A stretch of 64,000 nucleotides of DNA, taken from contig JAKLGJ010000002.1 of the NCBI GenBank assembly GCA_022710715.1, forward strand, positions 81,977 through 145,976, written 5' to 3'. The DNA comes from Candidatus Omnitrophota bacterium. GTDB lineage: Bacteria; Omnitrophota; Gorgyraeia; Gygaellales; Profunditerraquicolaceae. Numbering within the stretch: position 1 is the stretch's first letter; every line of letters begins with the position of its first letter. This document shows positions 1 through 64,000 of this stretch, one piece after another. Under the pieces are notes generated by a model, which did not search any database, was not told the origin of the DNA, and saw only the letters and a program-made list of their open reading frames with translations. The translations under genes were made by a program, and so were the position numbers.

Positions 1-1
1 C

Positions 2-1339
2 GAACGCATTGCCATTAACCTGGCCCCTTCTCAAGTCAAGAAACAGGGGGCGGCTTTTGACCTGGCCATCGCCCTGGGCATACTGGCGGCTTCCGGCCAG
101 ATCAATGCAGAATGGCTGAAGAACTACTGCGTGATGGGCGAGCTGGCTCTGGACGGAGCCTTGCGTCCCTGCAAAGGCGTGCTATCGGTAAGTATGGCCG
201 TGGCTAAATCGCATTGCCGTAATTTGATTGTCCCGGCCGAAAACGCCAAAGAAGCAAGCCTGGTTTCCGGAACACAGGTCTGGCCGGTCAAAACGTTGCA
301 ACAAGCCATTGCGTTCCTGCAGAATCCAGACGCATCTACGCCTTTCAAGATCGATCTGCGCGAACTATTCCTGCAACAAACGGTCTATCCGGTCGATTTC
401 AGCGAGATCAAAGGCCAGTACGCAGCCAAGCGGGCCATCGAAGTGGCGGTTTCCGGCGGCCATAATATAGCCATGGTCGGTCCGCCGGGCAGCGGAAAAA
501 CCATGCTCGCTCAACGCATCCCCTCCATTCTACCCGACCTGACCCTCGAAGAATCCCTGGAAGTGACCCGGATCCATTCTGCCCTGGGCTTGCTCCCGGC
601 CGGACAAGGCGTGGTTTCCGCGCATCCTTTTCGCGCGCCGCACCACGCCATTTCTCATGCCGGATTGACAGGCGGAGGACCGTTCCCCCAACCGGGAGAG
701 ATCAGCCTGGCGCATCAGGGCGTCCTGTTCCTGGATGAATTACCGGAGTTCCAGCGCGACTGCCTGGAAGCCCTGCGCCAGCCGCTGGAAGAGGGGCTGA
801 TCCACGTCTGCCGCGCCAGCAGTTCGTTCCTCTTTCCGGCTTCCTTCATGCTGGTAGCGGCAATGAACCCCTGCCCCTGCGGATTCCTGACCGATCCCCG
901 CAAAACATGCCGCTGCCGCCAGGCGCTCATTGAGCGCTACCGGGGGAAGATCTCCGGCCCCCTGAAGGACCGGATCGACATCCATATCGAAGTGCCTCCG
1001 GTGCACATCCGGGAATTGAACGATGCCGGCGACGGGGAACCTTCGGCTGCGATCAAGCAACGGGTGGAGAAAACGCGCGCCCGCCAGCGCCTGCGTTTCT
1101 CGACGGAAGGGATATTCTACAATGCCCAGATGAACGCCCGGATGATCAGGAAATTCTGCTCTTTAAGCCTGCCGGCCCGGGAATTGTTGAAACAGGCCAT
1201 GGAAGAATTGGGTTTGTCTGCGCGGGCATACACCAGAGTGTTAAAAGTGAGCCGCACTATCGCGGATATGGCCGGCGGGGAAACAGTGGAGGCGGAGCAT
1301 ATTGCGGAAGCGGTGCACTACCGCAGTCTGGATCGTTAG
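2..1339 (+). CDS. comM: Mg-chelatase-like AAA+ ATPase ComM/YifB (5'-partial, N-terminus lies outside the window)
   Basis: Reading frame is open from position 2. Translation gives the Lon-like N-domain (DLAIALGILAASGQI) followed by an AAA+ core with Walker A (GPPGSGKT), Walker B (VLFLDELPEF) and a C-terminal Mg-chelatase-type helical domain. Stop codon TAG at 1337-1339. Confidence 0.85.
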   Translation, partial: ERIAINLAPSQVKKQGAAFDLAIALGILAASGQINAEWLKNYCVMGELALDGALRPCKGVLSVSMAVAKSHCRNLIVPAENAKEASLVSGTQVWPVKTLQQAIAFLQNPDASTPFKIDLRELFLQQTVYPVDFSEIKGQYAAKRAIEVAVSGGHNIAMVGPPGSGKTMLAQRIPSILPDLTLEESLEVTRIHSALGLLPAGQGVVSAHPFRAPHHAISHAGLTGGGPFPQPGEISLAHQGVLFLDELPEFQRDCLEALRQPLEEGLIHVCRASSSFLFPASFMLVAAMNPCPCGFLTDPRKTCRCRQALIERYRGKISGPLKDRIDIHIEVPPVHIRELNDAGDGEPSAAIKQRVEKTRARQRLRFSTEGIFYNAQMNARMIRKFCSLSLPARELLKQAMEELGLSARAYTRVLKVSRTIADMAGGETVEAEHIAEAVHYRSLDR

Positions 1340-1962
1340 AACCGCATGATCTGGGTAATAACCTGATCATCGGCGCTATTAATTCCGTTGGGATAATAAA
1401 GATCTATCCCTTCCTGCTGAAGCTTGATCTGAAAACGGTCGGGAACGCTGGTGGCGTCAAGACTGCTGGGTGGACAACCGCAGGTTCCCCCTTTTTGCGT
1501 GGTGCCATAAAAAGGCCGGACACTGACATAGGTCCCTGCCGGCTGCAGCCAGGCGCCAAAAGGCCAGTACTCCCAGTCATAACTGCCCCCCCAGGGCGTG
1601 GCAGGGATTCGCTTCTCCAAATAAGGACCGTTCCAGGAGGCATTAATACTTGCCGCTTGCTGCGCCAGGGGATATGTCCAGGGGGCTCCCCAGGCGGTGG
1701 AAGGACAACAAGAATTGAGATAGGCCGCGCGATTCATGAAACCCGGGTCTTCATCAGGACAAACATCCGGCGGCCATAAGCTGGTATCGCTGTAATAAGC
1801 TAAAGCCGCGGTCTGAATGCTCTTCAAATCTGCCATTACTCGGGTAATTTTGGCTTTCTCGACCGCCCGGTAAGCGTTGGGAGCAATCACTGCGGAAAGA
1901 ATAGCGATAATGGCGATCACCACAATTAATTCCACCAGGGTAAACCCCAGCTGTTTCATCAT
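1336..1962 (-). CDS. prepilin-type N-terminal cleavage/methylation domain protein (type IV pilin / pseudopilin-like) with a Cys-rich C-terminal domain
   Basis: N-terminus MMKQLGFTLVELIVVIAIIAIL matches the class III signal peptide (G|FTLxE) and hydrophobic helix of type IV pilins. ATG at 1962 or 1959; the ORF track extends to a GTG at 1971. Convergent with comM and overlaps its stop by 4 nt. Confidence 0.8.
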   Translation of the reverse strand: MMKQLGFTLVELIVVIAIIAILSAVIAPNAYRAVEKAKITRVMADLKSIQTAALAYYSDTSLWPPDVCPDEDPGFMNRAAYLNSCCPSTAWGAPWTYPLAQQAASINASWNGPYLEKRIPATPWGGSYDWEYWPFGAWLQPAGTYVSVRPFYGTTQKGGTCGCPPSSLDATSVPDRFQIKLQQEGIDLYYPNGINSADDQVITQIMRF

Positions 1963-2057
1963 GGCCCCCACTTTGCCCCCATTAATCCACTACAAGTGTA
2001 GCACAATTTTACCATGAATACAAATCGCTAAATTGCAATCGGTTACGATCATTACGC

Positions 2058-2810
2058 TCAACAATTCTTCTTGGAAGTAAACAGGTTGCCGCGCACGATT
2101 CTGGCGCGATGCAGGAAATAAACCAGCAGGCACCCCAGAGTTTGCAGGCCATAGCGGACACTGGGGGTAAAACCGATGGAAGAAGCTTGCGGGAAATAAC
2201 GCACCGGCATGGGAATATCGCCGATGGTGAAACCGAAATGCACAGCCTGTACCAGCATCTGGGTATCGAAAACAAAACCGTCGTGATTTTTTTCAAAAGG
2301 AACGGTCTGAAGCACTGCGCGACGATAGGCCCGGAACCCGGAATGAAACTCGCCCAGATTCTGTCCCAGACAGATATTCTCCAGGCCGGTTAAGAAACGA
2401 TTGGCCAGGTATTTGTAAAGCGGCATGCCTGACGCCAGGCATTCCTTGCGCGATCTGACCCGGTTGCCCAGGACAACATCACATACGCCCAGACGCAGGA
2501 TATCCAGGGCGGCCGGAATCAGCCGGCTGTCATACTGGTAATCCGGATGCACCATCACGATAAACGCCGCGCCCTTTTCCAGCGCCAGCCGGTAACAGGT
2601 TTTTTGGTTGGCGCCGTATCCTTTATTGGCATGGTGCTCGTAAACCGTGAGGCGAAGCTGGCGGGCAATCGTTACGGTATCATCGGTACTGGCGTCATCG
2701 ACCAGGATAATCTCATCCACGCTCCCCGCAGGGATTGCCTGGATCGTCCGGGCCAGCGTCAACGCCGCATTATAGGCAGGCAGAACCGCTATAACTTTTT
2801 CTTTCATCAC
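2058..2810 (-). CDS. family 2 glycosyltransferase (DPM1/GtrB-like)
   Basis: [14 protein letters not shown]...[14 protein letters not shown] is the GT-A N-terminal nucleotide-binding signature (DxD-type); 250 aa. Confidence 0.8.
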
Positions 2811-2954
2811 CGTCTATCTTACCATGCCAACCGGGGTTTATCAATGAATTTAGCCGGCCGCGCGCAGCGATTTTGCTTGAGGAAATCAGCGGTAGCCGTA
2901 TAATAGAAAATACGACCCGTTCGGTCCAGCCACCTATCCCACAAAGGAGATGCT

Positions 2955-3506
2955 ATGCCGGCAAACATCAAAGCTATCGCTCAACGCATCAAAGAACTGC
3001 GCACGATCAACGGGCTCTCCCCCGAAGCCCTGGCTAAAGAATTCAAGATATCTCTGGAGACTTACAAGAAATACGAACAAGGGGATAAAGACATCCCGGT
3101 CGGCCTCCTCTATGAAGTCGCCCAGAAATTCAATGTCGAACTGACCACCCTGCTGACCGGAGACGAACCGCATCTGCACGCTTACAGTCTGGTGAAGAAA
3201 AACCTGGGACCGGCGGTAGACCGGCGCAAAGAATATAAATATAAAGATCTCGCGTATAACTTCGTCAACAAAAAGGCCGAGATTTTCATGGTCACGGTCA
3301 CGCCGGGGAAAAAATCGGATATTCACTATTATTCCCATCCCGGCCAGGAATTCAATTATATACTCGAAGGAAGCCTGCAGGTGCTGCTCGAGGGCCATGA
3401 AATCACCCTCGACCAGGGCGACGCATTTTATTTCAATTCCGGGCTCAAGCATGCCATGGTTGCATTACATGGAAAACCGGCGCGGTTTCTGGCGATCATT
3501 CTCTAG
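2955..3506 (+). CDS. XRE-family HTH transcriptional regulator with C-terminal cupin domain
   Basis: N-terminal HTH ([26 protein letters not shown]). C-terminal cupin beta-barrel signature ([18 protein letters not shown]...[12 protein letters not shown]). Confidence 0.8.
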
Positions 3507-3547
3507 AACAATACGTACCCACAAAGACACACAAGGAGTCTGCGACC

Positions 3548-5209
3548 ATGCTGAAGAAATTCCTTAAAACCAGTTCGTTCGATTCATATGAGGATTTTGC
3601 CAAACGCTTTAAGATGCTCGTCCCGAAAGGCTTCAACTTCGCCTGGGACGTAGTTGACGAGATCGCCGCGAAAACCCCGGATAAGCGGGCGCTGGTCTGG
3701 TGCAACGATAAAGGAGACCAGCGGACCTTTTCTTTCGGCGAGATAAAACGCTCTACCGACAAAACCGCCAATTTCCTGATCTCGCTGGGGATACAAAAAG
3801 GCGACCCGGTAATGCTTATCCTTAAACGGCATTTCGAATACTGGTTCTGCCTGCTGGCGCTGCATAAAATCGGCGCCATCGCCATTCCCGCGACGCACCT
3901 GCTCAAAGCAAAAGATATCATCTACCGCAACAACGCCGCAAGCATCAAAATGATCGTCTGCGTGGACGAAACGGAAATTCTCGATCAGATCGATATCGCG
4001 GCTAAAGAATCCTCCACCCTGGCGCATAAAGTCGTGATAGGAAAAGACCGCCCGGGATGGCAGTCGTTCTACCAGGGAATGGAAACAGCTTCCGAGCATA
4101 TCAGCCGGCCGACCGGCAGGCACGCCACCAGGAACGAGGATATTTCCCTGCTGTATTTTACCTCCGGGACGACCGGCATGCCCAAGATGGTCCAGCATAA
4201 CTTCGTCTATCCGCTCGGGCACATTCTCACGGCGAAATACTGGCAGAATGTGCAGGAGGACGGTTTGCATTTAACCGTTGCCGATACCGGTTGGGCCAAA
4301 GCCGCCTGGGGCAAGATCTACGGACAGTGGCTCTCCGGCACCGCAATCTTTGTTTACGACTATGACAAGTTCGTGCCCAAGAATATCCTGGAAGTGCTGG
4401 CTAAATACAAAGTGACCACGTTCTGCGCGCCGCCGACCATTTTCCGTTACCTGATCAAGGAGGATTTAAAGCAATACGATTTTTCGCAGTTGAAATACTG
4501 CGTGGTTGCCGGCGAACCCCTGAATCCGGAAGTATTCCATCAATTCAAGAAGATGACCGGCCTCAAACTGATGGAAGGATACGGCCAGACGGAAACCGTA
4601 GTGCAGATCGCCACTTATCCCTGGATGGAACCGAAGCCCGGTTCGATGGGTAAACCTACGCCGGGTTATGAGATCGACCTGGTTAACGACAAAGGCGCCT
4701 CCTGCGGCGTGGGCGAAGAAGGGCAGATCGTGATCCGCACCGACAAACACAAACCCGCGGGGATGTTTGACGGCTATTACCGAGACGCGAAACTCACTCA
4801 ATCCGTCTGGAGCGACGGGGTCTATTATACCGGCGATATGGCCTGGAGGGATGAAGACGGTTATTACTGGTTCGTGGGCAGGGCTGACGATCTGATCAAG
4901 AGTTCCGGATACCGCATCGGCCCGTTCGAGGTGGAAAGCGCGCTGCTGGAGCATCCGGCGGTACTGGAATGCGCCATCACCGCTGTGCCCGATCCCGACC
5001 GCGGGCAGATCGTAAAAGCGAGCGTGGTGCTGACCAAAAACTATAAAGCCAGCCAGGAGCTGGTGGTGGAATTACAGGAGCACGTCAAGAAAGTGACGGC
5101 TCCTTATAAATATCCGCGCATTATCGAGTTTGTGACTGAATTGCCCAAGACCATCAGCGGCAAAATCAGAAGAGTGCAGATCAGGGAAGCGGACAAGAAC
5201 AGGGAATAG
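3548..5209 (+). CDS. AMP-forming acyl-CoA synthetase (medium-chain acyl-CoA ligase-like)
   Basis: AMP-binding motif [20 protein letters not shown] / YGQTET core motifs, C-terminal [10 protein letters not shown] lysine motif; 553 aa. Confidence 0.85.
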
Positions 5210-5235
5210 CGCTCTCTGCGCAAACCTGCGTCGCG

Positions 5236-5487
5236 TTACCAGAGATTCTTCTTGATCCAGGCGTCGGCGTCCTCTATCCTGCCGGAAAAAGACCCGGGAG
5301 CTCGCGTGCCGGATACGCCACCGACATCTTCGTAATATTCCCCGCCGCCGGTGCCGGTTGAAGTCAAATAAGCCAGGTCGCTGGTCTTTATCTTACCCGT
5401 ACTGAAGGCAGCCATCGTTTCACACCCCGCAAGGCATGCCGCCATCGCCAGAAGACAAACAACTATCAGCATTCTGTACGCGTTCAT
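5236..5487 (-). CDS. small lipoprotein, function unknown
   Basis: Internal start MNAYRMLIVVCLLAMAACLAGC has a signal peptide plus a lipobox (LAGC). AAGGA RBS 8 nt upstream of ATG at 5487. Gly-rich mature part. Confidence 0.55.
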   Translation of the reverse strand: MNAYRMLIVVCLLAMAACLAGCETMAAFSTGKIKTSDLAYLTSTGTGGGEYYEDVGGVSGTRAPGSFSGRIEDADAWIKKNLW

Positions 5488-5629
5488 AGTACATCCTTTC
5501 CCGTGTCGGTTGCACACTAACGCCGGATCGCTCAACACGCTACAATAACTATAACCGATGGGATTGCGATTTTCAAATTTTAAAGTGCCGGAATGAAAGC
5601 GCTTTCAGCGCCCGAGGAGAGATGGGGAG

Positions 5630-6022
5630 TTACGTTGAGTTTTTTACAAAAGTATCAATTTCCCGGCTGTCGTTTTTCTCAATGGAGGTAAAAACGATGC
5701 CCAGGCGGTATTCATTGTTCGCCAGGATCTGGCGGTAGCGGACCGTCCCTTCTATTTCCATGGGACCATAAAAGCTGACGTCATCGCTATCGACCTTGAA
5801 GAGGGTGAATTTCATGGACAGGATCGAGTCTTCGGGGAGATCGTAATTGGTCAGGATGGCCAGGCCGCCTTCGCTCAAGTCGATCATGGTCGCGCGGATT
5901 TCCTTGTTCTCAACCACCATGCGCATCTTGGAAGCGTTGTTGATGCGAAAAACAATGGCCAGGTTGACCCGTAACCGTTTGAATTTCCTGCGTTCGCGCT
6001 GCGCGTCAAATGCCGCAACCAT
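5630..6022 (-). CDS. PilZ domain protein (c-di-GMP receptor)
   Basis: RxxxR motif (RERRKFKRLRV) and D-x-S-x-G-G motif (DLSEGGLAI), the two halves of the PilZ c-di-GMP binding site; 130 aa. Confidence 0.75.
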   Translation of the reverse strand: MVAAFDAQRERRKFKRLRVNLAIVFRINNASKMRMVVENKEIRATMIDLSEGGLAILTNYDLPEDSILSMKFTLFKVDSDDVSFYGPMEIEGTVRYRQILANNEYRLGIVFTSIEKNDSREIDTFVKNST

Positions 6023-6030
6023 GCTGCCTC

Positions 6031-6447
6031 CTACTTGGCTGTTTCCTGATTATCCTGCAAAAGCTCCTCCACCATTTTCTTGGAAGCGGTAGAGAGATTC
6101 TTTTCCAGTTGGTGAATGACGGTATCTCGTTTCGACAGTTCGTGCCGGGCAGTCCCCAGCGACTGCTCCGCAGTATCGAGTTTTTCCGAAAGCGCCTGCA
6201 GCTGACGACGCAGCGCCAGCGTATCTTTCCTGGCGTCAGCCGCGCCGCGATCCGCTTCGGTTTTGATCGCCACGACTGCAGCAATAAAACAAAAGAGCAG
6301 CGCGCCCAGCCAGATCGCCGTGGTCCGCCAGAAAGCCAGGGATTGCACCAGCTCGGCATACTTAGTACGGTATGCCAATACCAGCTGTTTATAATCCGCC
6401 AGCGCGTAGATAACGTCCGATCTTGGTTTTTCAGTCATAGTCTTCAT
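6031..6447 (-). CDS. small membrane protein with one TM helix and a coiled-coil tail, function unknown
   Basis: The track ORF (6031..6816) overlaps folE out of frame at its N-terminus. The plausible start is MKTMTEK at 6447. It contains the TM segment AIWLGALLFCFIAAVVAI followed by heptad-like LRRQLQALSEKLDTAEQSL. Confidence 0.5.
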   Translation of the reverse strand: MKTMTEKPRSDVIYALADYKQLVLAYRTKYAELVQSLAFWRTTAIWLGALLFCFIAAVVAIKTEADRGAADARKDTLALRRQLQALSEKLDTAEQSLGTARHELSKRDTVIHQLEKNLSTASKKMVEELLQDNQETAK

Positions 6448-6482
6448 CCGTATGCAGCGATGCTCATCTCTATTATAATACT

Positions 6483-7037
6483 TTATCGCATCAACGCAAG
6501 CGCTTCGGAACGCGTCTTCTCGTTCTTCTGAAAAATCCCCCGGACCACCGACGTGACGGTAAGCGTGCCCGGTTTCTTGACCCCGCGCATGGACATGCAT
6601 AAATGCTCCGCTTCGATCACTACCATGCATCCCTGCGGATCGAGCGTGGACATGATGATGTCGGCAATCTGCGTGGTCAACCGCTCCTGCACCTGCGGTC
6701 GCCTGGCCAGGATATCCACCACCCGGGCGATCTTGCTTAATCCGGTAACCTTGCCTTTTTTGGGAATATAGGCGACGTGCGCCCTGCCGGTGAAAGGAAG
6801 CAGGTGATGCTCGCAAATACTATACAGCGGGATGCCTTTGAGCAGAATGATCTCATCGTGCTTCTGTTCAAGGATCACTTCGAGTTCGGCGGCCGGGTCT
6901 TTGTTGATGCCGGCGAATATCTCGGCGTACATCTCCGCTACCCTGCGGGGCGTATCCAGCAAATCCTTGCGCCGCGGATCCTCTCCGATAGCCGACAGGA
7001 TATCCCTGACTGCTTTTTCGATCTTTTTCTGATCCAT
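6483..7037 (-). CDS. folE: GTP cyclohydrolase I
   Basis: Strong family match, including the conserved core ...[25 protein letters not shown]...; 184 aa. Confidence 0.92.
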
Positions 7038-7048
7038 AGAACCCTCTC

Positions 7049-8446
7049 TTATTTACCGATGCAAAATGAACCGAATATCCGATCAAGCATGTCCTCGGTG
7101 AACGTCGCCCCCAGCAGGATATCGAAACAAGCCAGCGCGTCTTTGAGAGACTGCGCGACATATTCTACCGATATATTATTATGCAGCGAATCGATGGATT
7201 CGGCAATGAGTTTTTCTGCCGCCTTGAGCTGATGAATATGCCGCAGGTTGCTCACCAGAATGCTTTCCGGGCTGCGCATATCGTCTGTACCCGCTGTCGC
7301 CGCAATGGCGTCTTCCAGCGCGCGGATATTGCGCATGGTGCGGGCAGACAATTCCACCGCGCACGGGAACGCCGGGGCAAGGCTGCCGGCGGTCAGACGT
7401 TTTTTTAGATCGATCTTATTGAGTACCGCTATCGTCTTTTTGCGGCGCAGACGGCGCATCAGTTGCCGGTCGACCGCGGACAAAGACTTGCTTGCGTCGA
7501 ACATCGCGATCACCACATCGGCGTCGGAAATACACGCTTTGGTCCGGGCTACCGCTTTTCGCTCCACCAGATCCCGCGGTTCCAGCAGGCCGGCGGTATC
7601 CATGATCCGCACCGGGATGCCGCGGATATCGATTATTTCTTCGATTACGTCCCGGGTTGTCCCGGCGATAGGAGTAACGATCGCGCGTTCCTGCTTTAAA
7701 AGCGCGTTTAACAGCGACGACTTACCCACATTGGGTTTGCCGCAAATAACCACGCGTATCCCTTCCCGCACGATCCTGCCCAGACGGGCTCTCTCAAGAA
7801 GGGCGCGCAACTGCTGCTGCGCCCGGGATAACGCCGCCAGGCTTATATCTCGCTGCATAGCAGGAATGCCGTCCTCCGGGAAATCAATAGCCGCTTCCAG
7901 CGGCGACAGAATATCGAGCAATTGAGAACGCACCTGCTGAATCTGACCGGATAATCCGCCGCGCAACTGCTCGAGCCCGACCCGCAGGGAGAAATCCGTT
8001 TTTGCCCTCACGATATCCAGAACAGCCTCTGCCTGGGACAAATCTATCCGGCCGTTCAAAAAAGCCCGTTTGGTGAATTCGCCCGGATCGGCCAGCCGGC
8101 ACCCCTGCTCCAATGCCAGTTCAAGCACTCGCCGCAAGGCGATCTGTCCGCCGTGGCAATTGATCTCGACACTATTTTCGCGGGTATAGGTCCGCGGCGC
8201 GCGCATCACCAGCAACAGAACTTCATCTATAATTTGCTTGGCTGCTCCGCAGGCGTGTACGATCCATCCGTAGCGCACCGTATGGCTGGACCAGGTTGAA
8301 GGCGGTTTACCGCTTTTGGACGTAAAGATGCGATCGGCAACCTTCAACGCGTCCTTTCCGCTGATCCTGACGATACCGATGCCAGCTTCGCCGGCAGAAG
8401 TGGCGATCGCGACTATTGTATCGGTAAGATCGTTTTTCTTAATCAA
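7049..8446 (-). CDS. mnmE: tRNA uridine-5-carboxymethylaminomethyl modification GTPase MnmE
   Basis: N-terminal [21 protein letters not shown], central G domain ([18 protein letters not shown]), C-terminal CIGK tetrapeptide typical of MnmE/TrmE. Confidence 0.93.
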
Positions 8447-8450
8447 TGCT

Positions 8451-9836
8451 CTACCCGGCCTTTCTCTTAAGCAATGCGCTCCTGGCTTCGCCCACCACGA
8501 AGAGCGAACCTGTCACCACGATCAGCGGCCGGCGATACATCCGGGACTGCCGCCGCGCCAGAGAAAGCGCCCGGCGTATCCCGTGAGTTATCGTTGCCTG
8601 CGTCCGGGAAAAAAGTGCGCGCTGCCGGGAATAGATCTCTTCGGACGCCGTTGCCCGCGGATTATCCGCCTGGGTAAGAACGACTGCGCGGCTTAACGGG
8701 ACCAGCTCCCGGCAAATGCCGGCGATATCTTTGTCCTGGGAAATGCCCAGCACCAGGATGATCTGTTTCTGCGCAAACTCCCTGTTCAGGGTCTGACGCA
8801 GCATTCGCGCTGACGCCGGATTATGCGCGCCGTCCAGTATGATCAGCGGCGCCCGGCTGACCGTTTCGCAGCGACCGGGCCAGCGCGTCTGCGCCAATCC
8901 CCTGCGCAGTGCCGCCGCGGAAGTCCGGGCCAGCCCTAACGAACACAGTCCTTTGACCAGGGAAACCGCGGCTGCGGCATTGACAATCTGGTGGCTGCCG
9001 GAGATACGCACAGCCAAACCCGGGACCGCGCCGAGACGACCGTTCAAACCAAACGACTGTCGGCCGCGGCCAGCGCCGGGGACGATCAGGATATCCTTGC
9101 CGATTTCGAACAACGCTGCCCGCTGCCTGCGACACTGCCGGCGAATCACCGCCAGCGCTTCCCGCGGCTGCGGCGCGCAGATCACCGGCACCCGGGCTTT
9201 AATGATCCCGGCTTTCTCCGCGGCGATCGCCGCGAGAGTAGAACCCAGCTTATTGGTATGGTCATAGCTGATCGGGGTAATACAACAGATCGCGGCGTCA
9301 ACCGCATTGGTGGCATCCAGCCTCCCCCCCATTCCGGTTTCCAGCACCGCATAATCAACGTTCCGCTGCCGAAAATACACCAGCGCCAGTGCAGTATACA
9401 CTTCAAAGAACGAGAGCGGCCCGTAGCGACAGGAGCGGGAATACGCATCTATCCCGGGCTTGAGCTGGGCAACCAGTTTCGCCAATCCGGACGCGGAGAT
9501 CATCCCTTCGAAATCCCGGGCGGTCCCGGAACGAGAAACCGCGCGCGCTGGCGCAAGTATGCGGATGCGCTCCCTGACCGAGCACAAATGCGGCGACGTG
9601 TACAAACCCACCCGGTATCCGCTGGCCCGCAATATATACGCCGTAAAAGCGCAGGTCGACCCCTTACCCTTGGTGCCGGCGACATGAATGCACTTCAACC
9701 CTGCCTGCGGATTACCCAGGAGGCGAAGAAAATTCCGGATGCGTTCCAGTTTGAACGATTGCTTATAGGCAAAAGCGGTTCTCTTTTCGTAATTGATGAA
9801 AGAGTCGAGATATGTGAGCGCGGTACGGTAGGTCAT
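8451..9836 (-). CDS. folC: bifunctional folylpolyglutamate synthase / dihydrofolate synthase
   Basis: Mur-ligase-type P-loop VAGTKGKGST and FolC family layout; located between mnmE/folE and purH. Confidence 0.85.
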   Translation of the reverse strand: MTYRTALTYLDSFINYEKRTAFAYKQSFKLERIRNFLRLLGNPQAGLKCIHVAGTKGKGSTCAFTAYILRASGYRVGLYTSPHLCSVRERIRILAPARAVSRSGTARDFEGMISASGLAKLVAQLKPGIDAYSRSCRYGPLSFFEVYTALALVYFRQRNVDYAVLETGMGGRLDATNAVDAAICCITPISYDHTNKLGSTLAAIAAEKAGIIKARVPVICAPQPREALAVIRRQCRRQRAALFEIGKDILIVPGAGRGRQSFGLNGRLGAVPGLAVRISGSHQIVNAAAAVSLVKGLCSLGLARTSAAALRRGLAQTRWPGRCETVSRAPLIILDGAHNPASARMLRQTLNREFAQKQIILVLGISQDKDIAGICRELVPLSRAVVLTQADNPRATASEEIYSRQRALFSRTQATITHGIRRALSLARRQSRMYRRPLIVVTGSLFVVGEARSALLKRKAG

Positions 9837-9860
9837 GCGACGTAGGACGGGGATCTCCGG

Positions 9861-11432
9861 TTAATGTTTAAAATGCCTGGTCCCGGTAAAGACCATGGCT
9901 AAGGCGTGTTTGTCGCAGGCGCGGATAATCTCTTCGTCGGCGATCGAACCGCCCGGCTGGATAATTGCTTTGACGCCCATCCTGGCCGCAACAGCGACAT
10001 TGTCGTCCTTGGGAAAGAACGCGTCCGACGCCAGGCATGAACCCGCGCTCAAGCTGCCGGCTTTGCGTTTGGTGATATACACCGAGTCCACCCGGGACAT
10101 CTGGCCGGCCCCCACGGCTATCGTCCGGGAGCCTTTGGCCAGCACGATGGCGTTGGATTTAACATGCTTGACCACTTTCCAGGCGAAGAGCAGCGATCCC
10201 ATCTGGGCTTTGGTGGGTTTTTTTCTGGTCACCACTTTCAATTTCGCCGGATCGAAAAGTATCGTATCCTCATCCTGGACCAGAATGCCGCCGTTGACCC
10301 GCTTGATATCCATTTGCGGCAGCGTCTTGAGCATGTCCGGAAAAGCCAGCAGGCGAAGATTCTTCTTCGCTTTGAGCGTCGCCAGCGCTTCGTCGGAAAA
10401 AGCCGGCGCGATGATACATTCCAGAAATCCGCTCCTGGCTATGCGCTGGGCAAGCCGGATGTCGACCGGCCGATTAATACTGACGATGCCGCCGAAAGCG
10501 GAGAGCTGGTCGCACTTCCAGGCAGAGGCGTACGCTTTCAGCACATCCCGGTCCTGGGCAACCCCGCAGGGATTATTGTGTTTGACAAAAGCCACTGCCG
10601 GTTTCTCAAACTCCCTGATCAACCCGACGGCAGCATTCAGATCGAATATATTATTGAAGGAAAGCTCCTTGCCCCAGAGTTGCTGCATGCCGGTGATCCC
10701 GCGGCGCGGACCGGCGTCGGCATAGAAAGCGGCGTGCTGATGCGGATTTTCTCCGTACCGCAAATCCTGGGCTTTGATGAACTGCAGCCGCAATTCCTGC
10801 GGCAGCGCCCCCCCCTGCGCAGCATCCGCCTTCGGCCCGGCGCCCTGCAGATAGGTAAAGATGGCGTTATCGTATTCCGCGGTCCGGCGGAACACTTCCA
10901 CCGCGCAGCGCTTCGCCGTATCCTCGCTTATCGCTCCCTTATGCTCCTGCAGTTCGGAGATGATCCGACCGTACTGCCCGGGATCGGAAATCACCACTAC
11001 GGACTGATGATTCTTGGCTGCCGAGCGCAACATGGACGGTCCGCCGATATCGATGTTTTCTATAGCTTCTTCGCGCGTTGTCCCCGGGCGGGCTACGGTC
11101 TTTTCGAAAGGGTAGAGGTTGACGATAACCATATCGATAAGCCCGATACGATGTTCGGCCAGCATACGCATATGTTCCGGGTCGGCGCGCAGAGCCAGCA
11201 GCCCGCCGTGTATAGCCGGATGCAGGGTTTTCACTCTGCCGTCGAGCATCTCGGGAAACCCGGTATAGTCCGCGACTTCCTTTACCGCGATGCCCTGCTG
11301 AAGCAGCAGCCTGGCTGTTCCGCCGGTAGAAAGGATCTCCACGCCGTATGTCTGCAAAACCTTACAGATATCGACAATGCCCGTTTTGTCCGACACGCTG
11401 ACTAACGCTCGCCTGATCCTGATCATGCTCAT
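9861..11432 (-). CDS. purH: bifunctional AICAR transformylase / IMP cyclohydrolase
   Basis: N-terminal MGS-like IMPCH domain (ALVSVSDKTGIVDICKVL...STGGTA) and C-terminal AICARFT domain; 523 aa. Confidence 0.93.
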   Translation of the reverse strand: MSMIRIRRALVSVSDKTGIVDICKVLQTYGVEILSTGGTARLLLQQGIAVKEVADYTGFPEMLDGRVKTLHPAIHGGLLALRADPEHMRMLAEHRIGLIDMVIVNLYPFEKTVARPGTTREEAIENIDIGGPSMLRSAAKNHQSVVVISDPGQYGRIISELQEHKGAISEDTAKRCAVEVFRRTAEYDNAIFTYLQGAGPKADAAQGGALPQELRLQFIKAQDLRYGENPHQHAAFYADAGPRRGITGMQQLWGKELSFNNIFDLNAAVGLIREFEKPAVAFVKHNNPCGVAQDRDVLKAYASAWKCDQLSAFGGIVSINRPVDIRLAQRIARSGFLECIIAPAFSDEALATLKAKKNLRLLAFPDMLKTLPQMDIKRVNGGILVQDEDTILFDPAKLKVVTRKKPTKAQMGSLLFAWKVVKHVKSNAIVLAKGSRTIAVGAGQMSRVDSVYITKRKAGSLSAGSCLASDAFFPKDDNVAVAARMGVKAIIQPGGSIADEEIIRACDKHALAMVFTGTRHFKH

Positions 11433-11438
11433 GGTCTC

Positions 11439-12266
11439 CTACTTATTCGTCCGGATCACCAGGTAATCACCGTCCTGAACGACATACTCCTTCATCTCCA
11501 GACGCAGATGATTATTCGCGCGCGCCTTGGAGAGACTGCCGTCCCCACTCAAATCCTGATAACTGATCACTTCGGCACGGATGAAACCGCGCTGGATATC
11601 GGTATGAATCGCGCCGGCCGCGTCCCATGCTGTCGCGCCCTTCTTGATCGACCAGGCGTGGCTGTCCTTGTCTCCCGCGGTGAAAAAGCTGATGAATCCG
11701 CTCTGGTAATAAGCTTTAAAAAGCAATGCGTCCTTGTTTTCCAGGTCCTGATCGCCGGCAAGACAGACCGGCCGGATAGTCAGAAGAGAGCCTCCGGCGA
11801 TAAGATTCTTTTCCGCGTCACTTAAAGTCAGCTCATTGAGCAACCCTTCTTTGTCCAGATGTTCCTTAAACCGGCCCAGGAGCTTCTTTTCCGTTTCGTC
11901 CGTACAGCGGCTTAACCGCGTTTCCACAAATTCCATATCCGTTACGATCAGGTCGAGCTTCGCGGCTGCCGGACAGAGAATGCCGTCAGCTTCGATCAAC
12001 TTTGCCTCGTCGGTAATCACCTCAATCTGGATATAGACCTCTTTGGCGGAATTGAACATCTGTTTAAGCGTCTTGACCCGGTTATCGACCAGATTGGCCT
12101 TGCCTTGAGAAAACGCATCTATCTTGACTACTCCTAATTTCACCGTCGCTGCTCCTTTCTGGAAAACCGGCTTTGGCCGTGGGCTACTCCTGGTCTTCTT
12201 TATGCTGTTGCTGCGCCTGATAAGCGCTGATGATCGGATTGGCGATCTTGCCGGGCACCTGCTCAT
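11439..12266 (-). CDS. YchF-like protein lacking the P-loop G domain (helical + TGS/YchF_C domains only). Start codon uncertain, possibly internal at 12059.
   Basis: C-terminal half aligns to E. coli YchF residues ~200-363 (FTAGDKDSHAWSIKKGATAWDAAGAIHTDIQRGFIRAEVISY...LRLEMKEYVVQDGDYLVIR vs [42 protein letters not shown]...MRAEGKDYIVKDGDVMNF). No GxxxxGKS motif anywhere. The first ~27 codons of the track ORF overlap the upstream EF-G-like gene. Confidence 0.6.
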   Translation of the reverse strand: MSRCPARSPIRSSALIRRSNSIKKTRSSPRPKPVFQKGAATVKLGVVKIDAFSQGKANLVDNRVKTLKQMFNSAKEVYIQIEVITDEAKLIEADGILCPAAAKLDLIVTDMEFVETRLSRCTDETEKKLLGRFKEHLDKEGLLNELTLSDAEKNLIAGGSLLTIRPVCLAGDQDLENKDALLFKAYYQSGFISFFTAGDKDSHAWSIKKGATAWDAAGAIHTDIQRGFIRAEVISYQDLSGDGSLSKARANNHLRLEMKEYVVQDGDYLVIRTNK

Positions 12267-14124
12267 AATGCGAGAATTTCATAGTGTAGTTGCCCTTTCC
12301 CTGCGTCATCGAGCGCAGGTCGTTGCCGTAGGTAAACATTTCCGAAAGCGGAACGCTGGCCTTAATCACCTGAAGCTTGCCTTTCGCCTCCATACCCAGC
12401 GTGCGCCCGCGGCGGGAATTCAGGTCGCCGGACACCGGTCCCAGAAATTCATCCGTCACCATCACATCCACTTCCATGATCGGCTCCAGCAAGGCCGGTC
12501 CGGCTTCGAGCGCGGCTTTGCGCAAAGCGATCCCTCCGGCGCGCTGGAACGCCATATCCGACGAATCGACGTCGTGATAAGACCCGTCAAAAAGCGTTAC
12601 CGCAACATCGACCATGGGGTATCCGGCAATAACGCCCCCCAGCATCGCAGCCTTTACGCCCTTCTCTACCGAGGGAATGAAGTTCCGCGGGATTGCCCCG
12701 CCGACAATCTTATCGATAAACTCGAAACCCTTGCCGTGCTCAAGCGGATGGATCTCGATCCAGCAATCGCCGTACTGCCCACGTCCGCCGGACTGCCGCT
12801 TGAACTTCCCCTGCACCCTGGCTGTTCTGGTAATCGTTTCCTTGTACGGCACCTTGGGTTTGCCTACTTCAACATCGACATTAAACCGTTTCTTCAACCT
12901 GCCCATCATCACATGCAGATGCAGATCTCCGATACCGGAAACGATCATTTCCTTCGTCTCGGGATCGACGTGCTCCCGGAACGTGGGATCCTCGGCCACC
13001 AGCTTGGCCAGAGCCTGGGAGATCTTTTCTTCATCCTGACGGGTCTTGGGTTTGACCGAAGCGGACATCATCCCTTCAGGAAATTCGATGGGTTTGAAAA
13101 TCACCGGATGCGCCTGATCAGTCAACGAATCGTTGGTTACCGTCTGCTTTAATTTGGGAATGGCGATAATATCGCCGCAGGTGGCCGACTCGATAGCGCG
13201 CTGCTCCTTGCCCTGGAGAATATATAATTGACTGAAACGCTCCGGCGCTTTCTGCGTGGCATTATAGAAAGTGGTATTGGTATTTAATTTACCGGAAAAA
13301 ACCCGGATAATGCTTAATTGCCCGACGTACGGATCAATGATACTCTTAAAAACCATTGCGGAAAACGGCGCCGTCTCCGAAACGGACACTTCTCCCAGGT
13401 CCACCTGCAGGTTGGACCGCTCTTCCGGGGAAGCGCACAGATCCTGCACCGCTTTCAACAGCTCGTCGATGCCGTTATCGGTCAGCGCGGACCCGAACAG
13501 GATGGGAAACACCTTTGCGTTATAGACCGCTTTATGCAGACCGCTGTTGATTTCTTCCAGGCTCAATTTGCCGTCTGCAAGATATTTCTCCAGCAGCGCA
13601 TCGTCGCTTTCCGCCACAGACTCCATCAACTCTTCCAGGGAAGTCGAGTTCAACACTACCGCATTCTTGGAAAGCGTGCTGCGGATATCGGAGATGATTT
13701 TCTCTTTGTCAACCCCTTCTTTGTCGCTTTTATTCACAAAGATCAGCCGCGGCAACCCCATCTCATCGATCAGCTGCCACACTTTCTCGGTGCCGACTTC
13801 CACGCCGGCCCCGGCATCGATAACCACGATGGCGTTATCTGCCGCTCGGACTCCGGCCAGAACATCGCCGTAAAAATCGGCATAACCGGGAGTATCGATG
13901 AGTTGAATGCGTATATCCTGGTAATCGCAGAAAAGGAAACTGGCATTGATGGACGATTTACGCTCGATCTCGTCCCAGTTGTAATCGCTGACCGTGTTTC
14001 CTTCTGTGACCGAGCCCTTGCGAGAGGTCGCTTTGCATCTGAAAAGAAGGCTTTCGGCGAGAGAGGTTTTGCCGGCTTGAGCGTGTCCTAAAAGGACAAC
14101 GCTGCGCTTATGTTTGGCATCCAT
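12184..14124 (-). CDS. elongation factor G-like GTPase (divergent EF-G paralog)
   Basis: G1 GHAQAGKTS, G3 DTPGYADF, G4 NKSD, followed by EF-G domains II-V; 646 aa. The G motifs differ from canonical EF-G (GHVDAGKTT/DTPGHVDF/NKMD). Confidence 0.8.
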   Translation of the reverse strand: MDAKHKRSVVLLGHAQAGKTSLAESLLFRCKATSRKGSVTEGNTVSDYNWDEIERKSSINASFLFCDYQDIRIQLIDTPGYADFYGDVLAGVRAADNAIVVIDAGAGVEVGTEKVWQLIDEMGLPRLIFVNKSDKEGVDKEKIISDIRSTLSKNAVVLNSTSLEELMESVAESDDALLEKYLADGKLSLEEINSGLHKAVYNAKVFPILFGSALTDNGIDELLKAVQDLCASPEERSNLQVDLGEVSVSETAPFSAMVFKSIIDPYVGQLSIIRVFSGKLNTNTTFYNATQKAPERFSQLYILQGKEQRAIESATCGDIIAIPKLKQTVTNDSLTDQAHPVIFKPIEFPEGMMSASVKPKTRQDEEKISQALAKLVAEDPTFREHVDPETKEMIVSGIGDLHLHVMMGRLKKRFNVDVEVGKPKVPYKETITRTARVQGKFKRQSGGRGQYGDCWIEIHPLEHGKGFEFIDKIVGGAIPRNFIPSVEKGVKAAMLGGVIAGYPMVDVAVTLFDGSYHDVDSSDMAFQRAGGIALRKAALEAGPALLEPIMEVDVMVTDEFLGPVSGDLNSRRGRTLGMEAKGKLQVIKASVPLSEMFTYGNDLRSMTQGKGNYTMKFSHYEQVPGKIANPIISAYQAQQQHKEDQE

Positions 14125-14296
14125 TCCTTGACTCCTTTTTTGGAAGTGAAAAGGACAATCACGTTATGCGGGCGTGAGTGGATAGAAAGCGATACCAAAG
14201 GATTTAAAAAACTATAAAGGTATTATAACGGGGATTAACTCCATGGTCAAGAGAAAATCAGGCGGGAATACTTAATCCTATATATATGAGGCGCTT

Positions 14297-15481
14297 TTAT
14301 TCCAGATAGGTATATACCGTTCCGGAAAAATTGCGCAACACATACTTACCTTTGGCTTCGGAAAGGATGTAATTGGGTCCGACCGGGATCTTCCCTCCGC
14401 CGCCAGGCGCATCAATGACATACGTGGGAACGGCGTAACCGGACGTATGACCGCGCAGTTTCTCGATAATGTTGATCCCGGTGCTGACCGGGGTGCGGAA
14501 ATGTTGCGTTCCCCGCACCGGATCGCACTGATAAATATAATACGGGCGCACCCTTATTTTAAGCAATTCATGCACCAGCTTGCGCATGATATGCGGCCGG
14601 TCGTTGATGCCCTTTAAAAGCACGGTCTGGCTGCCCAGGGGGATGCCGGCATCGGCCAGCATTTCGCAGGCATTCCTGGTGCGGCGGGTGATCTCTTTGG
14701 GATGGTTGAAATGTATGCTCATCCACAGCGGGCCGTACTTTTTGAGCGTGGCAATCAGGCTTTCGGTAATACGCTGCGGCAGGGTAACCGGCACGCGCGT
14801 TCCCAGCCGGACAAACTCGACATGCGGGATCGCCCGCAACCGCTTGAGCAATCCGCCGAGCACTTCTTCCTCCAGGATGAGCGGATCTCCGCCGGAAATC
14901 AACACATCCCTGATCTTCTTGTTGGATTGGATGTATTCGATCGCCTTATCCCAGCGTCCGGCGCCGGGATCTGCGTGTTCCTCCTGCCCGACAATCCTTC
15001 TGCGGGTACAATGCCGGCAATACATGGCGCAGGCTTCGGTAGACAGAAGCAGCACGCGGTCAGGATAACGATGGACCAGATGGGGCGCGGGCGAATCGCT
15101 GTCTTCGCCGCAGGGATCAGCCATCTCGTGAGGGCTGACATGGAATTCATCGGCCAGCGGGATGCACTGGCGGCGGATCGGACAATGCGGATCGTCCGGA
15201 TCGATAAGCGTTGCCCAGTACGGTGTAATAGCCATGGCCATCCTGCCTTTGGCGTTCCGGATGCCTTCCTCTTCGGAAGGAGTAAGGTTCACCACCTGGC
15301 TGATCTGATCCATCTTGGTGATGCGGTTGCGCATCTGCCAGCGCCAATCTTCCCAGTCCAGAGGATTGACATCCCGGTACAGGCTGATCTGCTGATAATC
15401 CCGCCCTCGCTTGCCCGGACGTATACCGACACCATTCTCTACGAGCGTTTTCTGCTGTTCGGTGGTCATGGTGTTAGCCAT
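14297..15481 (-). CDS. kamA: L-lysine 2,3-aminomutase (radical SAM, PLP-dependent)
   Basis: Near-collinear match to Clostridium KamA: DWEDWRWQMRNRI, CAMYCRHCTRRR (CxxxCxxC), ISGGDPLIL, HFRTPVSTGINIIEKLRGHTSGYAVPTYVIDAPGGGGKIPV. Confidence 0.92.
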   Translation of the reverse strand: MANTMTTEQQKTLVENGVGIRPGKRGRDYQQISLYRDVNPLDWEDWRWQMRNRITKMDQISQVVNLTPSEEEGIRNAKGRMAMAITPYWATLIDPDDPHCPIRRQCIPLADEFHVSPHEMADPCGEDSDSPAPHLVHRYPDRVLLLSTEACAMYCRHCTRRRIVGQEEHADPGAGRWDKAIEYIQSNKKIRDVLISGGDPLILEEEVLGGLLKRLRAIPHVEFVRLGTRVPVTLPQRITESLIATLKKYGPLWMSIHFNHPKEITRRTRNACEMLADAGIPLGSQTVLLKGINDRPHIMRKLVHELLKIRVRPYYIYQCDPVRGTQHFRTPVSTGINIIEKLRGHTSGYAVPTYVIDAPGGGGKIPVGPNYILSEAKGKYVLRNFSGTVYTYLE

Positions 15482-16481
15482 TTTTCATTTTCCTCCGTTG
15501 GAAGGCATTCATCAAAATGGAATTGATCAGGTCCTCGTATTTCATTCCGGCAGCGTACACCATCAATGGGAAATTCGACTCCTTGGGATTCAATCCCGGC
15601 AACGGATTGATCTCCAGAACGTACGGGATCCCGTGCTTGTTCAGGCGGATATCGGTCCGGGAGATATCGTAACAGCCGACGGCACGGTGGGTCTTCAATG
15701 CCGTTTCTTTAACCAGGGTTTCAGTAGCCTTATCCAGCCGGGCCGGACAATGGAATGTCGGGGTCAGCCCCTTGGCTTCATCGCCCTGGAATTCTTTCAT
15801 CCGCCAGGAATAAAAAAACTCTCCGCTCTTGGCGCAGGTAGAGAAATCGATCTCGAGTATCGGCAGGATCGTCGCGGTACCGTTCTCCAGAATACCCACG
15901 GTCAGCTCCGTCCCTTCGATGAATTCCTCCACGATCATCTCCTGGTGATAGCGGCCGATCAATTCCTTGAGCCGGCGATACAACGCGGTTGCATCGCTGA
16001 CAAAATTCTCTTTCATGATCCCCTTGGCCGACCCTTCCAGGTTAGGCTTGATGATCAGAGGAAAACACATCTGCGGATCAAGGGTTTCGGTTCCTTTGAC
16101 GAACACCTGGAACCGCGGGGTCGGAATGTTGTCGGCAATGAGGATTTTCTTGGTCATAGCCTTATTCAAAGCCAGCGCCAGAGAGAACGTATCCGAACCG
16201 GTATGGGGAATGTTGAGATATTCCAGGATCGCCGGGACCTGGGACTCGCGGAATTTGCCGCGGGTGCCCTCGGCGATGTTGAAGACCATGTCTACGGGGT
16301 TATTTTTAAAAAATGAGAGCAGGTTGGGATTGTCCGCTTCTACATGCGCCACGCTGTGACCGCGCGAGCGCAAAGCGCTGGAGATGGCGTTAATCGTTTC
16401 TTCGGAGTCAAACTCCGAGAAATAATCCGGAGGTTTGCTTTCGTCTTCTTTCTTGAGATTATAGGTAAGCGCTATCTTCAT
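15474..16481 (-). CDS. D-alanine--D-alanine ligase family ATP-grasp enzyme (paralog A)
   Basis: Ddl-family blocks: FNIAEGTRGKF...YLNIPHTGSD, IIKPNLEGSAKGI, RTDIRLNKHGIPYVLEINPLPGL; 335 aa. Start overlaps the paralog B stop and its own stop overlaps the kamA start (operon). Confidence 0.8.
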   Translation of the reverse strand: MKIALTYNLKKEDESKPPDYFSEFDSEETINAISSALRSRGHSVAHVEADNPNLLSFFKNNPVDMVFNIAEGTRGKFRESQVPAILEYLNIPHTGSDTFSLALALNKAMTKKILIADNIPTPRFQVFVKGTETLDPQMCFPLIIKPNLEGSAKGIMKENFVSDATALYRRLKELIGRYHQEMIVEEFIEGTELTVGILENGTATILPILEIDFSTCAKSGEFFYSWRMKEFQGDEAKGLTPTFHCPARLDKATETLVKETALKTHRAVGCYDISRTDIRLNKHGIPYVLEINPLPGLNPKESNFPLMVYAAGMKYEDLINSILMNAFQRRKMKNG

Positions 16482-17468
16482 TTACTGTATATTGTACCGT
16501 TTTAGCGCGGCCTGGAGGATCTTTCCGACGATATCCTCGTAGGTCATGCCGACCGCCTTAGCGAACAGCGGGAAAACATCTTCGGTGGACAAAGACGGTA
16601 ACGGGTTAATTTCCAGCACATAGGGATTCCCTTTTTCGTCCACCCGGAAATCTATTCTGCCGAAATCCAGGCATTCGATGGCCTGATAGGTCTTCAGCGC
16701 CAGAGTGGAAAGCTTATGCTGTAATTTCTCCGGTATCTGCGCCGGGCATACGTATTCCAGCGTATCGCTTTTGATGTGACCGAACGTGTAAAATTTATCC
16801 TTGAGCTTGAGCTTTCCGTCGATTTTAATCTGCACGATCGGCAAGACTTCCGGCGGATCGTTACCGACGACACCGACGGTAAACTCTTCCCCCCGGATGA
16901 ATTCTTCTACCAGCGCCGGCTGCTTATACGTATTAACGACAAATTCCACCTGTTTATACAGTTCTTCTTTATTTTCCACGCGGGACGCTTCACTCAACCC
17001 CTTGGAGGAACCTTCACAGCGCGGCTTGACAAAAAGCGGGAATTTCATATGATCCAGGCCGTGCAGAGATTCCATGTTTTTCACTTCGAGAAATCTCGGG
17101 GAAGGGATATCTTCGGAAAGGAACACTTTCTTGGCCATCACCTTATCCAGCGATAACGCCAGCGTCAGAGAGTCGGACCCGACATAGGGGATATTGGCCA
17201 TCTCAAGCAGGATGGGCACCTGGGACTCGCGATTGCGACCGACAAGACCTTCGGAAATATTAAAAACGATATCCACCTTGATCTTGTCCAGCGTCTCCAG
17301 AACTTTAGCGACATTGCCGATTTTATGGACTTCGAAACCGTTCGCCTTGATCGCTTTGGCGATGACATCGATAGTACTGGGATGATCGAATTCCGCATTT
17401 GCGTCCGGAGGATCGTTTTCTTTAAAACGGTAATCGGTTTTCAGGTCGTATGTCAGCCCGACTTTCAT
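16482..17468 (-). CDS. D-alanine--D-alanine ligase family ATP-grasp enzyme (paralog B)
   Basis: Same Ddl-family blocks (FNISEGLVGRNRESQ, FVKPRCEGSSKGL, RIDFRVDEKGNPYVLEINPLPSL); 328 aa. Tandem with paralog A. Confidence 0.8.
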   Translation of the reverse strand: MKVGLTYDLKTDYRFKENDPPDANAEFDHPSTIDVIAKAIKANGFEVHKIGNVAKVLETLDKIKVDIVFNISEGLVGRNRESQVPILLEMANIPYVGSDSLTLALSLDKVMAKKVFLSEDIPSPRFLEVKNMESLHGLDHMKFPLFVKPRCEGSSKGLSEASRVENKEELYKQVEFVVNTYKQPALVEEFIRGEEFTVGVVGNDPPEVLPIVQIKIDGKLKLKDKFYTFGHIKSDTLEYVCPAQIPEKLQHKLSTLALKTYQAIECLDFGRIDFRVDEKGNPYVLEINPLPSLSTEDVFPLFAKAVGMTYEDIVGKILQAALKRYNIQ

Positions 17469-17490
17469 TACTATCCTTTGGTTTTACTTA

Positions 17491-17524
17491 AAACAAAAAA
17501 AGGCTCTGCCAACTGAAAGAGCCA
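17491..17524 (-). terminator. Rho-independent terminator (minus strand)
   Basis: Minus strand reads GGCTCTTTCAGTTGGCAGAGCC followed by TTTTTTTGTTTT. Lies between the UPF0280 gene and the start of the ddl-like/kamA operon. Confidence 0.55.
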
Positions 17525-17675
17525 TTATGCACTGCCTACGTTTTTCAATTGACCTTTTACAACCTCCTCTGGCGTTCATCTACTTCATTACAACGTCATT
17601 TTTATCATACTGGCGGTTTTTGTCAAGCATTTTTTCTCGTCGAGAAATGCGGTTTTTTTTATAATTCTTTTCGGC

Positions 17676-18413
17676 TCATGCGAGCGTGATACCGCCCCAG
17701 GTCGCCATGCGGTCATCCTTTATGATCAGCACGCCTTTAACCCCGCGAATCGACCGCGCAAAGGCGATTGCCGTCGGAAAATCCGCCGCTGCTTGCACGC
17801 GGTTCCCCACCGCGGTGGCTACCGCATCCGCCAGCACCGCACCGGGACAGAGAATGCTTACCCCATCCGCCTGCCCGAAGCTCAACGAGTGGCCGACGGT
17901 CCCCGAAGAAGTGCACAGGCCGGCGGGAGTCTGGCGGGGATCGATGCGCAAGCGCAGTTTTCCCGACAATGCGGACGACCCCGCAAAAATGCCCACGGTC
18001 ACCGGCCGGGAAATTTTCAGGAAGATATCCCCTCCGTTCTCCACGATCACATCCCGATACCCCTTACGCAGCAAGGCTTTGCCCAGATACTGCGCGATGG
18101 CTCCGGCCACCGCAGCCATCGGCCCCACTCCGGCTCGAGCGGCTCCCCGGGCCATATCCCGGACAATCGCAGCGGCGCGCGCTTCCACGGGAATCGGCTT
18201 CAAGGAGGTAAGGAACCGCTTATCCTTACAGTGGATATAGCGCTCAATCGCGCCCCGGTAAGCGCGGATACGCGCTTCGGCAAACCGGCAGTCCAGCGGT
18301 TTGTCGGTCATGATCTGAACGTCGGTTTCTGCCACCATGATTTCCTGCGCAAATAACCGGCGGGAGTAACGCCATTTTCGGTAAAAACGCGGCTGGTATC
18401 CTGGCTGTTTCAT
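17676..18413 (-). CDS. UPF0280 / ApbE-like family protein
   Basis: 245 aa with a GPMAAVAGAIAQ glycine-rich segment and overall resemblance to the archaeal-type UPF0280 family; assignment is from memory of the family pattern. Confidence 0.4.
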   Translation of the reverse strand: MKQPGYQPRFYRKWRYSRRLFAQEIMVAETDVQIMTDKPLDCRFAEARIRAYRGAIERYIHCKDKRFLTSLKPIPVEARAAAIVRDMARGAARAGVGPMAAVAGAIAQYLGKALLRKGYRDVIVENGGDIFLKISRPVTVGIFAGSSALSGKLRLRIDPRQTPAGLCTSSGTVGHSLSFGQADGVSILCPGAVLADAVATAVGNRVQAAADFPTAIAFARSIRGVKGVLIIKDDRMATWGGITLA

Positions 18414-18437
18414 GTGTACGGCTGATTGGTTGAAGAG

Positions 18438-19064
18438 TTATCCTTCCGGCGCGACCCCGCAGGAAAGCAAGTCGCGTTGAAGCTGCTCTACCCCGGTATA
18501 TACAAAAGCGCGCAGGCCCAGCGCAGCGGCAGCGGCGATCAGCTCGGCCCGGTCATCGACATAGAACGTTTCCTGGGGAGCGCTGCCCATTGCGTCAAGC
18601 GCGGCGCGGTAAATGCGCGGATCTGGTTTAGTCATTCCCAGAGCGTACGAGGTAAAAATGCAGTCAAAAACGTCAAAAACGGGGAAGGCGGTGCGCAGAT
18701 ACTCGAAATGCAGTTTGTTCACATTGGAAAGCAATCCCACCCGATAACGGCCGCGCAGGCTCTTTGCCAGTTGATACACCCGCTTATTGTGATCATTCAT
18801 GAAGAATATACCGTTCCAGATGCGCACGAACTCGCGAAAACCGATATCGATCCCCGTCTGCCGTTTGATCTGCGCGAAAAACGCTTCCGGCGTAAGGGCG
18901 CCTTCTTCAAAACGCATCACGAGTGCGGAGTTAAAAAAGAAGTCGAACAGTTCCTGCGGGCTACGGGTACTGCGGGCGGCAATGGCACGGGCGGCGATTA
19001 GATGGTCGAAATCGATCAACACCCTGCCCAGGTCGAAGAGTACGCAACGGATGGGACTCGGCAC
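18438..19064 (-). CDS. HAD-superfamily hydrolase, subfamily IA
   Basis: Motif I CVLFDLGRVLIDFD (DxD-type nucleophile), motif II LLSN, motif IV YVDD; 208 aa. Confidence 0.75.
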   Translation of the reverse strand: MPSPIRCVLFDLGRVLIDFDHLIAARAIAARSTRSPQELFDFFFNSALVMRFEEGALTPEAFFAQIKRQTGIDIGFREFVRIWNGIFFMNDHNKRVYQLAKSLRGRYRVGLLSNVNKLHFEYLRTAFPVFDVFDCIFTSYALGMTKPDPRIYRAALDAMGSAPQETFYVDDRAELIAAAAALGLRAFVYTGVEQLQRDLLSCGVAPEG

Positions 19065-20029
19065 TAATTATTATTACCTTTTGATTTTTTAAACAGGTCC
19101 AGGAACCGATCTTCGTAATCCTTATAGACATTCCACTTATCCAGCTCGAATTTCAGTTCATTCGCCTTGGTGATATCATTCTTGGCCTGGAGAAAAAGCT
19201 TCTCGATCTTTTCCTTGATCGAAACAGGCAGTTTGGTAAGCTGACTCAGCGATTTCTTGATCTTTTCGATCTCATCTTCGCCGATAGGGCCGGGCGTGGG
19301 GCCGACCTTGAGATAATCCAGCAAGCCGTTGATCTGGCCTTCCATCGCATGCGCCTGTTCCGTGAGATCGGTAAAATCAAAACTCATCCCCAGCACGCCG
19401 GCAAGCACTTCCAGTACTGCCTGGGACGCTTTGGGATTTTCAATCTGAATAGTATAGAGCGGAATCTCGCCCAGCAGGCAAAACCCGTGGAATCCTTCCT
19501 GTTTGGCCATTCCCAGGAACAACCCGTTCAGCCCGCTGATATGACCTTCCTGCAACATCTGGGCGTTGCATTTTTTAAGCATGGCATTGAGATCTTTGGA
19601 GGTCGCGCTGTACCAAACCGCGGGATTCTGATTGTGGTCGATCGGCTGGGGCATGGCGGCGAAACTGACGACGGTCTTTACTTTGAAGCTCTTCGCCAGG
19701 CTCATAATCCGATTACAGTACTCCTCGGCCCGGATCAGATCCGGCTGGGCGTCGCTGATAAAGATGATCAGGTCGTTTTTTCCGGTTTTGCTCTTGTGGA
19801 AATAAAATTTGTTGAACGGCAATTCAGGCAGGTCGAGCACGCCCTCATGGATATAACTTTCTACCAGATAAAAGAAATCCTTGCTGGGGATTTCGGCAAA
19901 TTCCTCGGCTTTAAGCTTATCTACAAGATACGTTGCCGCCCTGAACGCGACTTCTCCCATCCCCGGCCAGGCTACCAGAAGATAGGGCGTCTTCAGACGC
20001 GGCCTTTTAGTGATTTTGATTCCTTCCAT
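19064..20029 (-). CDS. PAC2-family (proteasome assembly chaperone 2-like) protein
   Basis: N-terminal LLVAWPGMGEVAFRAATYLV resembles the conserved PAC2 G-P-G-x-G-x-V-G start; size (321 aa) fits bacterial PAC2 proteins. Confidence 0.45.
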   Translation of the reverse strand: MEGIKITKRPRLKTPYLLVAWPGMGEVAFRAATYLVDKLKAEEFAEIPSKDFFYLVESYIHEGVLDLPELPFNKFYFHKSKTGKNDLIIFISDAQPDLIRAEEYCNRIMSLAKSFKVKTVVSFAAMPQPIDHNQNPAVWYSATSKDLNAMLKKCNAQMLQEGHISGLNGLFLGMAKQEGFHGFCLLGEIPLYTIQIENPKASQAVLEVLAGVLGMSFDFTDLTEQAHAMEGQINGLLDYLKVGPTPGPIGEDEIEKIKKSLSQLTKLPVSIKEKIEKLFLQAKNDITKANELKFELDKWNVYKDYEDRFLDLFKKSKGNNN

Positions 20030-20079
20030 GAAACACGTTCTCCTTTCTCGATTATTCTATACCAAAGCTGCGGGATTGG

Positions 20080-21207
20080 CTAACTAAATTTAAAAGTTTT
20101 CAGGAATCGCTCTAAAACCCGGGCTCCTTTATACAGATTATCCAGCGTGATATACTCATTGGACAGGTGCGCGCAACCGCTGCAGCCGAACCCCGTCGCT
20201 ACGGCGGGAATGCCGTACTCCTGAAAGAAGGTGATGACCGTTGCCCCCTCGGAACCGGCGATATGCGGCCGGACGCCGCTGTCTCGCATCGCCCGGGACA
20301 GCGAAGCGACCAGCGGATGCGTGCGGTCAATCAGGTACGGTTGCTGCACGCCCTCGATCTCGATATCCCAGGAATGCGCGTGCGCGCGCACAATCCGCTT
20401 TATATCGCGCAACACTTTCTGATGCGACATCCCGGGCAGGAAGCGTACGTCGAGCTCGAACTCACACCACCCGGCCACCACATTGACCTTGTCCCCGCCG
20501 CGGATCGTGCCGATATTCATCGTGGGAGGCCGTAAGAAAGGATTCCGGCGAAAGCTGAACCGGTAACGCCGCAACTGCTGCAGAATATCCATCGCCTTCT
20601 CGATGGCGTTAACCCCCAGCCAGGGATATGCGCCATGGGCTTTCCTGCCCCGGATGGTCACCTTCAAATGCATCAATCCCTTTTGCGCCACCACGATCTC
20701 AAAATCATCGGCATCAAGCACCGCGACAGCGTCCGGCCGCAGCATGCCTTTTTGTATCAGCGGGATCAGCCCGTGCGTCGAACCGCTCTCTTCGTCGGCA
20801 GTGGCGGCGAATATCAACGTATACCCTAATCGATGCTTGTCTTCCGCCAGGCTGCGTAACACTTCCAGGGCCACGGCAAGATTGCCTTTGCAATCGGTCG
20901 AGCCCAGACCGAATAGCTTGCCGCCTTTGACCACGGCGGTAAAAGGATCTGTTTTCCAGCCCCCGCCGGCGGGAACGGTGTCCAGGTGCGGCGTGATCAA
21001 CAGCGACTTGCGGCACGCGGTGCCGGGCAACGTTGCGATCACGTTCGGCCGCCGATCATGGAATTCGTGCAGACGGACCGGAATGCGGCAGGCGCGGCAG
21101 AACTGTTTAACCCAGCGCGCAACGCGCACTTCATTGCCGGTGGGATTCTCGGAATTGATGCCGATCAATGCGGAGAGCGTCTGGACCAGGCGAGCGCGGT
21201 TAATCAT
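20080..21207 (-). CDS. M20-family metallopeptidase (ArgE/DapE-like deacylase)
   Basis: Metal-binding blocks TPHLDTVPAG, GSTDCKGN, ADEESG and a dimerisation domain; 375 aa. Confidence 0.8.
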   Translation of the reverse strand: MINRARLVQTLSALIGINSENPTGNEVRVARWVKQFCRACRIPVRLHEFHDRRPNVIATLPGTACRKSLLITPHLDTVPAGGGWKTDPFTAVVKGGKLFGLGSTDCKGNLAVALEVLRSLAEDKHRLGYTLIFAATADEESGSTHGLIPLIQKGMLRPDAVAVLDADDFEIVVAQKGLMHLKVTIRGRKAHGAYPWLGVNAIEKAMDILQQLRRYRFSFRRNPFLRPPTMNIGTIRGGDKVNVVAGWCEFELDVRFLPGMSHQKVLRDIKRIVRAHAHSWDIEIEGVQQPYLIDRTHPLVASLSRAMRDSGVRPHIAGSEGATVITFFQEYGIPAVATGFGCSGCAHLSNEYITLDNLYKGARVLERFLKTFKFS

Positions 21208-21228
21208 GGTTTATATCCTTTCCCGGGA

Positions 21229-21456
21229 TCAATGCGAGCAGCGCGAACAATCGCCTCCGGCGCAGCCGCTGCAGCCCGCGGCGGAACTCGCGGTGACGTT
21301 CCCGGAGCCATCCCGGGAAGTGAAAGCGAAGCTGGAAATCAGTTTTTTGAGCTTGCTGCTCTCGCAGTGCGGACAGACACATTGTTCTGCGCTGGACCGG
21401 ACCAGCAACTCGCACTTTTTTTTGCACTGCGCGCATTCGAATTCGTAAATGGGCAT
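21229..21456 (-). CDS. FmdB-family zinc-ribbon protein
   Basis: MPIYEFECAQCKK...CPHCES is the two-CxxC FmdB/regulatory zinc ribbon. Start taken at the internal Met of the track ORF. Confidence 0.65.
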   Translation of the reverse strand: MPIYEFECAQCKKKCELLVRSSAEQCVCPHCESSKLKKLISSFAFTSRDGSGNVTASSAAGCSGCAGGDCSRCSH

Positions 21457-21461
21457 GGGTT

Positions 21462-24305
21462 TTAGAAGTATTGGGTTATTCCCACCCACAGGCGGGTATC
21501 TTCTCGAGTCTCATGCAGCGCCCTGGCCGCATCCAGCCGAACCACCAGTTTTTCCAGAGGGCCGGCAAGGTCGAAATGGAAGCGCATGCCGAAACCGGCG
21601 TCTTTCTTGAACGCGGCGGCGGAAAAATCCGAGTACCAGGCTTTGCCGGCATCAAAAAAGAGCACTCCCTGTATTTTACTTAAACGCAGGATATTGTCCA
21701 GAAAATACCAACCCAGCTCATCGCGCAACGGGAAACGGTATTCCGCGCTTCCCAGCATCATGCGCGCACCGGGCAACGTCTTGCCGGCGTAACCGCGCAA
21801 TCCATCAGCGCCGCCGATCTCGAAAAGGTTTTTGTCCGCATGCGCTCCCCAGCCCGTTTTGCCGCGCACGGCAAGCACGTGCTGCTGCCGCTCGAGCACA
21901 ACGCAATAGCGCTGCAACTCCGCACTGGTCCGCCAGAACGCCTGGGTCCCTCCCAGGAAGTGACCGGCTGATTCCACGACGTGAATAAAACGCCAGCCGT
22001 ACTGCGGATCGCCGTACGGGCCAAAACGGCCCAGAGACCCGGCAAGCCCCAGGATCGCCTCGTCTTTCCTGCGGTAATGCTGGTTACGAATATCCTCTCT
22101 GCCGTTTAAACCCGGGCCGGTGTCGAATTTCTGATCGCGGATCAGGTAGAGGCTGATATGATCATTCACCCCGAACAAGCCGTAATTCGCCGGCCAGAGT
22201 TCTTTTCTGAAGTAAAGCTTGCCGCCGGCCACATCGTGACCGCGCTTGCTCGATTCGTAATCGAAAATCTCGAAACCCGCGGCTTGCTGTTTATTCCCCA
22301 GATGAGAAAGTTCATACCCCAGCACCGAATCCACGGCTTTGCCGTTAAAATCATACTGCGAGCTTATCCGCATCAGCGCATCAAACGGCTTCTGGACCGA
22401 AGCGGCTGCGCCCAGCGCAGCGCCTCCCACCGTCGGGCCGCATACCGCATTATATGAATCCCGGGGCAAAAGTACCGGCAATTCATAGGCAAAGAAATAC
22501 CAGGGCACCGGTTTGAAAGTTTTCCTGGCCGGCCAGTGATTATTGGTGCGGTCTATATCCAGCATGACGGCCTGTTCCGCGTCGACGTCCACGCGCACCA
22601 CTTTCTTCCCCGCGGCGACGGGAATAACGTGCACAGCCCCCCTGCCGTCCCAGTCATCGACCAGGCTCGACCCGTCGGCATAAGCGATCCGGGTCCGGAC
22701 CGGGATCTCCAGCGCCCCCTTGTTGCCGATCGCCACTTCTCCCGCCCCCACCCGCTTAACCACAAAATCACATTGTTTGCCGGTGCGCAGCCACTGATCA
22801 AAGAATGACGACAGGTCCTGACCGGCTTCCTCGCCGGCAATGCGGGCAAAGGTATCCACCGAAATGGTGCGAAAAGCGAATTCACGGGTATAACGCGCGA
22901 CGATACGGTCGAACACCTCGCGCCCCAGCTGTTTCTCAAGCATCCAGAGAATCGCAGCTCCCTTGCCGTAGGCCAGCGCAAAAATCGATGACGGTTCCCT
23001 GAAACTGGACAATTCGCCGATAACCGGACGGTCGTAGCCGCTTTTAGCCAGGTAGAGATACCGGGTGACCATGGAATCGCGAAAAGTAAAATTGGGAACC
23101 AGCCGACGCAGCAGGGGCGGCAGATCCATAACCCCGGCATTCTCGCCATACGTGTGCTCAAGGTATCGCAGAACCCAGTAGGAATTCATCCCTTCATCCA
23201 TGAACATCTCACGGTACTCGTCGGAACCGACGATGTTGTAAAACCACTGATGGCTGGTCTCATGAGAAACCAGGAAATCGAAATAGCGGTTCAGAAAATG
23301 CGGCAACCGGTAGAACCGGGTGTCGATAAAGATGAGCCCCGAAGACTGGTCTCCCCCGAATCCCAGGTAGCTGGGCACGACATGGAATTCTTTGTACGGA
23401 TAGGGGCCGAATCGCTGTTGATGGAACCGGATCAACCCGGCGGCGTGGCGAGCGGCGCGTCCGGCCGCTTCTTTGTTGCCGTCGACATAGTACGCGTTGA
23501 TCCGGATGCCGTCCTGTTCGAGAGAGACGGCCTCGAATGCACTGGAAATCCCCAGCCCCAGATCGCGCATGGGGGCCGCGCTTTCTAAAAACAATTCCTG
23601 CGTTCCGTCCGGCAGACGCTTCAGCGTTTTAAGTGCGCAGCCGGAAACCAGCGTGTATTCCTGCGGTAGACGGGCTTTCAGACGATACCGCGCCGCTTCG
23701 CTGAAGAAAGGCTGATGATAGATGTAGAACGGATAGCGGTGCCAGCCCTGCTTGTCCAGAACGCACAGCATGGGATACCAGCGGGTCAGCGTCGTGATCT
23801 GCCTGTGCCAGCCGAAACGGCCATAGCAATGAGGGATAGCAACCTGATAGGCAAGCGTGACCTCCGTGGCTTTGCCCGGCGCCAGCGCCGCGGGAAGAAT
23901 AATCTTGAGCAGCGTCTGATCCTGGCCTTCGATGCTATAATCGAGCGGATGCTGCGCCGCGCTCACTTGAAGAATCCGCAGATCTCCGCTCTGGAATCCT
24001 TCCGGATACGGATTGACTTTAAAGTAGCCGGCGTACCGGCTCATAAAGCGGATTTCCTGCGGCGAATAACGACGATGCGGATAGATATGAAAATAAAGCT
24101 CGCGGACAGGCTGATCGGAATTGTTGGTGAAGCTGACGCGCTGCTGCGCCTCGATACGGTGGCGGACGGGATCAAAAGAAGCCTCAATATCGTACTGCGG
24201 CTCTCCGGCAGCGAATGCCCCGGCAGGAAGCAGTACGGCGCAGCCGCAAAAAGCAGCCCATATGATACAAACGGACGGGATTATACGCGTGTAAAAGTTT
24301 CTCAC
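21462..24305 (-). CDS. secreted M1-family zinc metallopeptidase fused to a C-terminal Omp85/BamA-type outer-membrane beta-barrel (type Vd-like autotransporter architecture)
   Basis: Signal peptide (IIPSVCIIWAAFCGCAVLLPAGAFA). HEXXH-x18-E zincin site (HETSHQWFYNIVGSDEYREMFMDEGMNSYW). C-terminal ~330 aa carries Omp85-barrel motifs (GGADGLRGYAGKTL, AEYRFPL, FFDAGKAW, GFGMRFHFDLAGPLEKLVVRLDAA) and ends in aromatic ...GITQYF. Confidence 0.7.
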   Translation of the reverse strand: MRNFYTRIIPSVCIIWAAFCGCAVLLPAGAFAAGEPQYDIEASFDPVRHRIEAQQRVSFTNNSDQPVRELYFHIYPHRRYSPQEIRFMSRYAGYFKVNPYPEGFQSGDLRILQVSAAQHPLDYSIEGQDQTLLKIILPAALAPGKATEVTLAYQVAIPHCYGRFGWHRQITTLTRWYPMLCVLDKQGWHRYPFYIYHQPFFSEAARYRLKARLPQEYTLVSGCALKTLKRLPDGTQELFLESAAPMRDLGLGISSAFEAVSLEQDGIRINAYYVDGNKEAAGRAARHAAGLIRFHQQRFGPYPYKEFHVVPSYLGFGGDQSSGLIFIDTRFYRLPHFLNRYFDFLVSHETSHQWFYNIVGSDEYREMFMDEGMNSYWVLRYLEHTYGENAGVMDLPPLLRRLVPNFTFRDSMVTRYLYLAKSGYDRPVIGELSSFREPSSIFALAYGKGAAILWMLEKQLGREVFDRIVARYTREFAFRTISVDTFARIAGEEAGQDLSSFFDQWLRTGKQCDFVVKRVGAGEVAIGNKGALEIPVRTRIAYADGSSLVDDWDGRGAVHVIPVAAGKKVVRVDVDAEQAVMLDIDRTNNHWPARKTFKPVPWYFFAYELPVLLPRDSYNAVCGPTVGGAALGAAASVQKPFDALMRISSQYDFNGKAVDSVLGYELSHLGNKQQAAGFEIFDYESSKRGHDVAGGKLYFRKELWPANYGLFGVNDHISLYLIRDQKFDTGPGLNGREDIRNQHYRRKDEAILGLAGSLGRFGPYGDPQYGWRFIHVVESAGHFLGGTQAFWRTSAELQRYCVVLERQQHVLAVRGKTGWGAHADKNLFEIGGADGLRGYAGKTLPGARMMLGSAEYRFPLRDELGWYFLDNILRLSKIQGVLFFDAGKAWYSDFSAAAFKKDAGFGMRFHFDLAGPLEKLVVRLDAARALHETREDTRLWVGITQYF

Positions 24306-24943
24306 ATTATTCCTTTAAGAGGACAGCGAGCGCATCCGGGATTGCGCTTGCGGCAATAATCCTTGCCCAGGCGGACCAGCAGGGCATGATATTCGTTGAA
24401 CAGCTTCGCCTCGCGCGGCAAGCCGCGCATACAGAATGCCTGAATCCGGTCATACGCCGCATCCACGGCAATCAGGTCGTGGCGGGCAAATATCCTGCGG
24501 GTATAGCCATCGACCACAAATAGCGGCTTGTTCAGCGCAAACAATAGTATCGAATCGGCCGTCTCCGGACCGATGCCGTTGACGTTCAACAACTGCCGGC
24601 GCAGCGTCGATGTCGTGACCGCGGCAAGCGCGCGCAGGCCAGTTCCGCAATCCGGTCCGAGAAACGCCAGGAAATGCCGCAGGCGACGGGCCTTGACCGC
24701 ATAGCACCCTGCGGGGCGGATCACAGCCGCAAGCTTCTTGTCGCTGACTGCGAACATCCGGCGCGGCGTAAGCAGTCGGTATTCCCGCAGGCGACGGATG
24801 GCTTTCTCGACATTTACCCAGCTCGTATTCTGGGTCAGGATCGCGCCGACGCTGACCTCAAAAGGCGTTTCCGCCGGCCACCAGTGTTGCGGGCCGAAAT
24901 ACCGGTACAGCAATCGATAGATCTGCAAAACGCCAGCAGCCAT
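24302..24943 (-). CDS. HhH-GPD superfamily base-excision DNA glycosylase (endonuclease III-like)
   Basis: Helix-hairpin-helix LLNVNGIGPETADSILLFA, a catalytic Asp-containing loop, C-terminal Cys cluster (CRKRNPGCARCPL); 213 aa. Confidence 0.7.
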   Translation of the reverse strand: MAAGVLQIYRLLYRYFGPQHWWPAETPFEVSVGAILTQNTSWVNVEKAIRRLREYRLLTPRRMFAVSDKKLAAVIRPAGCYAVKARRLRHFLAFLGPDCGTGLRALAAVTTSTLRRQLLNVNGIGPETADSILLFALNKPLFVVDGYTRRIFARHDLIAVDAAYDRIQAFCMRGLPREAKLFNEYHALLVRLGKDYCRKRNPGCARCPLKGIM

Positions 24944-24959
24944 GCGCCATCGCTACCGT

Positions 24960-26912
24960 TTATTCTTTGAAAACCAGCGGGTTGTAATTATAGTAGGCAA
25001 AGATGGTATACGCCGTTCCGGAAACAGAACCGGTGCTCTTGCCTTGAGGCGTCATCCAGCCATGCCCGGTATCGACCACTTCCTGGCTGGCATACGGCAA
25101 ACATCCCTCTCCCTGGCCTGTCGGAGAAGGGCTGCTGATGATCATCGTGCACAAATCCGCCAGATACTCGTCTGCTTTCGACTCGTAGAGCCGGGCTTTT
25201 GACGTCATGTTCTGACGGTGATAGTATGCGGCCATGATGCGCAGCGACAGCACCATCTGCGCGGTCCATTCCGTAGAAATAATGCCCCCCCTGGCCACAT
25301 GCCGCTGCGGAGCGAAATCGAATCCCCTGATCGAAACTTTCTCTTTGCCGGACAGCGTCTGCTCTATGGTCACCGCGCAATTCTCTTCGGCGAATTCCAC
25401 GATTTTGTCGGGGTTCATGCCGAGTTCGTTCAGCTTCTCCGGGCCGAGAGCGGCGATAGACCAGGCATAGGTATCCGTGGCGATCGTCGAATCCCCTTTG
25501 CCGCGTTTGATCGGGATTTCAGACTCATCATACGAATGCCGCATCAACCAGTCCAGGACTTTGTTCCGGGCATCAAGATAAACCGGCTTGCCGGTCAACT
25601 TATAAAGCATATGGAAGAACGCATAGGCATCCAGATTGTGCTCGGTAGCAAACCAGTTCACGTCCGGTCCTCCCCGCACTCCGCCTTCCGGATCCTGCGC
25701 CTGCAGATCCATGATTTTCCGGGCTATCTCTTCGGCCAGCACAAGGTATTTTGCGTCCTGCGCCTTGCGCACGTAGTGAACCAGAGCCATGCCGACCCAG
25801 AGATTCGGACCGCTGTGCACGATATATTCGGCGGGGGCGCCGTCATTGACATAATAGGCGTTCACGAACAGACCGTTGGACCGCTTGGCTTTCTTGACGA
25901 AGAAATCCAGTATTTTCCTGGCTCGCTCGAAATCCGAGAAGAATATGTGCGCTTGCGCCACCAGCGCCTGATCGTAAATGAACGCCCAGCCCTTAACATC
26001 CTTATCCCCCTCAAAGCTCATCACCAGGCCGGTGCGCGGATTCTGATGCACGGTCAGCCACTTATACATCCTGTCGAAGTTCGCCTGTTCCAGCACGGTC
26101 TTTTTCTGATCCAGCCGCAGCAGTTCTTCGGTTACCACGCTCTCTTTATGCTGCAGAGCGATCAATTGCTCCTGGAACGCCGCCTTGTCCCGGGTCAGCG
26201 CATCGATCATGCCGTTGAGTTCGCTTACCCGGCCTGCGGCGCGCACTTCTTCCTGCTTGACCTTTTCCGCCAGAAGCTTTTTCTCATCCTCGATGGTCTG
26301 TATGCGCAACTGCAACGCCTGAATATTTAACTGCAGATCGTCTTTTTCCCTGTTGATCTGTTTGATCTTGTTCTTCGCGGTATTGGATTCCCGTAATATC
26401 TGCAACAGTTGTTTGACCAGCTGCCGGTTGCCTTCCACCAGCTTCATGTTCACATACCCGTTGAATCCGATACCGGCCGCCAGGATCAGGATAAGACTTA
26501 TGATCGCCGGCACGAACAACCGTTTGGTCCAGGCATAGCGGATGATCCGCTGCTGGCCTCTGGGATCGACCATCTCGTAGGTCAAGCCGACGGAAAATGT
26601 TTCTTCTTCCTGCGCAGCGGCACGCGTCCAGGCGATCTTGGCGCTGGCGCTGACCGCCGGACGGTTCAGGGGCATGGTGATCTTCAGCGCGATCACTGCC
26701 TGACGCGATTCGATCAAGCTGACAATCTCCGGCTTGAGCTGATGCACATCCAGCAGAATCCCGCCGTTACCCACGTTATGGGTGAATCCCTGGATCCAAT
26801 CGGACAGCGGATGCGCGCCATCGGGACTCATCAACCTGAAGAGCACCGGGAACACTGAATCCAACCTGATATACTGCCTGCGTTCGTCCGGACGTTGGTT
26901 GTTATGGATCAT
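24960..26912 (-). CDS. PilZ domain / transmembrane / coiled-coil protein with C-terminal (alpha/alpha)6 glycoside-hydrolase-like domain
   Basis: N-terminal PilZ motifs (RRQYIRL ... NVGNGGILL), one TM segment (VPAIISLILILAAGIGF), ~120 aa of heptad-rich coiled coil, then a ~380-aa domain with a six-hairpin-glycosidase-like pattern of aromatic/acidic residues. Confidence 0.55.
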   Translation of the reverse strand: MIHNNQRPDERRQYIRLDSVFPVLFRLMSPDGAHPLSDWIQGFTHNVGNGGILLDVHQLKPEIVSLIESRQAVIALKITMPLNRPAVSASAKIAWTRAAAQEEETFSVGLTYEMVDPRGQQRIIRYAWTKRLFVPAIISLILILAAGIGFNGYVNMKLVEGNRQLVKQLLQILRESNTAKNKIKQINREKDDLQLNIQALQLRIQTIEDEKKLLAEKVKQEEVRAAGRVSELNGMIDALTRDKAAFQEQLIALQHKESVVTEELLRLDQKKTVLEQANFDRMYKWLTVHQNPRTGLVMSFEGDKDVKGWAFIYDQALVAQAHIFFSDFERARKILDFFVKKAKRSNGLFVNAYYVNDGAPAEYIVHSGPNLWVGMALVHYVRKAQDAKYLVLAEEIARKIMDLQAQDPEGGVRGGPDVNWFATEHNLDAYAFFHMLYKLTGKPVYLDARNKVLDWLMRHSYDESEIPIKRGKGDSTIATDTYAWSIAALGPEKLNELGMNPDKIVEFAEENCAVTIEQTLSGKEKVSIRGFDFAPQRHVARGGIISTEWTAQMVLSLRIMAAYYHRQNMTSKARLYESKADEYLADLCTMIISSPSPTGQGEGCLPYASQEVVDTGHGWMTPQGKSTGSVSGTAYTIFAYYNYNPLVFKE

Positions 26913-29272
26913 CGCCGCGTCCTTTCTAAGATAATCCGCTGTTTGTTCTTCTTGGCCAGCGATTCAAAAAAACGTTTGAATTCCGCATATTCGGCCCGCA
27001 TGACCTTGTCTTTTTTCATTTCGACCGTCTGTTTAAAGCGAATCCGGCTGCCCGTGTGGTCGCAGGTGGCGGTAAACTTCATCCAGGGCGAATCTTCATA
27101 AACCGGCTCGGGCAGGAAAAATGGTTTGTATCCCGCCGGAAGCGCAATGGTATACTCGATCAGCCGTTGTTCGAGGAAACCAAAATCGATGGGATACCGA
27201 CGCAGATCCTTGGCTACCAACGTTTTATCCAGCACTGCCAGCTGCGGCGCGATGCGGAACGCGCCGGAAGCGATCAGGAATTCCGGTCCGCTGAAATCGT
27301 AACGCAGTACAACCGGCTTCTGCAACAACTCCAGGTTTAAAGCATCGTACCGGCTCGCGCGCGCGCCGATGGAAAGATCCTGCAGGTTGGAATTGATGGT
27401 ATCCTGGACTTCTTCGGGCATGGAATAGAGCAGCCAGTAACGTTGCGATTGATCGAAGATACCCTTGGTGATCACGGTTTTCTCCCCCGTGATCGTCTCA
27501 TCGGGTTGCATGCGGATGGTTACTGCCACAGAGGCCTGATTGTGTTCAGGCGGGAAGAGCGGCGTTGTCTCGATGGCAAAACCGTTCTCCTTGATCACCA
27601 GCACATGGCGATTCTGATCTCCGTCGGGTAGATCGCCGAACGCGCAGGTTTCCGCGGTCGGATCCACGAATACCGGTTTGCCGTCAAGCTCAACCGCGGC
27701 GATGGCGTGGTTGAACATCATCGAGGGAAAATCCGGCTGGAGATCGAAAATGTCCCTCGTGGGAATGAGCACCGGCCAGGCGGTGAGTCCTGCTTCGCGC
27801 ATCATGGTTACCAGGAGAATAGCCTGATCTTTACAATCGCCGTATTTGTTCTTAAAAATATCTGCCGCCTGATGCGGCTCATAGCCGGCCTGGCCGTATT
27901 CTACGGCGACATAGCGGATCTTCTGGGCGCAGAAAGCATGGACCGCCTGGGCTTTGGCCAGCGGCGTAGCCGCCGCTGCGGTCAACTCTCTGACTTTCGA
28001 CTTGATCGCCGCGTCCGCGGCGATCTTCTCCCTGGCCAACGGCCACCACCAATCGTAGATGGACTGCCAGTCTTTAAAAGACGAAACGCTGAATGCCGGA
28101 TTGATCTCAACCACCGGCGGCATCTTGGATTCGGGAACAATCTGCGGAACATCCCTGAATTCCCACTGGTAAAGGCGGGCAGCGGGCTCTTCGGTGACCC
28201 GGGCCTGAAGGTTGGCGCCGAAATCATTATAGTCCGGGTTATACTTCTTGATATTCACCTGCCTGTCCCGGGGAGTCTGGAGGGTAAACCGCTGATAGAT
28301 CACCGGTTCCGAAGATTGCACGGTATACGGGATGACAAAATCATTTTTGTTGACCAGCTGGTAATGATGAATCCGCGCTTTGTATTCGATGGTGGCGCCT
28401 TCGACGATTTCCGGGAAAGAAATCAGCAGGACCCTGGCGTTGCTGTAGAGAGGAAAGTTGAGATACTTGGAAACGTCCCGGATATGGCGGCTGCCGACAT
28501 CCACGACCGTTCCATCCGGCTTGATCGTCCGGGCATACTCGACTTCCACTTTCTCGTCGGTGGAATCGTACTCGATCGGCATCTCGGCAAATCGCTCTTT
28601 CCCGCGCTCGTTAAGGATCTGGATCACAAAATGCATGGTCGTCAACGCTTTATTATCCGCGGTGATCTCTTCTTTCTCGTCCGCGAATAAAACCAGCGCG
28701 CCTGCCTGGGGATACCGGCTGGCCGGCGGTGCGGCGGCCAGGATTGCGGCAACCTGCGGGTCGATATCCCTGATCTGTACCGGAGTATGTTCTTTCCGGA
28801 TCTCCTGCTCCCGTTCGCGGGCAAGCCGGGCATAGTCTCCGGAACGGATCAATGCGTACTGTTGAAGCGCCTGATCAAAAAGATTGAGCTTCTCCTCGGT
28901 CAACCCGCGATAATACCGATAATCCGCGTTCTGCGATTCCCCGCCTTTGAACACTTCCAGCGCATCGGTATACCTGCCCAGGTGGAACAACGAGATACCC
29001 TGCAGCGTGCGCGCTTCCGGCAGGGCCGACTTGCCGAATTCCTCGACCGCACGCGCATATTCTCCTTTATCGAATAAAAGCTTGCCCAGCTCCAGGCGCA
29101 CCGAAGCGGAATCCCCGCCGCTGCGCAGAACGTTCTCATAGTCCCTGACTGCCGCGGCATAGTAATCGGCTGATTTTGCCGCGGCGGTGCGGGCCTGCTC
29201 AAGCGCATCCTTCTGCTGACATCCGGATAAACAGGCGCAGACGCACAGCGCCACTGCCGCGATCTTTCTCAT
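26909..29272 (-). CDS. TPR-repeat lipoprotein with DUF3857-like and transglutaminase-like cysteine-protease domains
   Basis: Lipobox (ACLSGC), N-terminal TPR-like helical repeats, transglutaminase core YGDCKDQAILLVTMMREAGL with downstream His/Asp; 787 aa. Confidence 0.65.
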   Translation of the reverse strand: MRKIAAVALCVCACLSGCQQKDALEQARTAAAKSADYYAAAVRDYENVLRSGGDSASVRLELGKLLFDKGEYARAVEEFGKSALPEARTLQGISLFHLGRYTDALEVFKGGESQNADYRYYRGLTEEKLNLFDQALQQYALIRSGDYARLAREREQEIRKEHTPVQIRDIDPQVAAILAAAPPASRYPQAGALVLFADEKEEITADNKALTTMHFVIQILNERGKERFAEMPIEYDSTDEKVEVEYARTIKPDGTVVDVGSRHIRDVSKYLNFPLYSNARVLLISFPEIVEGATIEYKARIHHYQLVNKNDFVIPYTVQSSEPVIYQRFTLQTPRDRQVNIKKYNPDYNDFGANLQARVTEEPAARLYQWEFRDVPQIVPESKMPPVVEINPAFSVSSFKDWQSIYDWWWPLAREKIAADAAIKSKVRELTAAAATPLAKAQAVHAFCAQKIRYVAVEYGQAGYEPHQAADIFKNKYGDCKDQAILLVTMMREAGLTAWPVLIPTRDIFDLQPDFPSMMFNHAIAAVELDGKPVFVDPTAETCAFGDLPDGDQNRHVLVIKENGFAIETTPLFPPEHNQASVAVTIRMQPDETITGEKTVITKGIFDQSQRYWLLYSMPEEVQDTINSNLQDLSIGARASRYDALNLELLQKPVVLRYDFSGPEFLIASGAFRIAPQLAVLDKTLVAKDLRRYPIDFGFLEQRLIEYTIALPAGYKPFFLPEPVYEDSPWMKFTATCDHTGSRIRFKQTVEMKKDKVMRAEYAEFKRFFESLAKKNKQRIILERTRR

Positions 29273-30090
29273 AAAGCCTCCAGTTCAACAATATGGTCGA
29301 TTTTGAACGTGCGTTCTTCATTGCGCAGACAACAGAACCCTACCAGATAGACTCCCCTGTCCTGGCGTCTGATCTCGCGGGGAATTACTTCTCGCCGGGT
29401 CATCTGGGCATCGGTTGTCGAAAGATATTTTATCCTAAGTCTGGCGCCCAAGTCAATCGCTTCCTGGATCTCTGCTATTTTCTGATTCTGGACATCCTCA
29501 AGAGCGCTGAAGTTCAGGCTGAATAAACGCAGGAAGGTTTTAAAATCATGTATCCCTTTTTCCCGCAGCATGCCGGCCAACCGCATAAAAACCGCCCAGG
29601 TCAACTCAACATCGGAAAGCGCGCGGTGCTTTTGCTCGGCGGAAAAACCCAGATGCTGCGCCACAAACCATAAGGCGTGCCGGGGAAGCCCGGGGAGCAA
29701 TCGACGGGACATGGTGAGAATATCCACTGCCGGACGATCGGCAAGCGGCTGTTTGCCGATAAGGCGCAGTTCGCTGTTAAGAAACCCCAGGTCAAAGGGC
29801 ATATTATAGGAACAGATACAACTCTCTTTCACAAAATCGAGGAACCCCGGCATCGCCTCTTCTATCGGCGGCGCGTCGCGCAGCATCTCCTGCGATATCC
29901 GGTTTACCGCGAATGCGCCGGGAGAAACTTCGCGCCGGGGATTGACCAGCGTCTGAAAAGTGGCGAGTTTCTGCGTGCCCCGGCACTTCAAAGCCGCCAG
30001 TTCGATCACCCGGTCCCCGCAGGCCGGATTCAAACCGGTGGTCTCGGTATCCACAATGGCGAACTCGACATCCTCAATGGCGCGGTGCAT
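29269..30090 (-). CDS. DEDD-family 3'-5' exonuclease (DnaQ/epsilon-like) with C-terminal WYL-like domain
   Basis: Exo I FAIVDTETTGL, Exo II/III with HxAxxD (HRALSDVE). C-terminal ...RREVIPREIRRQDRGVYLVGFCCLRNEERTFKIDHI fits the WYL-domain pattern (R...P..l...g.WYL.g.c....e.R.FrldRI). Start taken at the internal Met; the track ORF's 5' end overlaps the next gene. Confidence 0.7.
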   Translation of the reverse strand: MHRAIEDVEFAIVDTETTGLNPACGDRVIELAALKCRGTQKLATFQTLVNPRREVSPGAFAVNRISQEMLRDAPPIEEAMPGFLDFVKESCICSYNMPFDLGFLNSELRLIGKQPLADRPAVDILTMSRRLLPGLPRHALWFVAQHLGFSAEQKHRALSDVELTWAVFMRLAGMLREKGIHDFKTFLRLFSLNFSALEDVQNQKIAEIQEAIDLGARLRIKYLSTTDAQMTRREVIPREIRRQDRGVYLVGFCCLRNEERTFKIDHIVELEAL

Positions 30091-31000
30091 CACTGCTATC
30101 CTTTCTTCTCTGGACGATATAACTGGGAACCAGCCGTACCGGACGGTAGGAAAGTTTGACCTTCTTAAGGTTCTCCAGGCCCGAATCATCCATGGCATTG
30201 ATGAAAGCGTGCTCGCCGAGATCCCGGCTGAACCGCTGAAAGATAAACTGGCTTAAGCCTTTGACCGACAGATCGGCGACCTCATACAGTATACAGAATA
30301 TGTCCGGATTAAGTTTGTATCCGCAGGTAAAGGCTTTGACCTGCCGATCCACGGTAACCACGCGGCCCTCTATATCCAGGGCGTCGTAATGCGCGAATAC
30401 CGTTTCCAGCGTCTTGAGCGTATCCTGCAGCATCCCGCAATACACATGGTCCGGCGTCTGCCGGCTGCGTTGATCCATCCAGGAGCGGTAAAGCGCCAGG
30501 CAGGCGGCGGCCTGCTGACGGCGCAGCCGCTGATAAACAAAACGATACTGCCGGGTAAAGTAATTAACGCTGGCGCGTTTGGATTTAAAAGCATCTCCTT
30601 TTAGCTGCGCCAGTGAGGAGCGGGTATACAGATAATCATACGATTTAAAAACCGACTCCAGCCCGAAGCTGCGCAACCGTTCAAGGGCGGGCTCTTCTAC
30701 ATTCTCGATGCGGGACACGGTTTTATTCCGGTTGAAACGGTCCATGATCGAGAACGCCTTCTCCACGATGCGCGGAGTCGCTTCCCGGCCCAGAGGAGGA
30801 AGATAGAGAAAACACCCCAGGGAATCTTTAAAAAAGACACACAGGCTGCCGTCAATGAGCGTCCAGCGAATATCGTAGAGCGGCGTCCAGTTGTAGATGG
30901 AGGCAAAGGAATAAACCGCCAGTTCATGTTCCCGGCAGCGCAGGAATCGCTCGAACAGTTTTTTATCGGCCAGCTGCAGAGGATTAAGGTCGGCTCTCAT
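30074..31000 (-). CDS. DUF2156-like protein (aminoacyl-phosphatidylglycerol synthase C-domain-like / GNAT-fold)
   Basis: 308 aa soluble protein; the resemblance to the MprF C-terminal DUF2156 family is from memory only, so low confidence. Confidence 0.35.
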   Translation of the reverse strand: MRADLNPLQLADKKLFERFLRCREHELAVYSFASIYNWTPLYDIRWTLIDGSLCVFFKDSLGCFLYLPPLGREATPRIVEKAFSIMDRFNRNKTVSRIENVEEPALERLRSFGLESVFKSYDYLYTRSSLAQLKGDAFKSKRASVNYFTRQYRFVYQRLRRQQAAACLALYRSWMDQRSRQTPDHVYCGMLQDTLKTLETVFAHYDALDIEGRVVTVDRQVKAFTCGYKLNPDIFCILYEVADLSVKGLSQFIFQRFSRDLGEHAFINAMDDSGLENLKKVKLSYRPVRLVPSYIVQRRKDSSDAPRH

Positions 31001-31017
31001 GGGCGGGCTTTCTTTAT

Positions 31018-31506
31018 TTAAAACGCGAGTTCCCGCAGATTGGTGACGCCTTCGTAGGTCTGGATCATCTGCGGGTTATCCTTTATTTGCTGACGGACCA
31101 GCGGTTGCTCCAGATACTGTTGCAGAGCATCCAGATATTCGGCCAGGGAACCGCTCTGCTGATGCCGGTGGGCATACGGACAGTGCAGATCAAGGCTCAA
31201 GAAAACGCTCTTGCCGCAGCGATTGAGCAGAAACGGATAGAGTTGACATTCGAAAGGACGCTGGCCGTATATCCGGCAGGCGGTATCCGCAACCCGCAGA
31301 TACCGGCAATACCATATGTCCGCCGCATCATCCCGCACCAGCGGGATCTTCGATCCGATGATACCCAGACGGTCCTGTTCCGCCGCCAGAAGCGCTGGCG
31401 ACCAGGGAGAATCCTGCGCCTGGAAACGGCAACACCCCTGACACTGCATGCAGACGCCGGCCGGGATCAATTGTTTGAGCGATACTGATGCGCCGGGGCC
31501 TGTCAT
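31018..31506 (-). CDS. YkgJ-family Fe-S/zinc cluster protein (CxxCxxCC)
   Basis: CMQCQGCCR motif near the N-terminus plus downstream Cys residues typical of the UPF0153/YkgJ family; 162 aa. Confidence 0.6.
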   Translation of the reverse strand: MTGPGASVSLKQLIPAGVCMQCQGCCRFQAQDSPWSPALLAAEQDRLGIIGSKIPLVRDDAADIWYCRYLRVADTACRIYGQRPFECQLYPFLLNRCGKSVFLSLDLHCPYAHRHQQSGSLAEYLDALQQYLEQPLVRQQIKDNPQMIQTYEGVTNLRELAF

Positions 31507-31823
31507 TTGACGATGCTGCCGGTCTTAACCTGCTTGTCCGGAGACAGAACCGCCAGCGCCAGATCGTCTTGAGACGCCAGCAGCATCCCCTGGCTTTCTA
31601 CTCCCCGCAGCAGGGCGGGAGTGAGATTATCCACTATCACGATCAATTTCCCTACCAGCTCTTCTTTGGCATACGCCCGCTTGATCCCGGCAACGATCTG
31701 TTTGGTCGTTTCCCCTACTTCGACCTGCAGCACATACAGCTTATCGGCATTGGGATGGTCATTGACCTCCTTGATCCGGGCGATCTTCAATTCCACTTTC
31801 TTAAAATCCTCTATGGTAATCAT
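31503..31823 (-). CDS. tRNA-binding protein (Trbp111/CsaA family, OB-fold)
   Basis: MITIEDFKKVELKIARIKEVNDHPNADKLYVLQVEVGE...GIKRAY...LIVIVDNLTPALLRGVESQGMLLAS aligns to the MetRS C-terminal / Trbp111 tRNA-binding domain. AGGAG SD 5 nt upstream of the ATG lies within the repeat element. Confidence 0.8.
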   Translation of the reverse strand: MITIEDFKKVELKIARIKEVNDHPNADKLYVLQVEVGETTKQIVAGIKRAYAKEELVGKLIVIVDNLTPALLRGVESQGMLLASQDDLALAVLSPDKQVKTGSIVK

Positions 31824-31828
31824 ACGTT

Positions 31829-31992
31829 CTCCTTGCCTACAGAGGCAATACCCGCGCAATTCCGATCTGCGCGGGGTATACACGCAGAGGCAATACCCGC
31901 GCAATTCTCCCCGACAAAGGGGATGCCGGCCTCTTCCGATCAGGGCCGGGCACGATCTGCGCGGGGTATACACGCAGAGGCAATACCCGCGC
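31829..31992. repeat. tandem palindromic leader repeat (copy B, about 2.5 units); the same 77-nt element occurs at 41200..41276
   Basis: 31829..31905 is a near-perfect copy of 41200..41276 (TCCTTGCCTACAGAGGCAATACCCGCGCAATTCCGATCTGCGCGGGGTATACACGCAGAGGCAATACCCGCGCAATT). An extra partial unit lies at 31953..31992. Each unit contains the inverted repeat ATACCCGCGCA...TGCGCGGGGTAT. Confidence 0.85.
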
Positions 31993-32079
31993 GCTTTGAC
32001 CACGCAAGTATACCTGCGGATGAAAAAAGCGCCCTAAGCCGCTGGCGCGTCCGGTACCGCACTAACCGCACATCAACCT

Positions 32080-33018
32080 CTAATCCTTCCTTCTATCCTT
32101 TACATAAACGCTTCCGCCGAGGCTCTTGGCGTAATGTTTGAGCTCTGCGGCGATCTGCCCGATCTGGCCCACATGGGAAAACATCCGTAACTCGTTGGAT
32201 AATACGGCGATGGAAACGCCCAGAAGCGGCGTTTTGCTTATTTCTCCCTGGCGGTTTTTCGCTACAATGAAACCGCGCTGGATATCCTCCGGCGAGTAAA
32301 AAACCTGCTTGCCCTTTTCGAAATCATCGACGATCTGCTTGGAGACGTCTTCCCACCGGTCGACCGTGGTAATAAAAATAAAATCGTCGCCGCCGATATG
32401 CCCGAGAAAATCGTTGGGCTCGCCCTGTTCTTTCAACGCCTTCATGATCACCTCGGCGGTGAACACAATCACTTTATCCCCCATCTCGAAGCCGTGCAGG
32501 TCGTTGAACTCCTTGAATTTATTCAGATCAACATATCCCACGGCAAACAGACTCTGGGATTTTAAACGCACTTCCATCTCTTTAAACAGAGAAATGTTTC
32601 CGGGCAGCTTGGTCAGGGGGTTAGCGTCGAGATCCCGGGTCATGCGCACGAAAGAAGCTTTCACGCGGGCCAGGAATTCCGCGGGGTCAAAGGGCCGCTC
32701 CACATAATCATCCGCGCCGGCGTAAATACCCTTGATCTTGGCCATGGAATCCTTGGTATCCATGAGCAGAATAATGCTGGTATGGCGCAGCTTGAAATTT
32801 CCGCGGATATGTTTGCAGATCTCGATACCGCTGATGCCCGGGCAGGAGAAATCGGTAATCACCAGCTCAAAACCCACCCTTTCCATGATCGCAAAAGCCT
32901 CGGTCTGGGAATGGCAGGGCGTGACCTGGTACCCCTCCCCCATCAGCAGAGCGGTAATGAATTCTTCCGACTGCGTGTCGCCTATAATCAAGAGAATATT
33001 ATTTTCAGTCGAGCTCAT
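32080..33018 (-). CDS. response regulator with GGDEF (diguanylate cyclase-like) output domain; degenerate GGDDF motif
   Basis: REC domain (phospho-acceptor region [13 protein letters not shown], conserved K-P region) followed by a GGDEF domain with RxGGDDF ([12 protein letters not shown]) and conserved upstream D/N residues. Confidence 0.8.
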
Positions 33019-33027
33019 CGTTGATCT

Positions 33028-33639
33028 TTATTTCAGGGAATCCAGGATGTTCTTGCAGGATTCCTTGACTTTAACCATGGCCTGGTCATTAAGGATCAGG
33101 AAAAACTTTCCATTGATCTTCTCCGTGGGCTCCTTGAATTCCGCCTCCACCAGGAGAATATAAGCCTCGCGGTTGTAGGTGGAGACCACCATGGCCAGGA
33201 CTTGCTGCAGCGACCCGCTGACCAGCGTCGGGATGGAGGGGATAACGATCGTCTTGAGGATCATGCTTAGCGCCCCGACATAGGAAGAAATGATGATGTT
33301 GCCGACTTCTTTGATAATCGACAGCCCCATCTCGGTGAAGAGTCCGCTTTTGCGTTCATCGGGATGGTCCCGGTAACACATATCGATCAGCTTGAAAGCG
33401 CTCTTTTCGTCGAGAACAAAGATGATCTCGCCTTTAAGACCGCTTAAGATATTACAGGTGACGCTCAAAACAATCTGACTGGTTTCAATCTCACTCAAGG
33501 CTTGCTGGGCAGGAACGATGCTCAAGGCAGGAAGTTCAAGGTTCAGCTTGCGTCCCAGCATTTCGGATAACGCCATGCTTCCGTGACCGGCGGCGATACT
33601 GCTGACTTCACGCAGGATATCCATCTCGTCTCTCATCAT
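33028..33639 (-). CDS. CheC/CheX-family chemotaxis phosphatase-like protein
   Basis: Two CheC-type segments (LREVSSIAAGHGSMALSEMLGRKLNLELP and IKEVGNIIISSYVGALSMIL) matching the E-x2-N-x22-P consensus; 203 aa. Immediately upstream of the REC-GGDEF gene. Confidence 0.6.
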   Translation of the reverse strand: MMRDEMDILREVSSIAAGHGSMALSEMLGRKLNLELPALSIVPAQQALSEIETSQIVLSVTCNILSGLKGEIIFVLDEKSAFKLIDMCYRDHPDERKSGLFTEMGLSIIKEVGNIIISSYVGALSMILKTIVIPSIPTLVSGSLQQVLAMVVSTYNREAYILLVEAEFKEPTEKINGKFFLILNDQAMVKVKESCKNILDSLK

Positions 33640-33792
33640 CGCTCCTTGTTAAACTCGGGTTAACAGCCCCGGATCGAGACTGCCAAAACGCCATGGTACC
33701 GTTTGCAAGTGCCTGTTATACGTATATTAAGGTAACACAAGAGGAAAGCGAAGGCAAGAGATTTATGGACTGATTTTCCGGGTGGGAATTAA

Positions 33793-33868
33793 CGGGGTCG
33801 ACGAGATTTGAACTCGCGATCTTCGCCGTGACAGGGCGACGTGTTGAACCAGGCTACACTACGACCCC
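33793..33868 (-). tRNA. tRNA-Asp (anticodon GTC)
   Basis: Minus strand folds as GGGGTCG/TA/D-arm/anticodon stem TCGCC-loop CTGTCAC-GGCGA/T-arm GTTCAAATC/CGACCCC+G. No encoded CCA. Confidence 0.85.
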
Positions 33869-33952
33869 ACGATAAGAGGTATAATTGTAAGTCAAAAATG
33901 GCTTTGTGGCAATATATTTTTTCCCCGCTCCGCCTGCGGGGAGAAAATTCAA

Positions 33953-34026
33953 TGGGCGCTAGAGGACTTGAACCCCTGACCCTCTGCGTGTAAAGCAGAT
34001 GCTCTAACCAGCTGAGCTAAGCGCCC
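33953..34026 (-). tRNA. tRNA-Val (anticodon TAC)
   Basis: Minus strand: GGGCGCT TA GCTCAGCTGGTTAGAGC A TCTGC TTTACAC GCAGA GGGTC AGGGGTTCAAGTCCTCT AGCGCCC A. Canonical cloverleaf with T-loop TTCAAGT. Confidence 0.85.
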
Positions 34027-34084
34027 GAGGATTCCTTGGCGTAGGACAAACTATAGCATAAAACGTCGGGGTTTTCAACCTCGG

Positions 34085-34543
34085 CTACGCGCCGGCGAGT
34101 TTACCCAGGATGCCCAGGGTAAAGGCCATCACGAACAGGGCCACGGTCTCGGTCATGCCCAGCACAACGATATAGTTGCCGAACCCTTTGCCGGTCTCTC
34201 CCATCGCGTCGCAGGCCGAAGCCGCGCATTTTCCCTGCCAGTACGCGGATAAACCGATGGCCGCGCCGGCAAAAGCGCCGATGCCCCAGAGATACTGCCC
34301 CCTGGCTGCCAACTCGTACATCTTGTTCATCACGATCATGCCGTAAATGGTCTGGGTCAGCGGCGCGCCCACAAAAGCCACCAGCATGAATGACGCGGCT
34401 TTGTTTTGCGCGAAACTCTTCTTCCAGGCGCCGATAGCGGCCATGCCGGCAATGCCTGCTCCGGAAGCCGACCCCAGCGCAGCCAGAGCCAGCACCATCC
34501 CTATGCCCAGATCTTTGAACTGCATCAATACTCCCGATTCCAT
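34085..34543 (-). CDS. atpK: V-type ATP synthase subunit K (proteolipid c-ring subunit)
   Basis: Start at internal Met (MESGVLMQ...) with AAGGAGG SD 5 nt upstream. Gly/Ala-rich double-hairpin TM protein with the conserved carboxylate (Glu in ...GMTETVALF); 152 aa. Confidence 0.85.
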   Translation of the reverse strand: MESGVLMQFKDLGIGMVLALAALGSASGAGIAGMAAIGAWKKSFAQNKAASFMLVAFVGAPLTQTIYGMIVMNKMYELAARGQYLWGIGAFAGAAIGLSAYWQGKCAASACDAMGETGKGFGNYIVVLGMTETVALFVMAFTLGILGKLAGA

Positions 34544-34553
34544 GCCTGCCTCC

Positions 34554-36323
34554 TTATGATTGCGATTTAAACGGCTGATACTCCGTGCCGCTCCAGGAAA
34601 CTCCGGCATGACCGGAAAATTCCAGGACGTTGAGCCTGACGCCATGCACCAGCACGGACATCGGGCCCAGGACGATGTTCAATCCGTGGCCGATCAACAC
34701 GATCATCATGCTGGCTGCGCCGAACAGAACCCCGTTGAGACCGGCAGCCATGCTGTTGGTGGTTTCGGCGATGGCCACGCCGGCCATGCCCACGGCGAAC
34801 AAGCGCACATATGAAACCACATCGGTAAAATTATTCATCAGGCTCAAAGCGATCGTACCCAGGCCCTCAAGCACGGTTTTGAGCAGATTACGCTGCGGAT
34901 GGGTAAAGAAGATCACCAATCCTATCCCCGTCACAATCAACCATTGTACATACCCAGGAAGAATTTCCCCCAGCAGAAGCATCCGGGCAAGGAAGAAAGC
35001 CGCCCATAGAACGCAGATCCAGCCCAGATCGGCCAGCGCGGACAACGCCGGCAGTTTCAGTATCGTCCGCCAGGCATGCGCGAGGGATAAATGAACCGCG
35101 CCCAGGAAGAAACAGAATGTCTGCATGTTCTTCGCATCGTTCAGCTGGGGCACCAGCGGATGAAGCCCGTACTTGAGCAGCCATTCCTGGCCGAAGAACG
35201 AACCGGTCAAGATGCCCCAGAGAATAGCGCAGGAGCTTAATAGATAGAGCAGGGGGAAGATCTGTGCAGTCGACGGATTCATTCTGGTTTTCTTCTGCGC
35301 CCCGAAGGTCAGGAGCAAATATACTGCGCCATACCCGGCGTCCCCGATGAGTATCCCGAAGAAAATGCTGAAAAACACCAGGAACACTGCGCTCACGTCC
35401 AGCTCATGGTACCCCGGGACAATGCCTAATAACGCCATGACCGGTTTGATCTTCTGCGCCCAGCGGGGAATACGCAGGAATGTCGGGACCGCGTCTTCTT
35501 CAGACGGCGCCTGAATAGATATGCCCCATTGCTGCGCCTGCGCTGCCCGCATTACCCCGGCCACCGCATCGTGCGGCAGATAACCGGCCAGATACAGTAA
35601 TTGCCCCTGCCGCCCCATTCCGGCCAGCGCCTGTTGAAACTCCAGTTTTTTCTCCAGCACCTGTTTCTGCTGCGCGATGCTGTCGCGATGCGCGCTTTGC
35701 TTCGCCAGGTCTTTCTTGAGCTCGTTTTCCAAAGCAGCATCCTGCTCCAGCCTGCGGCGCATCGCGCTTAATGAATTTTTAGGCAAACCCACTTCTTTAT
35801 AGGCCAGATCCCGGCGTGAGCGCGAGATTACCAGACAGCGGGCGATCCCTTCATGCACGCTGATTACCCGGCCGATGCAATCCTGCGGCAACGAACCGAC
35901 TTCTTTTTCCGGGATCTCGAAAAGGCGGACAACAATGCCTTTGCGTTCCAAAGCACGCACATCCTCGGGATCGAAATCCCCCCAGCGTTCCCATTCGTCG
36001 ATCCGCAGCGCGAGAATGCGCGAATATTCCTGCAACTGGTCCAGGCGTTTCTCCAGATCGATGATATGCCGGCTGGCGATACGCCAGTCCGTTTCCCGGT
36101 GACCGGAGTCGTACGCCGTTTTTTGATCGCTGCGGCGGCGCGAGAGTATCTCCAGCGCGGAAGCGGCGAGGCCGATCTCTTCCTGTACTGCGGCGACCGG
36201 CTGGCTGTGCGGAGGCTGTTGGTGCTCGAGATGAATCACCCCCAGCTCGCCGAGACGGGTAATGGTCGCGACGCCGTCATGAGCCAGGCAGACAATGTAC
36301 GCTTTTTTCATGGGCACGATCAT
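34554..36323 (-). CDS. atpI: V-type ATP synthase subunit I (a-subunit)
   Basis: ~300-aa hydrophilic coiled-coil N-half followed by a multi-TM C-half with the conserved Arg helix (YVRLFAVGMAG); 589 aa. Position in the operon between D and K. Confidence 0.85.
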   Translation of the reverse strand: MIVPMKKAYIVCLAHDGVATITRLGELGVIHLEHQQPPHSQPVAAVQEEIGLAASALEILSRRRSDQKTAYDSGHRETDWRIASRHIIDLEKRLDQLQEYSRILALRIDEWERWGDFDPEDVRALERKGIVVRLFEIPEKEVGSLPQDCIGRVISVHEGIARCLVISRSRRDLAYKEVGLPKNSLSAMRRRLEQDAALENELKKDLAKQSAHRDSIAQQKQVLEKKLEFQQALAGMGRQGQLLYLAGYLPHDAVAGVMRAAQAQQWGISIQAPSEEDAVPTFLRIPRWAQKIKPVMALLGIVPGYHELDVSAVFLVFFSIFFGILIGDAGYGAVYLLLTFGAQKKTRMNPSTAQIFPLLYLLSSCAILWGILTGSFFGQEWLLKYGLHPLVPQLNDAKNMQTFCFFLGAVHLSLAHAWRTILKLPALSALADLGWICVLWAAFFLARMLLLGEILPGYVQWLIVTGIGLVIFFTHPQRNLLKTVLEGLGTIALSLMNNFTDVVSYVRLFAVGMAGVAIAETTNSMAAGLNGVLFGAASMMIVLIGHGLNIVLGPMSVLVHGVRLNVLEFSGHAGVSWSGTEYQPFKSQS

Positions 36324-36940
36324 GCCGCCACCTCGAGCGCTTCCAGAGCTTCGATCTTCCGCTTGGCGATTTTGCTGCGGCCGACGGCATTAGCCATCTG
36401 GTCGCCGATATAGATCTTGATCCTGCGGATCGCGTCCTGGGCTTCGGGGATCTTGACTTTCTCGAACAGATTCACCCGCTGCGTCGTGATGCGTAATTCG
36501 CGTTTAAGCGTTTCGATCGCTTGAACCATCACCCGGATCTCTTCGCGCAAGACCACCTGTTCGCGCAGGAATTCCAGCGCGCCGTCCACCCACGCCGGCG
36601 TCAGGAAAAGGTCGTATGCGGCGTCGGTAAAGCGCGCCCGCTCAAAAACCGGCAGGTCTACCCCGGCGACATTCCTGACGCCGGCGATGATTTCTGCGGG
36701 GACCAGCCACGGTTTGAATGCGGGCAGATCGATCTCGGTCAGCAATCCCGCCCAGACCATGGCCGCGGCTTTCTTCACCTCAAGCTGACGCTGTTTTTCC
36801 AGCGCCGCCGCGTTCAAGTGCAGGATCTCTATCTGAAGCTGCTGCTTTTTAAGCTGCAGCGTCGGCAGGTAACGCTCGAACTGCTTGAGCGCATCCCGCT
36901 GCTTCTTCAATTCTCCCTTGGTCAGCTTTATCTTTGCCAT
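36320..36940 (-). CDS. atpD: V-type ATP synthase subunit D
   Basis: Start at internal Met (MAKIKLTKGELKKQRDALKQ...). Long coiled-coil rotor-stalk protein of ~206 aa, located downstream of subunit B. Confidence 0.8.
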   Translation of the reverse strand: MAKIKLTKGELKKQRDALKQFERYLPTLQLKKQQLQIEILHLNAAALEKQRQLEVKKAAAMVWAGLLTEIDLPAFKPWLVPAEIIAGVRNVAGVDLPVFERARFTDAAYDLFLTPAWVDGALEFLREQVVLREEIRVMVQAIETLKRELRITTQRVNLFEKVKIPEAQDAIRRIKIYIGDQMANAVGRSKIAKRKIEALEALEVAA

Positions 36941-36991
36941 ACTAAACCCGTTCGCGCCGGCTTCTCCCGGTTCTCGCAGCACCGGCAATCT

Positions 36992-38284
36992 TTATTTCGG
37001 CCAGTACTGCTCGATCAGCGCAGGCTTGATCCCGGTCTCTTCCGGGCTGAAGCACGCATGCAGAATCTCCCAGCCTTTATCCAGCGCCTTCTCCAGCGAA
37101 ACATTGACTTTCAGCGACATCATCTCGCGCTCGAACAAACCGCCGTAGTTGAGCAACTTCTTGTCCCAGGCGCTCATCTGAAATCCCATCGCCTGCTTTT
37201 CCAGGGTCTCGCGATAACTGGCGAAGAGCTGGATCATGGTGTCCATGATGGTACGATGGTCCGGCCGGGTTTTGCCGTTCACCTGCTGTTTCAACCGGCT
37301 TAAGGAACCGAACGGCTCGATCACCCCTCCCTTGAGATAAAACTGCCCTTCGGTAATATACCCGGTATTATCGGGCACCGGATGGGTCACGTCGTCGCCG
37401 GGCATGGTGGTCACCGCCAGGATGGTAATAGAACCCGCGGTATCAAAATCAACCGCTTTTTCGTACCGCGCAGCCAGCTGGCTGTAGAGGTCGCCGGGAT
37501 AGCCGCGGTTCGACGGCACCTGCTCCATGGTAATCGAGATTTCCTTGAGCGCGTCGGCAAAATTGGTCATATCCGTCAGCAGCACCAGGACCCGTTTTCC
37601 GTTCAAAGCGAAATGCTCGGCCACCGCCAGGCTGATATCCGGCACCAGCAGGCATTCCACGGTGGGATCCGCCGCGGTATGCATAAAGAATATCGAGCGC
37701 GCCAGCGCGCCGTGCTGGTCAAGCGTATCCCGGAAGAATAAATAATCGTCATGCTTCAATCCCATGCCGCCGAGTATGATGATGTCCACTTCGGCTTGAA
37801 TGGCGATACGCGCCAGCAGTTCGTTATACGGCTCTCCGGCGATGGAAAAGATCGGGAGCTTCTGCGATTCCACCAGCGAATTGAACACGTCGATCATGGG
37901 GATGCCGGTGCGGATCATCTTGTTGGGGATCACCCGTTTGACCGGATTCACCGGAGGCCCGCCGCTCTCCACCAGGTTGTCCGCCAGGACCGGCCCTTTA
38001 TCCAGCGGTATCCCGCTGCCGTTGAAGATCCGTCCCAGCAGGTCATCGCCGCTGGCCACGCGCATGGGATGGCCGAGAAACCTGACTTTGTCTCCGGTAG
38101 AAACGCCTTTGCTGCCGGCGAAAACCTGCAGCGACACCCGGCGACCGTCCAGACGAATGACCTGGGCCAGCGACGTTCCGCGCGAAGCGGAAATCTCCGC
38201 GATCTCGTTGTAGCCGACGCCGTCCGCCTCAACGGTGATCACGTCTCCGGCGATCTGAACAATATGCGTGTAGATTTTATGCAT
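36992..38284 (-). CDS. atpB: V-type ATP synthase subunit B (regulatory)
   Basis: Non-catalytic nucleotide-site sequence [11 protein letters not shown] (no intact P-loop), overall A/B-family fold; 430 aa. Overlaps the subunit A stop. Confidence 0.9.
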
Positions 38285-40037
38285 TGCTGGTCTCTTTGTT
38301 TGTGCTGCGTTTCTGCTCCAGCAGCAGCGCGATCTCCTGTTCTATTTTTGAGAATTCCGGGGATTTGAACACGCTGGAGTTCCATCCCCTGGTCAGCTGA
38401 CGCAGTTGCTGAAAGAAGCGCAACGCTTCTTCCTTGCTTTGAAAGCGGAATTCCTCTTCCATAATATCGTAGATGAACGCAAACACGTACTGCTGCCGTT
38501 CGGCGGAACAGGATTCATCCACGGGGTCGAAAGCATTCTGCTGCAGATAGACGAAATCGAAATACTCGCCCTTAAGATAATCCACATAATCCGCCAGAGA
38601 AGTGCCTTCTTCACCGATAACTTTCATCATCTGTGAAACGTCGCGGCTCTTTTTGAGCATCGCATGTCCGCGCACGCGATAGCGTTCCGGGATTACGCTG
38701 GGATATTTGCTCCAGCTGATCAACGGATCTATCGCCGGATACCTGCGGGCGTCCGAACGTTCGCGCGAAAGGCCGTGGAATGCGCCGACCACCTTTAACG
38801 TCGCCTGGGTGACCGGTTCTTCAAAGTTGCCTCCGGCAGGACTGACCGTGCCGCCGATAGTCACGGAACCGGTTGAGCCGTCATTAAGCCGCACCGCTCC
38901 GGCGCGCTCGTAGAAAGAAGCGATGCGCGATTCCAGATACGCGGGAAAAGCTTCTTCGCCGGGAATTTCCTCGAGCCGGCCGGACATCTCCCGCATCGCC
39001 TGCGCCCAGCGGGATGTGGAATCGGCCAGAAGCAGAACCTGTAAGCCCATCTGCCGGTAATATTCGGCAATGGTAACCGCGGTATACACGCTGGATTCGC
39101 GCGCGGCCACCGGCATGGAGCTGGTATTACAGATGATCACGGTCCGGTCGCTCAACGGTTTATGCGTACGCGGATCAATCAACTCGGGAAACGTTTTAAG
39201 CGTTTCGACCACTTCGCCGGCCCGCTCTCCGCAGGCGGCAATGATCACCACATCCGCATCGGCGTGCCGGCTGATCAACTGTTGAAGCACGGTTTTGCCC
39301 GCGCCGAACGGTCCGGGCACGCAATAGGTGCCGCCCAGGGCTACCGGGAAAAGCGAATCGATCAGACGCATTTTGGTTACCAGCGGTTGATGCGGTTTAA
39401 GTTTTTCTGCGTACGCCCGGATGGCGATTTTCACCGGCCAGTTCTGTTTTAAATACACATCTTCCTCTTTACCGGAAGAATCCCGCAGCCGGGCAATCGG
39501 TTTTTTGAGATTATAGCGTCCCAGGCCGGCAATGCTGACCACTTCCCGGATTCCCTGCAGACCGAAGGGCACCATAATGCAGTGTTTGAAGATTTTCTCC
39601 GGCACGGAACCCAGAATGTCGCCGGCGCGGACCGTATCGCCTTTTTTTGCCAGCGGAGTGAATTCCCATTCAACGTCCTGCGCCAGCGCGGTCAGATATG
39701 CTCCGCGCTTCAGGAAAAAACCGTGCTGCGCGGCGAGCGGCGGCAAAGGATTCTGCAAACCGTCGAAAATCTGGCCGAGCATTCCCGGTCCCAGCTCAAC
39801 CGACAAAAGCTCGCCGGTAAATACAACTTCGTCGCCGATCTGCAGGCCGCTGGTATTCTCATACACCTGCATCTCCGCCTTATCCGCCCGGACGCGGATG
39901 ACCTCGGCCTTGAGCGCTTCGGCGCCGTGTTGTACAAAAGCGACTTCATTCTGAATGATTACCCCGTCAACGTGAGCGGTAACCATGTTACCGGTGATCT
40001 TGACAACCCTTCCTGTTCTGTCTTTCGGCATGCTCAT
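38277..40037 (-). CDS. atpA: V-type ATP synthase subunit A (catalytic)
   Basis: P-loop [12 protein letters not shown], Walker B and the non-homologous insert typical of V/A-type A subunits; 586 aa. Confidence 0.92.
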
Positions 40038-40058
40038 TCCTTTGATCTCTACCCGTGT

Positions 40059-40586
40059 TTAATCGGCGGCCAGGGCCTGCTCCAGCGCCGCGTTCTTATC
40101 CGCGGCGGCAATATGTTCCCAGCGCCAGAGAATACGCAGTTGCAACGCATATACCAGCAGCGCTTCCAGATCGAAAAAATGCCCCGCGGCGAGCTCGTCC
40201 AGCTTCCGCCAGCGCTCCTGGTCGAGGAATAGCTCGGATTCGATCAATGACGGGATGCGGTGACTGTTCATGGCGCTGTGATACACCGCGATATCCCCGC
40301 TTCCGTCGGGCCGTAGATAGCTGGCCGGATCGAGTTTCTTGCGGCTGGCGCGGATCTTAACCAGCTCATTGCGCAGCTCTATTTCAAAAGCCAGCCACTG
40401 CCGCAACAATGCGTGCTCCGGGGGCTGGCCCGCGAGGATATCCCGGGCGCAGACACGCACCGCCTGCAGATCTTTTTCGCCAACGGCATCCTGACATGTC
40501 TGGAGGAACCGTTGAAAAGAAAACGGCGGCTTTGCGCCGAAATGCAGCATCGGCAGGCTCGCCATGAGAAAATAATACGCGGACAT
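40059..40586 (-). CDS. V-ATPase-operon associated hypothetical protein (DUF2764-like)
   Basis: 175-aa soluble helical protein located between subunits E and A. In Chlamydia/spirochaete-type V-ATPase operons a conserved hypothetical occupies exactly this slot. Assignment is by context. Confidence 0.4.
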   Translation of the reverse strand: MSAYYFLMASLPMLHFGAKPPFSFQRFLQTCQDAVGEKDLQAVRVCARDILAGQPPEHALLRQWLAFEIELRNELVKIRASRKKLDPASYLRPDGSGDIAVYHSAMNSHRIPSLIESELFLDQERWRKLDELAAGHFFDLEALLVYALQLRILWRWEHIAAADKNAALEQALAAD

Positions 40587-40590
40587 CGTC

Positions 40591-41193
40591 CTAAATCCCC
40601 TTTAGCAATTCGGCGACTTTGGGCTTCAAGCTCGTTCCGATATACTCCGCCAGGGCCGTATCGGTAAAATCAAAATGGGATTTACCGTCATCGAAGCTGA
40701 TCCGGAATCCCGCCCGGATATCGGCCTGGGAACGGATTTCAAGCCCTTTCTTCAGTTCATGCTTGAGCGCGTTCAGAAAATGACCTTCCAGCCGGCTTTT
40801 ATCCTGCTCCGACAGATAAATCACCGCGCTGCTCGCTCCTTGAGCGCAATAGCCGGAGATCAGCGCGCCGATGATTTTCGACAATTCTTCGACGGACAGA
40901 ACCGCGGCGGTCTCGGCGGCAACCAGCTTCTGCAACAACGCCAGCACGTCCTGACGCAGCGTCAATAGCATATCCCTGCCCGCCTGCTGCAATGCTGCCC
41001 GGGAACTGGCCTGCATGCTGTCGATTTTCTCTTCAGCTTCATCGATCATTTTCTTAGCCTGCGCCGCAGCCTTCTGCAGGATCACCTCTGCTTTCTGCTG
41101 CGCCTGCTGCTCGATATCCCGCGCTTTCACTTCAGCAGCCTGCACGCCTTCCTGATTGATTTTTTCGATCAATTCTTTAATCTGGTCCGCCAT
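40591..41193 (-). CDS. atpE: V-type ATP synthase subunit E
   Basis: Start at internal Met (MADQIKELIEKINQEG...) with GGAG SD. N-terminal long helix plus C-terminal globular domain; 200 aa. First gene of the V-ATPase operon. Confidence 0.75.
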   Translation of the reverse strand: MADQIKELIEKINQEGVQAAEVKARDIEQQAQQKAEVILQKAAAQAKKMIDEAEEKIDSMQASSRAALQQAGRDMLLTLRQDVLALLQKLVAAETAAVLSVEELSKIIGALISGYCAQGASSAVIYLSEQDKSRLEGHFLNALKHELKKGLEIRSQADIRAGFRISFDDGKSHFDFTDTALAEYIGTSLKPKVAELLKGI

Positions 41194-41199
41194 GTTGAC

Positions 41200-41276
41200 T
41201 CCTTGCCTACAGAGGCAATACCCGCGCAATTCCGATCTGCGCGGGGTATACACGCAGAGGCAATACCCGCGCAATT
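41200..41276. repeat. palindromic leader repeat (copy A), immediately 5' of the atpE start codon
   Basis: Identical to 31829..31905 except for 1-2 positions. Contains the inverted repeat ATACCCGCGCA/TGCGCGGGGTAT twice and supplies the SD (reverse complement of TCC...). Confidence 0.85.
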
Positions 41277-41339
41277 TGGCCACAGGGCCACACTAACGCA
41301 ATTCCTTATTAGCGTTAGGTGCGATCTGCGCCGGGAGTA

Positions 41340-42026
41340 TCATTTCATCAGTCTTTTAACCGCTTCAAGCGGATTGGCCGCTTCCAGTATGGGGCGACCT
41401 ACAACGATATACTGTGCCCCGGCGGCAAATGCCGTCGCTGCCGTTGCCACCCGCTTCTGGTCGCCGGTATCCGCGCCTTGCGGCCGTATGCCCGGCGTGA
41501 CGATCACGAACGCTTTCCCGCAGGCTTTTCGCACTGCTGCCGCCTCGTGCACGGAACAAACAACCCCGTCCAGACCGGCCTTCCTGGCCAGCCGGGCGCG
41601 CTGCACTACGGTCCGGCGCGTATCTGCGCCGGCTTTATCGCTGGTCAGCACCGTGATTCCCAACAACAAAGGCTTCTTGACTTTCGCCGCCGCAGCTTCT
41701 TCTTTCGCTGCCTGCGCCGCCCGTACCAGCATTTCTTCGCCCCCGGCAGTATGCAGCGAGACCATCGCTACGTTCAACCGGGTGGCCTGACGCACAGCGC
41801 CGGCTACGGTATTGGGAATATCGTGAAATTTAAGGTCCAGAAACACCCGGCTTCCTTTTTCGCGCACCAGATCAACGATCTTCGGCCCATAAGCGGTAAA
41901 GAGCACCGGCCCGATCTTAACCATCCCAATCGCTGAAGCAAGCATATTCATAAAGCGCCGGGCTTGCCTGATATCCTTGACATCCAGGGCGAGAATAAGT
42001 CGTTTGCGCAGAGAACGCTGGTTCAT
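41340..42026 (-). CDS. pyrF: orotidine 5'-phosphate decarboxylase
   Basis: LILALDV...DLKFHDIPNTV...GITVLTS blocks with the catalytic Asp/Lys of OMPdecase; 228 aa. Confidence 0.9.
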   Translation of the reverse strand: MNQRSLRKRLILALDVKDIRQARRFMNMLASAIGMVKIGPVLFTAYGPKIVDLVREKGSRVFLDLKFHDIPNTVAGAVRQATRLNVAMVSLHTAGGEEMLVRAAQAAKEEAAAAKVKKPLLLGITVLTSDKAGADTRRTVVQRARLARKAGLDGVVCSVHEAAAVRKACGKAFVIVTPGIRPQGADTGDQKRVATAATAFAAGAQYIVVGRPILEAANPLEAVKRLMK

Positions 42027-42955
42027 AGTTCTAGACTCCCGATCATGCTTTGAATCGTAACCGCGCGGCTGCGTTTCAGGTAAGAGACCAACCCCGCGAC
42101 AATCTCATTGCTTACCGAAGGATTCACGAAATTCGCCGTGCCCACGCTGACCGCGGTCGCTCCGGCGATGATGAATTCCAGCGCGCTGGCAGTATCCATG
42201 ATCCCGCCCATCCCGATGATCGGAATGCGCGTTTTCCGGTAAACTTCCCAGACCATGCGCACGGCTATCGGCCGCACCGCCGGACCGCTTAACCCGCCCA
42301 CACCCATGGCGATCTTCGGCCGGCGGGTTGCGCTATCAATGCTCATTCCCTGAAGCGTATTGATCAAAGCCAGCGCGTCGCTTCCCGCGGCCTGCGCGGC
42401 CAAAGCGATCTCGCAGATATCGGTGACATTGGGGGAAAGCTTGGTGATCAAGGTTTTGCGCGTGGCTTTGCGCACGGCCCTGACCGCAGCATGCGTGGCT
42501 TCGGGGTCTTGCGCGATCAATCCGGCCCTCAAACCTCTGGCTGCATGTTTCACATTGGGACAGGAGATGTTCAGCTCAAGCGCGGCAACGCTCTTCTCCT
42601 TATCCAGCCTGCGGGCTACTGTCACGAATTCCTCCGGGTCGTGTTCTGAAGCGATGCTGACAATCACCGGCACGCCCAGTTGAGCCACAGGAGGCAATTT
42701 CTCGTCGATGAACGCATCCAGCCCGGGATTCTCCAGGCCGATGGAATTGAGCATCCCGGAAGGGGTTTCGCAGGTACGCGGTCCGGGATTGCCCTGGCGC
42801 GGCTTGAGAGTAATGGTCTTGGTGACAATCGCCCCGAGCTTACGCACGTCGACAAAATCGCGGAATTCCGCGGCGTAACCGAACGTTCCGGAGGCGACCA
42901 TCACCGGATTCTTGAGGACCAGTTTTCCCAGGCGAACAGACAGATCGGGTTGCAT
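42023..42955 (-). CDS. pyrD: dihydroorotate dehydrogenase, class 1B catalytic subunit
   Basis: NPVMVASGTFG, ELNISCPN (active-site Cys), GGI...GA FMN-binding blocks. Start at internal Met MQPDLSV. Partnered with pyrK. Confidence 0.9.
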   Translation of the reverse strand: MQPDLSVRLGKLVLKNPVMVASGTFGYAAEFRDFVDVRKLGAIVTKTITLKPRQGNPGPRTCETPSGMLNSIGLENPGLDAFIDEKLPPVAQLGVPVIVSIASEHDPEEFVTVARRLDKEKSVAALELNISCPNVKHAARGLRAGLIAQDPEATHAAVRAVRKATRKTLITKLSPNVTDICEIALAAQAAGSDALALINTLQGMSIDSATRRPKIAMGVGGLSGPAVRPIAVRMVWEVYRKTRIPIIGMGGIMDTASALEFIIAGATAVSVGTANFVNPSVSNEIVAGLVSYLKRSRAVTIQSMIGSLEL

Positions 42956-42956
42956 A

Positions 42957-44105
42957 TTAGAAGCTCGGTTCAATACAGAGCACTTTGTATTTGGCAAACT
43001 CTTTTAATCCGCCCTGGATAAAACTCAAGTTAGTCTGGTATTTTATCTTGCACCAGAACCAGAATGCCGATTTGGGTTCCATGTCGAAATTCCAGCGAAC
43101 GAACTGATAGGCGTATTTCCAGGTCAGCAAAAAGAATATCAGGGTAAACACCCACCAGCCGAAACTGGCTCGCAGCAGGCTGATCAGTAACCCGAACAGC
43201 GTCGCGAGAGCGCAGAGATGCATGAGATGGAAATTGCCGATGTAGACAAAACCGCGAAGCGGAAAGGGAATCTTGATGCCGGGCCCGCCTTTGAGGTTCT
43301 GGAAAATGATCTCCAGCTGTTTTTTCTTGCAGTATTTATCGATCAACGGCAAATGCGCCTGGCCGTATGTCACCCAGACCCTGCGCAGAGCTTTGATGTC
43401 CGCGCGATGCATGTGGTCGACCTTGGCCAGAGGAGCGAAATAGAATTTCCACCCTTTGCTGCGGTGCTGATAACTTAAATCCATATCTTCGCCGGTCGGT
43501 CTCTCCCAGAATTTCGCGCCGATCTCTTTCATCGCCGACCTGCGGTAGGCGACGTTGCAGGTGCCGAAAAAGAATCCGCGATGTCCGCCGATATCGCAGG
43601 GCGTCGGCTCTTTGGGGAAATCGGGATAATAGCCTTCTTTGATCCAGCCGTACCGCGGAGCGACCATGTTGAACCGGAAATGCTGACACCAGCCTTCCAC
43701 CAGATTGTTGGGATCGACTTTCAGGGTGAACACTTCTCCACCCACGGCCGCGATCTTGGGATCACGGTCAAAATGCTTGAGCATTTCGTTGATCCAGCTC
43801 TTATCCGGCGCGCAATCGCCGTCGGTGAAAAAGAGGTAGTCTCCCTTGACGGCTTCCAGCGCTTTGTTGCGGGCAAAACCGGGCGAGGGGCAATGAGGAA
43901 CTTCCACCAGTTTGATAAAAGGATATTTCCGCTGCCAGTCCTTGATGATCGGGATGGTCTTATCGGTCGAGCCGCCATCCACGACAACCCATTCCCAATT
44001 CTCGCGGGGATAGTCCACGTTCATCAGGTATTCAAACGTCTTTTCGATTGTCCGCTCAAAGTTTTTCACCGGGATGATAATGGAGACAAACGGTTTCTGC
44101 GCCAT
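42957..44105 (-). CDS. family 2 glycosyltransferase with C-terminal transmembrane region, inserted between pyrK and pyrD
   Basis: FVSIIIPVKNFE...VVVDGGSTDKT and ...FFTDGDC (DxD) GT-A signatures. C-terminal hydrophobic helices (LCALATLFGLLISLL, VFTLIFFLLTW); 382 aa. Confidence 0.8.
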   Translation of the reverse strand: MAQKPFVSIIIPVKNFERTIEKTFEYLMNVDYPRENWEWVVVDGGSTDKTIPIIKDWQRKYPFIKLVEVPHCPSPGFARNKALEAVKGDYLFFTDGDCAPDKSWINEMLKHFDRDPKIAAVGGEVFTLKVDPNNLVEGWCQHFRFNMVAPRYGWIKEGYYPDFPKEPTPCDIGGHRGFFFGTCNVAYRRSAMKEIGAKFWERPTGEDMDLSYQHRSKGWKFYFAPLAKVDHMHRADIKALRRVWVTYGQAHLPLIDKYCKKKQLEIIFQNLKGGPGIKIPFPLRGFVYIGNFHLMHLCALATLFGLLISLLRASFGWWVFTLIFFLLTWKYAYQFVRWNFDMEPKSAFWFWCKIKYQTNLSFIQGGLKEFAKYKVLCIEPSF

Positions 44106-44127
44106 CAGTTCCTCCTCTGGTTGAGCT

Positions 44128-44937
44128 TCACCACGCTATTTCCTGTGCTTCAAAGACCGGCCCATCTTTACAAACGCGCTTGAACCCCTCTACGGTCTTG
44201 ACCACGCAGCCAAGGCAGGCGCCGATACCGCAAGCCATATGCGCTTCCAGAGAGATTTGCGCCCGAATATGTCTTTCTGTCGCGATGCGACTGATCTGCC
44301 GCAGCATCGGTTTGGGGCCGCAAGCATAGAGACGCACGCTCGCCCCCTCCTTGCCGGCAAAACGCTTGACGTTTATTTCCCGGTCGAGAAATTTTTCCAG
44401 AAGCTCCGGGACCCTGCACCGCACCCCGCAGGTCCCGTCATCAGTAGCCAGATGCACCGCGCATCCCAGCCGCTGGAATTCCGCTGCGCACACTATCTGT
44501 CCCCGGGTCCGCGCGCCGATCAAAACCAGCGGCTTGATCCCGGCCCGCCGGACCAGCTGCTGCGCCAGGAAGAGCAACGGCGCAACCCCGATGCCCCCGG
44601 CCACGATCACCGGGCTGCTCGAACGGGGAATGCGCAGATTGAACCCGCTGCCCAGAGGACCCAGAATATCCAGGCTGTCGCCCGGGCGCCGTTGCGCCAG
44701 CAATGCGGTTGCCGGACCGACAATGTCATACATGATGGCGATCGTTTTTTTCTCCACGGCATGTATACTTAACGGCCGACGGATAAGCGGATCTGTGCCG
44801 GAACTCACTTTTACCATGACGAACTGGCCGGGCACCGCGCCGGCGGCAATGTCCGGAGCGCGCAAAGAAAGCCGATAGGTCAGCGCTGCCACCTGTTTTT
44901 GAGACACGATATCCGCCCGTCTATTCAGCATCTTCAT
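44128..44937 (-). CDS. pyrK: dihydroorotate dehydrogenase electron-transfer subunit (FAD/[2Fe-2S])
   Basis: FNR-like FAD/NAD module (RPLSIH, GGIGVAPL) and C-terminal Cys cluster (CGIGACLGCVV); 269 aa. Confidence 0.88.
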   Translation of the reverse strand: MKMLNRRADIVSQKQVAALTYRLSLRAPDIAAGAVPGQFVMVKVSSGTDPLIRRPLSIHAVEKKTIAIMYDIVGPATALLAQRRPGDSLDILGPLGSGFNLRIPRSSSPVIVAGGIGVAPLLFLAQQLVRRAGIKPLVLIGARTRGQIVCAAEFQRLGCAVHLATDDGTCGVRCRVPELLEKFLDREINVKRFAGKEGASVRLYACGPKPMLRQISRIATERHIRAQISLEAHMACGIGACLGCVVKTVEGFKRVCKDGPVFEAQEIAW

Positions 44938-44967
44938 AAAGCGGCTTTCTCTGGAAGAAATTGTTCC

Positions 44968-45768
44968 CTAGCGCTGGCAGCTGGGGCAAAAATAGGTCCC
45001 GCGCCCGCCTAAAGCCACGCGTTTGATAGGTGTTTTGCAGATAAAACACGGCTTATGTTCACGGCCATACACCTTGTGCTGACTGACGTATTCGCCGGGT
45101 TTTCCCGTAAGCCGGACATAATCATCAACGGACGACCCGCCGTAGTTGACGGCGTCATTGAGCACATCGCGCAGCGCCAGATAAAGTTTCTCTTGTTCCG
45201 CAGCTGTCAGGCTCTGCGCCGGCCGCTCTGGATATATTTTAGCACGAAATAAACATTCTGCAGCATAAAGATTTCCAACACCGGAAATCACGGTTTGATC
45301 CATCAAAAGAGGCTTAATCCGGGTTTTCCTGGTTGCCAGAAGAGCTTTAAATTCTTCCAGGGATAACTGTCCCGGTTCCGGGCCGAGCCCCTGGATAAAA
45401 GGCAAACTGCGCCAATCCTCCATCAGGCGCAGTTCGGCAAAGAGACGCTGATCATTGAAATCCATGGCCGTGCCATCGCTGAATATGAAGCGCACCCGGC
45501 TTTTTGCCCCGTTGCCGGGATAGAGCAGTTGTCCGGTCATTTTCAAATGGATGACCAGGGATTTTCCGCTGGATAAACCGATAATCAGCACTTTGGCTTT
45601 ACGCTGAACGCCGGTGATCGTGGTCGCCTCCAGCCCTTTTTTGAACGCCGCCGGCGCAGGCTGACGGATTACCCGCGGATGGGCAATACGCACTTCCACG
45701 ATGGTCTTGCCTTTCACCGCCCGCTCCAGCTCGCGCTTGAGCGTTTCGACTTCCGGTAATTCAGGCAT
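44968..45768 (-). CDS. mutM: formamidopyrimidine-DNA glycosylase
   Basis: N-terminal MPELPEVE (catalytic Pro2/Glu3), H2TH domain, C-terminal zinc finger CxxC...CxxC (CFICKTP...YFCPSCQ). Confidence 0.93.
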   Translation of the reverse strand: MPELPEVETLKRELERAVKGKTIVEVRIAHPRVIRQPAPAAFKKGLEATTITGVQRKAKVLIIGLSSGKSLVIHLKMTGQLLYPGNGAKSRVRFIFSDGTAMDFNDQRLFAELRLMEDWRSLPFIQGLGPEPGQLSLEEFKALLATRKTRIKPLLMDQTVISGVGNLYAAECLFRAKIYPERPAQSLTAAEQEKLYLALRDVLNDAVNYGGSSVDDYVRLTGKPGEYVSQHKVYGREHKPCFICKTPIKRVALGGRGTYFCPSCQR

Positions 45769-45770
45769 GT

Positions 45771-46166
45771 CTATTTTCCTATGATGGTGATCCAGACCTG
45801 CCGCGAACGCGGCCCGTCGTTCTCGCAGAAATAAATCCCCTGCCAGGTCCCCAGCATAAGCTTGCCGCCTTCCAGTATCACCGATAGAGACGGACCGAAC
45901 AGGGAAGCTTTGATATGGCTGTCGGAATTGCCTTCACTGTGGGTATACCCGGCGTCGGGAGGGATCAGCTTGGAAAGGGAGGTCGTAATATCTTTGCGCA
46001 CTGCGGGATCGGCATTTTCATTGATAGTCAAGCCGGCAGTGGTATGCGGGCAGAAAAGACAACAGATCCCGTCCTGCGTTTTCTGTCGGGAAAGCGCATC
46101 CTGGATCTGATCGGTAATGTCGATCAGGTCCACGCGCCTGGTGGATGTGATACTGATACGCTCCAT
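45771..46166 (-). CDS. yjbQ: YjbQ/UPF0047-family protein (secondary thiamine-phosphate synthase-like)
   Basis: ~130-aa protein with the conserved HTTAGLTINEN and H.K.SL..PSL blocks of the YjbQ family. Confidence 0.75.
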   Translation of the reverse strand: MERISITSTRRVDLIDITDQIQDALSRQKTQDGICCLFCPHTTAGLTINENADPAVRKDITTSLSKLIPPDAGYTHSEGNSDSHIKASLFGPSLSVILEGGKLMLGTWQGIYFCENDGPRSRQVWITIIGK

Positions 46167-46178
46167 GACAACCCCAGC

Positions 46179-49100
46179 CTATGCTTTTGCCTTTGAGCTC
46201 TTGTATTTCGCCTTTTTGTGGTACTCCTGCAAAGACTGCACTTCCAGGTCTTTTTTTACCAGCGCTTCGATGCCGCTGACTGTCGCCTGGGCGCCGGAAA
46301 TCGTGGTCGTATAAGGAATAGTGTACAGGATCACATGGGAACGGATCTTGATCTCATCCTGGCGCGGTATGCGGCCGGAAGGGGTATTGATCACCATCTG
46401 TATCTTGCCGTCTTTCATCAGGTCGATCACATTGGGGCGGCCTTCGGCTACCTTGGGTAATACTTTGACCGGAATATCGTTTTTCTCCAGAGCAGCCGCG
46501 GTGCCGGCAGTGGCCAGCAGATGGAACCCCAGGTCGTGCAGCTTTTTGGCAATAAACACAATGGCGCGCTTATCCCGGTCCCTGACCGAGATGAAAACAT
46601 TCCCCTTTTTGGGAAGATTTTGTCCGGCAGCCAACTGGCTTTTGATAAAAGCCCGGGCAAAATCCTTGTCCAGCCCCATGACTTCGCCGGTGGATTTCAT
46701 TTCCGGTCCGAGGATCACATCGACTCCCGGGAAACGATTGAAAGGGAATACCGACTCCTTGACCGCGACATGCTCGGGAATAATTTCTTCGGTAAATCCC
46801 AGGTCTTTGAGCTTTTTCCCCAGCATGATCTTGGTGGCCAGTTTAGCCAGCTGCACGCCGATCACTTTCGAAACAAAGGGGACGGTCCGCGAAGCGCGGG
46901 GATTCACTTCCAGCACATACACCCGGTCATCCTTGATCGCGAACTGGATATTCATCAATCCCAGTATGTTGAGCTCTTTGGCCATTTTGTAAGCGGCATC
47001 GCGGATCTTGGCCAGCAGCTCCTGCGACAGCGTGAAGGTCGGCAGCACCATGGCCGAATCCCCGGAATGGATCCCGGCTTCTTCGATATGCTCAAGTATG
47101 CCGCCGATACAAAAAGTGGTCCCGTCGCCGATCAAATCCACATCCACTTCAATCGCGTCTTCCAGGAATTTATCGATCAGCACCGGATGCTCGCCCGATA
47201 CTTTCGCCGCTTCCGCCACGAATTTCTCCAGGCTGCTTTCGTCATACACGATCTCCATCGCCCGGCCGCCCAGGACATACGAAGGCCGCACCAGCACCGG
47301 ATACCCGATGCGCTGCGCGACTTTCTTGGCCTCTTCATACTCGAAGGCGGTGCCGTTCTCCGGCTGCAGCAGATTCAGCTTATGCAGCATCTGCTGGAAC
47401 CGCTTGCGGTCTTCGGCGACATCGATACTGTCCGCGCTGGTTCCCAGGATATTCACCCCGGCCTTGCGCAACGCCACTGCCAGGTTCAGGGGCGTCTGCC
47501 CCCCGAATTGCACGATCACGCCCATGGGCTTTTCCAGCTCGATGATATTCAGGATATCCTCGATAGTCAGCGGCTCGAAATACAATCTGTCGGAAGTATC
47601 GTAATCCGTGGAAACCGTCTCCGGGTTGCAATTGATCATCACGCTCTCCACGCCTTCTTCTTTCAGCGCGTACGCGGCATGGCAGCAGCAATAATCGAAT
47701 TCGATCCCCTGACCGATGCGATTGGGCCCGCCGCCGAGAATGATCACTTTCTTGTTCTTGCTCGGACGGCCCTCCTCCTGCGTCTCGAAAGTGGAATAGA
47801 AATAGGGGCGCTGCGCGTTGAATTCTCCGGCGCAGGTATCCACCGGCTTGTACACGGCTTTCACTGTTTGTTTCTTGCGGTGTTCTCTCACTTTATCCTC
47901 ACTCACATTGAGCAGATACGCGATCTGCCGGTCGGAAAACCCGTCTTTTTTTGCCTGCGACAACAGCTCCGCAGGGAGGCGGATCTCTCCATGCGCGTCT
48001 TCGAGGCGATACGTCTTGATCCTGTCCTCCGTCTCCACCAGTTGCTGCATGTTGTCCAGGAACCAGCGATCCACCCGGGACAATTCATAGATATCGTTAA
48101 TGGTCAACCCGATCTTCAAAGCATAGCGCAGATAGAAAATGCGCTCGTCGTTGGGAACGCTGATTTTATCTTTAATCAGCTTGATCAACTCCGCCGTCGG
48201 GTTCTTAAGCATTTCATCCGTGATCTTGTCTTTCCCGTCCGCGCCGAAACCATAGCGGGAGATCTCGGTGGAACGGATCCCTTTTTGCAGGGCTTCTTTG
48301 AAATTCCTGCCGATGGACATCGCTTCTCCCACCGCTTTCATCGACGTGTTCAGCGTCCGGTCGGCCAGAGCGAATTTCTCGAAGGTAAACCGGCAGATTT
48401 TGAATACGCAATAATCGACCGTCGGCTCGAAAAATGCCGTGGTCTTTCCGGTCACCTGGTTAATGACCTCCGGAAGGGTATAGCCGACCGCCAGCTTGGT
48501 CGAAACCCGGGCGATGGGAAACCCGGTGGCCTTTGAGGCGAGCGCGGATGAGCGCGACAGGCGCGGGTTAACCTCGATGATCACGATATGGCCGTCGACG
48601 GGATTCTGTCCGAACTGGATATTCACGCCTCCGCCGGTAACCCCGACGCGGCGGATGATCCTGTGGCAGAGGTTCACGAAATTCCTGTATTCCTCGGCGG
48701 TTAATGTCTGCGCCGGCGCTACCACCATGCTGTCCCCCGTATGCACGCCCATGGGATCGACATTTTCCATCGAGGTAACAATGATCACATTGTCCGCGCA
48801 ATCGCGGATCACTTCGAACTCGATCTCCTTCCAGCCCAGGACCGATTGTTCCACCAGCACCTGATGCACCGGGCTGGTCTCCAGTCCTTTATATAAGAAT
48901 TTCTCCAGCTCTTCCTTGTTATACACGATGGAACCGCCCGCGCCGCCCAGACAATACGCCGGACGCAGGATCAGCGGAAAGCCGATGCCCAGGCCGATCT
49001 TCATGCCTGCTTCCACGGAATTGGCAATGCCGCTTTTGGGCACATCCACGCCGATTTCCTGCATCGCTTTCTTGAAAAGCAGCCGGTCCTCCGCGCAGGA

Positions 49101-49469
49101 GATCGCGGTAACCGAAGCGCCGATGGATTCCACCCCGTATTTTTTCAATACGCCCTGCTTCATCAGAAAAAATGCCAGGTTCAGACCCGTTTGTCCGCCG
49201 AGGGTCGGCAGAATGGCGTCCGGCCGCTCTTTGGCGATGATTTGAGTGACGATGTCGATGCTCAACGGTTCGATATAGGTGACATTGGCCATGTTGGGAT
49301 CGGTCATGATCGTGGCGGGGTTGGAGTTGACCAGAATGGTATAATATCCCTCTTCGCGCAGGGCCTTGCAGGCTTGAGAACCGGAATAATCGAATTCGCA
49401 CGCCTGACCGATCACGATCGGCCCCGAGCCGATCATAAGAATTTTCTTCAAATCTCTGCGACGAGGCAT
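46179..49469 (-). CDS. carB: carbamoyl-phosphate synthase large subunit
   Basis: Two tandem ATP-grasp carboxyphosphate/carbamate domains, oligomerisation domain and MGS-like C-terminal domain; 1096 aa. Confidence 0.95.
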   Translation of the reverse strand: MPRRRDLKKILMIGSGPIVIGQACEFDYSGSQACKALREEGYYTILVNSNPATIMTDPNMANVTYIEPLSIDIVTQIIAKERPDAILPTLGGQTGLNLAFFLMKQGVLKKYGVESIGASVTAISCAEDRLLFKKAMQEIGVDVPKSGIANSVEAGMKIGLGIGFPLILRPAYCLGGAGGSIVYNKEELEKFLYKGLETSPVHQVLVEQSVLGWKEIEFEVIRDCADNVIIVTSMENVDPMGVHTGDSMVVAPAQTLTAEEYRNFVNLCHRIIRRVGVTGGGVNIQFGQNPVDGHIVIIEVNPRLSRSSALASKATGFPIARVSTKLAVGYTLPEVINQVTGKTTAFFEPTVDYCVFKICRFTFEKFALADRTLNTSMKAVGEAMSIGRNFKEALQKGIRSTEISRYGFGADGKDKITDEMLKNPTAELIKLIKDKISVPNDERIFYLRYALKIGLTINDIYELSRVDRWFLDNMQQLVETEDRIKTYRLEDAHGEIRLPAELLSQAKKDGFSDRQIAYLLNVSEDKVREHRKKQTVKAVYKPVDTCAGEFNAQRPYFYSTFETQEEGRPSKNKKVIILGGGPNRIGQGIEFDYCCCHAAYALKEEGVESVMINCNPETVSTDYDTSDRLYFEPLTIEDILNIIELEKPMGVIVQFGGQTPLNLAVALRKAGVNILGTSADSIDVAEDRKRFQQMLHKLNLLQPENGTAFEYEEAKKVAQRIGYPVLVRPSYVLGGRAMEIVYDESSLEKFVAEAAKVSGEHPVLIDKFLEDAIEVDVDLIGDGTTFCIGGILEHIEEAGIHSGDSAMVLPTFTLSQELLAKIRDAAYKMAKELNILGLMNIQFAIKDDRVYVLEVNPRASRTVPFVSKVIGVQLAKLATKIMLGKKLKDLGFTEEIIPEHVAVKESVFPFNRFPGVDVILGPEMKSTGEVMGLDKDFARAFIKSQLAAGQNLPKKGNVFISVRDRDKRAIVFIAKKLHDLGFHLLATAGTAAALEKNDIPVKVLPKVAEGRPNVIDLMKDGKIQMVINTPSGRIPRQDEIKIRSHVILYTIPYTTTISGAQATVSGIEALVKKDLEVQSLQEYHKKAKYKSSKAKA

Positions 49470-50560
49470 CAGCGACTCCTTTCCATCATGTTCTTAAATG
49501 CGGCGAATACGGGATGAACCTCATCGAACCCCGGGCTGGCCGGATCGAACTGCACCCCCAGGCATTGTAAATTCTTACTCTCGATTTTCTCGACCGTCCG
49601 GTCATTCAGGTTGTAGCCGGTAATCTTGAGCCCTTTGACTTTAGCCAGCGAATCCGCATCCACCGTCAGAGAATGATTCTGGACGGTGATCTCGCTTTTC
49701 AGAGACGGCGGCAGACTCATGGGATAATTCACCCCGTGATGGCCAAGGCGCATTTTGACGACTTTCCCTCCCAGGGCGCGGCAAAGAACCTGATGCCCTG
49801 CGGCAATACCCAGAAGCGGGAGCTTGCCGATAAGCGGCTTGATGTTCTCCGCCACCACGCCCATACCCACATCCTCTTCCGGACCGCTTGAAAGAATCAA
49901 CCCCTGCGGTTTGGTTTTGAGGATTTCCGCCGCTGAAACATCGTAGGGGAAAAGCGTTATACCGAACCCGCTGGCCGTCAATTGTCGTAACAGGCTGCGG
50001 GTAATGCCGAGATCCAAAACGGCGACTTTCTTTTTCGCCCGGGCTTTCTTTTCCATCGCGGTCACGGTCTTAACCGAAATCTCCGGTAGCATGCTGATGG
50101 CCGGCTTGTTCCTGAAAGCGTCGAGCTTGGCCTGCAGCTCCTTGACCTGGCCGCAGTCCGAGGAAATGATCCCCAGCATCTCGCCTTTGGAACGCAGATG
50201 CACTGCCAGCGTACGCGTATCCACGTCCGACAAAACCATCAGGTTCTGCGCTTTGACAAACGCTTCCAGGCTGCCGGTAGCCTGCCAGTTGGAATAGATC
50301 CGTGAATGCTCTTTAATGATCAGGCCGGATGTCCAGATTGTATCGCTTTCATTGAACTTGTCGGCAACGCCGTAATTACCGATCAAAGGATAGGTCAACA
50401 CCAGGATTTTTCCTGCGTTGGCCGGATCGGTCAACATTTCCTGATAACCGACCACAGCGGTATTCAAAGCAAGCTTTCCGATGCGCTCCCCGACAGCTCC
50501 AAAAGCCTGCCCGCTGAAAGAGTGGCCGTCCTCCAGCATAATCATTGCCTTCATTATCAC
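49469..50560 (-). CDS. carA: carbamoyl-phosphate synthase small subunit (glutamine amidotransferase)
   Basis: N-terminal CPSase-sm domain (LEDGHSFSG) and class I GATase triad (GIAAGHQ...). The true start may be the third Met (MKAMIMLEDG). Confidence 0.93.
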   Translation of the reverse strand: MIMKAMIMLEDGHSFSGQAFGAVGERIGKLALNTAVVGYQEMLTDPANAGKILVLTYPLIGNYGVADKFNESDTIWTSGLIIKEHSRIYSNWQATGSLEAFVKAQNLMVLSDVDTRTLAVHLRSKGEMLGIISSDCGQVKELQAKLDAFRNKPAISMLPEISVKTVTAMEKKARAKKKVAVLDLGITRSLLRQLTASGFGITLFPYDVSAAEILKTKPQGLILSSGPEEDVGMGVVAENIKPLIGKLPLLGIAAGHQVLCRALGGKVVKMRLGHHGVNYPMSLPPSLKSEITVQNHSLTVDADSLAKVKGLKITGYNLNDRTVEKIESKNLQCLGVQFDPASPGFDEVHPVFAAFKNMMERSR

Positions 50561-51036
50561 TCCTTTGTGATGTGTGCGCGTAAAGATACCATGATCCGCT
50601 TAACCCTGGCTACCGCCTCTTCAACCGTTCGCACCTGAATAACGCCTGGAATTTTCCAGGATTGCAAACTGATCACAGGAATACCGAACTGCAAGCAATA
50701 AGCGATCTCGGAAAGGGTGCCGGCCTGGCCGGGAAGAGCGACTACAACATCCGCTGTTTTAACCACCAGCACATTTCTCGCCAGCCCCATCCCGGTAGGA
50801 ATAACGATATCAACATACTGATTGGCTTCTTTTTTGTCATAACCGGGAAGAATACCAATTGTCGTTCCGCCCCCTTGTTTGAAACCCTGACTAACCGCCT
50901 TCATGGCTCCACTTAATCCGCCACAAACCATATAATCAACCACTTTTGCCAAACTTTTGGCTAATTTTATGGCTTGTTCCTCCACTTTTGTCTCAACGAC
51001 TCTCCCACCTATAATTCCTACTACTGTTTTGCGCAT
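50557..51036 (-). CDS. TIGR00725/LOG-like Rossmann-fold protein
   Basis: GIIGG...VVCGGLSGAMKAVSQG...PGQAGTLSE pattern of the LOG/SLOG (lysine-decarboxylase-like) fold; 159 aa. Confidence 0.6.
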   Translation of the reverse strand: MRKTVVGIIGGRVVETKVEEQAIKLAKSLAKVVDYMVCGGLSGAMKAVSQGFKQGGGTTIGILPGYDKKEANQYVDIVIPTGMGLARNVLVVKTADVVVALPGQAGTLSEIAYCLQFGIPVISLQSWKIPGVIQVRTVEEAVARVKRIMVSLRAHITKE

Positions 51037-51095
51037 GGAATTGGTAAGATACTGCGGAATAAGCGGTTAGATTAAACGGAATTGCTTAAATTAAA

Positions 51096-51167
51096 TGCGC
51101 CTGACAGGAGTCGAACCTGTACCACCAGCTCCGGAGGCTAGTGCGCTATCCATTGCGCTACAGGCGC
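51096..51167 (-). tRNA. tRNA-Arg (anticodon CCG)
   Basis: Minus strand: GCGCCTG TA GCGC AATGGATA GCGC A CTAGC CTCCGGA GCTGG TGGT ACAGG TTCGACT CCTGT CAGGCGC A. Confidence 0.85.
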
Positions 51168-51265
51168 GTAATTTACTTAGTGCGGCAGTGTCCCCGATGG
51201 TTTGATTTGCCGAACACAGTGAGGCAAATCAGTCGGGGGCAGGCGCGTAATTTACTTAGTGCGGC
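51161..51265. repeat. 26-nt direct repeat (51161..51186 and 51240..51265) duplicating the 5' end of tRNA-Arg plus its 18-nt upstream leader
   Basis: CAGGCGCGTAATTTACTTAGTGCGGC occurs twice, 79 nt apart. The first copy includes the first 7 nt of the tRNA. A small hairpin (GATTTGCC...GGCAAATC) sits between the copies. Confidence 0.7.
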
Positions 51266-51278
51266 CGTATCCCGATCG

Positions 51279-52517
51279 CTAAAACAAGCTTAGTTGCTCT
51301 TCTGCGGCCTTATCCTTTTCTTCTTTGCCAAAGACCGAAATCACCCCATATTCACCGTCATACCCGGCTTTAGCCGTCACCTTGCCTTCGCGCATGCGCA
51401 AGACCCCTTCGGCGATCTTAGCCGGCAATCCTTTGTGCAGCTCTTCGCGCGAAGCGCGGATAAGAATATCGAATTCCGTCCCAAACTTTGCCACCTGGCT
51501 GAAATATTCTTTTTCCACTGCCACCGAATCCTTCTTTACGCCTTTTGCCTCTGCGATAATTTCCGGGAGAGGAACAAGATTTTTGAAGGGTATTGCATTT
51601 GCGGGCGTAAAGCCTTCCGGCCGGTCTGCCAGTTGTTCTACCCTGTTCATGACGCCGATGGTCAGCGGCTTCTTGCATTGCGGACAGATACCATTATACT
51701 TCTTTGTCTCCTGCGGCGCAAGACTTACTCCACACAGCCGGTGGCCGTCATAATGGTACTTCCCCTCTTCGGGAAAGAACTCTATGGTGTATAAGAACCG
51801 CCGCGTGTCTCTGGTCTTAAGCACATCGCGGATCGCCGCATAGCTTAACTCGCAGTCAAACACATTGGCTTCGCGGCCGATCTTGGCCGGACTATGACTG
51901 TCGGAATTGCTGATCAGGGTAAAGCGGTCCAGAGCCGAAAGCCGCCAGTTCATCGCCGGATCGCTGCTTAGCCCGGTTTCCAGGGCAAAGATCTTGCCGG
52001 TGTGTTTTTCAAAACAATCCTCGATCCGGTCAAACCCGGACATCGAGCCGAACAGGGAAAACCACGGCGTCCAGATATGCCCGGGGATAAGCATGCAATT
52101 CTCGTCAACGTCAAAGACGATCCGGGCCAGCTCGCTGGCATCCAGCCCCAGAACCGGTCGCCCGTCGCTGGCCAGGTTGCCGCGTCGACCCAGCGCATCA
52201 TTGATCGCGTCCACCGCTTTGAACGACGGGGCCACCAGCACATTATGGATGCGATAGGTCCGGTTGTTCTTGGAATAGATACTGCTCACCTCTGCGGTCA
52301 GGATAAAATGAACGTCTTTATGCTTGAAGAGGCCGTTGCCGGTATCCTGAAGATTCTTTTTGAGCTCCTCCAGCCAGAGATGGTGGGTAAAATCGCCCGT
52401 TCCCATCAGGGTAATGCCTTTAATCTTGGCCCAATGCGCAAGATGCGGCACATCCATATCGCGGGACGTCGCCCGCGAATATTTGGAATGGATATGAAAA
52501 TCGGCGATAAATTCCAC
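51279..52517 (-). CDS. endonuclease Q-like PHP-domain protein with C-terminal zinc ribbon
   Basis: Collinear with archaeal EndoQ: FIADFHIHSKYSRATS (vs DLHIHSHYSKAVS), TGDFTHHLWLEELKK, GRPVLGLDASELARI, NSDSHSPAKIGREANVF, CxxC...CPQC zinc finger; 412 aa. Confidence 0.7.
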   Translation of the reverse strand: MEFIADFHIHSKYSRATSRDMDVPHLAHWAKIKGITLMGTGDFTHHLWLEELKKNLQDTGNGLFKHKDVHFILTAEVSSIYSKNNRTYRIHNVLVAPSFKAVDAINDALGRRGNLASDGRPVLGLDASELARIVFDVDENCMLIPGHIWTPWFSLFGSMSGFDRIEDCFEKHTGKIFALETGLSSDPAMNWRLSALDRFTLISNSDSHSPAKIGREANVFDCELSYAAIRDVLKTRDTRRFLYTIEFFPEEGKYHYDGHRLCGVSLAPQETKKYNGICPQCKKPLTIGVMNRVEQLADRPEGFTPANAIPFKNLVPLPEIIAEAKGVKKDSVAVEKEYFSQVAKFGTEFDILIRASREELHKGLPAKIAEGVLRMREGKVTAKAGYDGEYGVISVFGKEEKDKAAEEQLSLF

Positions 52518-52538
52518 GGCTTCTCTCCCGCGTTCTTT

Positions 52539-52994
52539 TCAGTCCCCGGCTAATGCCCGGATCGCTGCGGCTACCGCGCCCCAGTGCGTGCCGCGCCAGT
52601 ACAGCCGGCCGCAAACCGGACAGGTAAAAAACGCTTCCTGCGTGCGCACTACGTAGTCCGGCACCCGGCTCTCGATAGTTTCTTTATCGATCCGCTGCAA
52701 AGCGACGTTGCAGAGGACGCATCGGCTGAACACCTGCTCGAGCGAAAGCTTGATTCCCAGCGCAGCGACGGTTTCCGAAAGCTGCTCTTGCACCCGCTCG
52801 CTCTTAAGCACCACGATGCGCACTCCCCGGCCGCAGGACAGATGGCGGTTGCGGGTGATCACGATGCGGTCAGCGCGTAATGCCTGGATGATAATCGCGC
52901 CGCGAGCTTCTTCGCAACTGTACAGTGCGTCGAATCCAAGGATGCGCAACCACGTGGCCAGTTTTCCCACTTCCCTGGTGAGCAGAAAACGCAT
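52539..52994 (-). CDS. Mut7-C RNase-domain (PIN-like, DUF82) protein with C-terminal zinc ribbon
   Basis: Start at internal Met MRFLLTRE; the upstream part of the track ORF overlaps pyrC out of frame. ~150 aa with FLLT..G.L...LR.LG.D and CxxC...CxxC (CVLCNV...CPVCG) typical of Mut7-C. Confidence 0.6.
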   Translation of the reverse strand: MRFLLTREVGKLATWLRILGFDALYSCEEARGAIIIQALRADRIVITRNRHLSCGRGVRIVVLKSERVQEQLSETVAALGIKLSLEQVFSRCVLCNVALQRIDKETIESRVPDYVVRTQEAFFTCPVCGRLYWRGTHWGAVAAAIRALAGD

Positions 52995-52998
52995 TCTC

Positions 52999-54273
52999 TT
53001 ACTGCCGGTACGCCACCTTGCCGTCGACAACGGTGTACATAACCCGGCCCTGCAGCCTCCACCCCACAAACGGGGTATTCCTGGATTTAGAGACACACTC
53101 TTCCTTGCGCACCACCCATTCCGCAGCAGGGTCGACGATGGTAATGTCCGCAGCCTTGCCCGGCCCCAGCGTTCCTTTGTCAATGCCCAGGATGCGCGCA
53201 GGATGCAGCGAAAGTTTTTTGACCAGATCGGACCATGACAGGTGGCCCGGCCGCACCAGCCAGGTAGCGGCAACGGCCAGTTCGGTTTCCAGACCGATGA
53301 TGCCGAATTCCGCGCGGTCAAATTCGATCTCTTTTTCGTTAATGGTATGCGGAGCGTGATCCGAAGCGATAGTATCGATCGTTCCTTTGATCAACCCCTG
53401 AATAACCGCATGCACGTCGCTTGCCCCGCGCAGTGGCGGATTCATCTTCATGTCCGCGTCATAATCCCGGACCGCTTCTTCGGTAAGAGTAAAATAGTGC
53501 GGCGCGGTTTCCGCAGTCACCCGCACGCCTTTTTTCTTGGCCCGGGCGATGATTTCCACCGATTCCGCGCAGCTCACATGACAGATATGCACCGGGCAGC
53601 GCGCTTTTTCCGCCAGCTGGATATCCCGCTGAATTCTTTTATATTCCGATTCCGCCGAGATGCCCCGCAGCCCCAGGCGGGTGGACATGGCGCCTAAATG
53701 CATCACCCCGCCGGCGCTTACATTCCTGTCTTCGCAATGCAGCAAAACGGCGAGTTTCTGCTCTTTGGCTTTACGCAATGCCCGGTCGAGAAGCGGCGCC
53801 GAATCCACCGCAGCGCCGTCATCGCTGATCGCCACAATCCCGGCGCGTTTAAGCCTGGCCAGATCCGTCAACTCCCGACCCTGCCTGGACCGGGAAATGC
53901 ATCCGGCGATAAGCACATGCGCCTGCGCGCTTTCCTTGATCCGCGCCTGCAGCAGCTGCACGCTTTCCGGCGTATCCATGGCGGGGTTGGTGTTGGGCAT
54001 AGCGACCAGCGTGGTTATTCCGCCCTTGACCGCCGCGCGGGTGCCGCTTTCCACGGTCTCTTTATCCTCCCGGCCCGGCTCGCGCAAATGCACATGCATA
54101 TCGATCAACCCGGGAAGCACCAGCCACCGCGCCGCGTCGATGATCTGATCTGCGCCACCGTTCAGATTCCTGCCGACCTTAACGATACGCCCCTGATCAA
54201 CCAGGACATCCCGCTCTTCATCCAGATTGTTCGCCGGATCGACCACCCGGCCGTTCTTAATCAGCAGTTTCAT
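52999..54273 (-). CDS. pyrC: dihydroorotase (class I, multifunctional-complex type)
   Basis: Start [13 protein letters not shown]. Metal-ligand HxH (DMHVHLREPG), carboxylated-Lys region and DHAPH block; 424 aa. Overlaps the pyrB stop. Confidence 0.92.
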   Translation of the reverse strand: MKLLIKNGRVVDPANNLDEERDVLVDQGRIVKVGRNLNGGADQIIDAARWLVLPGLIDMHVHLREPGREDKETVESGTRAAVKGGITTLVAMPNTNPAMDTPESVQLLQARIKESAQAHVLIAGCISRSRQGRELTDLARLKRAGIVAISDDGAAVDSAPLLDRALRKAKEQKLAVLLHCEDRNVSAGGVMHLGAMSTRLGLRGISAESEYKRIQRDIQLAEKARCPVHICHVSCAESVEIIARAKKKGVRVTAETAPHYFTLTEEAVRDYDADMKMNPPLRGASDVHAVIQGLIKGTIDTIASDHAPHTINEKEIEFDRAEFGIIGLETELAVAATWLVRPGHLSWSDLVKKLSLHPARILGIDKGTLGPGKAADITIVDPAAEWVVRKEECVSKSRNTPFVGWRLQGRVMYTVVDGKVAYRQ

Positions 54274-55216
54274 CTTTTTTCCTGTCATGCGCCTGGGTAA
54301 CCAGGAACAACGCCGCCATGCGCACCGCGATACCATTGGTGACCTGTTCGAGTATGACCGATTGCGGGCAATCCGCGACTTCGCTGGATATTTCTATGCC
54401 CCGGTTGATCGGCCCGGGATGCATCACGATCATGTTCTTCTTGGCCTTGCTTAACCGCTCCTCGGTGATCCCGAACTTTTTGTAATATTCCATCTGCTGC
54501 GGGAAAGCGCTCTGTTCGTCGCGCTCGAACTGCATGCGCAGGACGTTCACCGCGTCCGCGTTCTTCAGCGCCTCCTCGATATTGCAGGTTGCGCGCGCGC
54601 CCATTTCTTCTATGCCCGGAGGAATGAGCATCTTGGGAGCGCATACCGTGACCCTGGCCCCCAGCTTGGTCAATCCCCAGATGTTCGAACGGGCGACCCG
54701 CGAATGAGCGATATCTCCGACAATGCTCACGTTGAGCCCTTCGATCTTTCCCAGCTTTTCTCTCAACGTAAATATGTCCAGCAGCGCCTGCGTGGGGTGC
54801 TCGTGCCAGCCGTCGCCGGCATTCACCACGCTGATGCCCAGATGTCGGGCCAGTATTGCCGCCGCCCCGGAATAATTGTGGCGCATCACGATGATATCGG
54901 CTTTAAGCGCTTCGATATTCCTGCCCGTATCGATGAGGGTTTCGCCTTTTTTCACGCTGGAGGTTTCGGAGGCGATGTTGATCACGTCGGCGGATAAGCG
55001 TTTGGCGGCCAGTTCGAACGAAACCCTGGTGCGCGTGGACGGTTCGTAGAAAAGATTTACCACGGTTTTGCCGCGCAGGACGGGCACTTTCTTGATCTCG
55101 CGGGAAGTCACCTCTTTGAAAGAATCGGCCGTATCTAAAATGAGCAGGATCTCTTCTTTGCTCAAATATTCCAGACCCAGCAGGTCTTTTTTATTCCAGG
55201 CCGTTGTTTCGCTCAT
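54257..55216 (-). CDS. pyrB: aspartate carbamoyltransferase catalytic subunit
   Basis: STRTR carbamoyl-phosphate motif ([11 protein letters not shown]), HPTQ and HPGP blocks; 319 aa. Confidence 0.95.
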
Positions 55217-55751
55217 CTTTCTCCACTAAAACCACTTCATCTTTGCCGTCGATCTCCAGCAACCGCACCTCGATCATTTCCTGTTTCGCCGTGGGGATGT
55301 TCTTGCCCACATAATCCGGCCGGATGGGCAGCTCGCGATGGCCGCGGTCGATCAACACCGCCAGCTGTATGGTCTTAGGCCGGCCCAGATCGATCAACGC
55401 ATCAAGCGCCGCGCGGATGGTGCGCCCCGAATAGAGCACGTCGTCGACCAGGATCACGTTTTTGTCGGTAATGTCGAAGCCGATCTCGGTTTTATGCACT
55501 ACCGGCTGATAGGCGATAAGGGTAAGGTCGTCGCGGTAAAGGGTGATGTCGAGAATGCCCACGGAGATTTCCCTGGATTCGATCTGCTTGATGCTGGCGG
55601 CGAGCCGATTGGCCAGATGCACTCCGCGGGTACGAATACCCACGATACAAACGTCCCCGACGCCTTTATTCTTCTCCACGATCTCGTGGGCAATGCGCGT
55701 CAGACTGCGCTGTATGGTTTCCTGATCCAGTATTTTGGCTTTCTCTAGCAT
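55191..55751 (-). CDS. pyrR: bifunctional pyrimidine operon regulatory protein / uracil phosphoribosyltransferase PyrR
   Basis: PRTase type I motif [13 protein letters not shown] and PyrR N-terminal region. First gene of the pyr operon, with an attenuator upstream. Confidence 0.92.
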
Positions 55752-55760
55752 AGGTCGGGC

Positions 55761-55912
55761 AAAAAAAAACCAACCGGTTAAGGTTGGTTACTGTGGTTCG
55801 CCTGAGATTGGTCCATTCTTTTTGTGCATGTATCCGCCTTGCCTGCCTCGCGGGGCAGGCTTAAAGGTTATCTCGATTTGTAATAGTGTAGCACAAAAAA
55901 GAGTTTTGTCAA
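55761..55912 (-). promoter_or_regulatory. pyr operon leader: sigma70-like promoter, putative PyrR-binding stem-loop and Rho-independent attenuator terminator
   Basis: On the minus strand: TTGACA (55912..55907), 16-nt spacer, TACACT (55890..55885). Stem-loop GCCTGCCCCGCGAGGCAGGCAAGG (about 55860..55837) resembles the PyrR binding loop (..GAGGC.GGCAAGG). Terminator AACCAACCTTAACCGGTTGGTT + T9 (55789..55761) ends 10 nt before the pyrR ATG. Confidence 0.5.
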
Positions 55913-58900
55913 GCCGGAATCTGCGTTTCCAGCCAGATCAGCGTTTCTTTCAGGGATGTATCTGTAGCAATCCCCTGGGTTTCCTCCATTTTCAACTCCT
56001 GGGCCAACAACGCTAAAATCTCCTGCCGGGCCTGCGCAATACGCCCCTGCTGATAACACTGCTGCACATAACAGATGATCTCCTGCGGCTTAAGCAACCT
56101 GCCCTGCGCCAGGATAACCTGCAAATCCTGCGCCTGTAGCGCTGCCGCCGGATTCAAGGCCACAGGAGCCGCGATCCAGGCAGGCGCCGGTGAGGAACCG
56201 GAAACCGGCAGGCTGCGCAGATCGATACCGCCGGTTTCATCCGGCTTATGCTCGCGCGCCGCCGGCTCGAGCGGCCGGGATTGCGCGGCCTGCTGCGCTT
56301 CGTACTCCCGCACCATGGCTTCAATCCCCCGTTCCTGCTCTTCGACATTCATCTGGATGGCTTTCATTCGTTCGCGGATAACCGCCAGGAGAGGAAGGAC
56401 CTGCTCCTGAAAAGCGGTTAACGATTCGGCGATCCGGCCGCTGTTTTTCACGTCCTGCGCGTCGCGATCCCAGAACGCCTTGAACAACAAGTGTTCCTGG
56501 CTGAAAGTAAGCTTTTGATTAAGGCATACTTCGCTTAAAAGCTTCAGGGCTTGCAGCCGTGTCAGCGGGCCTGCCGTTTCCAATAAAACAGCGAGTACCG
56601 ATAACGATTGGTCGATGATCATATTGTCCCAGCTTTTCAAGCCGGCGGCAAGATCAGACATCTGTTCAGCGGCGGCGGACAACTCGATTCCCGGCTTATC
56701 TTTCAAAGCGGTGATGATCAGGCTGCGCGCTTCCTGCGCCACCTCGCGCGAATTGATATACTCCAACCCCAGCGCTATAAGCATCTCCCTGGGCAGTTCT
56801 ATGCGCTGTTTCGTTTCCACCAGCTGCGCTTTCTCCCGTATTTCATGCAGGGCGATCGCTTTGTCTAAAGCCCGGCCCGGCCGTTCAAGATCATGCAATG
56901 CGGCTTTCAATTTCATCGCCTCGACCGTTCCCGAGACCTCCCGGCCGAAATTGTCGATGATCTCGATCAACCGCTGTGCTGTGCCGCCGTCGCCGGCGAT
57001 CACTTCCGCTTTGAATGACGGGATATCCTTCACCGCAGTCGCATCTCCTTCCTTGAGATCGAGCTCGCCGCCCAGGGAATCCAGGTAACGGGTCACCCGG
57101 CTGGGCGGGACTTTCAAATGGAACGATTCTCCTTTGGCCGCTCTGGCCAGGACCCTCACCCCCAGCGCGGCGGAAACTTCCCGGGTCATCGCGTTCGCTG
57201 CGGCATCCTGCACTTCTTTTAATTCATCGGTGTTAGTATAGACTTTTTCTTTCACATACACGAATTCCCCGCTTTCCGTAAACACTCCGTGCAGCAGAAC
57301 GAACCCGATCACGTTCTCTTCCCCGTCCCGCAGCAGGATGATCAATTCCTGGGCGTCGGAGATAAAACTCATCAGGCTGTGTTTGTAGTTGCCGGAATAA
57401 TCGCTTCTCTGGCAATTCCCCGAGCCGCTGGCGCCGTACCGGCCGATCTTCAGGGTGTCTTTAAGATCGAAGCTGATCTCCGCGGATACTTTTGCCGGGA
57501 CTGCCGCGGTCAGCGATTCGTCGGTCAAAGCTTTTTGCGCGGCAGCCAGCAATGATTTAAGCATTCCGCGGGACTCGTTAATGAAATTGCGCGGTTTTTC
57601 CCGCGCGGCGAATTCCTGATCCAGGACAGCCAGATCGTCGATCATCCGCGATACGGTCAATTCTTTTTGCACGGCAGGATCTCTTTCGTAGGATTCGTAG
57701 AGCCGGATGATCTCCTGCCACTGCTCCCCGCGATCCATAGAAGCCAGGTTCTCGATCCGGCCGGCGATCTCCAGGACTTTTTGCACCAATATCCCATGAT
57801 CCTGCGCCTGCTGCCTGATCCGCTGCAGTTCCCGCAAGCGCCGCAGGGCTTCCCCCCGCGCCCGGTTCTCCCGTTTAGACAGCTTTTTCAGTCCCATTAA
57901 AACCTGGATATCCTTCTGATCGAGCGCCGCTTTCAACGCAGGACTTAATCCTGCCGGATCGGTTTTCTGCCCGGCCAGGAATTCGTCCGTTTCCTGCTCC
58001 AGCACCGCGATCCTGGCCTGATACGCTTTATCCGCTTCCGAAATCACCATTTCGCGCTCCGCGGAATGCTGCTGGTAATTTTGCATTGTGGTCTCGAAAT
58101 ATTGCCGGTACGCAGCGCGGTTGCTGAAATCTTCCTCGGCTTCGGCAGTCAATGATTCCAGATTCTCATAGGCGTCGCGCACCGCCTGCGGCGCCTGCGA
58201 CGCGGCATTGGCCTGGCTGCGCTTATAGTCCCGCACTCCCTGCCTGCCTCCGGTAAAATAAGCGATCACCAGGTCCCGCAGGATGGCGTAAGCCGCGGAT
58301 CTGCGGGGATAGTTCTGCTGGAAATTAAACATATCCATCATGAACTCGGTGTCCGCCAGAGCGGCCCGGGCGTCGGGATGAACCGGCCCCATCTCGAAAT
58401 CGAAGAACTTTTTATCCCCGATCCTGCTCTCCAGCCGGGAGATGAGCGCCGCGGAAAAATCGCCGGATTGCGCCGCGGCGTTGATTTCCTCGGCGGACAA
58501 TACTTTTTTCTGCTGCATCGCCGCAGCCGTAGCCAGGAAATTCAATCCGTCGACCAGGGCCTGGCCCTGCCCGGAAGATCTGCGGATGATCGTTTCCGCG
58601 GTTTCCCGGTATCGACTGTTGTCTTTCAACCAGTTCAGGGCCCGGAACAGGGCTACCCGGCGCTGATCATTGCCCCCCCTGATGGTTTCGACGATTTTAT
58701 CGGTGACCGCGGCATCGCTGAATCCCGCTCTCGAAAGGATATAGGCTTCGAAAACAGTCAGCCCCTGCACCGGCTCCTGGGACAAAAAGCCCTCGATCGG
58801 CTCCTTGAAGGTCGGGCTCATTGCGCCCAGAAGCCGCAATGACAAAGATTTTTCCCGGGCATTGATCTTCCCGGTCAGCCAGGCCAGCTCCACCAGGTCC

Positions 58901-61900
58901 TCCTTGCGCATTGACCAGCTCCAGGTGATTATTTCCAGCAAACGGCTTAAAGCTTCTCCTGCGGAAGCGCCGGGACGCAGCGAAGAGATCACCGCATTTG
59001 CCGCGGGCATATGTTCCGGGCTTACTGCCAGCCATTTCAAACTCTTATCGTAAAACTGCTTGCGCTCGACATCGTTGAGCGGCCGCAAAACCTCTCTCAA
59101 TACGGATTGGGCCTGCCCGGAAAATCCCAGGCTTAAAACGAATTCCAGGGCAAATCCCAGCTCGCGATTGGCAAAATCGAATTCCAGGATTTGATGCGCA
59201 AATTTGTTTGCCGGCGGGGAATAACGGAACACGTCGGTGTTGTCCGGGAGAGTCTTACTGGAAGCAATATCCGCGAGAATCGCCGCGACCTGCTCCTGCT
59301 CGTTTTCTTCGATCCGGCCTAATAAGAAAAGCAGCTCGCTCAAATAATTTTTCTTGAACCGGACAAGACAATCTCCCAGCGTGTCAAAAGCATTGGCCAG
59401 ATCCGCTTCCGGACGCAATTGAGTGATCAATGCGTTGAATATTTCGGCTTGTTCCGGATGCTGCCCGATTGCCAGGAATGCGACCCAGCATAAACCAGCC
59501 TGGTGATACGGCGATGATTTAGAACGCAAAGCTTGCCGGGCTTTGGCCCGGACCGCATCGGACAAAGGCAGATGAGCAAGCGTGAATTCCAGCCAGAATT
59601 GAAATTCCCGCTCTTGCGGCTGGAAAGTAAGAATTTCGCGCACCAGACGCTGGCGGTCGGCAACGGATTCCCTGCGGATGACCCGGATAATTTGCCCGAA
59701 CACCAGACTATCCCCGTATTCATATCGTTGCGCATCCTCGTCGGGCATTTCTCCCAACAGAATGAGCATGCGGAACCAGGATTCATGATGATCCGCGTCC
59801 ATTTCCAGCAAATCCTCATAATCAACAGACAGGCCGTCAACAATGTTGCCCAGGTCCCGCGTTGATTGCCGGCCCAATATATTGACGATCTCCAGGGCCG
59901 GCGGATTACGCTGAAGCCAGATCAGGCTCTGGATCAATTCTTTTCTTTGCTGGCGGTTCCTGGCCTGGATCGACCGGACCAGATTGTCCCGGGCTTGCGC
60001 TTCAAGATCGATCGAGGACAACAAATAGGCTTCGACCAGGCTCACGCCTTGCGCGGTGACGCGCGCGGCCAGAACTGCGCCGCTTAACGGCGCGGGGAAC
60101 CAACGATCGTCTTTATACCCTTTGAATACAGCCAGCTGGCTCAACGTAAGCTTGATCTGCGTTTCCGGCATCCCGCGTCCGCGCAATGCCGCGGTCCAGG
60201 CTTCCCGGTCATAAAAAACCAGCCCCTGGATAAAATCCGGCTTATCCGCGGACAAACGCACCAGCGAATCTATCCCGCACTCCGCGATAAAAGGCTTAAG
60301 CCAGTCCATCCACCGCGCCAGCTCCTGCATTGAAGAGCTTCCTTTTAATTGCACAGCTTCGATAAAACCTGTTTGCATAAACAGCCGCTGGTATTCTTCG
60401 GCGGTTTTCATGATTGTATCGGAATAGCGATCGAAGTCGTTAAACTGCAGGGACCCGCCGTTTTCCAGAAGAACCAGCTGCCGGCTTTTCACCAGGATCC
60501 TGCCCGCAAATAGGATCGCGGTTGGCAGATTGTTCGCGGGAAGCGGCATACGGACCATTTCGTCGCCTGCCGCCATCCGCTCTTCCTGCGGCACATCCAG
60601 CAATGCCTGGATCAACGCATAGAGGAAACGCACATCGTAATCCTCTTTGCGGTTGTCCAGGAATTCGTACAACGCCGGCTCTATGCCCATGGCTTGAAGC
60701 TGCCGTAAAAATTCTTCGTTCGATTTCAACAGATCCGTGCCGGTCAGCCTGGGCAAAGCGGCTGTCGTCTGCCCCGCGGCGGGCATGGTCGTGGGTAACG
60801 AAAATCCTCCGGTCGTCCCGAAAGGCGCGGCGCCGCCGTCCGGACCGTCGCCGCTCATTACATCCGCAGTGGCAGTGGATACGCGGCGGGACTCTTCGCC
60901 TTTGATCGTACGCAGCAATGCTTCCAGAATGCCGCGCAATCTTCCTTTATTTACCGCCGCCTCGGACAAGGACAACTCGAATATTCCCGGCGCGGGAATA
61001 AATTTCGCCGGAGCTATTTCCATATCCGGAAGAATATGTTTTCCTGCGGATAGCTCTTCGGGCAGGGTGAAATCGGTTCTGGCGAGCAGCGCGGTTAACC
61101 CCGACAGATCGGAAGCGTGCGGATTTTTAAGCTGGATCAGTCGCGTATCAAGCAGCGCTCCCGTGTCGGGGAATGCCGCCCCGAAAAACGCCGTATCGAA
61201 AAATATCTTATCCGCCGATCCGATCCCGCTAAAAACAGGCAACGCTTCCTGCGACCACAGCGTCCAGCCCGGAGCGGTTTCTTGCGGCGCAGCCAGCACG
61301 CTAAAATCAATACCCTGGACGTTATTATCGGTAACCCCGAAGCTGCCGCCTTCGGCAAATCCGGAAGTGCCGCCGGCGGAGAATCCGCTTGACCCCTTTG
61401 CGCCCTGATTGCCTGCCGGGAGCTCCGGAGCATCGGGCAATTCGTCGAGCATTTCATCCGCGATCGCCGCCAGAATTTTTTTATAGAGCAGCCGGTTGAC
61501 AAAATATTCCGTCAGCAGTCGGGGATCCTGCTTCATCCGGCGGTTGCCCACGCTGATTTCCTGATTTCTATCCGCCCATTCCCGGCCGGCCCGTATTTTT
61601 TGCTCACCCAGCTGAATCCGGGCGAATTGAAATGTGCTCACGGGAACATCGGCATCCCGGTGCTGATGTTCCAGGTAAAATATAGGATATTCCTCAAAAC
61701 CCCCTTTAGTCGGGTCGAACAAAGGCGAGGTCGATCCCTGCTTGATCGAATCCAGTTGAGTATGCTTATCGAAAAGCTCGCGGTCAGGCGTTTCCCGGAA
61801 AAGATAGATATCCGCACCGGCAACCGTACCGTCGACCGAATCCGGAGAGAGACGCATCCCGCCGTATTTCGCGACCAGGATGATCGTACCCAGCAGCGAA

Positions 61901-64000
61901 CGCAGGAACCCGGCAGGGCCGGCGAATATTCCCTCTTCTCGATACTCTTTCATGTCCGGATCGATCACAAAATACCAGGCATCTTCATAGAGCTCGGTTC
62001 CTTCGCGCTGACCGTGAATGGCGAATCGGGGCAAAGCCCGCAAATCTTTTTGCGCCAGCTGCGCTTCCAGCTCGGCAATTTCTTTTTCCAGGGCAGGCAG
62101 ATCCGGAATCGGTTCGTCTCCGCCGTCCGGGTCTTCGTCTTCGACAGCCAGAGTTGTCTGGTCGGGCGCGGGCAATGTTTGCCTGGCCCTGGCAATGGAT
62201 CTATCGAGGCCGGCAAAGAAATTCCTCCGGTAACCCGGATTGGACAGGTAGTTTTTCGGGGTCCCGAGGGATTTCGCATACTCGTTATTCTTGATCCCGT
62301 TAAGCGCCAGAAAGTCGTCCATCTGCTTGCCGCGTTCTTCGGTCAGACCCTGGAGTTTTACTTTACCCCGGTCATCCGCGATCACCGCTTTATAGATGAC
62401 CCGCGGCCTGCTTTCGCCGGTAAGCTCTTTTGCCGGCGTGCCCAGAATAACGACATACGCGGTCAAGACATGGGGAACATCCAGCGCAACGATCTCCCCG
62501 ACTTCTTGCGGATCAAGCTGCCGGTCAGGATTACGGGTGGCCAGTTCCAGTTTTACCATATTCTGGATCAATCCGGGATCCCGCGCCAATTCCTCGTCGG
62601 TCAAGCGGGTATATACGTAGACCAGCCCTGCGGGCAATCCGCCTTTTGCTTCTTTCTCGCCTTTCGGCACGGCAGGCGTCTGGAACGAGCGAGTCATGGC
62701 CAGGGAATCGGTGTCCCCCGTTTTTCCCTGCTCATAGATCACGCGCATCAAATCCCCGCGCATCTCGGACTTGATCTGGCCGATAATCCTGCCGCCATCC
62801 TGCCCTTCGCCCACCGAAGCAGGGTTCGCGGCAGCCGCCAAAGGAACAAGGGCGCCCGCATAAGGAAGGTTATCGGCTGATAAACCCCGGGGCGCCCTTG
62901 CAATTTTCTGTCTTTCGTACTCCTGCCGGACTTGTTCCAGAAGCGCCGGATCGCCTTGCTTCAATCGTTCTATCAATTTGTTCCTCGCCTGTCGAACGCT
63001 GCCGTAGCTGGCGCGAGAAACCCGCATTTTCAAAAACAGCATCGCCGGTCTTATCGCGGGGAAGGTCATGTTTTTAAGATGCTCGCCGATCCAGTCGACG
63101 TCGCTGACAGTTCTGCCGCCATTCAACATGTCCCGGGCCAGCAACCGAACGATCAAATTGCCCAATAAAATGGCTTCTTCCGGCCCGGGAGGCGCTTTTT
63201 CCAAAGCGATGCGCGTATTTTCGGATACCGGCGGCACGGATACCGGCGTTTCTTCCGCGCCTGCCGCCGCGGAGGGCGCGGCGATCAGCTCTTCCTGTAT
63301 AATCTCCGCGACTGCCTGCTGCGCCTGCCTGGCTTCTTCCCGAAGGCGCAACGACTGCAGCGCTTGCTGCATGGCCTCTCGGGTCTTCGGCTGCGCCTGG
63401 GCATTCACGAATTCCTCCAGATACTTTTTTTCCGCCGCAGGCATTAAATCGTATGATTCTTCCACGCGCGCGCGGATCTCCCGGGAGCGCTGGAGCAAAG
63501 CCAGAACAAATTGAGTTTTTTCCCGGCCGGAGAGCGCCGAAAATTTCCCGAGCGATCCCGCGGCGGAACGCGAGCCGGTCAACAGATCATACGCGGAATC
63601 GAACAGTTCCCGGTCAAAAAAGCGCTTACCTCCGTCGATCTCCGCGCCGTTTTCTTTTCCGCCGGGGCTTTTTAATTCATCCTCAAGCTGCTTGATCCGC
63701 TTTTCCAGCGCCGCGATCCTGCGATTATTCTCTTCGAGCAATCCTCTCTGCATGGAAAAAGCCGCGCCCGCTTCGCTGCGCGCCATCATCCGGTCCAGCA
63801 AACGGTTATGATTCTCCAGCCGCAGCTTTTCCTGACGCAGGCGGAAAATTTCTTCCTGCGCTGCCGTTTCCTTCCCGCCGTCGCCGGAAGCCGCATCCAT
63901 AAAATCGCGGTAATTTTTAAAGCTGTCTTTCCCGGCCGGATCGGAAACCAGCGAGAGAAATGACCGGGCCAGAGCGTCAAAATCGCCATGATGCGATTCC
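55909..64000 (-). CDS. giant coiled-coil / helical-repeat protein of more than 2,690 aa; 5' end (N-terminus) extends beyond the window
   Basis: Single uninterrupted minus-strand ORF from stop at 55909 to the window edge; the frame stays open upstream of the Met at 63900. No recognisable catalytic motif (no P-loop, no HExxH). Features: long heptad coiled coils, Gly/Ser-rich linker (GNQGAKGSSGFSAGGTSGFAEGGSFG), Ala/Pro/Gly-rich segments, and at least four degenerate ~90-aa helical repeats sharing R..AL.....WL spacing. Confidence 0.7.
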   Translation of the reverse strand, partial: ESHHGDFDALARSFLSLVSDPAGKDSFKNYRDFMDAASGDGGKETAAQEEIFRLRQEKLRLENHNRLLDRMMARSEAGAAFSMQRGLLEENNRRIAALEKRIKQLEDELKSPGGKENGAEIDGGKRFFDRELFDSAYDLLTGSRSAAGSLGKFSALSGREKTQFVLALLQRSREIRARVEESYDLMPAAEKKYLEEFVNAQAQPKTREAMQQALQSLRLREEARQAQQAVAEIIQEELIAAPSAAAGAEETPVSVPPVSENTRIALEKAPPGPEEAILLGNLIVRLLARDMLNGGRTVSDVDWIGEHLKNMTFPAIRPAMLFLKMRVSRASYGSVRQARNKLIERLKQGDPALLEQVRQEYERQKIARAPRGLSADNLPYAGALVPLAAAANPASVGEGQDGGRIIGQIKSEMRGDLMRVIYEQGKTGDTDSLAMTRSFQTPAVPKGEKEAKGGLPAGLVYVYTRLTDEELARDPGLIQNMVKLELATRNPDRQLDPQEVGEIVALDVPHVLTAYVVILGTPAKELTGESRPRVIYKAVIADDRGKVKLQGLTEERGKQMDDFLALNGIKNNEYAKSLGTPKNYLSNPGYRRNFFAGLDRSIARARQTLPAPDQTTLAVEDEDPDGGDEPIPDLPALEKEIAELEAQLAQKDLRALPRFAIHGQREGTELYEDAWYFVIDPDMKEYREEGIFAGPAGFLRSLLGTIILVAKYGGMRLSPDSVDGTVAGADIYLFRETPDRELFDKHTQLDSIKQGSTSPLFDPTKGGFEEYPIFYLEHQHRDADVPVSTFQFARIQLGEQKIRAGREWADRNQEISVGNRRMKQDPRLLTEYFVNRLLYKKILAAIADEMLDELPDAPELPAGNQGAKGSSGFSAGGTSGFAEGGSFGVTDNNVQGIDFSVLAAPQETAPGWTLWSQEALPVFSGIGSADKIFFDTAFFGAAFPDTGALLDTRLIQLKNPHASDLSGLTALLARTDFTLPEELSAGKHILPDMEIAPAKFIPAPGIFELSLSEAAVNKGRLRGILEALLRTIKGEESRRVSTATADVMSGDGPDGGAAPFGTTGGFSLPTTMPAAGQTTAALPRLTGTDLLKSNEEFLRQLQAMGIEPALYEFLDNRKEDYDVRFLYALIQALLDVPQEERMAAGDEMVRMPLPANNLPTAILFAGRILVKSRQLVLLENGGSLQFNDFDRYSDTIMKTAEEYQRLFMQTGFIEAVQLKGSSSMQELARWMDWLKPFIAECGIDSLVRLSADKPDFIQGLVFYDREAWTAALRGRGMPETQIKLTLSQLAVFKGYKDDRWFPAPLSGAVLAARVTAQGVSLVEAYLLSSIDLEAQARDNLVRSIQARNRQQRKELIQSLIWLQRNPPALEIVNILGRQSTRDLGNIVDGLSVDYEDLLEMDADHHESWFRMLILLGEMPDEDAQRYEYGDSLVFGQIIRVIRRESVADRQRLVREILTFQPQEREFQFWLEFTLAHLPLSDAVRAKARQALRSKSSPYHQAGLCWVAFLAIGQHPEQAEIFNALITQLRPEADLANAFDTLGDCLVRFKKNYLSELLFLLGRIEENEQEQVAAILADIASSKTLPDNTDVFRYSPPANKFAHQILEFDFANRELGFALEFVLSLGFSGQAQSVLREVLRPLNDVERKQFYDKSLKWLAVSPEHMPAANAVISSLRPGASAGEALSRLLEIITWSWSMRKEDLVELAWLTGKINAREKSLSLRLLGAMSPTFKEPIEGFLSQEPVQGLTVFEAYILSRAGFSDAAVTDKIVETIRGGNDQRRVALFRALNWLKDNSRYRETAETIIRRSSGQGQALVDGLNFLATAAAMQQKKVLSAEEINAAAQSGDFSAALISRLESRIGDKKFFDFEMGPVHPDARAALADTEFMMDMFNFQQNYPRRSAAYAILRDLVIAYFTGGRQGVRDYKRSQANAASQAPQAVRDAYENLESLTAEAEEDFSNRAAYRQYFETTMQNYQQHSAEREMVISEADKAYQARIAVLEQETDEFLAGQKTDPAGLSPALKAALDQKDIQVLMGLKKLSKRENRARGEALRRLRELQRIRQQAQDHGILVQKVLEIAGRIENLASMDRGEQWQEIIRLYESYERDPAVQKELTVSRMIDDLAVLDQEFAAREKPRNFINESRGMLKSLLAAAQKALTDESLTAAVPAKVSAEISFDLKDTLKIGRYGASGSGNCQRSDYSGNYKHSLMSFISDAQELIILLRDGEENVIGFVLLHGVFTESGEFVYVKEKVYTNTDELKEVQDAAANAMTREVSAALGVRVLARAAKGESFHLKVPPSRVTRYLDSLGGELDLKEGDATAVKDIPSFKAEVIAGDGGTAQRLIEIIDNFGREVSGTVEAMKLKAALHDLERPGRALDKAIALHEIREKAQLVETKQRIELPREMLIALGLEYINSREVAQEARSLIITALKDKPGIELSAAAEQMSDLAAGLKSWDNMIIDQSLSVLAVLLETAGPLTRLQALKLLSEVCLNQKLTFSQEHLLFKAFWDRDAQDVKNSGRIAESLTAFQEQVLPLLAVIRERMKAIQMNVEEQERGIEAMVREYEAQQAAQSRPLEPAAREHKPDETGGIDLRSLPVSGSSPAPAWIAAPVALNPAAALQAQDLQVILAQGRLLKPQEIICYVQQCYQQGRIAQARQEILALLAQELKMEETQGIATDTSLKETLIWLETQIPA

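What the first reader, a model, noticed from the sequence alone, without database searches (positions are those of the whole stretch)
14297..17468. Operon coupling lysine 2,3-aminomutase (kamA) to two tandem D-Ala-D-Ala-ligase-family ATP-grasp enzymes
Three tightly coupled minus-strand genes with start/stop overlaps: ddl-like B, ddl-like A, kamA. KamA makes beta-lysine (an established radical-SAM reaction). The known fates of beta-lysine are acetylation (AblB/YodP acetyltransferases), EF-P lysylation (EpmA, an aaRS paralog) or fermentation (KamDE); none of these uses Ddl-family ATP-grasp ligases. Two paralogous ATP-grasp ligases immediately upstream suggest ATP-dependent condensation of beta-lysine into a dipeptide or oligomer, or onto a D-Ala-like acceptor (for example a beta-lysine-containing compatible solute, a poly-beta-lysine, or a cell-wall modification). 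This linkage is not a described pathway as far as I know. Neither paralog sits in a dcw/mur context, which argues against a housekeeping Ddl role.
Basis: partly seen in the sequence, partly recalled or inferred. Interest (0 to 1): 0.68.

Follow-up and report, generated by a model that had tools for sequence, protein, structure and literature searches.

The report
Beta-lysine synthase coupled to Ddl-like ligases
Three co-transcribed genes in an uncultured Omnitrophota bacterium pair the enzyme that makes beta-lysine with two ATP-dependent ligases that look like, but are not, the cell-wall enzyme D-Ala-D-Ala ligase; the same pairing recurs across several bacterial phyla and in an archaeon, and points to an undescribed pathway for a beta-lysine-containing peptide.

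Summary
On the minus strand lie three genes: a 328-aa and a 335-aa ATP-grasp ligase with the D-Ala-D-Ala ligase (Ddl) fold, then a 394-aa KamA-family radical-SAM aminomutase. The genes abut or overlap. They follow a conserved promoter, leader and terminator.

- **The aminomutase** keeps every lysine-specific residue of Clostridium lysine 2,3-aminomutase. It lacks that enzyme's zinc-binding C-terminal part.
- **The ligases** keep the ATP-grasp catalytic residues. They fail every curated Ddl/Van model and lack the D-Ala-specific residues. They form a separate family.
- **The linkage is functional, not chance.** KamA lies within 700 bp of a ligase gene in 68 of 71 informative species-level genomes. 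The pairing occurs in Omnitrophota, Elusimicrobia, Thermodesulfobacteriota, Acidobacteriota, an archaeon and a cultured Thioflavicoccus plasmid. Three independent KamA–ligase gene fusions exist.
- **Variants** add a GNAT acetyltransferase. Related fused ligases pair with BapA/DmpA-type beta-aminopeptidases.

The best reading is that L-lysine is converted to beta-lysine, which is then ligated with ATP into a small beta-lysine-containing peptide, possibly an organic cation or compatible solute. The product is inferred, not shown. Ten literature searches found no description of this cassette.

The parts
17598..17626 (-). Sigma-70-like promoter of the cassette (TTGACA, 17 nt, AAAAAT; an overlapping GATAAAAAT -10-like box is conserved in relatives)
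   Evidence: Consensus scan. The same CTTGACA...TG(T/A)GATAAAAAAT arrangement appears upstream of the first ligase gene in many Omnitrophota loci.
17495..17597 (-). Conserved 5' leader. It holds GGAGG (17567..17563), TTGAAAAA (17548..17541), and a terminator-like hairpin GGCTCT/AGAGCC (17523..17502) followed by T7 (17501..17495). It ends about 27 nt before the ATG. Probably an attenuator-type regulatory leader; mechanism unknown.
   Evidence: Read from the sequence. The motif order is conserved in at least 30 of 79 loci, including loci with different upstream genes. No Rfam family matches. Overall folding energy is not better than shuffles (z = 0), so only the terminator hairpin is supported as structure.
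16482..17468 (-). Ligase B: a type-1 Ddl-fold ATP-grasp ligase (328 aa), the paralogue most constantly linked to KamA
   Evidence: PF07478 at 6e-41; best Ddl model scores 204.6 against a cut-off of 243. AlphaFold model pLDDT 95.6; the best PDB matches are Ddl at TM about 0.8 and 20-26% identity. Catalytic residues are conserved and family signatures N70, E73, R80, E81, D268, R275, D297 are present.
15474..16481 (-). Ligase A: a second type-1 Ddl-fold ATP-grasp ligase (335 aa). It is a deep paralogue of B (41% identity) with an intact catalytic set.
   Evidence: It is absent from about 21 genomes that keep only ligase B plus KamA. In other lineages two ligase modules are fused into one polypeptide: 25 of the 147 (of the best 150) family representatives that matched the family profile built here.
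14297..15481 (-). Short, zinc-site-less lysine 2,3-aminomutase (KamA family, 394 aa), which makes beta-lysine from L-lysine
   Evidence: PDB 2A5H at 1e-149. TIGR03820 scores 525.7 against 525.4; Glu- and Arg-2,3-aminomutase and EpmB models are below cut-off. The CxxxCxxC motif, Arg134, Asp293, Asp330 and Lys337 are invariant in 71 orthologues. Cys268 is replaced and the C-terminal ~50 residues are missing in all.

Best explanation
This is a self-contained biosynthetic cassette for a beta-lysine-containing amide or peptide.

**Step 1 (strongly supported by sequence).** The KamA protein is a radical-SAM, PLP-dependent lysine 2,3-aminomutase that converts free L-lysine to beta-lysine (3,6-diaminohexanoate).

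**Step 2 (inferred).** The two Ddl-fold ATP-grasp ligases use ATP to turn a carboxylate into an acyl phosphate and join it to an amine.
- Ddl enzymes are dimers, and in other lineages two ligase modules are fused into one chain. So the two ligases probably work as an A/B pair.
- Beta-lysine is one substrate. By analogy with Ddl, which joins two copies of one amino acid, the simplest product is beta-lysyl-beta-lysine (or beta-lysyl-lysine).
- The second paralogue either extends this to a short oligomer or adds a different amino acid.

**Step 3 (seen only in other lineages).**
- A GNAT acetyltransferase caps an amine.
- M20 or BapA/DmpA-type peptidases recycle the product.

**Proposed role (weakest step).** The product is a cytoplasmic organic cation or compatible solute, or a nitrogen store. 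Expression is controlled through the conserved promoter, leader and terminator.
For: **KamA is lysine-specific.**

**The ligases are catalytically intact but are not Ddl.**
- The equivalents of E. coli DdlB K97, K144, E180, R255, D257, E270 and N272 are invariant, as is E15, which binds the substrate amine.
- H63, the K215/Y216 loop and S281/L282 are replaced.
- Most of the newly conserved residues are acidic (E73, E81, D268, D297; D28, already aligned to an acidic residue in E. coli DdlB, is also conserved). This fits di-amino substrates.

**Functional coupling.**
- KamA lies within 700 bp of a ligase in 68 of 71 informative genomes, even where all other neighbours differ.
- The cassette is present in Elusimicrobia, Thermodesulfobacteriota, Acidobacteriota, an archaeal MAG and Thioflavicoccus mobilis.
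- Three independent KamA–ligase fusions occur, in both orders.

**A small-peptide product.**
- In L094 a KamA::ligase fusion is followed by a ligase::GNAT fusion, next to Na+/H+ exchangers.
- In L098 the order is KamA, ligase, ligase, GNAT, with an M20 amidohydrolase nearby.
- Tandem-fused ligases in two lineages are followed by an overlapping or closely adjacent BapA/DmpA beta-aminopeptidase homologue. The two peptidases are only 42% identical to each other. That family is characterised on beta-amino-acid peptides (PMC9235088).
- In T. mobilis the ligase sits with enzymes that make two other diamino acids: a DABA transaminase and SbnA/SbnB for 2,3-diaminopropionate.
- Rhizobial plasmids pair a KamA-family gene with an L-amino-acid-ligase-type ATP-grasp. 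This is a convergent use of the same logic.
Against: - No assay was run. That beta-lysine is a ligase substrate rests on gene linkage and fusion only.
- The window cassette has no acetyltransferase, transporter or dedicated peptidase inside the operon.
- The M20 gene is four genes upstream and is syntenic only within Omnitrophota.
- The S58-linked tandem ligases examined have no KamA within 8 kb, so they may use another substrate, such as beta-alanine or a D-amino acid.
- An osmolyte role is poorly motivated for organisms recovered largely from groundwater, lake and subsurface samples.
- High conservation (50-79% identity across the phylum) in a core-genome neighbourhood would also fit a housekeeping macromolecular role.
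- I could not inspect model coordinates, so the placement of the signature residues in the pocket comes from alignment only.
Confidence: 0.55

Rival explanations
1. Protein modification. The ATP-grasp ligase activates beta-lysine as an acyl phosphate and attaches it to a lysine (or a carboxylate) of a translation factor or ribosomal protein. This would be an EpmA-independent counterpart of EF-P beta-lysylation, or of RimK-type tailing.
For: - Translation genes lie next to the cassette in several phyla:
  - an EF-G paralogue and a P-loop-less YchF-like gene in Omnitrophota;
  - infB in Elusimicrobia;
  - an RlmI-like methyltransferase and AspRS in Thermodesulfobacteriota;
  - ribosomal protein genes and CysRS in the archaeon;
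  - a class-I aminoacyl-tRNA synthetase in L095.
- The cassette is self-contained and highly conserved, as expected for a housekeeping modification.
- Precedents from established knowledge are EpmA/EpmB–EF-P and RimK–S6.
Against: - No efp or epmA lies within 10 kb in about 85 loci.
- KamA is of the free-lysine LAM type, not EpmB (252.5 bits against a cut-off of 369.3).
- About 5 of 9 independent contexts have a translation gene nearby. That is roughly what chance gives for 8 or so neighbours in small genomes (my estimate).
- The closest fold is Ddl, a small-molecule ligase with a lid loop.
- The GNAT, BapA/DmpA, SbnA/B and DABA-transaminase partners point to small molecules.
- EF-G has its own promoter and is missing from many loci.
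Confidence: 0.12
2. Specialised secondary metabolite. The cassette makes a bioactive beta-lysine peptide (antibiotic-like or siderophore-like) rather than a physiological solute.
For: - The T. mobilis version is plasmid-borne. It sits with SbnA/SbnB, which supply 2,3-diaminopropionate for staphyloferrin B and the tuberactinomycins (pathway roles from established knowledge).
- Rhizobial symbiotic plasmids carry KamA plus a LAL-type ligase.
- Beta-lysine occurs in streptothricin and viomycin (established knowledge).
Against: - In Omnitrophota the cassette lies in a conserved core neighbourhood (purH, folC, mnmE, EF-G). It is present in essentially every sampled species, with 50-79% identity.
- There is no exporter, resistance gene or tailoring gene.
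Confidence: 0.15
3. Cell-envelope role. One or both ligases is the organism's real D-Ala-D-Ala ligase, or they build a beta-lysine-containing peptidoglycan stem or bridge.
For: - The Ddl fold and PF07478 match.
- Source databases label the proteins D-alanine--D-alanine ligase.
- I could not establish whether a canonical ddl exists elsewhere in this genome (one search is uninformative).
Against: - All Ddl/Van NCBIfam models score below cut-off.
- The GGxSxEHEVS loop, H63, the K215/Y216 loop and S281/L282 are not conserved.
- There is no mur or dcw gene nearby.
- The same cassette occurs in an archaeal contig beside L31e and S19e.
- Fusion to KamA and to a GNAT is not expected for a housekeeping Ddl.
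Confidence: 0.06
4. No functional link: the adjacency is inherited gene order within one phylum.
For: Most of the 80 loci are Omnitrophota, and close relatives share the whole neighbourhood.
Against: - The pairing survives where all flanking genes differ.
- It is found in at least five other lineages, including an archaeon.
- It is fixed as gene fusions three times.
Confidence: 0.02

Closest known systems
AblA/AblB pathway (lysine 2,3-aminomutase plus beta-lysine acetyltransferase, giving the compatible solute N-epsilon-acetyl-beta-lysine in methanogens and some bacteria)
   Same: - The first enzyme is the same: the window KamA just passes the AblA equivalog model.
- It is a short, self-contained cassette that turns lysine into a beta-lysine derivative.
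- Some variants of the present cassette also carry a GNAT.
   Different: - No AblB-type gene is in the window.
- The partner enzymes are ATP-grasp ligases, which form amide bonds at the cost of ATP, rather than an acetyl-CoA transferase.
- The KamA here lacks the C-terminal zinc-site region.
D-alanine--D-alanine ligase (Ddl) and the VanA-type ligases
   Same: Same three-domain ATP-grasp fold (TM about 0.8) and the same catalytic residues. The mechanism is probably the same, with an acyl-phosphate intermediate.
   Different: - 20-30% identity, and below every curated Ddl/Van threshold.
- Substrate-specificity residues are replaced by a family-specific, mostly acidic set.
- No cell-wall gene context.
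- Present in an archaeon.
EpmB/EpmA EF-P beta-lysylation
   Same: A KamA-family aminomutase supplies beta-lysine to an ATP-dependent ligase.
   Different: - The ligase is an ATP-grasp enzyme, not a LysRS paralogue.
- The aminomutase is LAM-type, not EpmB-type.
- No efp linkage.
NAGGN synthesis (Ngg, a GNAT plus ATP-grasp bifunctional enzyme that makes the dipeptide osmolyte N-acetylglutaminylglutamine amide), carnosine synthase (an ATP-grasp enzyme joining beta-alanine to histidine) and L-amino acid ligases (BacD, RizA, TabS)
   Same: - ATP-grasp enzymes that make free di- or oligopeptides, including ones with a beta-amino acid donor.
- A ligase::GNAT fusion like Ngg occurs in the L094 variant.
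- Carnosine synthase yields ADP plus Pi (PMC9235088).
   Different: - These belong to different ATP-grasp clades. The window proteins have no LAL_C2 domain, and their only solved-structure match outside Ddl is a weak one (E 2e-4) to the L-amino acid ligase BL00235.
- None of them is linked to an aminomutase.
Streptothricin and tuberactinomycin beta-lysine incorporation
   Same: Beta-lysine made by a lysine 2,3-aminomutase is condensed into (oligo)peptide chains. Co-occurrence with 2,3-diaminopropionate supply resembles the T. mobilis cluster.
   Different: Those pathways use NRPS or stand-alone adenylation enzymes in actinomycete antibiotic clusters. No NRPS is present here.

Membership tests
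D-alanine--D-alanine ligase (Ddl, EC 6.3.2.4) | Scores above the curated family thresholds (NCBIfam NF002378, TIGR01205 and the equivalogs) | tested here: not met
   Ligase B scores 204.6 against 243 and 175.3 against 245.65. Ligase A scores 184.8 against 243 and 155.8 against 245.65. All Van models are far below cut-off.
D-alanine--D-alanine ligase (Ddl, EC 6.3.2.4) | Three-domain ATP-grasp fold with the ATP- and Mg-binding and catalytic residues (E. coli DdlB K97, K144, E180, R255, D257, E270, N272) | tested here: met
   PF07478. Foldseek finds Ddl structures at TM 0.72-0.82. The residues are invariant in both paralogue clades.
D-alanine--D-alanine ligase (Ddl, EC 6.3.2.4) | D-Ala-site residues: the N-terminal GGxSxEHEVS loop, His63, the Lys215/Tyr216 omega loop and Ser281/Leu282 | tested here: not met
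   Only the equivalents of Glu15 and Ser150 are kept. H63 becomes an invariant Glu, the omega loop is not conserved, and S281 becomes Asp (B) or Asn (A). The residue roles are from established Ddl literature, recalled rather than re-read.
D-alanine--D-alanine ligase (Ddl, EC 6.3.2.4) | mur/dcw gene context, or being the only Ddl homologue in a peptidoglycan-bearing organism | tested here: inconclusive
   No mur or dcw gene lies within +/-10 kb, and the cassette occurs in an archaeon. Whether a canonical ddl exists elsewhere in the genome could not be checked.
D-alanine--D-alanine ligase (Ddl, EC 6.3.2.4) | Synthesis of D-Ala-D-Ala | not testable with these tools
   Needs an enzyme assay or complementation.
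Lysine 2,3-aminomutase (KamA/AblA, EC 5.4.3.2) | Radical-SAM CxxxCxxC cluster and the PLP-binding lysine (Lys337 of 2A5H) | tested here: met
   Conserved in the window protein and in all orthologues next to ligases (70 of 71 for Lys337; the one exception is an alignment gap).
Lysine 2,3-aminomutase (KamA/AblA, EC 5.4.3.2) | Lysine-specific binding residues Arg134, Asp293 and Asp330 (Lys and Asn in glutamate 2,3-aminomutase) | tested here: met
   Conserved in the orthologues (all 71 for Arg134 and Asp293; 70 of 71 for Asp330, the exception being an alignment gap). The Glu- and Arg-aminomutase models score below cut-off. The residue roles are from established literature, recalled.
Lysine 2,3-aminomutase (KamA/AblA, EC 5.4.3.2) | Equivalog model TIGR03820 above cut-off | tested here: met
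   525.7 against 525.4, so only just. The Acidobacteriota and archaeal orthologues score 515 and 481, below cut-off, because the C-terminus is missing.
Lysine 2,3-aminomutase (KamA/AblA, EC 5.4.3.2) | C-terminal domain with the inter-subunit zinc site (Cys268 plus a C-terminal CxCxxC) of the Clostridium enzyme | tested here: not met
   The alignment to 2A5H ends at residue 367. Cys268 is R, K, D or E in all orthologues, and any C-terminal tails are short or low-complexity. The zinc ligand identities are recalled from the 2A5H paper, not re-read.
AblA/AblB N-epsilon-acetyl-beta-lysine pathway | Adjacent AblB-type GNAT acetyltransferase | tested here: not met
   No GNAT lies within +/-10 kb of the window cassette. 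Generic GNATs occur in the L094 and L098 variants, with no hit reported to an AblB-type model.
EpmA/EpmB EF-P beta-lysylation system | EpmB-type aminomutase, an EpmA (LysRS paralogue) and linkage to efp | tested here: not met
   The EpmB model scores 252.5 against 369.3. tblastn with E. coli EF-P and EpmA finds nothing except AspRS in the window and about 85 loci.
Lysine fermentation pathway (KamA, KamDE, Kdd, Kce, Kal) | Adjacent beta-lysine 5,6-aminomutase and downstream enzymes | tested here: not met
   The neighbours are an EF-G paralogue, a YchF-like gene, purH, folC, M20, PAC2, HAD and AbpE_bact.
L-amino acid ligases (LAL; BacD/RizA/TabS type) | ATP-grasp_3/4 core with the LAL_C2 C-terminal domain | tested here: not met
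   The window ligases have no LAL_C2 hit, and the best PDB LAL match is E 2e-4. A true LAL-type enzyme does accompany a KamA-family gene on rhizobial plasmids.

The most novel reading that the evidence does not exclude
The Ddl-fold ligases do not make a free metabolite. Instead they transfer beta-lysine onto a protein of the translation apparatus, such as EF-P, the adjacent EF-G paralogue or a ribosomal protein. That would be an ATP-grasp, acyl-phosphate route to protein beta-lysylation, evolved independently of EpmA and shared by Omnitrophota, Elusimicrobia, Thermodesulfobacteriota, Acidobacteriota and some archaea.
Probability: 0.12. Interest if true: 0.9.

Novelty: new variant of a known kind. 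Interest (0 to 1): 0.7.

Why it matters
Beta-lysine has only a few known fates: acetylation to an osmolyte, EF-P modification, fermentation, and NRPS antibiotics. This cassette would add an ATP-grasp-dependent fate.

It would also define a large unannotated family. About 1,200 cluster representatives (clusters at 50% identity) match at E<=1e-30, and public databases currently label many of them D-alanine--D-alanine ligase. That label distorts inferences about cell walls in uncultured phyla, including Omnitrophota.

The cassette is small (two or three genes) and its first step has commercially available substrates. A cultured carrier of a related version exists, Thioflavicoccus mobilis 8321. 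The hypothesis is therefore directly testable.

The product could be a new beta-peptide solute or polyamine-like cation that is central to the physiology of very small, uncultured bacteria.

Tried and rejected
**Literature.** Ten full-text searches combined aminomutase or KamA, ATP-grasp, D-alanine ligase, beta-lysine, Omnitrophota and EF-P. None returned a paper describing this linkage. One search on 'AbpE' was wasted. The Iyer et al. 2009 amidoligase survey (PMC3268129), which might mention such a neighbourhood, is not held.

**Database searches.**
- Rfam on the window and on the leader gave only three tRNAs.
- The AFDB fold library was unavailable.
- Searching relatives of the Thermodesulfobacteriota and Acidobacteriota ligases for a cultured host returned only MAGs.

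**Analyses that led nowhere.**
- The EF-P hypothesis was tested by looking for efp or epmA in all flanks. None was found.
- A canonical ddl was sought in 1.47 Mb of fetched flanks. None was found, but this is uninformative.
- A mini-ORF or leader-peptide reading of the leader was considered and not adopted. The GGAGG-to-TTG spacing is 13-14 nt and the ORFs are 3-20 codons of variable sequence.
- No consensus RNA structure beyond the terminator was found.

Full report
**What is in the sequence**

Three ORFs lie head to tail on the minus strand: 17468..16482 (328 aa, 'ligase B'), 16481..15474 (335 aa, 'ligase A') and 15481..14297 (394 aa, KamA).
- B and A abut: TAA is followed directly by ATG.
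- A and KamA overlap by 8 nt.
- Both ligases match Pfam Dala_Dala_lig_C (6e-41 and 3e-33).
- The third protein matches Radical_SAM plus LAM_C.
- The ligases are 41% identical to each other.

The organism is an uncultured Omnitrophota bacterium. The best homologues, at 70-79% identity, are all from Candidatus Omnitrophica/Omnitrophota MAGs. The identical protein is on a 914-kb contig and in 13 other assemblies.

**The aminomutase**

The protein aligns over residues 32-394 with Clostridium subterminale lysine 2,3-aminomutase (PDB 2A5H, E 1e-149).
- It just passes the AblA equivalog model (525.7 against 525.4).
- It fails the glutamate-, arginine- and EpmB-type models.

I collected 71 orthologues that lie next to a ligase gene.
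- The CxxxCxxC cysteines, Arg134, Asp293, Asp330 and the PLP lysine Lys337 are conserved in all (one sequence has an alignment gap at Asp330 and Lys337).
- From the LAM literature, recalled rather than re-read, Asp293 and Asp330 hold the epsilon-ammonium of lysine and are Lys and Asn in glutamate 2,3-aminomutase. These are therefore lysine-type enzymes.
- All of them stop at or just after the equivalent of residue 367.
- All have replaced Cys268. They therefore lack the inter-subunit zinc site of the Clostridium enzyme (the ligand identities are recalled). This is a distinct short subfamily.

**The ligases are Ddl-fold but not Ddl**

- Every NCBIfam Ddl/Van model scores below its cut-off. The best is 204.6 against 243 for B and 184.8 against 243 for A.
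- The closest solved proteins are true Ddl enzymes at about 25-30% identity.
- An AlphaFold model of ligase B (pLDDT 95.6) matches Ddl structures with TM 0.72-0.82 and 20-26% identity. Every one of the 50 best matches listed is a Ddl or Van-type ligase.

I aligned 35 family members with E. coli DdlB.
- The ATP-grasp catalytic set is invariant (equivalents of K97, K144, E180, R255, D257, E270 and N272). So are Glu15, which binds the substrate amine, and Ser150.
- The glycine-rich N-terminal loop, His63, the Lys215/Tyr216 loop and Ser281/Leu282 are replaced.
- In their place is a family signature: AEFD ... FNIAEGxxGRNRE(S/A)QVP ... EGSSKG. Its invariant residues are N70, E73, R80, E81, P85, D268 and R275, plus D297 in B and N in A.
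- Both window paralogues keep all catalytic residues, so neither is a pseudoenzyme.
- Most of the newly fixed residues are acidic, which suits di-amino substrates. This is an inference from alignment only, because I could not measure distances in the model.

**Size and structure of the family**

A search of 1.84 billion cluster representatives gave 1,198 proteins at E<=1e-30.
- Of the best 150, 147 matched the family profile I built.
- 25 of those are tandem fusions of two ligase modules.
- A neighbour-joining tree, rooted on E. coli DdlB, places the Omnitrophota A and B proteins in separate deep clades. The two halves of the fused proteins also fall in separate clades.

Motif comparison shows two ligase types.
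- **Type 1** carries the signature above. It comprises both window ligases, both archaeal ones, the first Acidobacteriota ligase and the first Thermodesulfobacteriota ligase.
- **Type 2** carries FNLCE(S/G) ... ED(A/G)S(V/L)G ... AKW. It comprises the second ligase of Acidobacteriota and Thermodesulfobacteriota, the ligase::GNAT fusion of L094, and T. mobilis.

**Is the link to KamA functional?**

A scan of one genome per species returned at least 513 relatives. I analysed the best 80 loci.
- KamA lies within 700 bp of a ligase gene in 68 loci: 47 with two ligases and 21 with one.
- Nine loci end too early to tell.
- Three lack KamA: two Firmicutes and L082.

Within Omnitrophota the pairing persists down to 50% ligase identity and in loci where all other neighbours differ. 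Outside that phylum the arrangements are:

| Lineage | Arrangement |
|---|---|
| Elusimicrobia | ligase – KamA |
| Thermodesulfobacteriota | ligase – [histidine kinase, sigma-54 regulator, response regulator] – KamA – ligase |
| Acidobacteriota | KamA – ligase – ligase – GNAT, with overlapping genes |
| Archaeal MAG | ligase – ligase – KamA, beside ribosomal proteins L31e and S19e |
| Thioflavicoccus mobilis 8321 plasmid pTHIMO01 (cultured purple sulfur bacterium) | DABA transaminase – SbnA – SbnB-like – ligase, with KamA convergent |

Most tellingly, KamA and a ligase are fused into one polypeptide three times, in both orders and in three different assemblies: P0189, P0220 and P0267. Chance synteny is excluded.

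**What the partners say about the product**

No other gene is universally linked, so the cassette is self-contained. The lineage-specific partners are informative.
- **Acetyltransferase.** A GNAT appears twice independently: fused to the second ligase in L094, next to Na+/H+ exchangers, and as a separate overlapping gene in L098.
- **Beta-aminopeptidase.** Two divergent tandem-fused ligases are each followed by an overlapping or closely adjacent Peptidase_S58 gene.
  - The two peptidases are only 42% identical to each other.
  - One of them, checked against solved structures, matches the beta-peptidyl aminopeptidase BapA (3N2W, 1.5e-76) and DmpA (1B65, 4e-75).
  - These enzymes are known for acting on peptides with N-terminal beta-amino acids such as carnosine (PMC9235088).
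- **M20 hydrolases.** An M20 deacylase lies upstream in Omnitrophota and an M20 amidohydrolase lies nearby in Acidobacteriota.
- **Other diamino acids.** In T. mobilis the neighbours make two other diamino acids.
- **Convergent pairing.** On rhizobial symbiotic plasmids a KamA-family gene (with Asp330 changed to Cys) is followed by a true L-amino-acid-ligase-type ATP-grasp with an LAL_C2 domain.

Together these favour a small peptide or amide built from beta-lysine. In some lineages it is acetylated, and peptidases turn it over.

**Mechanism proposed**

- *Shown by sequence:* the cassette encodes a lysine-type 2,3-aminomutase and two catalytically intact ATP-grasp ligases that are not Ddl, and the genes are functionally coupled.
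- *Inferred:* L-lysine is converted to beta-lysine. A ligase phosphorylates a carboxylate, most simply that of beta-lysine, whose beta-amine would sit on the conserved Glu15 equivalent. The ligase then couples it to an amine, most simply that of a second beta-lysine or lysine, as Ddl does with two D-alanines.
- *Role of the second paralogue:* it either forms the other half of a heterodimer (Ddl is a dimer, and the natural fusions support pairing) or catalyses a second ligation.
- *Function:* a role as an organic cation, compatible solute or nitrogen store is the weakest step.

My confidence in each claim:

| Claim | Confidence |
|---|---|
| The genes are functionally coupled | ~0.9 |
| KamA is a lysine 2,3-aminomutase | ~0.85 |
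| The ligases are not Ddl | ~0.85 |
| The product is a small molecule | ~0.6 |
| The product is a beta-Lys–beta-Lys dipeptide or oligomer | ~0.25 |

**Rivals**

- **Protein beta-lysylation.**
  - *For:* translation genes lie next to the cassette in several phyla.
  - *Against:* about 5 of 9 independent contexts is what chance would give. No efp or epmA lies within 10 kb of any of about 85 loci. The EF-G paralogue has its own promoter and is absent from many loci. The partner genes point to small molecules.
- **Cell wall.** Contradicted by the failed Ddl tests, the lack of mur context and the archaeal occurrence. I could not check for a canonical ddl elsewhere in the genome.
- **Secondary metabolite.** Plausible for the plasmid-borne versions. 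It fits poorly with the core-genome, phylum-wide conservation in Omnitrophota.

**Regulation (side finding)**

Upstream of ligase B is a conserved arrangement, in this order:
1. a promoter (TTGACA at 17626);
2. about 35 nt of spacer;
3. GGAGG (17567..17563);
4. a further 14 nt;
5. TTGAAAAA (17548..17541);
6. a GC hairpin plus T7 (17523..17495);
7. the ATG, about 27 nt later.

The same order is seen in at least 30 of 79 loci, including ones with unrelated upstream genes. It matches no Rfam family. It has no significant overall fold. A terminator between a promoter and its operon suggests attenuation. The signal is unknown.

**Novelty**

The enzyme superfamilies are known. The family, its pairing with KamA and the implied pathway are not described in any paper I could search (ten searches). 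No NCBIfam model names the ligases.

Public records label them 'D-alanine--D-alanine ligase' or 'ATP-grasp domain-containing protein'. The first label is very probably wrong.

I rate this a new variant of a known kind: ATP-grasp amino-acid ligation joined to an aminomutase. Interest is 0.7.

Noticed in passing
window 17495-17626 (minus strand): A conserved promoter–leader–terminator lies upstream of the cassette: GGAGG, 13-14 nt, (A/G)TTG(G/A)AAAA, about 20 nt, a GGGCTC/GAGCCC hairpin and a T-run. It is found in at least 30 of 79 Omnitrophota loci. It matches no Rfam family and has no significant global fold. It is possibly a new attenuator or riboswitch-like leader, or a small RNA.
   Followed up: partly
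window 12184-14124 and 11439-12266 (minus strand): Directly downstream of KamA lies a 646-aa EF-G paralogue. It scores below the TIGR00484 EF-G cut-off and has its own TTGACC/TATAAT promoter. Next is a YchF-like protein that matches only the C-terminal (TGS-like) part of YchF, with no recognisable P-loop. The pair is conserved in many but not all Omnitrophota loci.
   Followed up: partly
window 17676-21207 (minus strand): A conserved upstream block, in the same orientation within Omnitrophota only, runs M20 ArgE/DapE-family deacylase, PAC2-family protein, HAD phosphatase, then a 245-aa AbpE_bact (PF27030) protein related to PDB 2O34 of unknown function. The M20 enzyme could recycle an acylated or peptidyl beta-lysine, but the link was not tested.
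   Followed up: partly
L092 10200-11432, L093 10200-11432, L096 5226-6368: Tandem-fused members of the ligase family (682-724 aa) are each followed by an overlapping or closely adjacent BapA/DmpA-type (Peptidase_S58) beta-aminopeptidase gene. There is no KamA within 8 kb. This may be a synthesis and hydrolysis pair for a different beta- or D-amino-acid peptide.
   Followed up: partly
L101 3560-9041 (Thioflavicoccus mobilis 8321 plasmid pTHIMO01): A cultured organism carries a cluster of DABA transaminase, SbnA, SbnB-like enzyme, Ddl-like ATP-grasp and a short KamA. Three different diamino-acid suppliers sit around one ligase. This is a candidate experimental system.
   Followed up: partly
L102 6962-9421 (Sinorhizobium americanum CCGM7 plasmid B) and similar rhizobial symbiotic plasmids: A KamA-family gene, with the lysine-binding Asp330 changed to Cys, is followed by an L-amino-acid-ligase-type ATP-grasp (LAL_C2). 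This is a convergent aminomutase-plus-ligase pair with probably a different substrate. Separately, a type-2-like Ddl-fold ATP-grasp lies next to a CapA-family gene on pNGR234a (L100).
   Followed up: partly
window 30074-31000 (minus strand) and neighbours to 32003: A stand-alone LPG_synthase_C domain protein (the aminoacyl-phosphatidylglycerol synthase catalytic domain, without the MprF membrane part) lies next to a small tRNA_bind-domain protein and a CxxCxxCC protein.
   Followed up: no
window 55909-63900 (minus strand): A 2,663-aa ORF has no Pfam match at E<=1e-5. It may be one of the giant proteins typical of Omnitrophota.
   Followed up: no
window 34554-41283 (minus strand): A V/A-type ATPase operon (E, A, B, D, I and c subunits) in a bacterial genome is followed by pyrimidine biosynthesis genes (pyrF, pyrD, carB).
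   Followed up: no

Follow-up and report, generated by a model that had tools for sequence, protein, structure and literature searches.

Why should a zinc peptidase of the M1 family share a single polypeptide with an outer-membrane β-barrel of the Omp85 type, and on which side of the membrane would such an enzyme work? These questions are raised by a gene of an Omnitrophota bacterium lying on the minus strand of a 64,000-nucleotide stretch of DNA, the whole of which is hereafter called the window. A first-pass annotation of this DNA had proposed a single ORF of 947 aa with a signal peptide, an M1 zincin domain and a C-terminal barrel of about 330 aa, which it read as a type Vd-like autotransporter. 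The parts of the gene, in the order of the protein, are as follows.

21462..24305, minus strand: whole gene, M1-peptidase/Omp85-barrel fusion, 947 aa (ORF list, Pfam)
24210..24305, minus strand: predicted signal peptide, residues 1-32 (MRNFYTR... AFA/AG), Sec/SPase I type, read from the sequence
23487..24197, minus strand: M1 domain I (N-terminal β domain), residues 37-273, all-β in the AlphaFold model
22788..23474, minus strand: M1 catalytic (thermolysin-like) domain, residues 278-506 (Pfam and model)
23340..23357, minus strand: GxMEN variant G317-G318-D-Q320-S-S322 (Glu to Gln), from pairwise alignment to 3cia
23193..23264, minus strand: zinc site HETSH-X18-E (H348, E349, H352, E371), invariant in 52/52 homologues
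22968..22970, minus strand: Y446, catalytic-type M1 tyrosine (in AYGKG), invariant in 52/52 homologues
22584..22766, minus strand: six-strand β-sandwich in the place of M1 domain III, residues 514-574 (both AlphaFold models)
22455..22583, minus strand: conserved linker without POTRA, residues 575-617 (D..LDIDRTNN.WP...KPVP.Y; Pfam, models)
21465..22454, minus strand: 16-strand Omp85-type β-barrel, residues 618-947, ending in a β-signal-like ...W.GI.Q.F
22161..22199, minus strand: long, conserved periplasmic turn T3 (strands 6-7), residues 703-715 (LWPANYGLFGVND)
21765..21845, minus strand: loop 6 (L6, strands 11-12), residues 821-847, with the signature L836-R837-G838-Y839 (conservation and model)
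21645..21659, minus strand: strand-13 FxDxG motif (F883-F-D885-A-G887; conservation and model)

One gene for an M1 peptidase and an Omp85 barrel

The ORF starts with GTG and runs uninterrupted to the stop at 21462-21464. It is matched by a database protein of 947 aa with 99% identity (P0001), and the best 120 homologue clusters listed are all 899-1003 aa long and contain both Pfam domains. The fusion is present as one ORF in 77 species-representative genomes, and every relative covering the linker and barrel is either fused or an N-truncated fragment, which settles in favour of the fusion the comparison with separate genes that the first-pass annotation had proposed. Two candidates for stand-alone barrels of the subfamily, P0136 and P0165, were rejected since both are N-terminally truncated gene calls. 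The full-length AlphaFold model (pLDDT 90.5, pTM 0.89) places M1 domains I-III, the linker and 16 strands in this order, and is unbroken through the junction (pLDDT 92-95 over residues 501-600). The notion that an M1 gene and a barrel-only Omp85 gene were joined by frameshift or misassembly, or that the C-terminal region is a soluble M1 domain such as the helical one of ERAP, can be dismissed in view of the same single ORF of ~900-1000 aa recurring in more than 120 clusters from independent assemblies and in the 77 species genomes, the confidently modelled junction and the 16-strand barrel that follows it. The M1-Omp85 fusion is far beyond chance. It is conserved throughout the phylum Omnitrophota and found also in Gemmataceae.

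The N-terminus combines a basic n-region, a hydrophobic core and the AFA/AG site; its homologues share a hydrophobic N-terminus with a small-x-small site immediately before the conserved mature start PRYEI, a pattern that upholds the proposed signal peptide. AlphaFold renders the region as a helix (4-30) of low pLDDT. Lipoprotein anchoring was rejected, for no conserved lipobox Cys was found among the homologues.

The peptidase part was rightly recognized as an M1 zincin. Pfam Peptidase_M1 covers residues 290-505 (E = 2.1e-22, 80 bits, cut-off 27.7), within a catalytic domain that is helical in the AlphaFold model with pLDDT mostly >90. Foldseek matches IRAP, ERAP1 and ERAP2 over ~580-600 columns (E about 1e-27 to 1e-24), an extent of alignment to four-domain M1 enzymes on which the equivalence of the sandwich at 514-574, the least conserved module of the protein, with domain III is based; PDB sequence matches to IRAP and ERAP2 begin at about residue 121. 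The HETSH motif (residues 348-352) is completed by E371 to give HEXXH-X18-E, invariant in the 52 homologues (43-62% identity) used for residue conservation. Equally invariant is Y446, which aligns with the Tyr of PYVKG in the cold-active aminopeptidase 3cia. Because H348, E349, H352, E371 and Y446 do not vary, the active site is, judging from its residues, intact and under selection for activity.

Of the features defining MEROPS family M1, the zinc motif, the catalytic Tyr and the β domain with thermolysin-like fold are all present, whereas the canonical GxMEN is absent: in pairwise alignment, GGDQS lies opposite the GGMEN of 3cia. Position 320 is Gln in 47 of the 52 homologues, Glu in 4 and Asn in 1, while distant active relatives keep G-x-N-E and many of them retain Glu at the GxMEN position. 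This Glu has been implicated in binding of the substrate N-terminus and in aminopeptidase specificity, and some M1 subgroups are already known to lack part of the motif (PMC2241622). The protein shares domains I-III, HEXXH-X18-E and the catalytic Tyr with four-domain M1 enzymes (ERAP1/2, IRAP, APN, PepN) and with the three-domain LTA4H and cold-active aminopeptidase, but differs from M1 aminopeptidases in carrying GGDQS in place of their Glu-containing motif and in being predicted to be exported and anchored in a membrane. Moreover, helical domain IV caps the active-site chamber in ordinary four-domain M1 enzymes, whereas a membrane barrel is found here instead. With Gln in place of the Glu that binds the substrate N-terminus, and with no domain IV to cap the active site, the fusion peptidase is unlikely to be a classical aminopeptidase; its substrates may be longer or unfolded, and its role may lie in processing or quality control of envelope proteins. 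Even so, aminopeptidase activity might be compatible with Gln at this position, and Glu is kept by 4 of the 52 close homologues. Names assigned automatically, "M1 family aminopeptidase" among them, are nonetheless probably misleading for proteins with an altered GxMEN site and a membrane anchor.

The C-terminal region is an Omp85 barrel, as first proposed. Pfam Omp85 (PF01103) matches residues 762-903 (E = 1.1e-12, 48.6 bits, cut-off 24), and the translation contains GGADGLRGY (831-839), AEYRFPL (854-860), FFDAGKAW (883-890) and the C-terminal ...TQYF. NCBIfam Omp85_fam (NF047779) aligns with residues 766-947 at 37.8 bits against a cut-off of 200, and the BamA equivalog (TIGR03303) is not matched, with 26.4 bits against 297. 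The predicted structure has the 16 strands anticipated for residues 618-947, and its fold matches the Omp85 type, with TamA, BamA and Sam50 scoring above FhaC; sequence similarity to the first three does not extend beyond the C-terminal half of the barrel. Residues L836, R837 and G838 are invariant, and the (V/I/L)RG(Y/F) motif between strands 11 and 12 conforms to canonical Omp85 topology, loop 6 occupying that same position in BamA and FhaC. F883 is also invariant, with D885 and G887 at least 90% conserved, and the FxDxG motif falls on strand 13 as modelled.

POTRA domains in the periplasm are considered characteristic of Omp85 proteins; BamA has five and TamA three. TamA, BamA and Sam50 all carry them, whereas the fusion protein has none: no POTRA family matched residues 505-947 in Pfam at E <= 10, and the β-α-α-β-β unit of a POTRA was not found in either model, in which residues 514-617 form seven short strands and two 4-residue helices. 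A POTRA hidden in the linker, where the first-pass annotation had thought one might be sought, is thereby ruled out. The linker itself (575-617) contains only the two 4-residue helices and one short strand, modelled with pLDDT 88-95, and D583, D585, N588, N589, W591 and P592 are at least 90% conserved in it. A course through the barrel lumen, like that of helix H1 in FhaC, is conceivable for it and would weigh against a periplasmic location of the peptidase.

Comparison with known enzyme-barrel proteins

The closest parallel is with the patatin-like proteins PlpD and FplA of "type Vd secretion", in which a signal peptide, an N-terminal hydrolase and a C-terminal 16-strand Omp85 barrel are arranged as in the fusion protein. 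The type Vd-like reading holds in this respect and fails in two others, for PlpD joins enzyme and barrel by a single POTRA that is lacking here, and its enzyme, like that of FplA, is a patatin-like lipase rather than an M1 zinc peptidase; no patatin domain was found in the fusion protein with Pfam or NCBIfam. The taxa also differ, those concerned here being Omnitrophota and Planctomycetota. Secretion of the N-terminal domain has, moreover, been disputed for PlpD itself (PMC11116518).

Among the ten Omp85 classes defined by Heinz and Lithgow in 2014, several are POTRA-less, including "WD40-Omp85", "Metallo" (PF00149) and "noNterm" (PMC4104836). These resemble the fusion protein in having a non-POTRA module before the barrel, but none of the ten carries Peptidase_M1, the "Metallo" class being defined by a different domain; neither PF00149 nor a WD40/TolB-like propeller was found in the fusion protein with Pfam. 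The nearest barrels outside the family (P0162, P0167 and P0171) have a TolB-like PD40 propeller and thus correspond to the WD40-Omp85 class, together with a Peptidase_MA_2 zincin that is absent from the published description of that class (PMC4104836). Searches of the literature for Omp85 with M1 aminopeptidase, and for Omnitrophota with Omp85, BamA or aminopeptidase, returned nothing describing the fusion protein. Within the known class of enzyme-barrel fusions, the protein represents a branch not previously described: a POTRA-less and widespread Omp85 architecture in which a complete M1 module is joined to a barrel that stands where the M1 capping domain would be. Omp85 proteins form the core of outer-membrane biogenesis, and their catalogue of enzyme fusions is hereby widened beyond lipases at a time when the concept of type Vd secretion is undergoing revision.

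Sidedness and possible functions of the peptidase

The results of our analysis are best explained, with fair probability, by a barrel-anchored periplasmic M1 peptidase, probably non-classical, that may participate in processing or quality control of the envelope. The precursor would be exported by Sec and its signal peptide cleaved; the barrel, which stands in the sequence where ordinary M1 enzymes have their helical domain IV, would be inserted by the BAM machinery of the cell via its C-terminal Phe β-signal and would fasten the module of M1 domains I-III to the outer membrane. Like the patatin domain of PlpD, for which such a position has been reported, the folded peptidase of ~60 kDa would then stay on a tether beneath the outer membrane, inside the periplasm, where it would cut envelope polypeptides or peptides.

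In an Omp85 barrel, strand 1 begins on the periplasmic side. The location of L6 between strands 11 and 12 and of FxDxG on strand 13 implies that the N-terminus of strand 1 has this orientation also in the fusion protein, and since no POTRA or known device for passenger export accompanies it, the peptidase most likely stays attached to the outer membrane on its periplasmic side and is not secreted. Turns T1, T3 and T4 on the periplasmic side combine length with conservation (0.71-0.81), whereas, L6 apart, the loops facing outward are short and vary more (0.54). A functional face on the periplasmic side would lead one to expect this asymmetry, which is modest and is seen in other outer-membrane proteins too. 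T3 has a mean top-residue frequency of 0.80, with L703, W704, P705 and N714 invariant, and its pLDDT of 66-85, the same in full-length and C-terminal models, is too moderate to demonstrate a rigid docking interface.

The alternative put forward at first, a type V-like autotransporter whose barrel exports its own M1 module for display or release and digestion of external peptides or surface proteins of hosts or prey, appears unlikely. We know of no Omp85 translocase that is devoid of POTRA, as the fusion is. The conserved lock of L6 and FxDxG is that of closed BamA/TamA-type barrels, TamA, BamA and Sam50 outscore FhaC, and the extracellular loops are short and poorly conserved. The passenger, an α/β zinc enzyme of 540 residues, is unlike the β-helical cargo of type V systems. 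For PlpD, the prototype, a report now places the enzyme domain in the periplasm and finds it not to be secreted, and it considers the passage of a folded domain through an Omp85 barrel unfavourable on energetic grounds (PMC11116518). The surface-display reading envisages the carriers as possibly host-dependent nanobacteria.

A further alternative emerges from distant relatives, sought by representative-protein search, in which HExxH and the catalytic Tyr have been lost. These catalytically dead homologues keep the whole M1-like module and the barrel, which argues, as far as sequence can tell, for a role in binding or handling over simple nutrient digestion, and which lends weight to the favoured reading as well. 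The protein might be a specialized Omp85 insertase or translocase whose barrel does the work of BamA or TamA for particular clients; its M1-like module would replace POTRA as the periplasmic client-binding unit, and active forms would trim or process clients during assembly or export. We consider this proposal quite unlikely. Its barrel retains all signature elements of working Omp85 machines, it is conserved across the phylum like a core envelope gene, and binding may be the function conserved in the dead forms. The class of its nearest other barrels, with MA-type peptidase and TolB-like propeller, was once compared to a BamA-BamB fusion (PMC4104836). Against this, the proposal is a matter of inference alone, the loci compared show no consistently linked client gene, and the strict conservation of catalytic residues in Omnitrophota and Gemmataceae is explained equally well by a plain tethered protease. 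Also, we know of no POTRA-less bacterial Omp85 machine that has been shown to act on clients. It is similarly improbable, in our estimate, that across a hitherto unrecognized, POTRA-less branch of the BamA superfamily spanning Omnitrophota, Gemmataceae and Nitrospirota the M1-like module is more than a tethered protease, being a client-handling unit that binds certain envelope or secreted polypeptides at the periplasmic mouth of the barrel; if so, active forms would process clients during insertion or export and dead forms would keep binding only. The sister group, with its catalytic residues lost and fold kept, provides a natural active/inactive pair for probing an enzyme module at an Omp85 barrel. 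Gemmataceae include cultivable species, so the questions of sidedness and substrate should be experimentally testable.

A possible role in quality control, and the gene neighbourhood

A protein comparable in function is BepA, a periplasmic M48 zinc metalloprotease which works at an Omp85 barrel in quality control of outer-membrane proteins (PMC13478230, PMC8423444). However, BepA is a separate soluble M48/TPR protein associated non-covalently with BamA, whereas the M1-type module is covalently attached to its own barrel; the likeness is a functional analogy only. The choice between periplasmic quality control and a surface effector role has previously been raised for POTRA-less Omp85 classes (PMC4104836).

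Neighbours of the fusion gene are mostly housekeeping genes that vary between clades and phyla, so that a quality-control role is weakly supported. As a clue to function, gene context is a weak lead. A barrel HMM found no second Omp85/BamA gene in the window or in the 77 flanks, and the loci of Planctomycetota and Nitrospirota have no neighbours in common with those of Omnitrophota. Omnitrophota loci follow two clade-specific gene orders, with a small TPR protein, an M48 protease and a PilZ-like protein of 650 aa recurring upstream. The M48 protease, a membrane protein of the Ste24 type, precedes the fusion gene on the same strand in 25 of the 77 Omnitrophota loci (within 150 bp in 13 of the 25), an adjacency that fits the theme of envelope proteolysis.

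The fused gene and its conservation

The M1-Omp85 protein, in which an M1 zinc peptidase module precedes a C-terminal Omp85 barrel, is encoded by the following feature of the window:

21462..24305, minus strand, uninterrupted ORF of 947 aa with a GTG start

Its translation contains the zinc motif HETSH at residues 348-352, with E371 18 residues downstream, together with the Omp85-type motifs GGADGLRGY (831-839), AEYRFPL (854-860), FFDAGKAW (883-890) and the C-terminal ...TQYF. In Pfam, Peptidase_M1 matches residues 290-505 (E = 2.1e-22) and Omp85 PF01103 residues 762-903 (E = 1.1e-12), both over the curated cut-offs; a sub-threshold NCBIfam match to Omp85_fam reaches the last residue, and PDB sequence matches are exclusively M1 aminopeptidases covering residues ~120-510 only. 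Translation and the two Pfam domains thus bear out the first-pass annotation, which had read a single ORF with all these motifs from the sequence alone.

Searched against 5.8 billion clustered proteins, the protein gave 281 matches, the best 120 of which are 899-1003 aa long and 43-99% identical to the query, carry both Pfam domains in each case and derive from Candidatus Omnitrophota wherever the source gives a name. Their automatic labels read either "M1 family aminopeptidase" or "BamA/TamA family outer membrane protein". The scan of species-representative genomes produced 77 loci with an identical single-ORF layout, labelled nearly all as Omnitrophota and for the remainder with generic bin labels (e.g. 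"uncultured Planctomycetales"). This conservation, both database-wide and across the 77 loci, indicates that the fused gene is old and conserved, and the source labels place the window in an Omnitrophota genome. The frameshift joining of two genes considered previously is not what we found, and the single ORF retained in the best 120 of 281 clusters and in the 77 loci leaves practically no room for an artefact of fusion.

Predicted structure, sidedness and catalysis

The AlphaFold2 model built from a 52-sequence alignment (mean pLDDT 90.5, pTM 0.89) divides the protein as follows.

Segments of M1-Omp85 in the AlphaFold2 model (residues)
4-30, signal-peptide helix
37-273, all-beta domain
278-506, helical catalytic domain
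514-574, six-strand beta-sandwich
575-617, linker of 43 residues, with two helices of 4 residues and one short strand as its only secondary structure
618-946, 16 beta-strands, in agreement with the 16-strand barrel anticipated earlier

Foldseek comparison with the PDB aligned ~580-600 columns to IRAP, ERAP1 and ERAP2 (E about 1e-27 to 1e-24), and therefore the N-terminal 575 residues correspond to M1 domains I-III; in the model, the helical domain IV of these enzymes is absent and the barrel takes its place. The profile of linker plus barrel reaches only Fusobacterium BamA (1.4e-8) and TamA (3e-5), in the C-terminal half only; this is a deeply divergent Omp85 branch. LRGY (836-839), in the loop connecting strand 11 to strand 12 (L6), and FxDxG (883-887), on strand 13, lie at the positions expected for the superfamily, the invariant barrel residues being L836, R837, G838, F883 and the terminal F947. 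A POTRA-like linker between peptidase and barrel, which the first-pass annotation had proposed to look for, was not found: residues 505-947 have no POTRA match in Pfam even at E <= 10, and the beta-alpha-alpha-beta-beta unit is absent from both the full-length and the separate C-terminal model.

The signal peptide noted earlier follows a Sec-type pattern in all family members, with a small-x-small site just ahead of the conserved PRYEI and no conserved lipobox cysteine across these peptides. Given 16 strands and an L6 that connects strands 11 and 12, strand 1 of the modelled barrel would begin on the periplasmic side, which would leave the M1 module in the periplasm by default. The periplasmic turns T1, T3 and T4 stand out by their length and conservation (top-residue frequency 0.71-0.81), whereas the extracellular loops except L6 are short and variable (0.54), a contrast that lends indirect support to a periplasmic M1 module. 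T3 (13 residues, 703-715; window 22161-22199; ELWPAxYG...NDH), where conservation within the barrel is highest, served as the search pattern for finding loci; its pLDDT is only moderate (66-85) in both models, and it could be a functional element that is mobile. The linker might instead be threaded through the barrel lumen.

The closest architectural precedent is PlpD, formerly classed as a type Vd autotransporter; more recently its patatin domain is reported to be periplasmic, and export of a folded domain by way of the barrel has been judged unfavourable (PMC11116518). From the type Vd-like autotransporter proposed earlier, only the PlpD-class layout stands, the two defining features (patatin domain and POTRA) being absent. 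We regard it as unlikely that the peptidase is displayed on the surface or released in type V-like fashion and favour, with somewhat better than even confidence, an outer-membrane-anchored, periplasm-facing zinc metallopeptidase, of which we infer both mechanism and sidedness. The barrel would serve at least as an anchor in place of M1 domain IV.

Catalysis of M1-Omp85 is under selection, since five residues do not vary among 52 homologues of 43-62% identity: H348, E349, H352, E371 and Y446, the last corresponding to the M1 catalytic-type tyrosine. The exopeptidase motif GxMEN has changed, with G317-G-D-Q320-S lying opposite G-G-M-E-N in the alignment to cold-active aminopeptidase 3cia; position 320 is Gln in 47 and Glu in 4 of the 52 homologues, and more distant active relatives keep G-x-N-E. 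The Glu and Asn of GxMEN are implicated in aminopeptidase specificity and in contact with the N-terminus of the substrate, and M1 subgroups that have lost part of the motif are on record (PMC2241622). Because GxMEN is altered and the capping domain IV missing, the name "M1 family aminopeptidase" seems doubtful for the window's clade; this enzyme is unlikely to be a classical aminopeptidase, and its substrates may be longer or unfolded envelope polypeptides.

Wider relatives and known systems

An exhaustive HMMER search with residues 510-947 against 1.84 billion representatives gave 486 matches. All proteins matching the whole linker and barrel are M1 fusions or truncated fragments thereof, which answers the earlier question of fused versus separate genes in relatives. 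Alignment of the family HMM to the representatives listed separates the 45 that cover both modules into three groups. The first comprises active forms, including the clade of the window and a 'HETCHQ / NGNEC' group (850-1058 aa) in which NGNEC occupies the GxMEN site and whose source names are Gemmataceae or Planctomycetota (P0157, P0181, P0182, P0196, P0209, P0210, P0156; locus L078, 7001-10060). The architecture, catalytically intact in these bacteria, is therefore not confined to Omnitrophota.

The second group (~14 representatives, 819-983 aa) has lost HExxH and kept the Omp85 motifs, with Arg at the Y446 position in most (P0158, P0159, P0173, P0184, P0185, P0188, P0189, P0203, P0205, P0239, P0255, P0259, P0265; locus L079, 7001-9649). 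In hhalign, 807 columns of P0159 align with the family profile (probability 100%, E = 1.8e-44), and in two clusters the members that bear names are Nitrospirota "BamA/TamA family" proteins. The proteins of this second group form a sister group of pseudo-peptidase/barrel fusions homologous over their whole length. The survival of such catalytically dead, otherwise complete homologues makes attractive a POTRA-less Omp85 machine in which the M1-like module handles clients, a reading that we consider quite improbable, preferring the anchored peptidase.

In the third group (P0162, P0167, P0171), three of the nearest barrels outside the family, Peptidase_MA_2 (HEFTH) is combined with a TolB-like PD40 propeller; Pfam matches Omp85 in P0167 and P0171, and P0162 was found through the barrel only (HMMER, residues 510-947). 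P0183, P0242, P0248, P0262 and P0266 were placed with them by length and partial HMM match only. The third group has its counterpart in Heinz & Lithgow's "WD40-Omp85" class, the 2014 description of which does not mention a zincin peptidase domain (PMC4104836). The same survey distinguished ten Omp85/TpsB subfamilies, none with an M1 domain, the POTRA-less ones being WD40, "Metallo" with PF00149 (termed 'metalloproteases') and noNterm (PMC4104836).

M1-Omp85 is assigned to the known kind of POTRA-less enzyme-Omp85 fusions. Barrel fold and motifs make it a member of the Omp85 superfamily, although one without POTRA; fold and zinc site place it in the M1 family, where it departs by a non-canonical GxMEN and a missing domain IV; and in layout it is like PlpD and type Vd systems, without their patatin domain and POTRA. 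PF00149 is the calcineurin-like metallophosphoesterase family, so that the 'Metallo' class may comprise no proteases. The literature searched contained no description of an M1-Omp85 protein; the fusion architecture is genuine, widespread and so far undescribed, and the existence of active as well as inactive forms makes the role of enzymes at Omp85 barrels testable.

Genomic neighbourhood

The gene lies within a long minus-strand run of the window.

Genes of the run, in run order
26909-29272, minus, predicted TPR/DUF3857/transglutaminase-like lipoprotein of 787 aa, with LSGC lipobox, TPR repeats and DUF3858
24960-26912, minus, 650-aa protein with weak N-terminal PilZ match, hydrophobic segment and long coiled coil
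24302-24943, minus, HhH-GPD glycosylase
then, minus, M1-Omp85 gene, ahead of the zinc-ribbon protein
then, minus, zinc-ribbon protein, M20 peptidase and PAC2 protein, in this order

The 650-aa protein, which also has weak glycosidase-like matches (GH76/GDE-like), is encoded upstream of M1-Omp85 on the same strand in 29 of the 77 Omnitrophota loci, often directly adjacent, and the 787-aa lipoprotein upstream of it is conserved in 24 loci. A Ste24-type M48 membrane protease lies upstream on the same strand in 25/77 loci (within 150 bp in 13), usually preceded by a small TPR protein that is itself upstream on the same strand in 40/77; M48, 650-aa protein and M1-Omp85 are consecutive in 10/77. Gene context hints only weakly at a theme of envelope proteolysis, because the window has no M48 homologue and the Planctomycetota and Nitrospirota loci have none of these Omnitrophota neighbours.

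The M48 zinc proteases have a five-helix membrane domain (L054, 4734-5972; L062, 3013-3939; and 23 more loci). In L078, the M1-Omp85 gene adjoins that of a 1672-aa Secretin-domain protein. The window also contains a giant ORF of 2663 aa (55909-63900, minus strand) with no Pfam match at E <= 1e-5; a preprint notes giant genes in Omnitrophota and predatory bacteria (10.1101/2023.11.21.568195).

Follow-up and report, generated by a model that had tools for sequence, protein, structure and literature searches.

A PilZ–transmembrane–coiled-coil protein with a six-hairpin barrel in Omnitrophota: possible c-di-GMP control of a periplasmic glycan-processing domain

The gene considered here is found on the minus strand of a 64-kb window, with the window being the whole 64,000-nucleotide stretch of Candidatus Omnitrophota DNA that was analyzed. 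In the list of open reading frames it begins with ATG and encodes 650 residues, and its start codon overlaps the stop codon of the gene upstream (ATGA); the start chosen also fits the N-termini of homologues. Four parts follow one another along the product, referred to below as the fusion protein, that is, a cytoplasmic PilZ domain, a single transmembrane (TM) helix, a coiled coil, and an extracytoplasmic six-hairpin, i.e., (alpha/alpha)6, barrel (Table 1). A preliminary description of this DNA had claimed just this arrangement, and all four parts have been verified by profiles, structure prediction, and fold searches.

Table 1. Features of the fusion gene, of its product, and of the adjacent upstream gene (A3, diverse barrel alignment; positions are those of the window).
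Feature	Residues	Position	Strand	Basis or remark
PilZ-TM-coiled coil-(alpha/alpha)6 gene, whole	650 aa	24960..26912	-	ORF list; stop codon 24960-24962
PilZ domain	10-130	26523..26885	-	beta-barrel plus C-terminal helix (aa 117-130) running into TM helix
c-di-GMP motif 1, RRQYIR (RRxxxR)	11-16	26865..26882	-	motif and alignment
c-di-GMP motif 2, NVGNGG ([D/N]x[S/G]xxG)	46-51	26760..26777	-	Gly at canonical Ser position
Single transmembrane helix, LFVPAIISLILILAAGIGFNG	132-152	26457..26519	-	only hydropathy peak (KD19 up to 2.62)
Predicted periplasmic heptad coiled coil	156-277	26082..26447	-	no Pro; L/K/E/Q-rich; heptad scoring
(alpha/alpha)6 barrel, unmodelled six-hairpin family	278-650	24963..26081	-	structure prediction and fold searches
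Candidate catalytic residue, start of inner helix 1	D314	25971..25973	-	at least 90% conserved in A3
G-P-N-L-W, aligned with GH76 'DDNxW' motif	G368-P369-N370-L371-W372	25797..25811	-	HMM alignments
TEHNLD motif Glu, start of inner helix 5	E424	25641..25643	-	at least 90% in A3; invariant in orthologues
IATDTYAW motif Asp, start of inner helix 7	D480	25473..25475	-	at least 90% in A3; invariant in orthologues
SEWT motif Glu, start of inner helix 9	E548	25269..25271	-	at least 90% in A3; invariant in orthologues
TPR-DUF3857-transglutaminase-core-DUF3858 lipoprotein	787 aa	26909..29272	-	Pfam; upstream operon partner

Homologues of the fusion protein number more than 1153, the best 120 of which are full-length and 58–65% identical, and one partial sequence of 571 aa is 97% identical. 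In species-representative genomes there are 410 matches, at 51–65% identity, with titles that are almost all Omnitrophota. Going by these sequence comparisons, orthologues of the fusion protein are spread throughout the candidate phylum Omnitrophota, where it is among the best-conserved envelope proteins. A literature search returned nothing specific on this PilZ–barrel architecture or on c-di-GMP biology in Omnitrophota.

The N-terminal 130 residues are, as judged from motifs and predicted structure, a canonical PilZ domain with RRxxxR and [D/N]x[S/G]xxG motifs. That is, the model consists of a six-stranded beta-barrel and then a C-terminal alpha-helix, as in PilZ (PF07238). The claim that both motifs are intact nevertheless requires qualification, as RRQYIR is indeed present, and the Asn and last Gly of NVGNGG are as well, but Gly replaces the canonical Ser. 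Within motif 1, R12 and R16 are invariant in sets of 34 and 61 homologues, with 136 of 162 family members possessing RRxxxR and every matched member at least the R...R pair. For motif 2 the first residue across the family is N (140) or D (21), the third is S (93), G (56), or A (7), and the last is Gly; Ser and Gly are exchanged even among close orthologues, and this without decay elsewhere in the motif. Against Pfam PilZ the fusion protein scores 16.9 bits, which is under the 22.5 gathering threshold. The same model matches 32 of 34 orthologues at E<=0.01 (best 1.5e-10), and many homologues carry precomputed PF07238 annotation. In known fusion proteins, the C-terminal helix of the PilZ domain has been described as mediating interactions (10.1101/814665).

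Past the PilZ domain is one TM helix, predicted to be N-in, and then a heptad coiled coil of 120–135 aa. The single TM and long coiled coil of the preliminary description are thereby borne out, residues 132–152 being the sole hydrophobic segment and residues 156–277 combining a heptad pattern with zero Pro. The TM flanks carry five K+R on the N side and three on the C side, which favors N-in, with net flank charges across the family of +4.3 versus +2.3, respectively; a single TM with N-in flanks is seen likewise in 137 of 162 homologues. Linker lengths cluster at 126, 133, and 147 aa (150 homologues), i.e., in heptad steps, and coiled-coil indels between homologues are mostly of 7 or 14 aa. 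Conservation among homologues is unusually high in the coil's N-terminal half. It is due to this coiled coil that some sources call relatives 'murein-binding lipoprotein Lpp'.

The barrel is predicted to consist of twelve helices forming two concentric layers of six, and no second copy of it was found elsewhere in the 64-kb window. It falls in no Pfam or NCBIfam family, with profile searches giving sub-threshold hints only, and distant stand-alone and multidomain members of the barrel family likewise have no above-threshold Pfam or NCBIfam assignment, their weak matches being to GlcNAc 2-epimerase, GH88, GH76, and GH127. A phmmer search of the barrel against the PDB gave an E of about 0.2, and searches of Pfam, NCBIfam, and PDB sequences returned no Glyco_hydro_15-type profile match. 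No characterized family fits, and fold-search scores are flat over hydrolases, epimerases/isomerases, and terpene cyclases, which makes hydrolysis one guess among several chemistries. The six-hairpin fold of the earlier proposal stands, but of the families which that proposal listed for checking, i.e., GH8, GH76, GH88/105, and AGE, none can be assigned to the barrel, as the scores are flat and the GH76 dyad is missing.

GH76, that is, the alpha-1,6-mannanases, is the only characterized family that is detectable by sequence for the barrel. A profile of the barrel family matches the GH76 structures 6u4z (E 2.4e-6) and 4mu9 (E 1.1e-5) in the PDB, and Pfam GH76 matches 14 of 34 family members, with the fusion protein itself reaching 12.5 bits, under the gathering score of 25.9. 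These GH76 sequence matches span only ~100 residues, i.e., about one hairpin pair. What the two have in common is the fold along with a helix-hairpin motif, N-x-W-x-G-x-A...Y...T-x-D-x-x-Y-L. Membership in GH76 nevertheless was rejected, as the catalytic Asp-Asp dyad, seen in 4mu9 (YDDNIW) and in 6shm (D136/D137), is aligned by HMMs with G368-P369, and in the 34 orthologues G368, P369, N370, and W372 all are invariant.

Other barrel residues are candidates for an active site. In A3, a diverse alignment with mean column identity of 23%, the residues conserved to at least 90% are Asp, Glu, and Tyr, with H425 varying. D314, E424, D480, E548, and Y607 are kept even in homologues of 24–30% identity. 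In the predicted model, with helix positions taken from DSSP, these five are found at the N-terminal ends of inner helices, the location of the active site in six-hairpin enzymes. Among orthologues the barrel is 65–72% identical. The catalytic residues of MmpH are Asp47, Asn101, and Glu262 (PMC9883506), and these are near D314, N370, and E548 (barrel positions 43, 99, and 277), though by linear position only. The MmpH/GH15-like clan GH-L, including dextran dextrinase (9ju0), an isomaltose glucohydrolase-like structure (5z3a), and glucoamylases, is only 10–14% identical to the barrel, with no sequence-level match. MmpH as characterized, furthermore, is a cytoplasmic mycobacterial enzyme with neither sensor nor membrane anchor, unlike the fusion protein.

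The barrel exists outside of the fusion as well. Homologues in which the barrel stands alone carry a signal peptide or a lipobox, and therefore the barrel likely works outside of the cytoplasm. A divergent subfamily adjoins GH2 (GH2_C), GH94, and sugar ABC transporter genes. The family also is present within giant Omnitrophota proteins of 3,000–7,900 aa. For such giants, the 'Archaeovorins', a GH76-like fold (4C1S) has been predicted and linked to prey cell-wall degradation, and small pilZ genes have been reported to follow the giant genes (10.1101/2023.11.21.568195). There the barrel is a module of huge, multi-enzyme surface proteins, unlike the PilZ-TM-coiled coil-barrel protein, which is absent from that work and from the other literature searched.

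Orthologues of the fusion gene have as conserved neighbors a transglutaminase-like lipoprotein gene upstream and a DNA glycosylase gene downstream. The upstream product has a lipobox, LSGC, and a Cys/His/Asp pattern. Its gene is directly upstream in 56 loci, with 59 of the 80 loci studied possessing >3 kb of upstream sequence, and it is upstream as well of a 39%-identical homologue (P0181), with PabB/PabC-like genes taking its place at one locus (L003). The fusion protein and the transglutaminase-like lipoprotein may be functionally linked. The most constant neighbors in the 80 loci, however, are DNA glycosylase, M20 peptidase, and PAC2 protein genes, and the synteny thus may represent conservation of genome order rather than shared function. 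Polysaccharide synthesis genes near to orthologues, which the preliminary description suggested be looked for, are missing from all 80 loci, and the window likewise has no genes for polysaccharide synthases or export beside the fusion gene.

Two further genes which that description placed in the window are indeed there. A stand-alone PilZ gene (5630..6022, minus strand) scores 49 bits and has both motifs, as RRKFKR and DLSEGG, and a REC-GGDEF gene (32080..33018, minus strand) is supported by Pfam, albeit with GGDDF as its signature, not GG[D/E]EF. A link of the fusion gene to that REC-GGDEF gene and a CheC gene, five genes upstream, was considered and rejected, the arrangement being limited to 4 of 80 loci and the signature being GGDDF. 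So too was a link to an M1 peptidase-Omp85 gene, two genes downstream, which is found in only 9 of 80 loci.

The reading that we favor, to which we would assign about even chances, is that the fusion protein sits in the inner membrane, responds to c-di-GMP, and has a glycan-processing domain in the periplasm. The cytoplasmic PilZ domain would bind c-di-GMP, and ligand-induced re-packing or dimerization of PilZ would then be passed across the membrane, that is, inside-out, as in Alg44 and LapD. A signal might be expected to cross as the PilZ C-terminal helix runs straight into the TM helix and coiled coil. On arrival it would alter how active the periplasmic barrel is, how it oligomerizes, or where it is positioned. 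The barrel most likely would be a glycoside hydrolase or transglycosylase employing a catalytic set of its own rather than the GH76 Asp-Asp dyad, a set that may be akin to the inverting Asp/Glu pair found in MmpH and in enzymes of the GH15 clan. The substrate would be a glycan of the envelope or periplasm in these bacteria, and the fusion protein may cooperate with the co-transcribed transglutaminase-like lipoprotein. The earlier suggestion of c-di-GMP-controlled trimming or turnover of exopolysaccharide, following BcsA-PilZ/BcsZ logic, is plausible in outline given the acids at the barrel mouth, the signal peptides of homologues, and the GH2/GH94/sugar-ABC loci. Telling against that suggestion are the missing synthase and export genes (window and 80 loci), the barrel's lack of a family assignment and of the GH76 dyad, and the rarity of REC-GGDEF linkage along with the GGDDF signature.

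As an architectural analogue, Alg44, the alginate co-polymerase of Pseudomonas aeruginosa, is closer than BcsA/BcsZ. Like the fusion protein, Alg44 begins with a PilZ domain and crosses the membrane with one TM helix, leaving its C-terminal part in the periplasm. In Alg44, however, that part has an HlyD/membrane-fusion-protein fold and contains no enzyme domain, versus an (alpha/alpha)6 barrel here; no HlyD family match was found for the fusion protein in Pfam or NCBIfam, with an EmrA hit at E 0.23 being noise. Alg44 also sits in a polysaccharide synthesis operon, whereas no alginate-type or other synthase genes are near to the fusion gene. In the Bcs system PilZ is C-terminal on the BcsA synthase and gates its glycosyltransferase, with BcsZ (GH8) separate and unregulated. 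The fusion protein instead has sensor and barrel on one polypeptide, possesses no GT2 synthase, and GH8 membership of its barrel is without sequence support. LapD/LapG is similar in that an inner-membrane c-di-GMP receptor, by means of a cytoplasmic domain, controls a periplasmic hydrolytic activity (PMC3032553, PMC3032545). LapD, though, senses via a degenerate EAL domain and HAMP relay, sequesters a separate protease, and has no domain in common with the fusion protein, leaving this as an analogy only.

Certain alternatives retain some part of this scheme. The barrel might, with the same topology kept and still under c-di-GMP control, act upon envelope glycan as a sugar or polymer epimerase/isomerase (AGE or cellobiose 2-epimerase-like), as a transglycosylase, or as a lyase, by analogy with Alg44 working with AlgG and AlgL in alginate export. 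This we view as rather unlikely, as the two-His pattern of AGE is not evident, H425 being variable and the conserved residues being Asp, Glu, and Tyr, and as AGE enzymes that have been characterized are, to our knowledge, cytoplasmic and act on free sugars, versus an extracytoplasmic barrel here. Alternatively, the barrel may not be catalytic at all but instead a glycan- or envelope-binding module, with the protein serving as a structural tether or ruler from the inner membrane to the cell wall or outer membrane, and with PilZ tuning the architecture of the envelope or bringing in a partner from the cytoplasm. A spacer would account for the quantized and conserved coiled-coil length, the well-conserved N-terminal half of the coil suggests partner binding, and both the Lpp-type naming of relatives and an absence of carbohydrate metabolism genes near to orthologues would fit. 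We nonetheless judge a tether to be quite unlikely: Retention of the four acids and Tyr at the barrel mouth in distant homologues is typical of an active site, as is the level of barrel identity among orthologues, and the barrel also is secreted on its own and is built into multi-enzyme giants.

A different concern is that the PilZ domain, at least in Gly48 variants such as this one, no longer senses c-di-GMP and is solely an interaction or anchoring domain, leaving the periplasmic enzyme constitutive. Pointing in that direction are the replacement of Ser by Gly in motif 2, the sub-threshold Pfam score, the GGDDF signature of the nearby GGDEF protein, and the loss of c-di-GMP binding by some stand-alone PilZ proteins (10.1101/814665). 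PilZ domains in fusion proteins, on the other hand, are reported to retain binding invariably (10.1101/814665), RRxxxR is undamaged and does not vary, motif 2 retains its Asn and last Gly, and the Ser/Gly interchange among close orthologues is not accompanied by other motif decay. We thus hold a non-sensing PilZ to be improbable, and retain c-di-GMP responsiveness as part of the favored reading.

PilZ receptors gate synthases (BcsA), co-polymerases (Alg44), flagellar motors, and transcription factors. A PilZ domain joined covalently, across the membrane, to an enzyme-fold domain in the periplasm was not among the descriptions found in our literature search, and the PilZ–TM–barrel layout would be a simple model for transmembrane, inside-out second-messenger signaling. 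Omnitrophota is an uncultured phylum of very small cells that probably are parasitic, host-attached, or predatory. It is conceivable, though a long shot, that the fusion protein represents a phylum-specific and near-universal inside-out switch in which cytoplasmic c-di-GMP directly gates an enzyme that cuts glycans in the periplasm and belongs to a new six-hairpin family, with the same module found on 'Archaeovorin' surface proteins. Were that true, one enzyme family, together with c-di-GMP via PilZ, would join remodeling of a cell's own envelope to attack on host or prey walls, doing so during the switch from free to attached life, and the barrel would become a CAZy family of its own, its catalytic set unlike those of GH76 and GH15. 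As the protein is well conserved and the barrel recurs in giant proteins, the barrel's substrate could inform how Omnitrophota build or breach envelopes. Even apart from such a switch, the barrel is a candidate new carbohydrate-active enzyme family, as it is an unmodelled six-hairpin family with an acidic set of its own, and the family consists of about 900 representative clusters.

The gene considered here, the PilZ fusion, joins a second-messenger receptor to what is predicted to be a periplasmic enzyme fold, a previously undescribed wiring that is near-universal in a poorly understood phylum. Its open reading frame is genuine, with an ATG start lying within the stop of the lipoprotein gene that precedes it (GCGATGATC), an N-terminus matching those of homologues in alignment, and a local GC content (~0.55-0.56) that is the same as in the remainder of the window. 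The Pfam PilZ profile scores 16.9 bits, i.e., below its 22.5 threshold, with profile positions 1-99 of 102 covered; among family members, 32 of 34 are matched at E<=0.01 (best E = 1.5e-10). The preliminary description took both PilZ motifs to be intact. This stands for RRxxxR (RRQYIR, aa 11-16), of which R12 and R16 are invariant among homologues, but not strictly for the second motif, NVGNGG (aa 46-51), where Gly replaces the Ser of canonical [D/N]xSxxG. As that position is a mixture of Ser (93), Gly (56), and Ala (7) across 161 fused family members, the Gly is read from alignment as a family-level polymorphism rather than as decay; the motif's first residue is Asn in 140 of these proteins and Asp in 21. 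The sole other PilZ protein within the window, a stand-alone form which had likewise been pointed out, is fully canonical in both motifs (see table).

Residues 132-152 are the only hydrophobic segment of the fusion, flanked by five Lys or Arg before and three after. Across 162 homologues, the N-side flank has a net charge of +4.3 against +2.3 for the C-side flank, and the former is the more positive in 137. From this bias, along with the lack of a signal peptide preceding the PilZ domain, the predicted topology is that originally proposed, in which a single transmembrane (TM) helix separates a PilZ domain in the cytoplasm from a C-terminus outside it. The heptad coiled coil thought to follow that helix holds up as well: Residues 156-277 lack Pro, abound in Leu, Lys, Glu, and Gln, and display a heptad pattern. 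Indels among homologues are found in the coil's variable centre, mostly as 7 or 14 residues, and distances from TM end to barrel start peak at 126 (12 proteins), 133 (52), and 147 (15) residues. These distances are heptad steps; the coiled coil is real, and its length is controlled. Near aa 220-235 there is a shift of register, and the coil may be either a continuous parallel stalk, which would be ~17 nm long, or instead an antiparallel hairpin.

The C-terminal barrel was modelled with AlphaFold2 (aa 272-650, 61 sequences; pLDDT 88, pTM 0.91), giving twelve long helices. Fold scores were 32.9 for dextran dextrinase (9ju0), 32.8 for MmpH (7qsj), 30.4 for a GH15-related glycosidase (5z3a), about 30 for AGE-family epimerases and isomerases, about 29 for glucoamylases, 28 for both GH8 and GH88, and 27 for GH76, all at 7-14% identity; Foldseek returned the same mixture of families (E ~1e-7). 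The six-hairpin fold previously suspected is certain, but the classes suggested for it (GH8, GH76, GH88/105, or AGE-like) do not follow, as family assignment from these scores is impossible. Pfam and NCBIfam provide no family membership by sequence, and a profile built from 39 diverse members matches only GH76-type structures (6u4z, 2.4e-6; 4mu9, 1.1e-5), and these over approximately one hairpin pair. The catalytic Asp-Asp of GH76 (4mu9 YDDNIW; 6shm D136/D137) aligns to Gly368-Pro369, which is invariant among orthologues, and catalytically the protein therefore does not qualify as GH76. The fold is known but the family that the barrel represents is new, nearest by sequence to GH76 and by structure to MmpH and GH15-like enzymes, while falling outside of the catalytic definition of the former and probably that of the latter.

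Six-hairpin enzymes carry their active sites at the N-terminal ends of inner helices, and it is at such ends, in the model, that D314, E424, D480, E548, and Y607 each are found. These are among those residues conserved at 90% or more in an alignment with a mean column identity of 23%. In barrel numbering D314, N370, and E548 become 43, 99, and 277, a suggestive linear match to Asp47 (proposed acid), Asn101 (a subsite Asn), and Glu262 (proposed base) of MmpH (PMC9883506).

A full-length search yielded >1153 homologues, the best 120 of which have, with few exceptions, lengths of 635-671 aa and identities of 58-65%, with the named organisms among them Candidatus Omnitrophota/Omnitrophica. With one genome per GTDB species, 410 stretches encode homologues; of the 80 best, at 51-64% identity, almost all are full-length, contig ends truncating two, and almost all carry the label Omnitrophota, a phylum which also includes 'Candidatus Undivivens'. 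The window itself is therefore almost certainly Omnitrophota DNA, and the fusion is an orthologue shared throughout the phylum. Taken by itself, the barrel is found in 901 representative clusters (E<=1e-3) and in three forms: the PilZ-TM-coil-barrel type, with its TM near residue 130 (~70 of the 150 best clusters); many proteins, 370-450 aa long, that begin with a signal peptide or lipobox; and some giants (2,000-7,900 aa), of which all the named ones come from Omnitrophota (P0242, 7491 aa; P0218, 5959 aa). Large orphan proteins are typical of this phylum. The window possesses a 2663-aa ORF that has no Pfam match at E<=1e-3 and, by HMM search, no barrel domain. Giant Omnitrophota proteins have been described as having a GH76-like fold by structure prediction, with small pilZ genes downstream; the PilZ-TM-coil-barrel fusion is absent from that preprint (10.1101/2023.11.21.568195). 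A survey of PilZ architectures, including Alg44, BcsA, YcgR, and others, contains no hydrolase fusion (10.1101/814665), and our literature search for this architecture found no description.

Within the window the gene is part of a long co-directional run: CheC, REC-GGDEF, a tRNA-binding protein, a CxxCxxCC protein, an LPG_synthase_C protein, RNase T-WYL, the transglutaminase-like lipoprotein, the PilZ fusion, an HhH-GPD glycosylase, M1 peptidase-Omp85, an M20 peptidase, PAC2, and HAD. Among 80 orthologous loci, the glycosylase is directly downstream in 72 (>0.7 kb downstream is present in 71), the lipoprotein directly upstream in 56 (>3 kb upstream is present in 59), and the M20 peptidase present in 61.

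Features of the window and of loci encoding the divergent subfamily
Feature	Position	Strand	Details
Stand-alone PilZ	5630..6022	-	130 aa; Pfam 49 bits; RRKFKR, DLSEGG
PAC2 (proteasome assembly chaperone 2-like)	19064..20029	-	61/80 loci; mean 66% identity
M1 zinc aminopeptidase-Omp85	21462..24305	-	947 aa; 9/80 loci
PilZ fusion	24960..26912	-	650 aa; ATG start
Transglutaminase-like lipoprotein	26909..29272	-	787 aa; TPR, DUF3857, transglutaminase core, DUF3858
RNase T exonuclease-WYL	29269..30198	-	
LPG_synthase_C-like	30074..31000	-	
REC-GGDEF	32080..33018	-	GGDDF vs GG[D/E]EF; with CheC, 4/80 loci
CheC-like	33028..33639		paired with REC-GGDEF
Orphan ORF	55909..63900	-	2663 aa
Divergent locus L084	1-11319		~200-aa family at 10075-10692, 10729-11319
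Divergent locus L089	1-10479		
Divergent locus L090	1-13796		
Divergent locus L091	1-10566		

The lipoprotein is retained even next to a 39%-identical fusion, whereas in one relative PabB/PabC-like genes take its place. As it has a lipobox (LSGC) and a Cys/His/Asp pattern (YGDCKDQA, FNHA, FVDPT), it probably is a periplasmic cysteine peptidase-like enzyme, and plausibly is the fusion's functional partner in the periplasm. A REC-GGDEF gene does exist where one had been indicated, but its signature is noncanonical and its match to Pfam GGDEF stops after the first 89 of 161 positions; the protein may lack diguanylate cyclase activity. Linkage of this gene to the fusion is rare. The polysaccharide synthesis genes that relatives might have been expected to supply were not seen, with no synthesis or export genes linked to the fusion in the window or the 80 loci.

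As to other members of the run, PAC2 is among the best conserved of the syntenic block. M1 peptidase-Omp85 has an intact HETSH...E, an N-terminal signal-like segment, and a C-terminal outer-membrane barrel, and lies between the HhH-GPD and M20 genes where present; an Omp85 barrel as the anchor of a peptidase is, to our knowledge, unusual. The RNase T-WYL and LPG_synthase_C-like genes, both conserved in relatives' syntenic blocks, overlap by ~125 nt as listed, so one of the two starts probably lies further downstream.

A divergent PilZ-TM-coil-barrel subfamily (P0157, P0158, P0161, P0164; ~42% identity in the barrel) adjoins GH2_C-like glycosidases in all four of its loci and a GH94 phosphorylase plus sugar ABC transporter in two. 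An unannotated ~200-aa protein family recurs there, with DUF4416 coming next in two of the loci; the window has none of these genes. This context is independent, indirect support for a carbohydrate role of the protein type.

The closest known protein in architecture is Alg44, with its N-terminal PilZ domain, one TM helix, and periplasmic coiled-coil part; in logic, Alg44 and LapD/LapG are closest. The BcsA-PilZ/BcsZ analogy first drawn is looser, as there the hydrolase is a protein apart from the sensor and what PilZ gates is a synthase, whereas here there is one polypeptide. The C-terminal helix of other PilZ proteins serves in dimerisation and partner contacts (10.1101/814665). In the fusion this helix is continuous with TM helix and coil, such that c-di-GMP binding to the cytoplasmic PilZ domain would cause a re-packing that is passed outward across the membrane, where a periplasmic enzyme that processes glycans would change in activity, oligomeric state, or reach. 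This reading builds on the domain identities, topology, motifs, controlled coil length, and conserved acidic set shown here, and as a whole we give it about an even chance.

It is unlikely, if the leading alternative, that the barrel is instead an epimerase, isomerase, or transglycosylase; AGE-family enzymes are among its fold matches, as are glycosidases. Somewhat more doubtful still is a barrel that has no catalytic activity and acts as the binding module of an envelope tether, with which a coil of set length is compatible and against which the conserved acidic residues may be set. Equally doubtful is a loss of c-di-GMP sensing by the PilZ domain, to be weighed between the sub-threshold profile score with its motif 2 Gly and the invariant arginines. 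In P0184 (871 aa) and P0185 (967 aa) the barrel follows N-terminal regions that match MgtE_N/FliG weakly. This adds a third architecture to those of the PilZ fusion and the giant proteins, and a Thermoplasmata archaeon MAG is the labelled source of one cluster member.
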